Positions 1 to 38,513 of a DNA stretch of 38,513 bases are shown in pieces. A program made the translations under genes and the position numbers. The DNA is from a bacterium (GTDB lineage Bacteria; Nitrospinota_A; UBA7883; JACRGQ01): assembly GCA_021815535.1 (NCBI GenBank), contig JAKAGL010000001.1:1-38513 (forward strand), read 5' to 3'. The number at the start of each line of letters is the position of its first letter. The stretch's first letter is position 1. The notes beneath the pieces were generated by a model. It was given only the letters and a program-made list of their open reading frames with translations. It was not told where the DNA came from and made no database searches.

Positions 1-9
1 CCGCGTTGG

Positions 10-879
10 TCATTTCCCCGCCTCTATCATATCGAGCAGCAGCGGCAGGTTTTCCTCCTGCCCGATAGGCATAAGGTGAACGCCAGATACCGTTTTCCGT
101 AAGGCGTTCACAAATTCCGCCGCGGCCAACAATCCTTCCCGTACCTGATCGGCGGCTCCGGCAATGCGGGCCGTCACCTCGGCGGGAATCGGGATGGTAA
201 GCACCTTCTGGTTGAGGAACGTGATCATCTTTTCCCCTTTCAGCGGGGTAACGCCGATGAGAAACGCCGCATCCAGCCCTTTTACCGAGGCGAGGAATTT
301 CTCAACCGATGAAATATCAAAGAACGGCTGCGTTTGAAAAAACCGTGCGCCGGCCGCGATCTTTTTTTTTGTTTTGAGCAACTCCAGATCAAACGGCTCA
401 TAGAAAGGGTTGATGACTGCGCCGGTGAAAAAAGGACGCACACTCTTGACCGGCTTGCCGTTCATCGCCATGCCGTGCGCGAGGTCGTTGGCGGCCTTCA
501 GAAGCTGTACGCTGTCAAGATCGTACACCGGCCGGGCATCCGGGTTGTCTCCCATCGTCGGAAAATCGCCGGTCATGGCGCAGAGGTTCTCGATGCCGAA
601 GGCCATCGCGCCAAGCATGTCGCTCTGCAGGGCCAAACGGTTGCGGTCGCGGCAAGATACCTGCCAGACCGGTTCGCAGCCAATGTCTTTCAAGAGCTTG
701 CAAAACGCCAGCGACGACATCCGCATCATGCCGCGCTGGTTATCCGTCACGTTTACGCCTTCCACACGGCCGATGGTTTTTTCGGCGATACGGAGGAATG
801 ACGATGCATCGGCCCCTTTGGGCGGGGGTATTTCGGCGGTGATGCAGAACCGGTCAAGGCTTTCCTGAAGCTTGGACAT
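10..879 (-). CDS. metF: Methylenetetrahydrofolate reductase (MetF, short bacterial/anaerobe type)
   Basis: 289-aa ORF with an MTHFR-like sequence read by eye (VNVTDNQRG..., GARFFQTQPFFD, LIGVTPL). It starts 8 nt after the metV stop on the same strand. Confidence 0.85.
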   Translation of the reverse strand: MSKLQESLDRFCITAEIPPPKGADASSFLRIAEKTIGRVEGVNVTDNQRGMMRMSSLAFCKLLKDIGCEPVWQVSCRDRNRLALQSDMLGAMAFGIENLCAMTGDFPTMGDNPDARPVYDLDSVQLLKAANDLAHGMAMNGKPVKSVRPFFTGAVINPFYEPFDLELLKTKKKIAAGARFFQTQPFFDISSVEKFLASVKGLDAAFLIGVTPLKGEKMITFLNQKVLTIPIPAEVTARIAGAADQVREGLLAAAEFVNALRKTVSGVHLMPIGQEENLPLLLDMIEAGK

Positions 880-887
880 TGTGGCTC

Positions 888-1550
888 TTATTTTCCGCGG
901 CGGACAGGCTGTTCAATTTTGTGCGGCATGTTCGCCTTTCTTCGCCCTTTCGGGGGGGTTATTTCAAGAAGGTCGTCAAGACGGCCCTGGCTTTTAAGGC
1001 GCTCATATATTTCTATCCAGACGCATTTATTGGTCTGGTCCACTTCGCACATCCCCCGTACCGCGCCACCACAGGGGCCGTTGAGCAGCCCTTTGGCGCA
1101 CCGGGTTTCCGGGCAAAGCCCAGCGGTATCATTCAGCACGCATTCTCCGCACGCGCTGCATTTTTCATAAAAATTCATCTGCCGTTTTGAGTTGCCGATG
1201 AAGAGCGAATCGCAGCCGCTGATGACCGGCTTATCGAGCGAATCTCCTACCGCCTGCACACCCGCGCCGCAGGCGAGCACCAAGATGGCGTCAGATTTGC
1301 CAATTTCCTCTTTGAATTGCCGCCCGATGCGCTGCACATCCAGTTCGTGGCAGGTGGTGTGCGGAACCGTGCCGCCTATAACGGCCACCCCTTCGGCGGC
1401 CAGCTTTTCGGTCATGGCGGCAACCTCGGCTTCACCGCCGGTGCGGCAGAGCGTGGCGCAATCTCCGCATCCGAAAATGAAAAGCGATCGTGCGCCGCGC
1501 ACCCCTTTCATGATTTCGGCAAACGGCTTTTGTTCTGTAATTATCACCAA
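888..1550 (-). CDS. metV: MetV, Cys-rich MTHFR C-terminal-domain partner of MetF
   Basis: 220-aa ORF with Cys clusters (CGDCATLC; CSACGECV...CPETRCAKGLLNGPCGG) typical of the MetV family that sits directly upstream of metF. The start is TTG at 1550 or GTG at 1547, and no SD is visible. Confidence 0.8.
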   Translation of the reverse strand: MVIITEQKPFAEIMKGVRGARSLFIFGCGDCATLCRTGGEAEVAAMTEKLAAEGVAVIGGTVPHTTCHELDVQRIGRQFKEEIGKSDAILVLACGAGVQAVGDSLDKPVISGCDSLFIGNSKRQMNFYEKCSACGECVLNDTAGLCPETRCAKGLLNGPCGGAVRGMCEVDQTNKCVWIEIYERLKSQGRLDDLLEITPPKGRRKANMPHKIEQPVRRGK

Positions 1551-1718
1551 CGTATTATAGCGCAGAGCCGTGCAGGGTAAAACAATTTCGCGTCCAGCGG
1601 CGGGAAAGGAGTGTTAAAGCCGGGATTTGAAGTCCCGCTCCGATGGCTTTTCCTCCGGTATCTTCATCAATGCAGCATATTTATAATATTCTAAAAAAAT
1701 TAACTCGTAAGCAGGTAC

Positions 1719-1747
1719 TTGAAAAATGCCGTCATATAAGAGATTAT
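1719..1747 (+). promoter_or_regulatory. Candidate sigma70-type promoter for the CBS-domain gene
   Basis: TTGAAA (1719-1724), a 17-nt spacer, then GATTAT (1742-1747). It is followed by SD GGAGGAG (1764-1770) and the TTG start at 1778. Located in an AT-rich divergent intergenic region. Confidence 0.3.
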
Positions 1748-1777
1748 GCTTGTTAGTCGCTACGGAGGAGATGAAGG

Positions 1778-2542
1778 TTGGATATTAAATCGATAATGAC
1801 CCGGCCCGTCGCCACTGTGACCCGTAAAACCACCATAAAAGAAGCTGTTCAAAAAATTGCAAAAAAGAGCATTAGCTGCGTTGTTGTCACGGAGAAGAGG
1901 ACGCCTATCGGCATCTTTACAAAGTTCGATCTGCTTTCAGTCCTTGATGGCGGTCAGGATATGGTGAAAACGGCGATGGAAACGGTTATGCATACGCCGG
2001 TGATGCCAATTGAGGAGAACGACGATCTGTTCTCGGCGGCGCGTCAAATGGAACGGCTGGAAGTGCGCCGATTTATCATTGTTGATCGCGAAAACCGGCT
2101 GGCAGGCATCGTCACCAACGGCAATATCATAAAGGCATTCGCGCAACGCGCATTTCCATATAACCAACCGCTCGCGGCCTTGGCACAGCCGGGACTTACC
2201 GCCACATTGAAAACCCCTTTGAAAAAAATTGCCAGGATGATGATCGAGCATCGTTCTGCCTGTGTGGTGATCTTGAAAAACAACAAACCCGTGGGAATCA
2301 TTACCGAAGGTCTGTTCGCCAAGCTGGCCGCCAAGGGCGCTAAACCTCTTGCGGGAACCGCTGAAACAAAAATGATGAAGAAATTCACGATGGCCGAAAA
2401 TACCGCCTCGCTGCGCGAAACGGTTATCAACATGGTTAAGATGAAAATGCACGAGATTGTAGTTGTCGCTTCCGATAAACGCCACTTTGGGGTCATCACC
2501 CAGCGTGATTTGGTGCGTTTCATCGAAAAAAGTCAGATATAA
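1778..2542 (+). CDS. CBS-domain protein (four CBS repeats, two Bateman modules)
   Basis: 254 aa with a repeated ~60-aa pattern (IMTRPVATV...SCVVV, VMHTPVMPI...RRFIIVD, GLTATLKTPL...ACVVILK, KKFTMAENTSL...HEIVVV). A GGAGGAG SD lies upstream of the TTG start. Confidence 0.8.
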   Translation: MDIKSIMTRPVATVTRKTTIKEAVQKIAKKSISCVVVTEKRTPIGIFTKFDLLSVLDGGQDMVKTAMETVMHTPVMPIEENDDLFSAARQMERLEVRRFIIVDRENRLAGIVTNGNIIKAFAQRAFPYNQPLAALAQPGLTATLKTPLKKIARMMIEHRSACVVILKNNKPVGIITEGLFAKLAAKGAKPLAGTAETKMMKKFTMAENTASLRETVINMVKMKMHEIVVVASDKRHFGVITQRDLVRFIEKSQI

Positions 2543-2560
2543 ATACGCGGGACACACCGC

Positions 2561-3655
2561 ATGTATCAATTGTTCAATTCAAATCCTTTCGGCTCGCTGC
2601 TCCCCGCGGAGACCGCCGCGGCCATCACTGAAGGGCTGAACGGGAACTATCATTACGCCTTCGAATTTGAACCGGGTTGTGGCGGGGCTTTATTTGCCGA
2701 ACATCTCGCCAAACATTTTACCAGCGGGGAACGTCTTCTTTTCAACGCCGATATTCACATGGCCACCGGTGACGAACATTTAGTCAAGATTCTGTCGCGT
2801 TCATTCGTTCAGACATTCGCCGGCGATCTAGGCAGGATTGAAGGAGCGTTGAAAAAACTGATACCAACCGCCACCCCTCGTCTGGTGATGGATGAAAGTC
2901 CGCATGTTGACATCGATTACGGCGCCGAACCCGATAAATTATTCTCCAACCTCATCGATCTTCCAGAATTGATGGGTATAAAGGAGGGCCGCAATGCCAC
3001 GGTAATCTGGAGCGGTTTTTGCAGGATTGAAGAAATTTTTGGTGCGGAGGGGCCGCGCTTTTTCACCGATAAAGTGCACACACAGACTGTTACCAATCAC
3101 ATCATGATCGGTTCCGGCGTAACAAAGACTGCGCAAAAACTTAATGACAGGGTATCGGGCCGGGTGCGAATTTTCAATGGCACAGGGCTTGTACCGTCAA
3201 ACATATTGGAAGCGTTCCTGATAGAGGGATCTATGGAAGGGGAGGGAGCGCTCAATGCTGAGACCGCCGCAACTATTGTCCGGTTGGCCAACGGAAAACT
3301 GGAGGCAGCCCTCAACATTGCCAAGGGTTATAGCTGCTATTGCGGATCAGTACCGGATGCAGTGGCCCTCGCCCGCGCAATGGATGATATTCTTGCAAGT
3401 GCAGCTTCTGCATATGAACAGGTGTGGGAATTGCTCAATCCCCGCCAAAGGGGAGTGCTTTACGGCCTCACCCGCAGCGAGGATAAAAGCATCTACTCCG
3501 AATGGTTTATAAAGGAGTTTGGTTTCAAGACCGCGACCAACCTGCAGGCTGCAATACGTGCGCTGGACGCCAAGGGAATTCTGTACAAGCGTGGAAAGCG
3601 CTGGATATTTTCCGATCCGTTCTTCGCCCTTTGGGTAAAACGCAAGTGCCGGTAA
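2561..3655 (+). CDS. Hypothetical protein, archaeal-ATPase/DUF234-like with no recognisable Walker A
   Basis: 364-aa ORF. The C-terminal segment (AIRALDAKGILYKRGKRWIFSDPFFALWVKR) resembles the winged-helix/DUF234 tail of PF01637-type ATPases. The expected P-loop position reads EPGCGGALF, with no GK[ST]. Confidence 0.5.
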   Translation: MYQLFNSNPFGSLLPAETAAAITEGLNGNYHYAFEFEPGCGGALFAEHLAKHFTSGERLLFNADIHMATGDEHLVKILSRSFVQTFAGDLGRIEGALKKLIPTATPRLVMDESPHVDIDYGAEPDKLFSNLIDLPELMGIKEGRNATVIWSGFCRIEEIFGAEGPRFFTDKVHTQTVTNHIMIGSGVTKTAQKLNDRVSGRVRIFNGTGLVPSNILEAFLIEGSMEGEGALNAETAATIVRLANGKLEAALNIAKGYSCYCGSVPDAVALARAMDDILASAASAYEQVWELLNPRQRGVLYGLTRSEDKSIYSEWFIKEFGFKTATNLQAAIRALDAKGILYKRGKRWIFSDPFFALWVKRKCR

Positions 3656-3670
3656 CCGGCTTGGCCGGGA

Positions 3671-5110
3671 TCAACCTCCTTTTTTTCCGGTGAGTTCCCA
3701 AAAAAGGCCGCGTATTTCACGCGGGATAAAGGTGAAATGGGCTTCGTATGCTCCGTCTGCGAGCATTTTTGTAATCTTGGCGTAAAGAGGAGCTTCCCTT
3801 CCTGATCTCAATGTGCCGGTCAGGGTTAATTTGACGTTAAAGAAAGGGGCAAGCGGTTTATCCGGGCGTATAAGCCCTCCTTTCTCTGAAAGGCCGTCAA
3901 TGGTGGCATGGAATTTCTCCCCGCTTGAATGTTTTTCCTCCAGGATTTCACATTCCACCGTTATGGGGGTTTTCAACATGGTAAATTTTATCCGTTCTTC
4001 GGGAAGCGCGAGATTGAATTTTCCTTTAATACCCTTTACATCGTAGATCATGGTCGGTTTGCTGAACCCTTTGAACGGGATGAAAAATTCCCCGTCGGTT
4101 TGCACCTCTACGCCTGCGTCCTTTAACACCGATTCGGTGGCGAGGATTTGTCCTCCCACTGTCAGCGATTCCACCCGACCCGCCAGATTGACCGCGCTTC
4201 CCACCACGGCATACTTCGCCCGAAGATCAGACCCGATATTGCCAGCCACCACCAGCCCCGTATTCAGCCCGATTCCCATTACCAACTCCACCAGCCCCGA
4301 TTCCCTGTGACGCCGGTTCACCTGTTCCATGGCCAACTGCATTTCCACCGCGCAGGCTATTGCGCGGGCGGCATCGTCTGGACGCGAAACCGGTGCGCCG
4401 AACAGCACCAACAAGGCATCTCCTATGATTTCGTTTATCACGCCGGAGTGTTTCGAGATGATGCCGGTCATGTCCTTCAGATAGCCGTTCAGCATGTCAA
4501 CGATGGTTTCGGCGCTATAGGCTTCGGATATGGAGGAGAAACCGCGCAAATCCGTCATCATCACCGTCGCTTTGACGCTTTCTCCACCCAGCTTCAGCCC
4601 GTCGGGCGATTCCAGCAGTTTTTCCACAACCTCATCGGACATGTAGCGTCCGAAAGTCTTTTTAATGAACTGGTTCCGCGTCTCAAGTTGTTTATAAAGC
4701 CGTTTGTTTTCGTCGGTTATTTTGCGGATCTCGAACACTTTCCGCGCGTGAAGGAGTATCTCGTCCCGGATGTGATCGTCTTTTACGATGTAGTCGTCGG
4801 CGCCGGCGTGAACGGCTTTTATAGCGGTATCTTCGTCCTTCCTGCCGGTCAGAACCACAATTGGAACGTCGCTCTTGGCGGCGCGAAGTTTTTTTAGCAA
4901 TCCCAGGCCGTCCAGCACCGGCATATCCATGTCGGTAATAACCAGGCAGACATCGCGATGTTGAAAATATTTTTCAGTGCCATCTTCGCCGTTTTCCGCT
5001 GAAATGACCGAATAGCCGCCGCGGATAAGCGTTTCCGTGAGCAGGAGGCGCATATCATCCGAATCGTCTACGATCAGTATTTTGCCCAGGCCGCTTGCGT
5101 CGCTTTTCAC
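3671..5110 (-). CDS. Response-regulator receiver fused to a class III nucleotidyl cyclase, with a ~100-aa C-terminal beta-rich extension
   Basis: REC motifs are present (ILIVDDSDD, ITDMDMP, VLTGRKD...KAVHAGADDYIVK). Cyclase motifs are present (MMTDLRGFS, IIGDALLVLFGAP, GLNTGLVVAGNIGS, YAVVGSAVNLAGRVES). GTG start, preceded by GGGGGAG. Confidence 0.9.
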   Translation of the reverse strand: MKSDASGLGKILIVDDSDDMRLLLTETLIRGGYSVISAENGEDGTEKYFQHRDVCLVITDMDMPVLDGLGLLKKLRAAKSDVPIVVLTGRKDEDTAIKAVHAGADDYIVKDDHIRDEILLHARKVFEIRKITDENKRLYKQLETRNQFIKKTFGRYMSDEVVEKLLESPDGLKLGGESVKATVMMTDLRGFSSISEAYSAETIVDMLNGYLKDMTGIISKHSGVINEIIGDALLVLFGAPVSRPDDAARAIACAVEMQLAMEQVNRRHRESGLVELVMGIGLNTGLVVAGNIGSDLRAKYAVVGSAVNLAGRVESLTVGGQILATESVLKDAGVEVQTDGEFFIPFKGFSKPTMIYDVKGIKGKFNLALPEERIKFTMLKTPITVECEILEEKHSSGEKFHATIDGLSEKGGLIRPDKPLAPFFNVKLTLTGTLRSGREAPLYAKITKMLADGAYEAHFTFIPREIRGLFWELTGKKGG

Positions 5111-5262
5111 CAGCTCCCCCGCTTTTTGAAATGCTCTTTTCCGCTTGGATACGACTGTTCCAACAAAGCTATTCTAATTGAAATTTACGGCGGTGGTAAT
5201 ATGCTTTTCCGGCGTCAAGGGCAATATCCGGGCCATGGAACAAGAGGTGGGTTTTGTTAACG

Positions 5263-5298
5263 AAAAAAGGCCGGCGGACACACCGTCCACCGGCCTTT
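5263..5298 (-). terminator. Intrinsic terminator downstream of the cNMP-binding-fold gene
   Basis: On the minus strand, AAGGCCGGTGGAC-GGTGT-GTCCGCCGGCCTT forms a ~13-bp stem followed by a T-run. It begins 10 nt after the stop at 5308. Confidence 0.75.
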
Positions 5299-5307
5299 AT
5301 GAAACCG

Positions 5308-5787
5308 TTATTTTCGCTTTTCCCGGCTCGAAAGAGTTTCGTAAAGCTCTTTCAATTCGTTGAACACTTCTTTGACTTCTCCCCGGCCTTTGGCGGGAAC
5401 GCTCAGTTTTACCGTGCCAAGTTCGGCCAATCTGCCGCGTGCAATTTCGATTTTGTTGTAAAGCTCGATCGACTCTATGACGGCGGAAAGATCATCCCGG
5501 TTCAAGGGCATTTCGTTTCTGATAAGGCCCATGATGTGATCCATGTAAGGGGTTTCAACTTCCACATCGGTTTCCGCCCGGACAGACGCGGTAGGCTTGC
5601 GGTCGTTGAAGAGGGCCAGGATGCCAAGCACCCGGGGCGTATCGCCTGGTTTAACCTCCACTTCGTTGATCTTTTTTCCCTTCAAGTGCACCGATACTCG
5701 GCCTTCGATGAGCCGGTAGAGATGAAACATCCTTGTATCGCCTTCGGTGATGAGCCATTGTCCCTTGTTTAACGTCTTGCTTCCCAT
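5308..5787 (-). CDS. cNMP-binding-fold (CAP effector domain-like) protein with a C-terminal coiled-coil tail
   Basis: I prefer the ATG at 5787, with SD AGAGGGA about 8 nt upstream, over the TTG at 5877. The beta-roll pattern is FHLYRLIEGRVSVHL...VKPGDTPRVLGILALFNDRKPTASVRAETDVEV. Confidence 0.7.
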   Translation of the reverse strand: MGSKTLNKGQWLITEGDTRMFHLYRLIEGRVSVHLKGKKINEVEVKPGDTPRVLGILALFNDRKPTASVRAETDVEVETPYMDHIMGLIRNEMPLNRDDLSAVIESIELYNKIEIARGRLAELGTVKLSVPAKGRGEVKEVFNELKELYETLSSREKRK

Positions 5788-5996
5788 CTTAAAATCCCTC
5801 TTTGTAATCGATATTTTTTTCAGATGACTTCTTCTATTGAGCCTTCGTTGAAAGGTTAATAGTATGAGTCCCGGCAAAAATAGTCAAATAATGCTTCCCG
5901 GGTTTTTTGCGAATGGTCCCTTGAATTTGGTTTTTGGATATCAACAAGGGATTGGCCGTAAGCCTGTATTAAGAGAAGGGTGAAGGTGGAAAAAAA

Positions 5997-6072
<76 letters not shown>

Positions 6073-6183
6073 ACTTTAAGGAAGGCATGATTCTAATTTA
6101 CTGCCGACGTTTCCGCAAGCGTCCCGCAACATTTTTTTCCAGGGGCGGAAATGGAGTCTTGGGTGAGGGTTCTCACGAACCGT

Positions 6184-7086
6184 TCACTGATGCCGGGCCA
6201 AAATATCATGCAAAGAAAATTTGAGGTTCCCCAACTTGCCGCCGAAGTTGGCGGCGCCTATCTTGACCACCCCTCCGCCACCGCAGGCGGCGCGGATTCC
6301 CGCGGCCATGGCCGCTTCTGCGATGGCATTGGAAACCGCGTCAATGACGATCTCGAATACCGCTTCCACTTTTGGCGGCAGTTTCCGGTTCGGGTTCTTT
6401 GCGGCCGGTATGGTGGGGCAATAATCCTCTTGAGTGGATGCCGATAAAAAATCATATTTGCCGCCCAGCCTGCTGGCGGCCGCTACCACCCCGCCCGCAA
6501 AGGGCAGAATAAGCCCCGGCAGCGAAGATATGGCATCCGCGGCCCGTTCAGCCGCGCGTAGTCCGGTTTTGTTGCTCTGGGCAAAAATCCAGAAGTTCGC
6601 TCCGCCCACCCCTTCGCCGATGTTCACCGATCTTTCCACAATAAAATCTCCGGCGGTGCAGGGGATCGCGACGCAGCCGAGTCCATGATGTTTTTCTTCC
6701 CGCTGAAAGCCGTTGCCGAAATAGCCCAGTTTGTCTCCCAACGCGAAAGGTGTGCCCGCATCAAGCCCGTTGAATACCTGTACGGCCGGGGCGGGCAGGC
6801 AGACTTGTCCCACTCTTTTGATCAGCTCCTTGCGCAAATCATCCGCGGTGCGGGCGAAAAAAAGAAGCCGCTCACCGGGGCGGCCATCGGGGGTTTTAAA
6901 ATCGGCTGTGTGCGCCTCCACCCCCGCCTCGCATCCGCAGGCGATAATGGAGGTGGCGCAACCCGTGGCAAGGCGCGATACCGTATGCGCCCACTTGCCG
7001 GTCCGCGCGGTCACAATGATACGTGAAAACGGCATGGCGAATGCCTCGGCATGAATGTCATCCACCGCTACGCCGTTTATTTCCAT
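6184..7086 (-). CDS. Formylmethanofuran:tetrahydromethanopterin formyltransferase family protein (Ftr/FhcD-like)
   Basis: 300 aa, the length typical of the family. The N-terminus MEINGVAVDDIHAEAFAMPFSRIIVTA...KWA and later blocks match Ftr/FhcD as I remember it. Its start overlaps the upstream FwdA-like gene by 10 nt. Confidence 0.8.
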   Translation of the reverse strand: MEINGVAVDDIHAEAFAMPFSRIIVTARTGKWAHTVSRLATGCATSIIACGCEAGVEAHTADFKTPDGRPGERLLFFARTADDLRKELIKRVGQVCLPAPAVQVFNGLDAGTPFALGDKLGYFGNGFQREEKHHGLGCVAIPCTAGDFIVERSVNIGEGVGGANFWIFAQSNKTGLRAAERAADAISSLPGLILPFAGGVVAAASRLGGKYDFLSASTQEDYCPTIPAAKNPNRKLPPKVEAVFEIVIDAVSNAIAEAAMAAGIRAACGGGGVVKIGAANFGGKLGNLKFSLHDILARHQ

Positions 7087-8291
7087 ATCCCGTTCTCCAC
7101 GATGGTTTGTCCATTACGAATCACATATTCCGGATGGGCGAACATCTCCGCCACATCGTGTCGTTCGCGTAAGAGTACCACGTCGGCCTGTGCCCCGTTG
7201 CCCAGATGCCCCCGCTCTGTCAATCCGCAGGCGGCGGCGGGGGCGGCACGGGTGATACCAGTGATTTCCTCAAGAGACAGTTCGCGCCGGATGTGCGGCA
7301 ACGTGGATACCGCGACGGCGTCGGCGTTGAGTTCAGCGCAGAAAGCGGACCGGCGGTCACGCTCCATCAGCATTGCGATGATGGCCGGATACCCGCCAAC
7401 GGAACCGCCGGAGGGATAATCGATGGACAGGGAGAGGCGTGAAAGGTCTTTTACGGAGAGAATGAGTTCCATGGCTGCAAGCCAAAGCGCCGCGTCGATA
7501 TACCGCTCCTTTTTGAATTCGTAATGAACGGCGTAAAAGGGGGATTCGGGATGATACATCGGTTTTACGCCGACGCTTTGGGAAATACGGCCGGCCAGCG
7601 CAGCATCCGTGGTTAATGTGAGCGCGGGGCCGAAGACGACCGGGCCGCAATCGGCGGAAAGGTTTTCGTGTTCATCGAGCAAAGCGGCGGCGGCTTGGCC
7701 GCGCGGGCCGAGGCGGCCGCCACTGTTTTCGAAAGCATAATACGAAATGTGCGAGAGGTGGCATCGCTGTCCCTTCGAACGCAGGGCAAACGACTTTAAT
7801 CCCGCCAACCCCTCACCTTGAGCCAGATGAGGAAGATGAAGATGTGGAGGATTTTTTAAATGAACGGTGGACAGCGCCGCGATTGCCCCGGCTTCGCCAA
7901 ACAGTTTCTCGCCCAGTGCGCCGGTGGCGTCATGTTCAAAAGAAAGCCATCCGCCATCCATCCCACATTCCCGCATAAACGGGATGAAGCTGTTTCCCTG
8001 CGAGGCGGAGATGCCCGGTTCCACCCAATATGTTATTCCTTGGGAGAGAAAGTTCCGCGCCGTGAGAGATGCATTTCCCCACACTCCCAGCGGAAATTTC
8101 TTGCCCATCGCCGCCACGGCATAGCAGTGCGCATGGATATCGATACCGCCGGGGAGGGCGATGCATCCACGCGCGTCAAGCGCCACTCCGCCGCCATGAC
8201 CGCCAATTCTCGCGCCATCCACGAAAATGTCCGCCACCTCTCCCGCTCTGCCGTTCGTGGGGTCGAACAGCTTCGCACCTGTGATCTTCAC
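7077..8291 (-). CDS. FwdA/FhcA-like amidohydrolase (formylmethanofuran dehydrogenase subunit A family), short form
   Basis: FwdA-like blocks are LPGGIDIHAHCY (HxH), PHLHLPHL, CHLSHISYY, SLSIDYPSGGSVGGYPAIIAMLM and EEITGITRAAPAAACGL..GHLGNGAQADVVL. It is only 404 aa, against about 550-570 aa recalled for FwdA/FhcA. GTG start in a GTGA overlap with the upstream gene. Confidence 0.7.
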   Translation of the reverse strand: MKITGAKLFDPTNGRAGEVADIFVDGARIGGHGGGVALDARGCIALPGGIDIHAHCYAVAAMGKKFPLGVWGNASLTARNFLSQGITYWVEPGISASQGNSFIPFMRECGMDGGWLSFEHDATGALGEKLFGEAGAIAALSTVHLKNPPHLHLPHLAQGEGLAGLKSFALRSKGQRCHLSHISYYAFENSGGRLGPRGQAAAALLDEHENLSADCGPVVFGPALTLTTDAALAGRISQSVGVKPMYHPESPFYAVHYEFKKERYIDAALWLAAMELILSVKDLSRLSLSIDYPSGGSVGGYPAIIAMLMERDRRSAFCAELNADAVAVSTLPHIRRELSLEEITGITRAAPAAACGLTERGHLGNGAQADVVLLRERHDVAEMFAHPEYVIRNGQTIVENGIWK

Positions 8292-9229
8292 GGCACCTTG
8301 CCAAAAGACGATTGATACGTAAAGGTGGCCACGATATGGATTTTTTCCTTGTCGAGACCGGCGGGAAAAGGCGCAAACGGAGCCGCGTTGCGCACAGCCA
8401 CCATAGCGGCATTGTCCAGCACCGCCACGCCAGCCGTGGAAATTACCCGCACTTCGTCCAGCGTGCCATCCCGCAAAAGCGTAAAGCGCAGTATGGTGCT
8501 TCCCCCCGCGCCGGAGTTCATCGCCTCATACGGGTAGGCCCACATATTCTCCAGCCCTCGCTTGATGCCGGAGAAATATTCGAAATAGGTGAACCGGCGG
8601 GTATTTAAGGGGATCACTATTTCGTTTGCGGTTTCCAGGGTGCCGGTAGGATTGGCGGCGGCAAACCCGTCTATGTCGGTTCCGCTTAGGGTGCGTAACT
8701 GCTCTTTTGTTTCGCGGTCGGGCTTCATTCCATCCTCCTTCGCATTGGATTTGGCCGGTTGGCCTGACAGGTCGCTTTTTGAGGCCGCCATAGGCATCGA
8801 TGAAAAGGGATTTTCAGCAACGGCAGTTTTCTTCTCGCTGTCGCTTTTGGGAATATCGGCTTCGCGTTTCCGGCGTTCGCTTTTAGTGTGCGGCGTACCG
8901 ATATTCAATTCTTCGGGGCCGCTATGGGCGGCGGAAATCGGTTTCTCGATCGCCGAACGCGTATTGGCGCGCGCATCAAAAGCCGCAAGTGCGGCAGGAC
9001 CCTCGGGCCGTGCTTCTTTGAGGTTTTCCGGCTTGTGCACTCCCAGAAGCCTGCCGTTCTGAAAATCGGCGTTCACCGGCGGCGCGGCTTCCGGAAGGAT
9101 ATGAACCTGTACGATGTTCGGTGCCTTATAGCGTGGCGCGTTCACGAAAAGAACGGTAAGCGCGGCCAGTAATAAATGCACACCGGCCGATGCGGCTACA
9201 AAACGTCCTCTGATAGACCGTTCCACCAT
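8288..9229 (-). CDS. TonB C-terminal-domain protein (N-terminal TM anchor, long charged low-complexity linker)
   Basis: The C-terminus STILRFTLLRDGTLDEVRVISTAGVAVLDNAAMVAVRNAAPFAPFP is TonB_C-like. The TM segment is AASAGVHLLLAALTVLFV. I prefer the ATG at 9229 (AAGG 6 nt upstream); 9235 is an alternative. Confidence 0.7.
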   Translation of the reverse strand: MVERSIRGRFVAASAGVHLLLAALTVLFVNAPRYKAPNIVQVHILPEAAPPVNADFQNGRLLGVHKPENLKEARPEGPAALAAFDARANTRSAIEKPISAAHSGPEELNIGTPHTKSERRKREADIPKSDSEKKTAVAENPFSSMPMAASKSDLSGQPAKSNAKEDGMKPDRETKEQLRTLSGTDIDGFAAANPTGTLETANEIVIPLNTRRFTYFEYFSGIKRGLENMWAYPYEAMNSGAGGSTILRFTLLRDGTLDEVRVISTAGVAVLDNAAMVAVRNAAPFAPFPAGLDKEKIHIVATFTYQSSFGKVP

Positions 9230-9423
9230 GCGCATCCTTTTTTCTAAGGGGCCAAAGGCTCCCTTTTGTTTCCGCCCATCCCGGTTCAGCTTGAGAGGAA
9301 TGACGTCAAAACCGCATTTTACGATTAATCCCGCTATTCCAAGCAGCGCTTTTCCCGGACACCGCTTTGGATATATAGTATCGCTGTGTGTCTGCAATCG
9401 GCAACCATAGGGAACAATGAGAA

Positions 9424-10182
9424 ATGATACCTAAGACCCTTCCTCGCGGCGCACGCGTTCCCCTTGTCCAGCATCTGGAGGAGTTGCGGCAACGGATTAT
9501 TTTTTGCGTTCTTTTCTTTATTGCGGCGTTCATAGTTTGTTACATCTTCTCTGACAGGTTACTGGCGCCTTTTGCAAAACTGTTGAGCGTCAAGATGGTG
9601 TTTCTCACGCCGCTGGAGGCGTTCATGGCATACATGAGCATCGCCCTTTACGCCGCGTTGGCGCTCTCCGTGCCGGTGTTCGCATGGCATATATGGGCCT
9701 TCGTACTGCCGGGGCTTTTGGAGCATGAATCTGCCAAAGCGGGACGTTTTGTAGTCGGCTCCATCGTTTTCTTTGCGGTGGGGGTGGCATTTTGCTGGTA
9801 TCTGGTGCTGCCCTTCGCCATTCCATTTCTTATGGCTTATGGCGGCGATGTGATGACGCCAATGATCTCGGTGAAAGCTCACCTCAATTTTTGTCTGTCA
9901 ATGCTTTTGGTGTTCGGCGTGGTATTCGAACTGCCCATCATCGTGGTGTTTGTCCACAACATCGGGTTGGTATCATATAAAGCGCTGAAAAACTTCCGGC
10001 GCTACTGGATCGTGGTTGCATTCATCATCGGCGCCATCGTCACCCCCACGCCCGACATGTTCAACCAGACAATGGCATCTTTGCCGCTGGTCGTACTCTA
10101 TGAGTTGAGCATTGTGTATATCCGTTTTTTCGGGCGGAAGGAAAAACCCGTAGAGGAGAAAGCAAATGAGACTACCGTCTGA
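9424..10182 (+). CDS. tatC: Twin-arginine translocase subunit TatC
   Basis: 252 aa and polytopic. The N-terminal PLVQHLEELRQRI signature and six hydrophobic segments are typical of TatC. Confidence 0.9.
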   Translation: MIPKTLPRGARVPLVQHLEELRQRIIFCVLFFIAAFIVCYIFSDRLLAPFAKLLSVKMVFLTPLEAFMAYMSIALYAALALSVPVFAWHIWAFVLPGLLEHESAKAGRFVVGSIVFFAVGVAFCWYLVLPFAIPFLMAYGGDVMTPMISVKAHLNFCLSMLLVFGVVFELPIIVVFVHNIGLVSYKALKNFRRYWIVVAFIIGAIVTPTPDMFNQTMASLPLVVLYELSIVYIRFFGRKEKPVEEKANETTV

Positions 10183-10882
10183 AGAACGGCTTATCGTCGC
10201 TCTTGATGTTCCCGCAGCCCCGGAAGCCGCCCGCTGGGCAAAACGATTAAGCCCGGCGGTTAAACATTTTAAGATCGGTCTTGAGCTCTTCACCGGCGGC
10301 GGCCCGGCCGTTTTTAAAAACATTCCCAACGGTGTTTTTCTCGACCTGAAGTTTTTCGACATACCGAACACGATGGTAGGGGCCTTGAACGCCGCTGCCT
10401 CTCTCAACCCTTTTTTGGTTAACGTGCATGCCTTGGCCGGCCCCGCCGCGCTGGAGCAGTGCGCCCGCGCCGTCAAATCGCAGAGGCCTCGTCCCAGGCT
10501 TCTTGCGGTGACCATTCTCACTTCGTTCACGGGCCCGGAATTGAGGAAAATCGGCGTCAATGTTCCGATGGAAAAAATGGTATCGCGTCTTTGCGGTATC
10601 GCATTAGAGGCGGGGTGTGACGGCGTGGTCGCGTCGCCGCTGGAAGCCCCCCGTCTACGGAAGGAATACGGAAAAAAGTTTCTGATCGTCACCCCCGGCG
10701 TCCGGCCTGCCTGGAGCGCCAAAAACGACCAGCAACGTGTCGCCACTCCAGCGGAAGCGATCCGCAATGGCGCGGATTACATTGTGGTGGGGCGGCCCAT
10801 TCTTGCCGCTCCCAAGCCGCTGGAAGCGGCAAGAATGGTCATAGAGGAAATTCGCCGGGCCGGGAGAGGCCAAAAGCGGTGA
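10166..10882 (+). CDS. pyrF: Orotidine-5'-phosphate decarboxylase
   Basis: Motifs LIVALDV, KIGLELF, FLDLKFFDIPNT and IVVGRPI. It overlaps the tatC end by 17 nt. Confidence 0.9.
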   Translation: MRLPSEERLIVALDVPAAPEAARWAKRLSPAVKHFKIGLELFTGGGPAVFKNIPNGVFLDLKFFDIPNTMVGALNAAASLNPFLVNVHALAGPAALEQCARAVKSQRPRPRLLAVTILTSFTGPELRKIGVNVPMEKMVSRLCGIALEAGCDGVVASPLEAPRLRKEYGKKFLIVTPGVRPAWSAKNDQQRVATPAEAIRNGADYIVVGRPILAAPKPLEAARMVIEEIRRAGRGQKR

Positions 10883-11163
10883 AACGAAAAAATGAGTGCG
10901 CCCACATCATTGTCACCGGGCGTGTACAGGGGGTTTTTTACCGCGCAACCACGGAAGAGACCGCGCTGGGCCTCGGACTTACCGGCTGGGTAAAAAACCG
11001 TCACGACGGCAATGTCGAGATTTTAGCGGAGGGAGAACGCACCGCTCTTGAGAAGCTCATTACCTGGTGCCGCGAGGGGCCGCCGATGGCCCGCGTGAAG
11101 AACGTATCCGTCGATTGGCAACCGGCAACCGGCCAATTCGAAACCTTTGAGACGGCATATTGA
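10879..11163 (+). CDS. acyP: Acylphosphatase
   Basis: 94 aa with the VTGRVQGVFYR and GWVKNRHDGNVEILAEG signatures. GTG start in a GTGA overlap with the pyrF stop. Confidence 0.9.
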   Translation: MKRKNECAHIIVTGRVQGVFYRATTEETALGLGLTGWVKNRHDGNVEILAEGERTALEKLITWCREGPPMARVKNVSVDWQPATGQFETFETAY

Positions 11164-11300
11164 TAATTCGGCTTCATCCTGTCGTTCCCGGCGGCACCTC
11201 TCTTTCATATCACCTGTTCCTGAATTTGTTTGACAGTTTCCCAATTCGGATGCACGATGAAGGAGAAGAGTAAAAGGCATCCTGCGCTATGGAGGTTAGC

Positions 11301-12062
11301 ATGAAAAAAACTCTCATTATCTTGTGCTTGGCCATTCTTTCCACAACTACCGTTTTTGCCAAAGAACCTGTTTCAGGCTACCGGTTCAAACACTACATGC
11401 ACGAGATTTTCAAAAATTACCGAAACGCCAATATCAGCATCGAAATGCGTGATTATGACCTTGCGGAGGTTCATACAAGGCACCTTCTCGAAAATCTTTC
11501 GCAGATACCCAATTTCACCAAAGATTTACGTGCCGATGGGATAAACCTTGACGAGGCTTTTCTTTTAACGACGATAAATGGTTTGCGGACTGATGTTACC
11601 GAGTTGAGAAAGGCCATAAAGGCCAAAGATGCGGGGAAGATGAAAAAACTTCAGCCGAAACTGTTGCAGTCATGTATCGGGTGTCATACAGAGGCGAACC
11701 TGAAGTGGCTCTTTCGCCTGCCAATGTCAAAAAACCTGTTTGAAGAGTATATGCATGAGATCGGGGACAACTATGCAATGGCGGAGCAGCTGTTGGCGTC
11801 CAATGACATTGACGAAGCCGAAGACTACATTAAAATCGCCAACCAGTATCTGACGCTTTTGGAAAAGATCGCTCCTTATGAGGGGCCGTCGGGAGTGATA
11901 TTGGACCGGAAGCGCTTTGTAAATGAAATAGGTAAAGCGCAGGGCTTTGCGCTGCTGGTTTTGGATGATTTCAAGGAAAAAAGGGCCATCGACCTGACGG
12001 CGCTGAAAAAGCCTCTCAACAATGTTTGTGTGGCATGTCACGAGCCGGCCATGCTTAAGTGA
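11301..12062 (+). CDS. Secreted dihaem protein, tandem cytochrome c' (class II, four-helix-bundle)-like domains
   Basis: GGAGG lies 5 nt upstream of the ATG at 11301. The signal peptide is MKKTLIILCLAILSTTTVFA. Two ~120-aa repeats (HYMHEIFKNY... / EYMHEIGDNY...) each end in a CxxCH motif (CIGCH, CVACH). Confidence 0.65.
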   Translation: MKKTLIILCLAILSTTTVFAKEPVSGYRFKHYMHEIFKNYRNANISIEMRDYDLAEVHTRHLLENLSQIPNFTKDLRADGINLDEAFLLTTINGLRTDVTELRKAIKAKDAGKMKKLQPKLLQSCIGCHTEANLKWLFRLPMSKNLFEEYMHEIGDNYAMAEQLLASNDIDEAEDYIKIANQYLTLLEKIAPYEGPSGVILDRKRFVNEIGKAQGFALLVLDDFKEKRAIDLTALKKPLNNVCVACHEPAMLK

Positions 12063-13470
12063 TAAAAAGGGGTTGATCCGTCTGTTCGTAAAAGATGACC
12101 GGAACGGTGTGCAGTTTTCCGCGTAAGAGTTCTTTCCATTCCGGGAAAGATGCGGGGAAGGTGCTGATAAGCGCGACGTCGGGTTTTGGGATCTTGGGAA
12201 GTGTTTCGGGCGTGAAAACCCTTTTATCCATAAAACGTCCTGCGGCGCGGTCGACGAAATACGGAACGGAGAAGCCTTCCCCAAGCAAAAAGCGGGCAAG
12301 CTGACCGGCATTGCGGCCGGTGCCGCAAACGGCGATATCGCGCCAGACGCCGCGTAATTTCTGTCCCAACTCTTTTGGCCCCAACTGTTGCGCGCGCCAC
12401 TGATCGTCGTAGACAATTATCTGCGGGGCGAGTTTTTTCCGTTTACGCGGTTTCCTGGGTAGTTTGATCTTGGCAATCCGATCTTCGATGATTTCCAAAA
12501 CCTTGTTTTGGGTGAAGGGGGTTAGGCCGACAGCGGCCAGTTTCGGCCTCTTGAGCATCTCTACAAGCGCTTTGCCCAAGTCGTCATGCGACGGCTCGGC
12601 CCACTTTTGGCCGGCCAGGAAGTAACAATCAAGTGCATCCGGCGCCGGTACATCCACCAGTTTGTATTTCAGAAGACGGCTGTTGGCGTCGTTTAAAAAA
12701 TCGGTTTGACCGCTCCAGCCGGTGGCGATGACCGGCAGTCCGCTGGCGGCCGCTTCGAGATAGGGGCGGCCGAACCCCTCGCCTCGCGTGGGGAGTACAT
12801 AGCAATCGGACGACTGATAAAGTTTTACCAACTGCTCCATGGTTGGAGTTCTGCCGAGAACCTTGATGTTTCCAGTGGCGTGTCCCCGTTTCTTGAGGGT
12901 GCGGATCACCGCGTTCAGCTTTTTTGCCGATTCGGGGGCGCACTGTACAACCCACTCGACATTTTTATTTTCAGGGAACTGTGTGGCGAAGGCGTGGAGC
13001 ATCACCTCCCATCCCTTGCGCAGTGAAAGGTCCATGAAGACGGAGAGAAAGCGGAACACCTTTCCGTCCGATTTTGCTTTTTTAGGCGGGGCGAAACGGC
13101 TATCAACCATATCCGGAACCACCACAAGCTTTTTCGGATCGACGCCGCCAGCGGCAAATGTTTTGATGTTGAATGCGGACGCCACCCATACCTCGTCCAT
13201 TGTATTGAGCACCTCGGCCCAAAGGCGGGGCAGGGAGTCGCTTTCAAGCATGACGCGCCCGATGTGTATCTTCCCCGGTTCCATCCGGAAAAAATGCGGA
13301 AAACCGCTGTGAATGACGATCTCTTCTTTGCAGGGGGTATATTTTTCCAGCGCATCGGGCTGGAAACTGCATCGCCAGCCACGCCGCTTAAACGCATTCA
13401 GAAATTCATTGGTGCCATAGCCGTAGCCGGAAAAACCCGGGCGGTAGCTTCTAAAGCAGATCGGCCTCAT
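12055..13470 (-). CDS. Glycosyltransferase family 1/4 with a C-terminal Rossmann-like extension
   Basis: EX7E motif (TRGEGFGRPYLEAAASGLPVIAT). The ATG at 13470 sits in an ATGA overlap with the upstream radical SAM gene. After a basic linker (KLPRKPRKRKK) comes an extra ~130-aa domain (IAVCGTGRNAGQLARFLL...). Confidence 0.8.
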   Translation of the reverse strand: MRPICFRSYRPGFSGYGYGTNEFLNAFKRRGWRCSFQPDALEKYTPCKEEIVIHSGFPHFFRMEPGKIHIGRVMLESDSLPRLWAEVLNTMDEVWVASAFNIKTFAAGGVDPKKLVVVPDMVDSRFAPPKKAKSDGKVFRFLSVFMDLSLRKGWEVMLHAFATQFPENKNVEWVVQCAPESAKKLNAVIRTLKKRGHATGNIKVLGRTPTMEQLVKLYQSSDCYVLPTRGEGFGRPYLEAAASGLPVIATGWSGQTDFLNDANSRLLKYKLVDVPAPDALDCYFLAGQKWAEPSHDDLGKALVEMLKRPKLAAVGLTPFTQNKVLEIIEDRIAKIKLPRKPRKRKKLAPQIIVYDDQWRAQQLGPKELGQKLRGVWRDIAVCGTGRNAGQLARFLLGEGFSVPYFVDRAAGRFMDKRVFTPETLPKIPKPDVALISTFPASFPEWKELLRGKLHTVPVIFYEQTDQPLFIT

Positions 13471-15239
13471 CGGCCTGTCCGTACGGGAACCGCACCGTCG
13501 CGAACCGTCCCCTTGATATCCACGGCGATCCAGCGGGCCGCTACGGTTTCGGCTATACGGAAAATATCGGCATAGTCGGCAACATCTTCGCAATTGTGGT
13601 TTATCTGAACTATGGCCAGCGGGTAGCTTTCACGCCGCATTCCATCCTGCGCTTCAGGGGCCAGCCGTTCAGGCGCCAGCGTTCCTTCATTGAAGGGCCA
13701 GAGGGGATATCCGCTAAAATCATCATCTGGATCGGGCCGCACCAGCAAGTGAACTTCAAGGCCAGCGCGCTTTTTCAATTCATTCAGCAGGGCGCGCGTT
13801 TGCCAGCGCGGGCCGCTGCAGATCAACAGCAATTTTTTTATTCCGGCAGGTATGCCGGTCAAAACGCGGGGAAAATCGGCATCCTTGAAACGGGGTCCCC
13901 CCGCGTTTGCCGCCACGCGCCGCGCACGGGCGACCTCTTCTTTTATCTGCCCGGCGGAGTAATGCCGGAAACTCTGTATCACATTGCGGCCGCCATCGTA
14001 CTGCTGCCAGTCGAAGGTGGTGATAGCTCCATCGCCGGCGCAGGAGTTGTAAAAGGGGGTGCCGGGTTGCGGCGTGCATATCGAAATTTGCATGTCGTAC
14101 AGTAGCTTTTTCTCAAGCAGGTCTTTTATCAGGGAGGTTGTGGATCGGTCCCGCTCCGGGCTGCTCCCCAACGCGCCATAAGTGAAAGTGCCATAAATAC
14201 GGATGCCGACATCCCGAGCCGCTTCCAGCGCCGCATACAGTTTTTTTATGGATTGGCTTTTGTGCATGGCACGGGCCACATCCTTATCGGCGGTCTCGAT
14301 GCCAACGCGGAGTTTGTAGTAGCCCGCCTTTTTCATCCATTCCAGCAGTTCACGGTCCAGATTCCAATAGCCGCACATGGCGTTGTATTTGAGGATATGA
14401 AGCCCCTTGGCAATGATCGCTTTGCAGAGGGCGATGACAAATTCCTTCCGGCCGTTGTGCGCTTCGTCGTCAAAAAATACCCCCTCCATCTCCGGGTACT
14501 TTTCCTTCATCGCGGCGATCTCGTCGGTGACATCGTTCACATCGCGGGGGCGCCAGCTCCCCGCACCGTTGTAATACACATTGGCCACCACGCAGAAATT
14601 GCAGGCCAGCGGGCAGCCCCGGCTGGCGAACATTTCCATCTCGCGGTATTCGTTGACCACCGGTTCCTTGTAATCGATGCGGCGTACATCATCATCTTCC
14701 GGCCACGGAAGCAGGTTGGGATCGGTGAGCGGGCGGCGCGGATTGGGGTAAAGCCCCAAAACCTTGCCCGGATGCGCACCATTGGCCAATTCAGCCACCG
14801 TCATTTCGTATTCCCCGATGCAGACATGGTCGGCGCCGGCTTTGAGTGTTTCGAGCGGAAAGGCGGAAGGGTGTTGGCCGGACATGATCACTGTACAACC
14901 CGTGGCGGTTTTAACCGCGGCTGCAAGCTTCATGTCCATGGCGAAGGCAAGGGTGCTGGTCTCCATTACCAGCCAGTCGGGTTTTTCGGCGATGATCTTT
15001 TCAAGGTACGTTTTGTGATTCCAGTTGTTGAGGTTGCCATCCAGCAGTTTTACCGCGTGGGAGGTATCGCGCTTCAGCAGCGCAGAGCAGTAGGCGAGCA
15101 TGAAAGGGTAAAAGGTCATCCATCCTTTGCTGTGGTCGTACCATGAAGGGCTTTCCACAGCGGTCCAGCGGGAAGGGAAGTGGACGTAGCGTTCACCATT
15201 TTCTCCCATGCCCACCGAGTTTGCCAATACGATCTTCAT
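13467..15239 (-). CDS. B12-binding-domain radical SAM protein (class B) with an extra C-terminal domain
   Basis: N-terminal B12-binding-like Rossmann region (KIVLAN...DWLVMETST...VIMSGQHPS). Radical SAM motif CPLACNFC (Cx3Cx2C). About 150 aa follow the radical SAM core. ATGA overlaps at both ends. Confidence 0.85.
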   Translation of the reverse strand: MKIVLANSVGMGENGERYVHFPSRWTAVESPSWYDHSKGWMTFYPFMLAYCSALLKRDTSHAVKLLDGNLNNWNHKTYLEKIIAEKPDWLVMETSTLAFAMDMKLAAAVKTATGCTVIMSGQHPSAFPLETLKAGADHVCIGEYEMTVAELANGAHPGKVLGLYPNPRRPLTDPNLLPWPEDDDVRRIDYKEPVVNEYREMEMFASRGCPLACNFCVVANVYYNGAGSWRPRDVNDVTDEIAAMKEKYPEMEGVFFDDEAHNGRKEFVIALCKAIIAKGLHILKYNAMCGYWNLDRELLEWMKKAGYYKLRVGIETADKDVARAMHKSQSIKKLYAALEAARDVGIRIYGTFTYGALGSSPERDRSTTSLIKDLLEKKLLYDMQISICTPQPGTPFYNSCAGDGAITTFDWQQYDGGRNVIQSFRHYSAGQIKEEVARARRVAANAGGPRFKDADFPRVLTGIPAGIKKLLLICSGPRWQTRALLNELKKRAGLEVHLLVRPDPDDDFSGYPLWPFNEGTLAPERLAPEAQDGMRRESYPLAIVQINHNCEDVADYADIFRIAETVAARWIAVDIKGTVRDGAVPVRTGR

Positions 15240-16267
15240 GATCCGCTTTTTTCCGCCATGAGGGAATGAGCCAGTATAGCGGCTTTTTTGTGATCTGGTT
15301 GAAGCTCAAGTGTCTTGCGCAAGGCGTCTCCCGCTTCCCTATCCAGCCCCATGCCGCGCAGAATGGAACCGATGTGGAACCATGTTGCAGCAAGGCGGGA
15401 TGAGGCGGGCGTGTTGGCGGCCGCCGCTTTGCGATACCACTCCAAAGCGGTATTTGGGTTGCCAAGTTGTTCCTCGCAATAGCCGAGGTTGTAGTAATCA
15501 TCAAATCGCGAATGCAGATCGGCGAGTTGACGGTATTTCCCGGCCGCCGCCGCGAAGTTTTTTATCAAAAGAAGCTTGCGCGCTTCGTCCTCGGCTGTGG
15601 TGGCAGTGGAATTTTTCTCGATGAATTCTGCCCTTGCGCGCTCAGTTTCGGCGCGTCCCCGGGGGTCGACGTGGTGCGTGACCACCGCATCGGGAAAAAC
15701 CTTCAGGGCGAATCCCGCGTCCTTGACGCGGTGGCAAAAATCTATATCGTCATGCTGATAGTTGCGCCGTGTTTCGTCGAACTTCACGGCATTCCAAACG
15801 TCCCATCGCATCATCATAAAGTAGCCGCTGATGTAACTGCCGGGATCTTCGGATTCGTAATCAAGCAGCTCTGGGGAAGCGAGAGGATTCCCCCGCTCGA
15901 TCTTCTGGTAGTCCCACCAGCGGTTTCCCAATGGGTCCAGGCCGCGGCATCCCGCCAAATCGAAATTGGTGTGGTGTTTCATGTTTTTCCACCAGTCGGG
16001 GGCGAAAGTAACGTCATCGTCGAGAATGATAACGGTATCGTACCTGGCGCGCGCGGCGTTGAAGTTGCGCATTTTGCACACGGCGGCGGCTTCTGCCCAT
16101 TCTTTTGTTTCGATATAGTTTACCCGCGGATCATTTTTATACTTGCCGCATACCAGTATCTCGTAAGCGGGAATATGCTGCGCTTGGATGCTCTGGATCA
16201 ACGCATCCATCATGTCGGGCCGGTGTCCGCCGGTGACGATGCAGAAGGAAATACCCGTTTTTTTCAT
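15236..16267 (-). CDS. Glycosyltransferase family 2-like protein fused to C-terminal TPR repeats
   Basis: N-terminal GT-A features (ISFCIVTGG, VIILDDDV as the DxD, HDDIDFCHR). The C-terminal TPR-like helices are YYNLGYCEEQLGNPNTALEWYRKAA...FHIGSILRGMG...ALRKTLELQPDH. Confidence 0.8.
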   Translation of the reverse strand: MKKTGISFCIVTGGHRPDMMDALIQSIQAQHIPAYEILVCGKYKNDPRVNYIETKEWAEAAAVCKMRNFNAARARYDTVIILDDDVTFAPDWWKNMKHHTNFDLAGCRGLDPLGNRWWDYQKIERGNPLASPELLDYESEDPGSYISGYFMMMRWDVWNAVKFDETRRNYQHDDIDFCHRVKDAGFALKVFPDAVVTHHVDPRGRAETERARAEFIEKNSTATTAEDEARKLLLIKNFAAAAGKYRQLADLHSRFDDYYNLGYCEEQLGNPNTALEWYRKAAAANTPASSRLAATWFHIGSILRGMGLDREAGDALRKTLELQPDHKKAAILAHSLMAEKSGS

Positions 16268-16302
16268 CGCCGCCTATTGTACCCCAGCGCTCACCCGTGG
16301 GG

Positions 16303-16524
16303 TTATAGCGGCAGAACCCGGATTGTGGCGCCCGACTTCCGGCCGAATATGCGGGCAAAATCTTCCGCATCGAACTTCGAAGTGGCTTCCAACAGCCCAA
16401 CGCCTTCCACGCCGGGTTGGGCGGCGAAAGTGAGAACCTTCACTGCGGCATGCTGTTTCCGCATACGCCCGAATATTTCAGAAATTGCCAGAGCTGTGGG
16501 GGATGTTAAGAATAAGAACCGCAT
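16303..16524 (-). CDS. Possible small (73-aa) hypothetical protein
   Basis: ORF inside an otherwise unexplained 418-bp gap in the minus-strand operon. GGGAAG lies about 6 nt upstream of the ATG. By eye its strand-helix-strand pattern resembles the start of the C-terminal domain of the B12-radical SAM protein. No recognisable family. Confidence 0.25.
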   Translation of the reverse strand: MRFLFLTSPTALAISEIFGRMRKQHAAVKVLTFAAQPGVEGVGLLEATSKFDAEDFARIFGRKSGATIRVLPL

Positions 16525-16685
16525 TGTCGCTTCCCTTTACAATTACCATTCAGGGGTTTCCAAACCTCCGGCGCCACATTGCATTCAAAGTCGTTATTAC
16601 AACGTAAATCCTTATATCCTTATCGGAAGATCTTATGGAATCTTAAAGAGGTGGTATCCCGGGTTACCAGGCGGATAAGGCTGGG

Positions 16686-18011
16686 CTATAAAAGTGCGGC
16701 CGCGGCATCGTGGCCGGCAATAAAACTGTGATCCATGTTTCCCGTTTCGTACCGCCAGCCGCCGAACCTTCCCACCGAGCTGATGTTGTGTTGGCGGAGG
16801 AATTGTTCGATGGGGCCGAGGGCCGCATCTCTCCTTAGGGAGGGAATGGGGTAGAGGTACGGTACTTTCAACATCCACGCGCTCGCGATGCGGCGGCGGT
16901 CATTCGGGCGGATAAGACCGCTTTTCACCAGCCCGTCCACCGTTTCTTTCACAATGGTGGATGCATTGCGTTTTTGCGTGATGCCTGTCGATATTTCACA
17001 CATGAACGAGGTCTGCGCGCCGGGACGCGGCACGTTGAACGGAGAGTAGTTGGAAAAATAGGTGACGCGGTAGAAGGGAACCGCTGTATCAGGAAAGTAA
17101 ACCCAGCAACGGCTGTTTTTTATGAACCGGTTGATGCCGATGCCGACCACAAGGCCGCTGTTGTGTTTTAATCCGGCAGCTGCACGAAGGATGTCCGGCT
17201 CCGGTGCATTGAGCATTTTTTTTACGAAGTGGTCCAGCGGCGCCGTGGTAATGAGCGAGCCATATGAAACCTTACTGCCATTGTGGAAAGTTATGGTCTT
17301 TCTTTTTACGTCCACTCGCACCGCTTCGTGGCGTAAGGAGATGTGCGGTGCAAAGCCGGCCGCGATTTGAATGAACAGGCCGCCGGTGCCGCCCCGGCGG
17401 GGGAAGTGGAAGGTGGCGTTAGGCCCCCATGAATGGTTAACCGCTTTCTTCTTTGCCGCATTTATTATTTCGGAAGAGGCGGGAACCGAAATGCGGTTCT
17501 CTATCCAGTAATAACCCATCTCTTCCAATGGGCTGGCCCAGAGCTTACTATTGTACGGCGTCATAAAATGCCGGGAGATGCCATCACCCAGCCGCCACGG
17601 TATCCAATCTCCGAAGTGCGCGGGTATTGCGGTATCGCCGCGTTGTTCAACGGCGATCAGCCCTTCCAGGCATTCGCGCATGGCGCGGGGCGGAAGGCTG
17701 TGGATGTTGTTTTGCAGGGGGAAGGGGATAAAACGTCCGGCGGTGCGGATGTAGCTTTCGCGGGTGTGGGTCAGCGCGTCCGCTCCCAGGGCGCGTTCCA
17801 CCACTTTGTTGAAAAGCGGGTAGCCGCTGAAGATGACGTGTCCGCCGATATCCCAAGTAAACCCCTTGGCGTCGACACGGCTGGACGAAAGGCCGCCGAT
17901 CCGCCCGGTGGATTCAAATATCATCCAGTGGGCCCGCGATTGCCGTGCCAGCCGGTATCCGGCCCCCAGTCCCGCCGGGCCGGCGCCCAGTACCGCTATA
18001 TCCAGTTTCAT
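16686..18011 (-). CDS. FAD-dependent enzyme, long-form (eukaryote-type) UDP-galactopyranose mutase-like
   Basis: Dinucleotide motif VLGAGPAGLGAG. Blocks GGHVIFS, PFPLQNNI, WGPNATFHFPRRGGTGG, CWVYFP..PFYRVTYFSNYSP and RFGGWRYETGNMDHSF match the conserved blocks I recall for fungal/kinetoplastid UGM. Confidence 0.7.
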   Translation of the reverse strand: MKLDIAVLGAGPAGLGAGYRLARQSRAHWMIFESTGRIGGLSSSRVDAKGFTWDIGGHVIFSGYPLFNKVVERALGADALTHTRESYIRTAGRFIPFPLQNNIHSLPPRAMRECLEGLIAVEQRGDTAIPAHFGDWIPWRLGDGISRHFMTPYNSKLWASPLEEMGYYWIENRISVPASSEIINAAKKKAVNHSWGPNATFHFPRRGGTGGLFIQIAAGFAPHISLRHEAVRVDVKRKTITFHNGSKVSYGSLITTAPLDHFVKKMLNAPEPDILRAAAGLKHNSGLVVGIGINRFIKNSRCWVYFPDTAVPFYRVTYFSNYSPFNVPRPGAQTSFMCEISTGITQKRNASTIVKETVDGLVKSGLIRPNDRRRIASAWMLKVPYLYPIPSLRRDAALGPIEQFLRQHNISSVGRFGGWRYETGNMDHSFIAGHDAAAALL

Positions 18012-18126
18012 TGTTGTATCTTATCGGATTGCCGGGGGTAAGCGAGAGGGGAGAGCCGCACATTTTTTTTGGGTGCGCGGTCGAGGGAGCCGTTAAATCG
18101 TGGCCGGTTATTAAAAGGGATATTTT

Positions 18127-18873
18127 TTAGGGTTTCGATTTCCAGAGGCGGTACAGCTCGGCCTGACGCTCGTAAAAATAGTACCCTTCGCCCATGGCGC
18201 GGAAAAAACCGGCCACGCCGTCCAGCATTCCCAGGCGGGTGAAGTAGGCTTTCAGGAACATGGCGAAACCGGAGAACGGGGCATAAAACAGCGGATGCCG
18301 CTCGCCCGCGCCGAACTTCTCGCGGGCCGAAAGATGGGCGTAGCGGCGGAACTTGCGGAAGAGATCGGCCGTATCGCCGACGCCAAAATGGTCTATAGGG
18401 GTTTCTATGGTGCCCATTTCGCCGGTGACGCGCGGATATTCGTGCACCACCCCCTCGAACCGTCCGCACGAGCGGCGAAACAGGCGTATCTGGTAGCTGG
18501 GATTGCACGCGCCATACCGCAGCAGCCGTTTGCCGTGGTATTCGCGCCGGCGTATGGTGAACCACGTTTTACCGGTGCCTTCCCGCATGATCCGCGCAAT
18601 CTCGGCGGCGCATTCGGGGGTAACCACCTCATCGGCGTCCAGCACGAAAACCCAGTCGTGGGTGCAGCGGTCGACGGCGTAATTACGCTGCGCCGAAAAC
18701 CCTTCCCACGCGTGGTGGTAGACCAGCGGGGTGAATTTTTTGGCCAGCGCCACCGTATCATCGGCGCTACCGCTGTCCACAACCACGATCTCGTCGGCGA
18801 ACGAAAGGCTTTTCAGGCAACGTTCGATATTGGCGGCTTCGTTGAGCGTGATGACGCAGGCGGAAAGTTTCAT
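18127..18873 (-). CDS. Glycosyltransferase family 2
   Basis: Motifs LSACVITLNEAANIERCL, EIVVVDSGSADDT and VFVLDADE (DxD). First gene of the minus-strand glycan operon. Confidence 0.85.
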   Translation of the reverse strand: MKLSACVITLNEAANIERCLKSLSFADEIVVVDSGSADDTVALAKKFTPLVYHHAWEGFSAQRNYAVDRCTHDWVFVLDADEVVTPECAAEIARIMREGTGKTWFTIRRREYHGKRLLRYGACNPSYQIRLFRRSCGRFEGVVHEYPRVTGEMGTIETPIDHFGVGDTADLFRKFRRYAHLSAREKFGAGERHPLFYAPFSGFAMFLKAYFTRLGMLDGVAGFFRAMGEGYYFYERQAELYRLWKSKP

Positions 18874-18995
18874 CGACGTACTTTATCATAATGCCGCGCG
18901 GCGGGGTAAAGGGCGCGGTTTGCGGAATTGCCGTTTATTTGTGGGGCCGAGAACCATTGTGCTAACATGCGTGCCAAGCCAAACTTGGAGAACGA

Positions 18996-19763
18996 ATGAA
19001 CGACCTTGAGAAATATATCCTTGAAAACACCGGCCACCAGACCTGCAAATGGAGCCACTATGCCGGGATTTACGACCGGCATCTGGCGAAATTCCGGGGG
19101 ACGGCGGTAACGCTGGTGGAGTTCGGCGTGTCGCACGGCGGCTCGCTGCAGATATGGAAACGTTATCTCGGTCCCAAGGCCCGCATCATCGGGGTGGACA
19201 TCAATCCCGAATGCAAAAAGCTGGAAGAAGAGCAGATCACCATCTTGATCGGCGACCAGGGGGACAAAAAGTTTCTCGAATCGATTTTGAAAACCGCTCC
19301 CGCGATCGACATCCTTATCGACGACGGCGGCCACCGGATGAAACAGCAGGTGAACACGTTTGAAGTCCTTTTTCCGCACATCACGGCCAACGGCGTGTAT
19401 TCGTGCGAGGATTTGAACACCTCGTACTGGCACCGGTATGGCGGCGGTTACAAGAAGAAGGGTTCGTTCATCGAGTACAGCAAGAATTTCATCGACTATC
19501 TGAACGCCTGGCATTCCGAGCAGCCGCGCCGCCTGAATGTTTCGGCATTCACCAAAACGGTCGATTCGCTGCATTACTATGACGGCCTGCTGGTCATAGA
19601 AAAACGGCCGCGGGAGATGCCCTACGCCGTCGAAACCGGTCAGCCGACCACCAACTTCTATCTGAAAAAAACGCTGGGGGAACGGCTGGAACGGCTGTGG
19701 CTGCGCCCAATCGGCTACAAAGAGGCGCCCACCAGCCTTGCGCCCAACAGAAAAGTCAAATGA
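18996..19763 (+). CDS. Class I SAM-dependent methyltransferase (CmcI/sugar O-methyltransferase-like)
   Basis: Motifs LVEFGVSHGGSLQIWKRYLGPKARIIGVDINP and ILIDDGGH, typical of the CmcI-like family. Transcribed divergently from the GT2 gene. Confidence 0.8.
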   Translation: MNDLEKYILENTGHQTCKWSHYAGIYDRHLAKFRGTAVTLVEFGVSHGGSLQIWKRYLGPKARIIGVDINPECKKLEEEQITILIGDQGDKKFLESILKTAPAIDILIDDGGHRMKQQVNTFEVLFPHITANGVYSCEDLNTSYWHRYGGGYKKKGSFIEYSKNFIDYLNAWHSEQPRRLNVSAFTKTVDSLHYYDGLLVIEKRPREMPYAVETGQPTTNFYLKKTLGERLERLWLRPIGYKEAPTSLAPNRKVK

Positions 19764-19834
19764 CCCTCATCCCTTCCTTACATTGTGGGGCGCGGCGGCA
19801 TGCGGCGTTTCCGGCATGCCGGGGGCGGTAGCGC

Positions 19835-20599
19835 GTGTGCAACGTTAGCGGGATCGCGTTCGGGAACAAAAGCCTGACGCCGGCCGATGTCTTCGGCAAG
19901 GACGTCATCGAAGTGGGGGCGTGCGACGTCAACGGCAGCCTGCGCGCCGGGGTGGAGGCCAAAAAGCCGGCTTCATACTTGGGGGTGGACATCGTGCCGG
20001 GCAAGGGGGTCGACGTGGTGTGCGGCGCCGATGAGCTGGTTGAAAAATTCGGCCCGCAGCGTTTCGACATCGTGATATCGACCGAGATGATAGAGCATGT
20101 GCTCGATTGGCGGCGGGCCGTTTCCAACCTAAAAAATATCTGCCGTCCCGGCGGCGTGTTAATCGTCACCACCCGCTCGAAGGGGTTCCACTTCCACGCC
20201 GCGCCGTACGATTTTTGGCGCTATGAGATCGATGATATGAAGGCGATTTTTTCCGATTTTGAAATCGAGATGCTGGAGAAGGATACGGCCGACATCGGCG
20301 TATTCATGAAAGCGCACAAACCGGCGTCGTTCAAAGAAAACAGCCTTGCCGGGTACGCCCTATACAACATCGTCACCGACGACCGCCGCGAATCGTTCGA
20401 TATGGATGACATGGGCAACCCCCGGTGGAAGAAAAACCCCGTATACGACAAGGGGATTTACAAACACCTGAAGGATCTGATCCGCACGAAGGCCATCACC
20501 GATTACGGCGATGTGGCCGGTTCCCGGTGGTATCCGCGCCGACCCTACTACCGCCTCAAGCTGGCGTTCAGCTTTTTACGCACGAAGTTTCTGGGCTGA
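19835..20599 (+). CDS. Class I SAM-dependent methyltransferase (Methyltransf_11-like)
   Basis: Motif I VIEVGACDVNG, then YLGVDI, FDIVISTEMIEHV and RPGGVLIVTT. The GTG start comes immediately after an in-frame stop. Confidence 0.8.
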   Translation: MCNVSGIAFGNKSLTPADVFGKDVIEVGACDVNGSLRAGVEAKKPASYLGVDIVPGKGVDVVCGADELVEKFGPQRFDIVISTEMIEHVLDWRRAVSNLKNICRPGGVLIVTTRSKGFHFHAAPYDFWRYEIDDMKAIFSDFEIEMLEKDTADIGVFMKAHKPASFKENSLAGYALYNIVTDDRRESFDMDDMGNPRWKKNPVYDKGIYKHLKDLIRTKAITDYGDVAGSRWYPRRPYYRLKLAFSFLRTKFLG

Positions 20600-20636
20600 G
20601 GGTTTCCCGCAGCCGGCGCTTCCGGCGTTTTCCGGC

Positions 20637-21422
20637 CTACAGGTTGCAGGTTTTGCAGATATCAAATGGCCAGATGCCGCTGCTTATCAGGCGGCGGGCT
20701 TTGACGTAGGCCGGGGCGTACCAGATGTCGCGCAACTCTTTTTCACCGGCATTGCCGAATGTGACCGAGGATGTGAAATCGTTGCAACACAGGACGGCGT
20801 TCCCCCGGTAGTCGATGGTGAGGTGGTTTACCAGGAAACAGTAGGGGTGGCGTGTGTGCTTGATGTCCACCAGCCCCCCCCGATTGTTGAGCATATCCCC
20901 CTCTTTGCGGTAGTACATGCTGTGGAAATCGACGATTTCGACTTTATACAATTCCGGCCTTTCCGCCTTGATGTATGCCAAGGTATCGGCCAGGAGCTTT
21001 GGCATGGATGGGGAATGAAGCGATATGCGGAACGAATCGACCCCCGCCTCCATCAATGCGAGGTATTTTTCCGCCGATAGGAAATCGCCGTTGGTGTAGA
21101 CAATGATGTTGGCCTTTGGCAGTTTTTTCCGTGCGTAGGCCATGAACGCAGGCAGCCGTTCATCGGCCAGCGGCTCGCCGTAGAAATGCGGCGAGAAGCG
21201 GCCCTCAAATCCCCATCGGGAGAGGGAATCGATGATCCTGTAAAACAGTTGTTCATCCATCGGCACTTCGGGGCGCCCCACCGTGTAATTGGGGCAGTAG
21301 ACGCATTTGCGGTTGCAGTACGAGGTGGTTTCCACCTCCACCGTTTTGGGCGGGCGTACCGGCCCCAGCAGCGCTTTTGCGTACCGCAGCCACGCGGCAA
21401 GCATCGAATGTTTCAGCGACAT
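20637..21422 (-). CDS. Radical SAM protein with a SPASM/twitch-type C-terminal Cys domain
   Basis: Radical SAM motif CNRKCVYC (Cx3Cx2C). The C-terminal C-x11-G-x4-C (CFLVNHLTIDYRGNAVLC) is followed by C and a terminal CKTC. 261 aa. Confidence 0.85.
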   Translation of the reverse strand: MSLKHSMLAAWLRYAKALLGPVRPPKTVEVETTSYCNRKCVYCPNYTVGRPEVPMDEQLFYRIIDSLSRWGFEGRFSPHFYGEPLADERLPAFMAYARKKLPKANIIVYTNGDFLSAEKYLALMEAGVDSFRISLHSPSMPKLLADTLAYIKAERPELYKVEIVDFHSMYYRKEGDMLNNRGGLVDIKHTRHPYCFLVNHLTIDYRGNAVLCCNDFTSSVTFGNAGEKELRDIWYAPAYVKARRLISSGIWPFDICKTCNL

Positions 21423-21431
21423 GGCCGTTAC

Positions 21432-22310
21432 CTACCTTCCACCTTCGCGGCCAGGCCCCACAACCTCGGCGGGCGAGGCGGGGGATGGGGCGTCGCCGCT
21501 GCATATGCGGCAGATCTCATACGGCCACAGTCCGCTCCAGTAGCGGCGGCGGATGTCGAGGTAGTCCTTTTTATTCCAGATATCGATGAGGCGCTCGGTG
21601 GATGCGTTGCCGAACCGATGTTGGGAATAGTAATCCATGCAACAGAGGATCACGTTCCCTTCCACATCGATGGTGAGCCGTTTGAAGTTGCAGTAATTGA
21701 GCTTGCCGGGGTGTTTCACGTAGACCGCGCCCCCCCGGTTGGAAAGCTCCTGTTCCTCGTCACGCTCGAAGATCACGATGTTTTTGGCGTATTGCGAGCC
21801 TTTCACCGCCTCGACCATCCGGGTGAACGGTTCGGCGGGGATGCGGTCATGCCGGGATACCTTGATACAGTCGGCGCCGCTTTCCACCAGCCGCTTGAAT
21901 TTTTCAAAATCCAGAAGGTCGCCGTTGGTATACACCTCCAGCGTGGCGCCGGGAAGCTGCGTCCGCGCCTGCTTCAAAAAGCCGAACAGCCGCTTATCCA
22001 AAAGCGGCTCGCTGTAAAAACAGAAAAATAGCGTCCCGGTGAATCTGATGTCGCCAAGATCGCCGATGATCTTTTTATAAAGCGCCTCGTCCATCATTTT
22101 TGCCGGTCTTGGATTGACGGAAACCGGACAGTAAACGCAGTTCCGGTTGCACGCCGAGATGGTTTCGATTTCCACCATCTTGAACAGGGGGTTGCGGAAC
22201 ATCCCCAGCCAATAGCCCACCTTCCGCAACGGCCTGAAAGAGTAAAGAAAAGTCTTTAGCTCGTTCTTTGACAAGATTTTCATATAGTTATCCGCAAGGT
22301 TCCGTTGCAA
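21432..22310 (-). CDS. Radical SAM protein with a SPASM/twitch-type C-terminal Cys domain (paralog of the 20637-21422 gene)
   Basis: Radical SAM motif CNRNCVYC. The C-terminal Cys pattern is CNFKRLTIDVEGNVILCC ... CRICSG. It is colinear with the downstream paralog throughout. Start is TTG at 22310 or, perhaps more likely, ATG at 22283. Confidence 0.85.
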   Translation of the reverse strand: MQRNLADNYMKILSKNELKTFLYSFRPLRKVGYWLGMFRNPLFKMVEIETISACNRNCVYCPVSVNPRPAKMMDEALYKKIIGDLGDIRFTGTLFFCFYSEPLLDKRLFGFLKQARTQLPGATLEVYTNGDLLDFEKFKRLVESGADCIKVSRHDRIPAEPFTRMVEAVKGSQYAKNIVIFERDEEQELSNRGGAVYVKHPGKLNYCNFKRLTIDVEGNVILCCMDYYSQHRFGNASTERLIDIWNKKDYLDIRRRYWSGLWPYEICRICSGDAPSPASPAEVVGPGREGGR

Positions 22311-22459
22311 GCCGGTGTTGGGTTCGGCTTCAAACCTTTAAGCCGGATGTATCAGATTGCGGGGCAAAGAGTTTCTTCATCGTTCTTATTATAACCTTCA
22401 GAAGGAGAGTTTCTAGCAGAAAGCTCCTTTTTCCGGTTATTGGCGGAACGAGAGGGGGC

Positions 22460-23524
22460 CTAGGCGGGCCGGTCGCGCAGGCCCTGATGGATCTCCGCCA
22501 TGATCTCGCGGATGCTGCGGGTGTACTCCCATTTCGGATAATGCGCGCGGAACTTCCGTACGTCGCTTATCCACCAGATGTGGTCGCCGCTGCGGTTTTC
22601 ATCCACATAGTTGAGCTTCATCCTGTTGCCGCTGATCTCTTCCGCGATGGCGACCGCCTCGAGCAACGAGCAGTTCGAATGCCGTCCGCCCCCCGCGTTG
22701 TACACCTCGCCGGGGCGCGGGTTTTGGTGGTAATGCCAAAACATGTTAACCAGGTCGTGGCTGTAGATGTTGTCGCGCACCTGCTTTCCCTTGTAGCCGA
22801 AGATGTTGTATCGGCGGCCGGTAACGCAGCATTTGATGAGGTAGGCCAAGAAGCCGTGCAGTTCCGCGCCCGAATGGCCGGGACCGGTCAGGCATCCGCC
22901 GCGGAAACAGGCGGTGTTCATGCCGAAGTAGCGGCCGTACTCCTGCACCATCACGTCGGCGGCAACCTTGGAAACGCCGAACACGCTGTGTTTTGAGCTG
23001 TCGATGCTCATGCTTTCGTCGATGCCGTGGGCGGCGAACGGGTGCGCCGGGTCCACTTCCCAGCGGGTCTCGCGCTCCACCAGCGGCAGCGCATTCGGCG
23101 TATCGCCATATACCTTGTTGGTGGAGGTGAAGATGAAGGATGTCTTTGGGGCATGGCGGCGCGCCGCTTCCAGCATGATGAGCGTGCCAGTCGCGTTGAT
23201 GGAAAAATCGGTAAGCGGTTCGCGCGCGGCCCAGTCGTGCGAGGGCTGGGCGGCGGCGTGAATGACGATGGCGATGTCGGCGCCGTATTCGGCAAATACC
23301 CTCTCCACCGCCTGTTGGTCGCGGATGTCGGCCTCCACATGAATGTAGTTCGGCACCTGCTCCCTCAGCCGTTGCAGGTTCCAGCGGGTGGATCCGTCCT
23401 CGCCAAAGAAGTATTTCCGCATGTCGTTATCGATGCCGACGGGGGTGAATCCCTGCCGGGCGAAGAACCGGACCGCTTCCGAGCCGATGAGACCGGCGGA
23501 ACCGGTGATGAGCGCGACAGCCAT
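22460..23524 (-). CDS. Extended SDR, NAD-dependent sugar epimerase/dehydratase family (CDP-paratose/tyvelose 2-epimerase-like)
   Basis: Motifs [12 protein letters not shown] (GxxGxxG) and STNKVYGD, plus FGVSK at the YxxxK position. I prefer the ATG at 23524 over the TTG at 23542. Confidence 0.85.
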
Positions 23525-23621
23525 GTTTCGTCCTGCCCCCAATCTGTTTTAGATGAAAATCTTAACAGGGATTGGCGCGTACATAAACCATATTTCCGCC
23601 CCGCAAGTCCGCTAAGGTAGA

Positions 23622-24542
23622 ATGACCGCTATGGTATCCGGGAACAGCCGCACGATTGGGATCGATCTGGGGGGAACCGGCATTTCGTTCATCGATATGT
23701 ATTCGCCGGACAACGTTATTCAGCGTATGCACATCGAAACCCCTTCCACGCGGGGTGAAATCGTGTCGGCGCTGAAAACGGCGGCGCTTCGTTTTTTGGA
23801 AACGCCGGGCCATCCCGCGCCGTCCGGCATCGGCGTTGCTGTTGCGGGGCAGGTGGGGCATGCGGGCAAAAGCGTTGTGTTCAGCCCCAACTTGCCGTTC
23901 AAAACGGAATACGCACTGGGCATGGAGCTGGAAAAGGAATTCGGCATTCCGGTATCTTTGGAAAACGACGCCAACGCCGCCGCTTTTGGGGAGCGGGTGT
24001 TCGGCATGGCGAAGGGGATGGATGATTTTATTGTCATCACGCTTGGCACCGGCATCGGGGCCGGCATTTTCGCGAACGGAAAGTTGGTGTGCGGCCACAC
24101 CGGCTCCGGCGGCGAGGCGGGGCACATGGTGATTCTTCCCGAGGGGCCGCTCTGCGGTTGCGGCAACAAAGGATGCCTGGAGGCGTTGGCATCCGGCACG
24201 GCGATCGCCCGTTCGTTCAGGGAGAAAACCGGCATCGAAAAGAGCGCCAAAGAGGTGTGCGGCCTCGCGCGCGATGGCGATGCCGCGGCCCGCGCGGTGC
24301 TGCGGGCCGCGGGCGATTATCTGGGATACGGCCTCGTAAATCTTGTCAACCTTTTTGGGCCGCAAGCGGTCTTCTTTACCGGCTCGCTTTCCAACGCGCC
24401 AGACGATTATTTTGTTCCCGCCCTGCGGCGGGTGCGGGAACGATCGTTCGGCACGGCGGGAAAGGACGTCGTTCTGAAGGTATCACCGTTAGCCTCGGAA
24501 GTGGGCGTTATCGGCGCCGCCGCCCTCCCGTTGCTCCGGTGA
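23622..24542 (+). CDS. ROK-family sugar kinase (glucokinase-like)
   Basis: Motifs IGIDLGGT, ENDANAAAFGE, ITLGTGIGAG and the zinc motif GHMVILPEGPLCGCGNKGCLE. Confidence 0.85.
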   Translation: MTAMVSGNSRTIGIDLGGTGISFIDMYSPDNVIQRMHIETPSTRGEIVSALKTAALRFLETPGHPAPSGIGVAVAGQVGHAGKSVVFSPNLPFKTEYALGMELEKEFGIPVSLENDANAAAFGERVFGMAKGMDDFIVITLGTGIGAGIFANGKLVCGHTGSGGEAGHMVILPEGPLCGCGNKGCLEALASGTAIARSFREKTGIEKSAKEVCGLARDGDAAARAVLRAAGDYLGYGLVNLVNLFGPQAVFFTGSLSNAPDDYFVPALRRVRERSFGTAGKDVVLKVSPLASEVGVIGAAALPLLR

Positions 24543-24631
24543 TACAGGCGCGACCCTTCCCGCTATCGCGATGACTTAAATCACATCCCTTTTTTTGCAT
24601 TTGTCCCGCGCAATGGGTATATAAGAAGGCC

Positions 24632-25447
24632 ATGATAGAGATTCGCAAACCGGTATTCCCAAAAGAGCACGGCCTGTGGGCATGGGTCTTTCTGCCGCTC
24701 CTTGTCGGCGCCGGCTGTGCCAAGGGGGATCATACCGTCATGGTCCCCTTGGTGTTATCGATCTTTCTGGGCTTCATGGCGTACACTCCCGCCCGCATCA
24801 TATACAAGGGATGGCGCAAGGGGGTTGCGCAAGACGGCAATATTGTTTTCTGGTTTATGGCTTATGCGGTGGCGGCGCTGGCGTTCACTTTTATTATCGT
24901 TGCCGGCGATCCCTGGACGCTTTTATTTTATGGCGGTCTGGCTTTGGCTTTCGCAATGGCCTTGGGGGCGGCGGCGGAAGGGGTTGGGCGCAGCGCCGCG
25001 TTTGAATTCGGCGGTCTTATATTCCTTTCGGTTGCGCTTTCGTTCCTCGGCGCGTTCGCCGTGTCGGGCGCATTTGACCGGGCGCATATCGCGCCGTGGG
25101 CGTTGACGCTTCTTTTTATGTTGGAGCGTTCGGTCGCCGCGCGCCGCACTGTCCGGCTGGGCGGGTTTCTGCCGGCCCTGGCCCAGCAGTCGCCAAAGCA
25201 CGCGCTCACGCTCAAGACGGTCTTCATGCAAAACCTTGGGTTGGCGTTCTTATCGCCGTTTGTGGCGCTGGTATTGGCGAAAAATCTGGGGGCGTCGTTA
25301 TTGCCGGCCGTGGCATTCATCCCCGGCTTTTTCACCACTCTTTATTTTTACCTGAAGCCTCCCGCCACCCTCCGTCCGCTCGGTTTTGCCGAGCTTTACC
25401 TCTCGATCTTTTTTGCGGCTCTGTTTATTCTTCTTTACCAGCTATAA
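24632..25447 (+). CDS. YwiC-like integral membrane protein
   Basis: 271 aa with about 8 hydrophobic segments. The N-terminal PKEHGLWAWVFLPLLVG is characteristic of the YwiC-like family. Confidence 0.65.
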   Translation: MIEIRKPVFPKEHGLWAWVFLPLLVGAGCAKGDHTVMVPLVLSIFLGFMAYTPARIIYKGWRKGVAQDGNIVFWFMAYAVAALAFTFIIVAGDPWTLLFYGGLALAFAMALGAAAEGVGRSAAFEFGGLIFLSVALSFLGAFAVSGAFDRAHIAPWALTLLFMLERSVAARRTVRLGGFLPALAQQSPKHALTLKTVFMQNLGLAFLSPFVALVLAKNLGASLLPAVAFIPGFFTTLYFYLKPPATLRPLGFAELYLSIFFAALFILLYQL

Positions 25448-25681
25448 AACAAGCAGTTAAGCCGAAGCATTTTTTGTACTTCCAAAAGAGTATTTTTTCT
25501 GTAATTGGTGTAGAATGGAACATAACCAGAGAGTGAGGCGCATTAAGTTTGGAGGGGTAGCCAAGCTATCGTGGGCATTTATTAATGCTTCATAGTCTAT
25601 GGAGGGCGATTCGTTAGCGTTTCGTTACAATGATCAAAAAACCAATAATCGCTATTATTCTAAGCTTTGGAGGGAAATGAC

Positions 25682-28600
25682 ATGTCTTATGGGGAAACAT
25701 TCAAAAAATTAGCTATCGCCGCGGTGCTGGGCTTCGGCCTTGTTGCCTGTGGCGGTGGTGGCGGCGGCGGTAGCAGTACCACAGGAGGCGGCGGAGGCGG
25801 AGGCACTACCAGCACCACAACAACCACAACGGTTACAACCACGGCAGGCAGCAGCGCGGTCACAGCCACCGCTGTGAATACCAGCGCAACCGCCGTTGCC
25901 GGCACCGGCACTGCCGGCACCGCCACCACCACTACTCTTGCAATGGCGGACAAAATTTCGGTGGTGGGTTCCAGTTCCGTCAAGCCGACCAAAGCCCCGA
26001 AAGGCATCTCAACTTCTTCAAGCTCTCTCTGGGCGCGCCTTATTCCCACTTCGTGGGCACCGACGGCCGATTGGTTTGTCGATCCCCAATTTGTGTATGT
26101 ACATGAACGCTCTGAAGAGGCCTTTGCGAAGAGCAACGAGATTCTTTGCATGATCGGCCAGACCGAGTGGGAAGCTATGACGAATCAGGGCGCATATCTC
26201 GCTCTCATCGATCAAAACAAATGCTCCACCAACCGCGACAACGCGCAGTCGGCAGGTCAGAGCAGCCAGGATACCAACACGGCCAGCAATGCCAACGCCC
26301 CCAGCTACCAAAATTGGGTGATGATGAGCAAGCGGGCCGATGCCACCACCGCCATTCCCAATCCGCCGCAGGTTATTTCGGCGTGGATCGACGGCAATGT
26401 TGGCGGCGGCCCCGGTTCAAACGGCGTTCCCGGCCGCATCTACGCCAAGGTCATCGTTCAGGACAAGCCTTCCACCGCCAACCCTTACGGCTTTTTCTAT
26501 ATGAGTTTCCTGGCCCATCCCTACCAGACCGGCAGTACCACTGTTGTTGATACCACCAAAACACTTATGTCGGGCTATATGCGCACCGTCAAGTTGGATT
26601 CCGGCGAAGTGGTGTTGCAGTTCTATAATGGAAATGACATTACGATCGATCCCTCCATGATGACCGGCGGTGGAACTGCCGGCGGTGGAACTGCCGGGTC
26701 GGGATCTACCATATCCGCCACGTTTGCGGAAAGATCAACTCTCAGCAAGACCGCTACTGGCGGCGGCGGCGAAGTGAGCTTCCCCGACGAGAGCGCTTTC
26801 ATGACCGCCATACAAACCGCAATGACCAGCGGCGCCACCACGGTGACGGTTCCGTATAAGGAGATGCGTTTCGCCCATGACGGCACGTCCTTCCAGCGTG
26901 AGGAAATTGACCCCTCTACCGGTAACCTCAAGAGCGGCACCTCTCCCATCTGCCTTGATACGGCACAAAAGGTGTCCACCGCGTGGCGCTACGCAGCTTA
27001 TCGGGCTGTGGCGGATTCCACCCATGCTGCAGGTAGCCGCATATCCCTGAATACCGGCTTCCCGGTTATCTATAATGATGGCACCAACGGTACCGGCGGC
27101 ACGGACCACGAAGGATGGATGGGCAACTGGGGTCTTTGGCTGAATGACGGAACCACCGTTCCGGACGGCTCGACCATCAACAAGTACGACTATCAGACCA
27201 AGGCGAAGACCCCATACACCTACAGGTCCACCGGCGGCAAGCTGACCAAGCACACCAAGGTGTCGCTCACTTTGAGCGACATCAAGAACATCCCGCTTCA
27301 AGTCGGCATTGGCACAACGGATCCCGCTACCAACACGTATACGTTTAACCAGTACGAAGTGTCTTGGAACGGTACTGGTATTGTGCTGAAGAAGAAGCTT
27401 GACCAGACCACATGGATGTGGACCGATCTTACGCTCACCAGCACGCCGGTGTTGGATACCCCGGTGACGGTCAACCAGTGGGACCGCAGTTTCAACTTCT
27501 GGTCGCAATCGCTCAACGGTTCCGGTCGCGTTGAACTGAACCTCTGCACGAAGACGGATGTGAATGTCTGGACGGCCGGCGTTACTACCGCTGCCGGCTA
27601 CTATTCAAACTGCTCGGCCACCGGCAACATAAAGGGTTCGCTGAATACCGGCACCCAAGCGATCACCCCCTATATCACCGCGGCGAACAAGGTGACTTTC
27701 AACAAAGAGCAGGTGGTGTTCATGAACGACGCCACGAATGCCCCGGCCACGGCGCTGGCCTGCACCGAGAACTGCCCCAGCGGCGACAACATCGCCAAAT
27801 TCAACGATTCAACGGTCACCACGAAGCCGACCACGGTGGAATATGCCGACTCCGGCTGGTCGCAGTGGCCCAACCTGAGCAACATCAACCAGCAGCTTTC
27901 ACCCGCAAACTGGCAGCACTGCCCGAACAAGGCGACTGACGGAACGGGCGTCTGTTCCACTCCGGGTCAGACCGACTGGTCGAAGCCGTGGTGCACGGGT
28001 CCTGCCAGCCAAGCTTCTAACTGGAATCCCACTGCCGCCGCCGGTGAAACCGCCGGTGTGACCTGCCATGGCTGGAACGGTACTACGATGGCATATGTGA
28101 CCAGCGCCGGCTCTAATGGCGGCTTCTATAAGTACACCTTTGACGCGGCCACCTACGTCCTTACTGATACCGGCGCCAATTTGGGTGCCGGGCGGTCGAC
28201 CGCCCTTTTGTCCACCGCGAACCAGTGGGCCAACTCGGGTCTTCTCTTCGATCCGCTTACCACCGGAAATTTCACATGGACGGACTGGAACGGTACACAG
28301 CACACTAACCGCCCCTTTGCTGAAGCCATTCAGTGCGACTGGCCGTTCGATCCGGGCAACGGTTCGTGGGGCCCCGATCCCAGCAATACCAATAACTGGA
28401 TATTCACCGCTGGCACCACCACCAAATACGGCACTTGCACGTGGCGGCTGTGGGATACACTCAATGTGTATTACACTTGGGAAACCGGTTCCGACTGGAA
28501 CACTCTCAAGCTGTTGACGGACTCGAACGGGAAGGCCGTCACGTTTGACGAGCCGCTCATCCTTGATTACATTCACGGTGCTGCCGGCATCAGCAACGGC

Positions 28601-29038
28601 GTCGCTATCGACAACACCGTCCTGACGGGTGGACCCGCCACGACCGATCAGTGGTATGGTTCCCGGATGGCTCTTCAGTATGGCGGCTTTGGCGACCTCT
28701 GGGGCATACCGGGCCACTGCGTGGATATGGATACCGGGTCTGACAAGAGCTGCGATATGAACAGCCGCTGGGTGCCGGCCTTCACTATTCCGGATGAATC
28801 CGCCGCCACCTATGTCGACTCGACGGGAACCACCCAAACGGTCTACATCAAGGCGCTGGAAAAGGAAGAGCGAATGACGCCGCTTTCCTCCTGCACGGCG
28901 ACACTGACGGCCTATTCTCTGCCGCCTTCCACCGATTATGTGGCTCCTGACATCGGTTCCATACCGACCGCCGCCACGAACCCGAGCGATCCGATCGCTT
29001 CGGGCGCGCCTTCGGTGGTTGGAGGTGTGGTTCAGTAA
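25682..29038 (+). CDS. Very large (1118-aa) lipoprotein with a Gly/Thr-rich stalk; function unknown
   Basis: GGAGGG lies 7 nt upstream of the ATG at 25682. The signal peptide has a lipobox (GLVAC). About 70 aa of poly-G/poly-T/S follow. The body is rich in W/N/T/G with paired cysteines, and I recognise no domain. Confidence 0.8.
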   Translation: MSYGETFKKLAIAAVLGFGLVACGGGGGGGSSTTGGGGGGGTTSTTTTTTVTTTAGSSAVTATAVNTSATAVAGTGTAGTATTTTLAMADKISVVGSSSVKPTKAPKGISTSSSSLWARLIPTSWAPTADWFVDPQFVYVHERSEEAFAKSNEILCMIGQTEWEAMTNQGAYLALIDQNKCSTNRDNAQSAGQSSQDTNTASNANAPSYQNWVMMSKRADATTAIPNPPQVISAWIDGNVGGGPGSNGVPGRIYAKVIVQDKPSTANPYGFFYMSFLAHPYQTGSTTVVDTTKTLMSGYMRTVKLDSGEVVLQFYNGNDITIDPSMMTGGGTAGGGTAGSGSTISATFAERSTLSKTATGGGGEVSFPDESAFMTAIQTAMTSGATTVTVPYKEMRFAHDGTSFQREEIDPSTGNLKSGTSPICLDTAQKVSTAWRYAAYRAVADSTHAAGSRISLNTGFPVIYNDGTNGTGGTDHEGWMGNWGLWLNDGTTVPDGSTINKYDYQTKAKTPYTYRSTGGKLTKHTKVSLTLSDIKNIPLQVGIGTTDPATNTYTFNQYEVSWNGTGIVLKKKLDQTTWMWTDLTLTSTPVLDTPVTVNQWDRSFNFWSQSLNGSGRVELNLCTKTDVNVWTAGVTTAAGYYSNCSATGNIKGSLNTGTQAITPYITAANKVTFNKEQVVFMNDATNAPATALACTENCPSGDNIAKFNDSTVTTKPTTVEYADSGWSQWPNLSNINQQLSPANWQHCPNKATDGTGVCSTPGQTDWSKPWCTGPASQASNWNPTAAAGETAGVTCHGWNGTTMAYVTSAGSNGGFYKYTFDAATYVLTDTGANLGAGRSTALLSTANQWANSGLLFDPLTTGNFTWTDWNGTQHTNRPFAEAIQCDWPFDPGNGSWGPDPSNTNNWIFTAGTTTKYGTCTWRLWDTLNVYYTWETGSDWNTLKLLTDSNGKAVTFDEPLILDYIHGAAGISNGVAIDNTVLTGGPATTDQWYGSRMALQYGGFGDLWGIPGHCVDMDTGSDKSCDMNSRWVPAFTIPDESAATYVDSTGTTQTVYIKALEKEERMTPLSSCTATLTAYSLPPSTDYVAPDIGSIPTAATNPSDPIASGAPSVVGGVVQ

Positions 29039-29061
29039 CGGTTTTTTCTAAGCCTCTTGAA

Positions 29062-29093
29062 GGGCGTTCCGGCAACGGGACGCCCTTTTTTTT
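29062..29093 (+). terminator. Intrinsic terminator of the lipoprotein gene
   Basis: GGGCGTTCC-GGCAAC-GGGACGCCC forms a ~9-bp stem followed by T8, beginning 24 nt after the stop. Confidence 0.8.
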
Positions 29094-29257
29094 GGTAGAG
29101 GCGGCACTCCTGCCGCCTCAAAATTCCGGCACCGGTAGAGGCGACACTCTTGTCGCCTTGATATTTCGGCACCGGTAGAGGCGACACTCTTGTCGCCTTA
29201 AAGTTTCGGCGGCAGGAGTGCCGGCGCTACCCAGACCGTCGGCAGGGAAGCCGCTAC
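29094..29257. repeat. REP (repetitive extragenic palindrome) array upstream of the RAYT gene
   Basis: Five units are visible. GGTAGAGGCGGCA-CTCC-TGCCGCCTC (29094-29119). Two copies of GGTAGAGGCGACA-CTCT-TGTCGCCT (29134-29158 and 29174-29198, 40-bp period). An inverted unit GGCGGCAGGAGTGCCGGCGCTACC (29209-29232). A degenerate inverted unit (29238-29257). Confidence 0.75.
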
Positions 29258-29302
29258 GCATGTTTGTTGCCGCCGTCAGATGAAAATTTCTATAATGCCA
29301 GC

Positions 29303-29806
29303 ATGGACGATCACGAAATACGGCCAAAACATCTTACCGTCTATAAAACCCGTAATCTTCCACACTGGCAGATGGGCGGCAGTTGGTATTTTGTCACCTT
29401 TCGTTCGGTTCGAGGCCATTTGCCGGAATGTGCGCGTGATCTTACGAGGGGGACTATCATTCGCTCACATAAACTGCACTATGATCTTGCAACGGCGGTT
29501 GTCATGCCAGACCACGTGCATCTTCTCATCCGCCCGCTGGAAACCGTTTCAGGCAAATACATTGCGCTGGCTAAAATAATGAAAACGCTGAAAGGGGTCA
29601 GTGCGCGAAAGATCAATTGTCAGTTGAGTTCTATCGGGCCGGTATGGCAGAAGGAATCTTTCGATCGTATTGTGCGTGATGACGAAGAATGGCGGGAGAA
29701 ATATGAATACATTCGGGGGAACGCCGTGAAGGCCGGTTTGACCGAGAATCCCCAGGATTATCCGTGGCTTATTGAAGGCGATATTTTCATCACCCGCCCT
29801 TGGTAG
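29303..29806 (+). CDS. REP-associated tyrosine transposase (RAYT; IS200/IS605 TnpA-like Y1 HUH enzyme)
   Basis: Motifs RNLPHWQMGGSWYFVTFR, the HUH motif MPDHVHLLI, and the catalytic-Tyr helix YIRGNAVKAGL. I prefer the ATG at 29303 over the TTG at 29264. The TAG stop lies inside a GGTAG REP head. Confidence 0.8.
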   Translation: MDDHEIRPKHLTVYKTRNLPHWQMGGSWYFVTFRSVRGHLPECARDLTRGTIIRSHKLHYDLATAVVMPDHVHLLIRPLETVSGKYIALAKIMKTLKGVSARKINCQLSSIGPVWQKESFDRIVRDDEEWREKYEYIRGNAVKAGLTENPQDYPWLIEGDIFITRPW

Positions 29807-29958
29807 AGGCGATCCTGTCTCCTTGATATTTCGGCACCGGTAGCGGCGGCACTCCTGCCGCCGCTACCTAGACGGTCGGCAGGAGTGCCGCCGCTACCCG
29901 GACCGTTGGCAGGAGTGCCGCCGCTACCCGGACCGTTGGCAGGAGTGCCGCCGCTACC
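29802..29958. repeat. REP array downstream of the RAYT gene
   Basis: Three elements are visible. A degenerate GGTAGAGGCGATCCTGTCTCC (from 29802). A perfect 13-bp-stem palindrome GGTAGCGGCGGCA-CTCC-TGCCGCCGCTACC (29839-29868). Three tandem inverted half-units GGCAGGAGTGCCGCCGCTACC (29878, 29908, 29938; 30-bp period). Confidence 0.75.
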
Positions 29959-30051
29959 GATCCGATCCTCGAGAATGACCATGAAGATTGCCTGCCGTTG
30001 CCAATTTTTCAGTAGGTTGAAAACGTAAATAAAAATTCTCTGTTTCTTTCG

Positions 30052-30080
30052 TTGCCCGCATTCGGCGAAGCTGTTAAAAT
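30052..30080 (+). promoter_or_regulatory. Candidate promoter of the pyr operon
   Basis: TTGCCC (30052-30057), a 17-nt spacer, then the extended -10 TGTTAAAAT (30072-30080). The AT-rich context lies upstream of the PyrR-box-like hairpin. Confidence 0.4.
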
Positions 30081-30112
30081 CATTTTTCAGACGATTTAAA
30101 ACCTTTTTAAAC

Positions 30113-30128
30113 GGGTTCCGAGAGGCCC
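30113..30128 (+). promoter_or_regulatory. PyrR-binding-loop-like RNA hairpin in the pyr leader
   Basis: GGGUUCCGAGAGGCCC can fold as a small hairpin (GGGUU/GGCCC). It contains UCC-GAGAGGC, which is one nt shorter than the UCCAGAGAGGC core of Bacillus PyrR binding loops. It lies 4 nt upstream of a strong SD. Confidence 0.5.
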
Positions 30129-30144
30129 ACAAAAGGAGCAGACG

Positions 30145-30180
30145 ATGTTTACCGCAGTTGCCGCCGGAGCGCGGCGATGA
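30145..30180 (+). CDS. Possible 11-codon leader ORF ([11 protein letters not shown]) coupled to pyrR
   Basis: A canonical AAGGAG (30133-30138) lies 6 nt upstream of the ATG at 30145. The stop TGA (30178-30180) overlaps the pyrR ATG (30177) as ATGA. Confidence 0.35.
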
Positions 30181-30716
30181 CCGCCGCCAAGACAGTTCTT
30201 TCCGCTCAGGAGATAGGGCGCACACTGGCCCGGATGGCCCATGAGATCACCGAAAAAAATCCCGACTGTTCGCAGATCATCCTCGTTGGCATTATTACGC
30301 GCGGCGTGCCGTTGGCCCGCCGCCTCGCCGACAAGATAAAAACCATCACCGGCGTCGACGTTCCTCACGGAAGCCTGGATATCACTTTCTACCGGGACGA
30401 TATTCAGAGCAAGGGGCCCGATCTTAACGCAGGCCGCACCGACATCAACCACGACATTAACGGCAAAACGCTCATCCTGGTGGATGACGTCCTTTTCACC
30501 GGCCGCTCCATCCGCGCCGCCATCGATGCGGTGATGGATATCGGCCGCCCGGGGCGCATACAACTGGCTGTCCTGCTGGACCGGGGCCACCGCGAGCTGC
30601 CGATACGTCCCGACTACATCGGCAAAAACATCCCCACCGCGCGCGGCGAACGCGTCCGCGTGAAACTTTCCGAAACCGACGGCGAAGATCACGCGTCGGT
30701 GGTGGAGGGGGGCTGA
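30177..30716 (+). CDS. pyrR: Bifunctional pyrimidine operon regulator / uracil phosphoribosyltransferase PyrR
   Basis: 179 aa with the PRPP-binding motif [17 protein letters not shown] and [12 protein letters not shown]. First gene of the pyr operon. Confidence 0.9.
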
Positions 30717-31657
30717 TGGATACGGTGGAAAAAAAATTCAGGGGACGGCATCTTCTGAAAATATCCGATCTTACCGCCGACGAGATCATGGGGCTGCTCA
30801 ACACCGCCTACAAATTCAAGGATGTTTCAGAACGGGAAATAAAAAAGGTTCCCACCCTGCGCGGAAAAACCATTGTAAGCCTCTTCTATGAGGCAAGCAC
30901 CCGCACCCGCACCTCGTTCGAGATCGCCGGAAAACGGCTTTCGGCGGACGTGATCAACATTTCCACCAGTTCCAGCAGCGTAACCAAGGGGGAAACATTC
31001 AAGGATACGGTGCTGAATATCGCCGCCATGAAGCCGGACGCCATCGTGGTGCGGCATCCCAGCCCCGGCGCGCCGGCCTACGCCGCGCGGATAGCCGGTT
31101 GCTCCGTCATCAACGGCGGCGATGGGGCAAACGCGCATCCGACCCAGGCGTTGCTTGATCTGATGACCATACACGAAAAGAAGGGCGGGGTGGAAGATCT
31201 CAAGGTCGCCATCGTCGGCGACATCCTCCACAGCCGCGTGGCGCGCAGCAACATCAACGCGCTGAAAATGTTCGGGGCCGAAGTCACCGTCTGCGCTCCT
31301 CCCACATTGCTTCCCCACGGGGTGGGCGCGCTGGGAGTGAAGGTGACGCACAACATCCACGAGGCGGTGGCGGACAAGGATGTGGTGATGATGCTCCGCA
31401 TCCAGACCGAGCGGATGCAGCAGGGGCTGTTCCCCAGCCTGCGGGAGTACAGCGAACACTTTTGCCTTTCCGCAAAGGTGCTGAAAAGTGCGCGGCCCGA
31501 TGTACTGATAATGCACCCCGGCCCGATCAACCGCGGGGTGGAGATCGCCTCTGATGTGGCGGACGGCCCCTACAGCCTTATCCTTTCACAGGTCACGCAT
31601 GGCGTGGCGATGCGGATGGCGGTGCTGTACCTTTTATGCGGAGGAGCCGAATCGTGA
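30716..31657 (+). CDS. pyrB: Aspartate carbamoyltransferase catalytic subunit
   Basis: Motifs [23 protein letters not shown] and [13 protein letters not shown] overlap with pyrR. Confidence 0.92.
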
Positions 31658-32940
31658 GCGAAACGATATTGATAAAAAACGGGCGCGTGATAGATCCGTC
31701 GCGCGGCGTTGATGGCGTTCAGGACGTGTTAGTGAAAGACGGGGCGGTTGCCGCGATGGGGAAAGATCTGGCGGCAACCGGCGCGAAGATCATCGAGGCG
31801 AAAGGATTGGTGGTCTCCCCCGGGTTCATCGATCTGCACGTCCACCTGCGTGAGCCGGGCTTTGAGTACAAAGAGACCATCGCCACCGGCAGTATGGCCG
31901 CGGCGGCGGGTGGATTCACCGCCGTTTGCTGTATGGCCAACACGAAGCCGGTAAATGATAATGCCTCTGTCACCCGGTTCATATTGGAAAAAGCCGCCGC
32001 CGTCAACGGTGCGCGCGTCTACCCTATCGGCGCCATCACCAAAGGGCTGAAAGGGGAAGAGCTGGCCGAGATAGGCGAAATGAAAAAGGCGGGCGTGGTG
32101 GCGCTTTCCGACGACGGGCGGTGCGTGATGGACGCGCGCGTTTTGAGGCACGCGATGGATTACGCCGCGATGTTCGGCCTCACCATCGTGGAACACTGCG
32201 AGGACGAGCATCTCGTCAAGGGGGGCGTCATGAACGAGGGGGAGACCAGCGCCCGCCTCGGCATCAAGGGAATGCCCGCTATCGCGGAGAACGTTATTGC
32301 CCGACGCGACATCGATATCGCCGCGTATCTGAAACGCCCCGTCCACATCGCCCACATCAGCACGCGCGGGGCGGTGGAAAGCGTCCGCGCCGCCAAAGCG
32401 GCGGGAACCGCCGTCACCTGCGAGGCGGCGCCGCACCATTTCACCATTACGGAGAAGAACCTCGAAAGCTTCGACGCCAATTACAAGATGAACCCGCCCT
32501 TGCGCACCGAGGACGACCTGGCGGCGGTAAAAGAGGGGCTGCGCGACGGAACCATTGATTGCATCGCCACCGATCACGCCCCGCACGCCAAATGGGAAAA
32601 AGAATTGGAAATAGACCACGCTCCGTACGGCATCGTCGGACTGGAGACCGCCCTGGGGCTTTCCATGCAACTCGTGCGGGATGGCGTGTTTGGCCTGCCG
32701 CGGCTGGTGGAACTGCTTTCCACCAACCCCGCCCGCATATTCGGCCTGCCGGGAGGGATGCTCAAAGAGGGGGCGGTCGCCGATATCTGCATCTTCGATC
32801 CGGAAAAGAAATGGACGGTGGATCCCGCCGAATTTGTGAGTGCGGGGAAAAATACCCCCTTCGCCGGATGGGAGCTTTCCGGGAAAAATTGCCTTACTAT
32901 CGTCGGGGGGCGAATCGTGTATAATCCGTCGAATTTATGA
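31654..32940 (+). CDS. pyrC: Dihydroorotase
   Basis: Motifs [21 protein letters not shown] and GLETAL. I prefer the GTG at 31654, which has GGAGGAG 7-8 nt upstream and a GTGA overlap with the pyrB stop, over the ATG at 31636. Confidence 0.9.
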
Positions 32941-34064
32941 AGGCGGTACTTGTTCTCGAAGATGGCAGAGCGTTCACGGGCCGCTCTTTTGGCGCGGCCG
33001 GCGAGGCCTTTGGCGAGGTGGTATTCAATACCGGCTTGAGCGGCTATCAGGAGATCTTGACCGATCCTTCCTATAACGGCCAGCTTATCACCATGACCTA
33101 TCCGCTTATCGGCAACTACGGCGTTACGCCGGAAGACGAGGAGTCGGGAAAGATCCAGGCGGCCGGCTTTATTGTGAAAGAACCCAGCCGCATCGTGAGC
33201 AACTTCCGGTCGGCCAAGCCGCTGGATCAATATTTGAAAGAACAGAATATCGTCGGCATCCGCGATATCGATACGCGCGCGCTTACCCGCCACCTCCGCA
33301 GCCGCGGAGCGATGCGCGGAATCATCAGTACGCATGACGGCAATACGGAAAGCTTTGCCGCCAAAGCGCGCGCGCACGAAAGCATGGCAGGGGCCGACCT
33401 GGCGAAACGCGTAACCTGCAAGGCTTCCTATCAATTCAGCGAGGGCCTGTGGGAGCTTGGCAATGGTTTTAACAAAAACATCAAACCACGTTTCAGGGTG
33501 GCGGCCTACGATTTTGGCATCAAGCGGAATATTTTGCGCCACCTGGTTGAGCGCGGCTGCGCCGTCACGGTTTTTCCGGCCGATACTCCGGCGGAGAAGA
33601 TCGCGGCCTTTAAGCCGGACGGCGTTTTTCTTTCAAACGGTCCCGGCGACCCGGAGGCGGTCACCTACGCCATCGATGCGGTGAAGGCCATGTTGGGCAC
33701 GTACCCCATCTTCGGTATCTGCCTGGGCCATCAGATCATGAGCCTTGCCCTGGGGGCGAAAACCTTTAAGCTGAAATTCGGCCATCGCGGCTGCAATCAT
33801 CCGGTGATGGATCTTCCCGCCGGGCGGGTGGTGCGGATAACCTCGCAAAATCACGGTTTCGCGGTTGATGCGGAAACGCTTCCCGCAGAGCTTGAAATAA
33901 CCCACTACAGCCTCAACGACAACACGGTTGAAGGAGTGCGGCATAAAACGCATCCCGCCTTTTCCGTGCAATACCATCCCGAAGCCTCCCCCGGTCCGCA
34001 CGATACGACCGGGCATTTCGACCAGTTCATCGCCATGATGGCCCAACACGGGAGTAAGGCCTGA
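32937..34064 (+). CDS. carA: Carbamoyl-phosphate synthase small (glutaminase) subunit
   Basis: Motifs [20 protein letters not shown], the catalytic Cys motif GICLGHQ, and HGFAV...QYHPEA. ATGA overlap with pyrC. Confidence 0.93.
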
Positions 34065-34732
34065 TGTTCGAATTTATTTTCAAAAAGACCATCGGCAAAC
34101 CGGCGCCGGAGGGGTGCGCGGTGATTCGCGGCCTTTTGGACCGCTTGATCGAATACGCCTCGGAACCCCGCTTTGCGGAGAGCCTCAACGCGGCGCGGGA
34201 ACTCTTTTACGCCAAAGCGGGAAAAACCAACGAGGACGATCCCGATTTCATCCAGCGGATGAATACGTTTCTTGAATGGTTTATTTTTGATTACCGCCCC
34301 GAAGGGGCCGGCACCCGTTCGGTGTATGACAAATTTCTTGATGAGAAGCGGAGAGAAACAAGCTCCGCCGATATGATCAATTGGATCGCGCTCTCCCGCC
34401 AGGTGCACTCGATGTTTTTGATCAAATCGTGCACCGGCGGGATCATCTCCGTGCGCGACCTTTCGGGGCGGCGCAACTATATTGTTACCGGTGACGATCA
34501 TCTGGAAGCGGGAGATATCCTGGAAAGCCGTATTATCTGCATTGGCAAAGGATGTTTCTTCACTTACACCCACGTGCTGCACCCTAAGACGGCATTGCGG
34601 CCGATTCGTGCGGAATTGAAGAAATACAGAAATAAACCGCTGGGTGAGGAACTGTTTTTCAAATTGCAGGGGATGCAGTTGAAGTGGCGCCGTTTTCGGC
34701 AGATCAGCATTGAAGATATTTACAGGATGTGA
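34064..34732 (+). CDS. Hypothetical protein encoded between carA and carB
   Basis: 222-aa ORF. Its ATG shares one nt with the carA TGA (TGATG), and its stop lies 3 nt before the carB GTG. Composition is like its neighbours. I recognise no family. Confidence 0.7.
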   Translation: MFEFIFKKTIGKPAPEGCAVIRGLLDRLIEYASEPRFAESLNAARELFYAKAGKTNEDDPDFIQRMNTFLEWFIFDYRPEGAGTRSVYDKFLDEKRRETSSADMINWIALSRQVHSMFLIKSCTGGIISVRDLSGRRNYIVTGDDHLEAGDILESRIICIGKGCFFTYTHVLHPKTALRPIRAELKKYRNKPLGEELFFKLQGMQLKWRRFRQISIEDIYRM

Positions 34733-34735
34733 CCG

Positions 34736-37700
34736 GTGCCAAAACGAAATGATATCCGGAGCGTGTTGATAATCGGGGCCGGCCCCATTGTGATCGGCCA
34801 GGCGTGCGAATTCGATTACTCGGGCACGCAGGCCGCCAAGGCGCTGATGGAAGAGGGGATCCGCGTGATTCTCGCCAACAGCAATCCGGCCACCATCATG
34901 ACCGATCCGCAGTTCGCCCACCGCACGTATGTGGAACCGCTGACGGTAGATATGCTGACAAAGATCATCAAACGCGAACGCCCCGATGCGGTGCTTCCCA
35001 CCGTTGGCGGCCAAACGGCGCTCAATCTCGCCGTTGATCTGGCCAAGAGCGGTGTGCTGCAGCAATACAATGTGGAGATGATCGGGGCTAACCTGGAGGC
35101 GATTAAGCGTGCCGAAGACCGCTCGCTTTTTAAACAGGCAATGGTGGAGATCGGCCTCAATGTGCCGCGCTCGGGCTTCGCCAATACGTTTGAAAAGGCG
35201 ATGGAGGTGATCGAACATGTGGGCCTTCCCTGCATCATCCGCCCTTCGTTCACCCTCGGCGGGCAGGGCGGCGGCGTGGCGGATACCCGCGACGATTTCA
35301 TCGAAAAGGCGAAATGGGGGCTCGCGCAAAGCCCCATCAGCGAGATTATGATCGAGCAGTCGCTACTCGGCTGGAAGGAATTCGAGCTGGAAGTGATGCG
35401 CGACCGCAAGGATAACGTCGTCATCGTCTGCTCCATCGAAAATCTAGATCCCATGGGGGTGCACACCGGCGATAGCATAACGGTGGCCCCCGCGCAGACG
35501 CTCACCGACCGCGAATATCAGATGATGCGCGACTCGGCTCTCAAGATTATCCGCAAGATTGGGGTGGATACTGGCGGCAGCAACATCCAGTACGCGGTGA
35601 ATCCCGTCAACGGAGAGTTGCAGATCATTGAGATGAATCCGCGCGTATCGCGCAGTTCGGCCCTTGCCAGCAAAGCCACCGGCTTTCCCATAGCGCGCAT
35701 CGCGGCAAAGCTTTCCATCGGCTACACGCTGGATGAGATCGCCAACGACATCACGAAGAAAACGTGGGCCGCGTTCGAGCCCTCCATTGATTATTGCGTT
35801 ACCAAAATCCCGCGTTTCGACTTTGAAAAGTTTCCGCAGGCCGAGGCGCTGCTCAGTTCGCAGATGAAATCGGTTGGAGAGGCGATGGCGATTGGCCGCA
35901 CTTTCAAAGAGTCTTTGCAAAAAGCCCTCCGTTCGATGGAAACCGGTATAGACGGGCTGACCGAAGTGGCTACCACACCGGAAGAATTACGGAAAAAACT
36001 GAGGACTTCCTATCCGTTCCGCATTCTGGGAGTGGCTCAAGCATTCCGTTTCGGATGGAGTATTGAGGATGTCCATGCCCTTACGTCCATCGATTCCTGG
36101 TTTCTCGATAACATAAAGGAGATTGTGGAAGCCGAGGCGGCATTGAAAGCGGGCGGACTCCCTGCAACGGTTGACGCGATGCGGGCGTATAAGCAGATGG
36201 GTTTCGGCGACCGGCGGCTCGCCGCTCTTTGCGGCGTGAAGGAATCCGCCGTGCGTGAGAGACGGCTGGCCCTGAATGTCCGGCCCGTCTATAAACGGAT
36301 CGATACCTGTGCGGCGGAATTCGAGGCGCTTACCCCCTACATGTATTCCACCTACGAGGAGGAGTGTGAGTCCGAGCCGACATCTAAAAAGAAAATCATG
36401 ATTCTCGGCGGCGGCCCCAACCGCATCGGGCAGGGAATTGAATTCGACTATTGTTGTGTGCATGGTGTTTTCGCCCTTAAGGAGGCCGGATACGAAACCA
36501 TCATGGTTAATTGCAATCCAGAAACCGTCTCTACTGATTTCGATACGGCTGACCGGCTTTATTTCGAGCCGCTCACTCTTGAAGATGTTCTGGAAATTGT
36601 GGAAAAGGAAAAACCGGTTGGCGTTATCGTTCAATTCGGGGGCCAAACACCGCTGAAGCTCGCGGTGCCGCTGGAAAAGGCTGGCGTTCCGATTATCGGT
36701 ACCACGCCGGATGCCATCGACCGCGCGGAGGATCGCAAACGTTTTCAGGAAGTCGTTGCCAGGTTGGGGCTCAAGCAGCCCGAAAACGGCACGGCCATAA
36801 ATAAATCCGAAGCGGTTGCCGTTTGCAACCGGGTTGGTTATCCGGTGGTGGTGCGCCCTTCGTATGTGTTGGGCGGCCGTGCAATGGAAATCGTATACGA
36901 CGAGGAATCGCTTACGCGGTACATGGAAAACGCGGTGAAGGTATCGCATGAACGGCCAGTGCTCATAGATAAATTCCTGAACGACAGCACCGAAGTTGAT
37001 GTGGACGCCGTCCGCGACGGCAGGTTGACGGTCGTGGGGGGCGTCATGCAGCATATTGAAGAAGCGGGCATCCATAGCGGCGACAGCGCATGTTCATTGC
37101 CGCCACGGGATCTGCCGCAAAAAATAATTGATGAGATCTGCATTCAAACGAAGAAACTGGCTGACGAACTGAACGTGATCGGCCTTCTTAATATTCAGTT
37201 TGCGGTTAAAGGGAGTGACGTGTACGTCCTCGAAGTAAATCCGCGTGCCTCGCGCACCGTGCCGTTCGTGGCCAAGGCGACGGGCGTGCCGCTGGCCAAG
37301 ATCGCGGCGCGGGTGATGGCCGGCGAAACGTTGGCCGACCTCGATTTCATCAGCCAAAAAATGCCCAAGCATATAAGTGTCAAGGAAGCGGTGTTCCCGT
37401 TCATTAAATTCGCAGGGGTGGATGTTATTCTCGGCCCGGAGATGAAATCAACCGGCGAAGTGATGGGGATAGATTGGAATTTTGGATCGGCATTCGCGCG
37501 GGCAACCCTCGGCTCCGGCTCCAAGATTCCGCGCAGTGGAAAAGCTTTTCTTTCCGTCGCGGAGTATGACAAAAAGGCCATGGTGCAGGTTGGCCGGGGC
37601 CTTGTGGAACTGGGCTTTACACTAGTGGCTACGAGGGGAACCGGCGCGGCTCTTAAAAAAGCGGGTTTGGCTGCAGAAATTGTTAATAAAGTCAAAGATG

Positions 37701-37933
37701 GTTCGCCACATATCGTCGAAATGATGGAAACAGGGCAGATAGCGCTGGTGGTGAATACCACATTCGGCAAGCAGGCGATCCTCGACAGCCAATCGATCCG
37801 CCGCACGGCGCTGAATCTCAACATCCCTTACACGACCACTCTTGCCGGGGCGCATTCGTACGTTGCCGCCATCAAGGCCATGAGCCAAGGTGAGATGGAG
37901 GTTCGGTCGCTGCAAGAGTACCATGCGCCGTAA
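34736..37933 (+). CDS. carB: Carbamoyl-phosphate synthase large subunit
   Basis: 1065 aa with duplicated ATP-grasp halves ([19 protein letters not shown] / [18 protein letters not shown]) and a C-terminal MGS-like domain. GTG start. Confidence 0.95.
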
Positions 37934-38513
37934 CACCGCAGTTCTTGCGGCTTTTTTCTTTCTACTGACCTCTCTTCCTTCTTTTGCCGAGACCATCTCC
38001 GATGATTGGATGGAACTCCAGATGAACGGCAAGAAAATCGGCTTCTCGCACCAGAAGGTGACTGAGGATTCCACCGGCTATCGCATAGAAAGCAAGGCAG
38101 TGATAAAAATGGAGATGGGCGGAGCAGAACAGGATCTTAGCACCAGCAGCGCTTATTTTCTTGATGGGCAATTCCGGCCCCTGCGGTTTACCTATATGCA
38201 GAAAATGCTCAATCACCGTCAATTTTTTGAAGGGGTGGTTCATGGCAACGAGATGGCTGTCACCGTAGAGTCGGCGGGTGCGGTCAGCCACAAAACCGTG
38301 CCGCTGGATGATCAGGTCTATGTGGCCGACACGATGTCCCTCTTGTTGGGGAAAAAGAAGCTTCAAGGCGGTGAAAAGTTTTCGTTCCGTGTTTTTCTGG
38401 AGCCGTTGCTTGCTTCTGAAACGATGAGCGTCGAAGTCGGCAAACTTATGGACATTGATGTGGACGGGCAGAGCGCGAAGGTGTTTCCCGTTACCATGAA
38501 GCTAAAAGGATTT
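37923..38513 (+). CDS. Secreted hypothetical protein (5' partial view; continues beyond the window)
   Basis: The ATG at 37923 lies inside the last codons of carB in another frame. The frame stays open for 197 codons to the window end. The signal peptide is [24 protein letters not shown]. It is absent from the ORF track, presumably because no stop is reached. Confidence 0.6.

Follow-up and report, generated by a model that had tools for sequence, protein, structure and literature searches.

Two separable modules in a probable sugar-tailoring locus with three radical SAM enzymes from a Nitrospinota bacterium

The window analysed here, 38,513 nt of contig JAKAGL010000001.1 from the Nitrospinota_A lineage, carries at positions 12055–23524 a set of glycosyltransferase and methyltransferase genes together with three radical SAM enzymes. 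The first-pass annotation regarded three such enzymes as unusual for a glycan locus; glycan loci carrying two or three such genes were also found elsewhere (L004, L005 and a Lawsonia plasmid). What do these enzymes act on, and do they belong to a single pathway?

Gene content and layout

The locus holds 11 genes (ten enzymes and a 73-residue ORF, orf73) and not the 13 counted before: every other long ORF is an antisense shadow of one of these, and the gaps between genes, at 10–162 bp, are too short for further ones. The enzyme classes listed previously were all found in place by profile search (Pfam and NCBIfam), and the layout of three convergent/divergent operons is right. Profile searches found no Wzx, Wzy, ABC exporter or priming transferase within the locus, in agreement with the earlier account, and a TM scan gave no TM-like segments in the ten enzymes or orf73.

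The core operon lies on the reverse strand and encodes a eukaryote-type (long-form) UDP-galactopyranose mutase homologue (UGM; 16686–18011, 441 residues), orf73 (16303–16524), a GT2 (GT-A) enzyme fused to a C-terminal TPR domain (GT2-TPR; 15236–16267, 343 residues), a radical SAM enzyme with a B12-binding domain (13467–15239, 590 residues) and, as the last gene, a GT4/GT1-type glycosyltransferase (GT4; 12055–13470, 471 residues). Both ATGA overlaps noted before, of GT2-TPR with the B12-domain enzyme and of the latter with GT4, are real and span 4 bp. UGM matches the Aspergillus fumigatus and Trypanosoma cruzi UGM structures over its full length (E = 3e-94) as well as Pfam Amino_oxidase and NAD_binding_8; a GAGPAG dinucleotide-binding motif and a DIGGH loop can be read directly from its sequence. 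GT2-TPR has Pfam TPR and weak GT2 matches, and its AF2 model (pLDDT 92) shows a GT-A fold (residues 1–220) and a TPR domain (225–341). The top Foldseek matches to this model (WrtF, SunS and GlfT2) all have E values of ∼1e-9 (TM score ∼0.45), and the matches are therefore generic GT-A. The DDD and QHDDxDFCHR motifs of GT2-TPR are conserved; a search of 5.8 billion proteins gave only 22 homologues, and those with a named source are from Nitrospinae/Nitrospinota. GT4 matches Pfam Glyco_trans_1_4 and Glycos_transf_1 (E ≃ 1e-15) and has a C-terminal extension of ∼150 residues; its PDB relatives (MshA, PimB and GlgA) are all distant.

A small soluble GT2 (18127–18873, reverse strand, 248 residues) goes with two BtrN-like twitch-domain radical SAM enzymes, A (20637–21422, 261 residues) and B (21432–22310, 292 residues), also on the reverse strand. 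It matches Pfam Glycos_transf_2 (1e-22), and its only PDB sequence matches are GmaR (1.9e-18), SunS (2e-11) and 7msk (1e-8), those to GmaR and SunS being limited to the N-terminal ∼95 residues. GmaR and SunS are protein/peptide glycosyltransferases. The forward strand encodes a MycE/TylE-like sugar O-methyltransferase (18996–19763, 255 residues; Pfam Methyltransf_24; PDB entries 3ssm, MycE, 9e-24, and 8ia9, TylE, 1e-18) and a second class I SAM methyltransferase (19835–20599, 254 residues; Pfam Methyltransf_23 and Methyltransf_11). An SDR on the reverse strand (22460–23524, 354 residues) is closest to CDP-tyvelose 2-epimerase (PDB entry 1orr, 2e-34, versus 1e-18 for GalE; Pfam Epimerase, 3e-40) and, at 92–95% identity in relatives, is conserved more highly than any other gene here. 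Next to the locus, on the forward strand, are a ROK-family sugar kinase (23622–24542; Pfam ROK, 8e-64), which is a divergent neighbour of the core operon, a YwiC-like membrane protein with seven TM-like segments in the TM scan (24632–25447; Pfam YwiC, 1e-12) and a Thr-rich lipoprotein (25667–29038).

A conserved core and a variable slot

The locus is a composite of two separable modules. It had been described as one unit with three radical SAM enzymes; of these, the B12-domain enzyme is part of the core operon and the BtrN-like pair of a strain-variable cassette. GT2-TPR, the B12-domain enzyme and GT4 lie side by side in each of the 14 orthologous Nitrospinota loci long enough to show this (49–89% identity), UGM accompanies them except in L010 and the truncated L011, and over the same range of identity the core operon is syntenic with housekeeping genes (pyrF and tatC) across Nitrospinota. 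The ROK kinase adjoins the core in L001, L002, L012, L013, L091, L092 and L094–96; the YwiC-like gene is also near it in L013, L092 and L094/95 and is a possible associate.

The variable slot holds the BtrN-like pair, the small GT2 and two methyltransferases in the window, and the pair, the GT2 and methyltransferase(s) in L009. In L013 and L094–96 it contains a Glyco_trans_1_2 protein and another GT2, with or without a methyltransferase, and it is empty in L093, L001, L002, L012, L091 and L092. The cassette is missing from relatives that are 80–85% identical, and the tandem pair forms a stand-alone operon in L006 with the same GT2 directly downstream (73% identity). L009 is the sole relative with the MycE/TylE-like methyltransferase, and the second methyltransferase, which has no homologue in any related locus, is unique to this strain. 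The expectation that the radical SAM genes are conserved with the glycosyltransferases and methyltransferases thus holds in part: the B12-domain enzyme keeps GT2-TPR and GT4 and the BtrN-like pair keeps the small GT2, but the pair is not conserved with the core, nor are the methyltransferases.

orf73, previously called doubtful, is probably a real gene, judging from its conservation. Its frame is kept in at least five related genomes with 62–81% amino-acid identity (it is intact in L009, L013, L093 and L094–96), one relative has an in-frame indel, and comparison with the closest relative shows an excess of third-codon-position changes. It has no family match in Pfam or NCBIfam and is not present in the 49–71%-identical orthologous loci, which keep all four core enzymes.

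The radical SAM enzymes and their relatives

The B12-domain enzyme matches Pfam B12-binding (3e-11) and Radical_SAM (3e-15). Its CX3CX2C motif (Cys209, Cys213 and Cys216) provides three cluster cysteines that are invariant in 52 relatives, and it carries an extra C-terminal Rossmann-like domain (∼460–585). The fold closest to its AF2 model (pLDDT 90) is that of AprD4 (E = 3e-21, TM score 0.80), which is also the best PDB sequence match. AprD4 is a radical SAM enzyme whose substrate is a pseudodisaccharide; it is not known to use cobalamin, and the B12 dependence of the enzyme described here is therefore uncertain. Among NCBIfam profiles HpnJ scores highest, with 144 bits (cut-off 578), and BchE follows with 71 bits.

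Enzymes A and B are Radical_SAM+SPASM paralogues with 43% identity to each other. PDB sequence searches match enzyme A to BtrN (PDB entry 4m7t) over residues 27–260 (E = 4e-37) and enzyme B to BtrN with an E value of 3e-31; judged by these alignments, both are end-to-end BtrN homologues. The three radical SAM cysteines, the four auxiliary-cluster cysteines and the arginine of an NRGG motif in enzyme A are invariant in 28 diverse relatives. BtrN-like domains elsewhere are fused to GT2 (P0311), GT1 (P0360) or SGNH (P0273) domains.

Both radical SAM clades lie in glycan loci across many uncultivated phyla. With neighbouring genes in the fetched loci called by a crude longest-ORF method, the 85 proteins within two genes of short-form relatives of the B12-domain enzyme include 16 GT2, ten GT1, seven radical SAM, six methyltransferase, four Wzy and three Wzx proteins. 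The 116 proteins adjoining 68 metagenomic BtrN-like genes include 12 GT1, eight radical SAM (five with a B12 domain), five SDR and about eight methyltransferase proteins.

Candidate pathway, acceptor and alternatives

Taken together, these data make it probable that this is a cytoplasmic glycoconjugate-building locus of a Nitrospinales-type bacterium, in which radical SAM enzymes tailor sugars in both modules. Radical chemistry on a sugar, as first proposed, is the best reading of the BtrN homology, the AprD4 fold, the HpnJ profile match and the glycosyltransferase fusions. In keeping with the earlier suggestion that such chemistry would be uncharacterised, a literature search gave no characterised counterpart, and neither clade has a member with a known activity or glycan structure in a glycan context. 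We infer the reactions as follows and would place all of them in the cytoplasm. The first module (UGM, orf73, GT2-TPR, the B12-domain enzyme and GT4, often with the TyvE-like 2-epimerase and the ROK kinase) would supply UDP-galactofuranose and use two soluble glycosyltransferases, and its AprD4/HpnJ-like enzyme would remodel one sugar, likely by deoxygenation (diol dehydration), ring contraction or C-methylation. The second (the BtrN-like pair, the GmaR/SunS-like GT2, the MycE/TylE-like O-methyltransferase and the second methyltransferase) would add a further sugar; the BtrN-like enzymes would turn a CH–OH of this sugar into a ketone, or epimerise it, and the methyltransferases would then methylate it.

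As acceptor we tentatively prefer the Ser/Thr-rich linker of lipoproteins such as that at 25667–29038. In this candidate a lipobox (LVAC) can be read, followed by a G/S/T tract of ∼65 residues; it is one of only three Thr-rich ORFs among 1034 scanned. Homologues in L010 and L013 keep the lipobox and S/T/G tract, and that in L010 is directly downstream of GT4. Three different arrangements place Thr-rich lipoproteins next to the modules, and in one of them a non-homologous Thr-rich protein lies beside the stand-alone BtrN/GT2 operon; the adjacency statistics are weak, since all loci were centred on anchor genes. The lipoprotein target suggested by the first-pass annotation gains some support from these arrangements, from the protein- or peptide-glycosyltransferase relatives of the small GT2 and from the SunS-like architecture of GT2-TPR, but no Thr-rich protein is encoded within 10 kb in L001, L002, L012, L091, L092 and L093, which together make up half of the orthologous core loci, and the core therefore needs no adjacent target. 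The linker would be glycosylated before Sec export (the signal peptide is Sec-type, not Tat-type), and export of a heavily glycosylated chain by Sec would require precedent-stretching assumptions.

It is unlikely that the locus builds a glycolipid head group instead, with GT2 and GT4 glycosylating a membrane lipid and the HpnJ-like enzyme turning the hexose head group into a carbocyclic (cyclitol-type) or differently rearranged one, for which HpnI/HpnK/HpnJ in hopanoids and calditol synthase in Sulfolobus are the proposed models. HpnJ, a proposed glucosamine ring-contraction enzyme, is by far the best profile match (other class-B families reach ≤71 bits), and the GT2 and radical SAM genes overlap, much as hpnI adjoins hpnJ (PMC13459092, PMC9204698). 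The all-soluble enzymes, the lack of Wzx/Wzy in the locus, the lipid or small-molecule glycosyltransferases PimB and MshA among the relatives of GT4 and an Eleftheria terrae locus that combines a PIG-L deacetylase and glycosyltransferases with a radical SAM gene of this kind are also consistent with a lipid carrier. However, the match to HpnJ reaches just a quarter of the cut-off score, and a true HpnJ has only 28% identity over 61% of the length; the nearest structure, AprD4, is not a lipid enzyme; no lipid, hopanoid or isoprenoid genes were found in the window or its relatives; UGM and a strain-variable glycosyltransferase/methyltransferase slot are more typical of surface glycans; and the TPR domain suggests a protein partner.

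Five genes are closest to secondary-metabolite or deoxysugar enzymes (BtrN twice, AprD4, MycE/TylE and CDP-tyvelose 2-epimerase), and with soluble enzymes, no export or polymerisation machinery and an adjacent sugar kinase a cytoplasmic small-molecule glycoside (a pseudo-oligosaccharide natural product or compatible solute made by recruited aminoglycoside/deoxysugar-type enzymes) can be envisaged. We consider it quite unlikely: no 2-deoxy-scyllo-inosose synthase, aminotransferase, resistance gene, regulator or exporter was found, the synteny of the core with pyrF and tatC is unlike that of accessory natural-product clusters, and elsewhere the same clades are accompanied by Wzx, Wzy and numerous glycosyltransferases. 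That there is no single pathway at all, the genes being a chance juxtaposition or an ordinary lipid-linked O-antigen/EPS locus with its priming transferase, flippase and ligase elsewhere, is very unlikely. The cassette and core are separable, distant partners fall outside the view of a MAG contig, and related radical SAM genes occur in classical Wzx/Wzy loci, but the core is translationally coupled and strictly co-conserved over 14 loci, the BtrN-like pair recurs with the same GT2, and glycosyltransferase–radical SAM fusions exist. Most of the evidence would also fit the variant in which those partners lie elsewhere in the genome, which differs from the sugar-tailoring reading in the carrier only. 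A RiPP or glycopeptide cluster is most improbable. In it orf73 would be a precursor peptide, which the B12-domain enzyme would C-methylate, the SPASM enzymes would cross-link or epimerise and the SunS-like GT2 enzymes would glycosylate. In its favour are the conservation of this small ORF and its place just before GT2-TPR and the B12-domain enzyme, the weak NCBIfam matches to the RiPP radical SAM families ApyD (4e-18) and TIGR03975 (3e-6), the similarity of the small GT2 to SunS and a ThuS-like protein and the SunS-like architecture of GT2-TPR. Against it, orf73 is missing from the 49–71%-identical operons that keep the four enzymes and has no cysteine and no recognisable leader/core organisation, and the locus has neither a protease nor an exporter. 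The SPASM proteins, which have one auxiliary cluster and resemble BtrN over their full length, are twitch enzymes of the BtrN type rather than peptide maturases, and a RiPP pathway would have no role for UGM, the sugar O-methyltransferase, the ROK kinase or the 2-epimerase.

The preferred reading, sugar tailoring by two cytoplasmic modules, can be compared with three known systems. SunS, second in the fold search with GT2-TPR, has the same GT-A-plus-TPR architecture. The roles of HpnJ and BtrN have been reviewed (PMC9204698, PMC13459092, PMC10337720). The B12-domain enzyme differs from HpnJ in that its similarity falls far under the family cut-off. The small radical SAM pair shares with BtrN both its full length and all seven cysteines.

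Gene content and modularity

The locus at 12055-23524 holds 11 genes, ten for enzymes and one for a 73-aa ORF (orf73), in three transcription units. The first unit, on the minus strand, encodes a small GT2 glycosyltransferase (GT2s; 18873-18127), a UDP-galactopyranose mutase homologue (UGM; 18011-16686), orf73 (16524-16303), a GT2 enzyme with TPR repeats (GT2-TPR; 16267-15236), a B12-domain radical SAM enzyme (15239-13467) and a GT4 glycosyltransferase (13470-12055). The second, on the plus strand, carries two methyltransferases (18996-20599), and the third, on the minus strand, an epimerase-like SDR protein (23524-22460) followed by two BtrN-like radical SAM enzymes, B (22310-21432) and A (21422-20637). 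The first-pass annotation had counted 13 genes, a number that has to be lowered: the gaps between the genes are 10-162 bp and the remaining long ORFs are antisense shadows. All of the enzyme classes that it named are confirmed by Pfam and NCBIfam, both ATGA overlaps in the core operon are real, and the flippase, polymerase, ABC exporter and priming transferase of Wzx/Wzy- or ABC-dependent O-antigen/EPS loci, which it found missing, are not among the Pfam and NCBIfam matches in the locus. A scan for transmembrane-like segments found none in the ten enzymes or orf73. Promoter-like sites number 16 (9.7±2.6 in shuffled sequence), none of them decisive for operon structure, and terminator-like sites are no more frequent than at the shuffled level. 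The only RNA returned by Rfam is a tRNA at 6000-6072, with no cobalamin or other riboswitch, and the window has no B12 gene.

Mapping of the window proteins by tblastn onto the contigs of the fetched relatives and onto 80 genome loci shows GT2-TPR, the B12-domain enzyme and GT4 side by side in each of the 14 orthologous loci of sufficient length (49-89% identity). UGM lies upstream of this core in every orthologous locus except L010 and the truncated L011, and a ROK kinase gene (23622-24542, plus strand, in the window) is its divergent neighbour in most of them. The stretch between the SDR and UGM genes, in contrast, differs among strains. In the window this slot contains BtrN-like B, BtrN-like A, the two methyltransferases on the opposite strand (a MycE-type enzyme and MT11) and GT2s; in L009 (89% identical) it is the same minus MT11, in L013 it holds a Glyco_trans_1_2 gene and a different GT2, and in L094-96 (85% identical) a Glyco_trans_1_2 gene, a different GT2 and a methyltransferase. 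L093 has neither slot nor SDR, and in L001, L002, L012, L091 and L092 the ROK gene directly adjoins UGM. Relatives of BtrN-like B, BtrN-like A and GT2s (78%, 85% and 73% identity, respectively) form a stand-alone operon at an unrelated genomic site in L006. A constant core with an exchangeable tailoring slot is the pattern of strain-variable surface glycans. The three radical SAM enzymes that had been taken as a set are thus all present, but they are divided between a conserved core and an accessory cassette and are not one unit. Flanking repeats and a GC shift, as might mark the borders of a mobile element, are both absent at the cassette.

The SDR protein is 92-95% identical in L009, L013 and L094-96, against 76-89% for the other locus proteins; at the edge of the slot, this points to uncommonly strong constraint or to a recent exchange. 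A YwiC-like membrane protein with seven transmembrane-like segments is encoded at 24632-25447 in the window (16359-17165 in L092 and 1-738 in L094); it recurs near the core in relatives down to 60% identity and is the sole membrane protein that is consistently close to it. The gene at 11289-12062 encodes a 257-aa lipoprotein-like protein with two CXXCH haem motifs and faint similarity to cytochrome c'; it converges on the end of the GT4 gene, a position that is kept in all close relatives. Elsewhere in the window, a REP-associated tyrosine transposase (29264-29806; NCBIfam REP_Tyr_transpos, 80.5 bits with a cut-off of 80) lies between two arrays of palindromic repeats, each repeat 30-40 nt long (29094-29258 and 29813-29985), and 29094-29985 is a classic RAYT/REPIN arrangement. 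The genes beside tonB at 6184-8291 encode, judging by synteny with annotated genes of relatives (PF01913 FTR and PF07969), a formylmethanofuran:H4MPT formyltransferase-like protein and an Fwd-A-like amidohydrolase; for a Nitrospinota genome, C1 genes of the H4MPT type may merit attention.

The radical SAM enzymes and their partners

BtrN is the butirosin 2-deoxy-scyllo-inosamine dehydrogenase, a twitch-domain radical SAM enzyme (PDB entries 4M7S and 4M7T). BtrN-like A matches it essentially end to end (phmmer E 4e-37, residues 27-260 of 261) and so does BtrN-like B (E 3e-31, residues 37-272 of 292); the two are 43% identical to each other. They resemble BtrN in size (261 and 292 aa, compared with ~250 aa) and share with it the CX3CX2C motif (C36/C40/C43 in A, within CNRKCVYC; CNRNCVYC in B), the four auxiliary-cluster cysteines (C195, C212, C256 and C259 in A) and the NRGG arginine, which is present in both proteins. 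All of these positions are invariant in 28 diverse relatives. As the auxiliary cluster of BtrN is Cys4-ligated (PMC10337720), a single Cys4 auxiliary [4Fe-4S] cluster in an abridged SPASM (twitch) domain is predicted for the pair. Unlike BtrN, however, the two are tandem paralogues coupled to a GT2 enzyme, and their domain is elsewhere fused to GT2 or GT1. The butirosin/2-deoxystreptamine setting of BtrN is also missing: the window and the related loci have no 2-DOI synthase or aminotransferase, and the neighbours of the BtrN-like genes are glycosyltransferases. The substrate must therefore be another sugar or glycoside. We predict a BtrN-like mode of action for enzymes that are not BtrN orthologues, and the product would be a ketone or an epimer.

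The B12-domain enzyme matches the Pfam families B12-binding (43.5 bits; cut-off 32.1) and Radical_SAM (57.4 bits), with a CX3CX2C motif in the barrel. Its domains place it in class B (cobalamin type), and it may use cobalamin. The best NCBIfam match is HpnJ (TIGR03471; 143.9 bits over residues 43-437), followed by BchE (71 bits), but this is a quarter of the curated HpnJ cut-off of 577.6 bits; annotated hpnJ genes share 26-28% identity with the window enzyme across 61-65% of its length, and with real hpnJ reaching 28% over 61% of the length, orthology to HpnJ was rejected. For the AF2 model (pLDDT 90), the best Foldseek match is AprD4 (E 3e-21, TM 0.80, r.m.s.d. 3.6 Å over 474 columns), ahead of the cobalamin enzymes MgmA, TsrM, CysS, OxsB and TokK. 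AprD4 is also the best PDB sequence match, although with an identity of just 18% and an NCBIfam AprD4 score of 42 bits against a cut-off of 500. AprD4 is a radical SAM 1,2-diol dehydratase that acts on paromamine and, with the reductase AprD3, brings about the C3'-deoxygenation of apramycin; it bears the same B12-like domain but is not known to use cobalamin. The two enzymes have in common an N-terminal B12-like Rossmann domain and a radical SAM barrel, and the AprD4 substrate is a glycoside. The window enzyme differs in having an additional ~130-aa C-terminal domain, no AprD3-type partner is defined and its setting is one of glycosyltransferases rather than an aminoglycoside pathway. A shared docking domain was sought in the C-terminal extensions of this enzyme and of GT4, but they have no mutual similarity.

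Sugars or cyclitols are thus the substrates of the nearest characterized relatives of each of the three radical SAM enzymes. The earlier proposal of uncharacterized radical chemistry on sugars was right in spirit.

The flavoenzyme is a eukaryote-type UDP-galactopyranose mutase homologue, with a full-length match to the structures from Aspergillus fumigatus and Trypanosoma cruzi (E 3e-94, residues 2-437); its translation shows the FAD dinucleotide-binding motif GAGPAGLGAG and a DIGGH loop. In contrast to prokaryotic UGM it is without the GLF domain (Pfam PF03275), and its substrate may be Galp or another sugar. The SDR protein is closest to CDP-tyvelose 2-epimerase (2e-34), with GalE far behind (1e-18), and the first methyltransferase belongs to the sugar O-methyltransferases of the MycE/TylE type (9e-24). 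GT2-TPR is lineage-restricted, with 22 homologues in 5.8 billion proteins, and its AF2 model (pLDDT 92) has a GT-A domain followed by TPR repeats. Foldseek returned generic GT-A matches for it, with GlfT2 among the top (TM 0.45). SunS has the same GT-A-plus-TPR layout, although its match is again generic (TM 0.37), and as neither is better than TarP or WrtF no acceptor class could be drawn from the fold search; the GlfT2 match being generic, no Galf-transferase assignment is made. GT4, which has a C-terminal extension of ~150 aa, weakly matches NCBIfam TIGR04157 ('glyco_rSAM_CFB'). A Pfam 'GT4-conflict' match suggestive of a defence system led nowhere, PADLOC giving only weak similarity to pVip in the radical SAM core (E 3e-6 to 6e-4).

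Related enzymes in other glycan loci

The B12-domain clade spans Nitrospinota, Omnitrophota, Patescibacteria, Planctomycetota and Altiarchaeota. Its short-form members, which share 45-51% identity with the window enzyme, come from MAGs with the labels Omnitrophota, Patescibacteria, Planctomycetales and Actinomycetota, and one protein match is labelled Altiarchaeota. The 85 proteins encoded within two genes of a short-form member include 16 GT2, ten GT1, seven further radical SAM, six class I methyltransferase, four SDR, four Wzy and three Wzx proteins. L004 is a glycan locus with two radical SAM genes; L005 has Wzx and three radical SAM genes, one of which encodes a fusion of B12-domain and SPASM enzymes. 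Such fusions of ~800 aa, in which the window-type enzyme is joined to a second radical SAM/SPASM domain, are found at 2705-7996 in L005, beside Wzx, the two other radical SAM genes and two GT2 genes, and in the proteins P0057 and P0072.

The BtrN-like family comprises 249 clusters at the 50% identity level (E ≤1e-30) and includes fusions with GT2 (P0311), GT1 (P0360) and SGNH (P0273) domains. Other members have an N-terminal domain of ~300 aa for which a single faint GT9 match (E 0.003) was obtained, and we therefore do not count them as glycosyltransferase fusions. Among the 116 immediate neighbours of 68 metagenomic BtrN-like genes are 12 GT1, eight radical SAM (five with a B12 domain), five SDR, about eight methyltransferase and two DegT proteins, and a window-type B12-domain gene lies within 6 kb of a BtrN-like gene in seven of 80 metagenomic loci. 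In many metagenome contigs the BtrN-like gene is immediately followed, in the same orientation, by an ORF of ~107 aa (L139 6729-7055 and L142 6739-7062, also L146-L148, L151, L156 and L158); its frequency is too high for chance, and it is not conspicuous among the Pfam families recovered around BtrN-like genes. In another Nitrospinota MAG (L007, 4808-9929) a single BtrN-like gene (62% identical) has as neighbours three GT2 genes, a Glyco_trans_1_2 gene, a GT87 (GT-C) gene and a gene for a 526-aa hydrophobic protein without a Pfam family, which hints at a periplasmic step, dependent on a lipid carrier, that the module supplies in some strains.

More distant relatives are found in cultured bacteria. 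Plasmid 1 of the pathogen Lawsonia intracellularis (L089; NC_008012.1, 7259-26449) is a 27-kb plasmid that is largely a glycan locus, with three GT2 genes, galE, SIS/HAD/GHMP heptose-type genes, five class I methyltransferases and two radical SAM genes, one of them 28% identical to the window B12-domain enzyme; as a model for radical SAM tailoring of glycans it could prove tractable. An Eleftheria terrae locus combines a PIG-L deacetylase, glycosyltransferases, a radical SAM gene and a cobalamin protein. The long, ~40% identical B12-domain enzymes of marine Nitrospinaceae have another conserved context and were set aside as paralogues. Their similarity to the window enzyme extends to its C-terminal domain. 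In these genomes two paralogues of ~590 aa bracket a ~200-aa protein without a Pfam family, between ftsY and an FG-GAP protein gene and with no glycosyltransferases near (L003 7469-11749 and ~55 similar loci, for example L016 and L024-L045).

We read the window locus as a glycan locus with putative radical SAM sugar tailoring, and its radical SAM enzymes represent large uncharacterized clades. Tailoring of this kind has been proposed for hopanoid and calditol lipids. No member of either clade has been characterized in a glycosyltransferase setting, and searches of the literature for BtrN with polysaccharide, and for radical SAM with galactofuranose, O-antigen, capsule or exopolysaccharide, yielded no paper on such enzymes in the synthesis of polysaccharides or glycoproteins. 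The locus and the families indicate wide use of radical SAM tailoring on the cellular glycans of uncultivated bacteria and archaea.

Proposed pathway, acceptor and relation to known systems

Beyond the homology, domain content, gene coupling, modularity, fusions and lack of transmembrane segments described here, we infer reactions for both modules. In the core, the ROK kinase and the TyvE-like epimerase would feed nucleotide-sugar pools, UGM would make UDP-Galf, and GT2-TPR and GT4 would transfer two sugars. From one of these the AprD4/HpnJ-like enzyme would abstract a hydrogen, after which that sugar would be dehydrated (giving a deoxy sugar after reduction), ring-contracted or methylated. 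In the variable module, the GmaR/SunS-like GT2s would add a sugar, the two BtrN-like enzymes would act on one or two positions, either turning CH-OH into C=O there or inverting them, and the MycE-type and second methyltransferases would cap hydroxyl groups. Radical SAM enzymes require SAM, Fe-S clusters and a low-potential reductant; the tailoring must therefore be cytoplasmic, which agrees with the missing membrane steps.

Several observations point towards a protein acceptor, none of them decisively. The only significant PDB sequence matches of GT2s are GmaR (1.9e-18), SunS (2e-11) and a ThuS-like enzyme (1e-8), and these cover just ~95 N-terminal residues, the nucleotide-binding half of the GT-A domain; the NCBIfam SunS score is 48 bits against a cut-off of 350. 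GmaR is the flagellin O-GlcNAc transferase of Listeria and SunS and ThuS make glycocins, so that all of them glycosylate proteins or peptides. The window lipoprotein (25667-29038, plus strand) has the lipobox LVAC followed by a G/S/T tract of ~65 aa, and its homologues retain both. In L013 the homologue is two genes away from the SDR, and in L010 it immediately follows GT4 in the same orientation. The stand-alone BtrN/GT2 operon of L006 adjoins, divergently, another lipoprotein with 80% Ser+Thr over 60 post-lipobox residues, which we do not regard as a homologue of the window lipoprotein, as the similarity does not extend beyond the low-complexity tract. At least 40% Thr in a 40-aa window occurs in three of 1034 ORFs (at least 150 aa; 1.43 Mb of fetched loci, every one centred on an anchor gene), and all three are candidate-acceptor lipoproteins. 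For six of the orthologous core loci, no Thr-rich protein is encoded within 10 kb. The signal peptide of the window lipoprotein is of the Sec type, so glycosylation in the cytoplasm would need to come before Sec export. Sec-exported proteins that are first glycosylated in the cytoplasm include AIDA-I (by Aah), HMW1 (by HMW1C) and the serine-rich adhesins, none of which, to our knowledge, is a lipoprotein. The first-pass suggestion that the adjacent Thr-rich lipoprotein is the target remains plausible, as does lipoprotein O-glycosylation by the locus, from the genomic association in the window, L013, L010 and L006.

A speculative reading, less likely true than not, is that Nitrospinota have a wholly cytoplasmic, radical-SAM-assisted and previously unrecognized system of protein O-glycosylation. 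In it, GT2s would place a sugar on the Thr-rich linkers of lipoprotein precursors, the BtrN-like pair would oxidize or epimerize the protein-bound sugar, and the core operon would extend it with a galactofuranose-containing unit, one sugar of which would be radically deoxygenated, ring-contracted or C-methylated. If this is true, it would be the first time that radical SAM chemistry is seen on a glycan attached to protein, and two large radical SAM clades, often fused or adjacent to glycosyltransferases, would acquire a function; should the link to Thr-rich lipoproteins hold, it would be a bacterial protein glycosylation of a new kind.

Synthesis of a glycolipid head group, on the model of HpnI/J or calditol, is unlikely. 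HpnI, HpnK and HpnJ are proposed to convert bacteriohopanetetrol glucosamine to the cyclitol ether. HpnJ itself has been proposed to be a B12-class enzyme that does not methylate but contracts the glucosamine ring in the hopanoid glycoside (PMC9204698, PMC13459092). As in hpnI-hpnJ, a GT2 gene lies immediately upstream of the radical SAM gene in the window; in contrast to that system, the window has no HpnK-type deacetylase, and no hopanoid genes (shc, hpnH, hpnI or hpnK) occur in its 38.5 kb or in the flanks of the 14 orthologous loci. Radical SAM sugar tailoring is established mainly in antibiotic pathways (BtrN, AprD4 and GenK-type methylases), and the enzymes here are soluble; a soluble glycoside as the product is nevertheless unlikely, the aminoglycoside settings of BtrN and AprD4 being missing. 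That there is no single pathway, or an ordinary lipid-linked locus with its membrane steps elsewhere, is improbable: many glycan loci of other phyla do carry Wzx/Wzy, but here the core genes stay together in the 14 orthologous loci. A RiPP with orf73 as its precursor is highly improbable, since orf73, although it lies within the core operon, keeps an intact frame only in the 80-89% identity group and is missing from the 49-71% orthologues, which retain the enzymes, bears no likeness to a glycocin or core peptide and has no protease or exporter beside it, and NCBIfam RiPP radical SAM families score far under their cut-offs.

For the protein-glycosylation reading, the nearest known systems are the cytoplasmic protein and peptide glycosyltransferases, with which the window shares soluble enzymes and the absence of lipid carrier genes; Thr-rich lipoproteins are also encoded nearby. 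The GmaR, SunS/ThuS, Aah/TibC, HMW1C and GtfA/B systems, however, are not known to contain radical SAM enzymes, UGM or O-methyltransferases, and the window has no accessory Sec system. As small, self-contained sets of soluble enzymes, the core operon (four genes) and the BtrN/GT2 module (three genes) are practical starting points in the search for new sugar modifications (keto, deoxy, carbocyclic or C-methyl sugars, for example). The glycan loci of Lawsonia, Eleftheria, Omnitrophota, Patescibacteria and Planctomycetota differ from the window in identity (26-51%), in the Wzx/Wzy or heptose-pathway genes that many of them carry and in having no operon of UGM, GT2-TPR, radical SAM and GT4, and none has been characterized. 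What they share with it is the combination of GT2/GT4 glycosyltransferases, an SDR protein and several class I methyltransferases with a B12-type radical SAM enzyme and, often, a second radical SAM enzyme.
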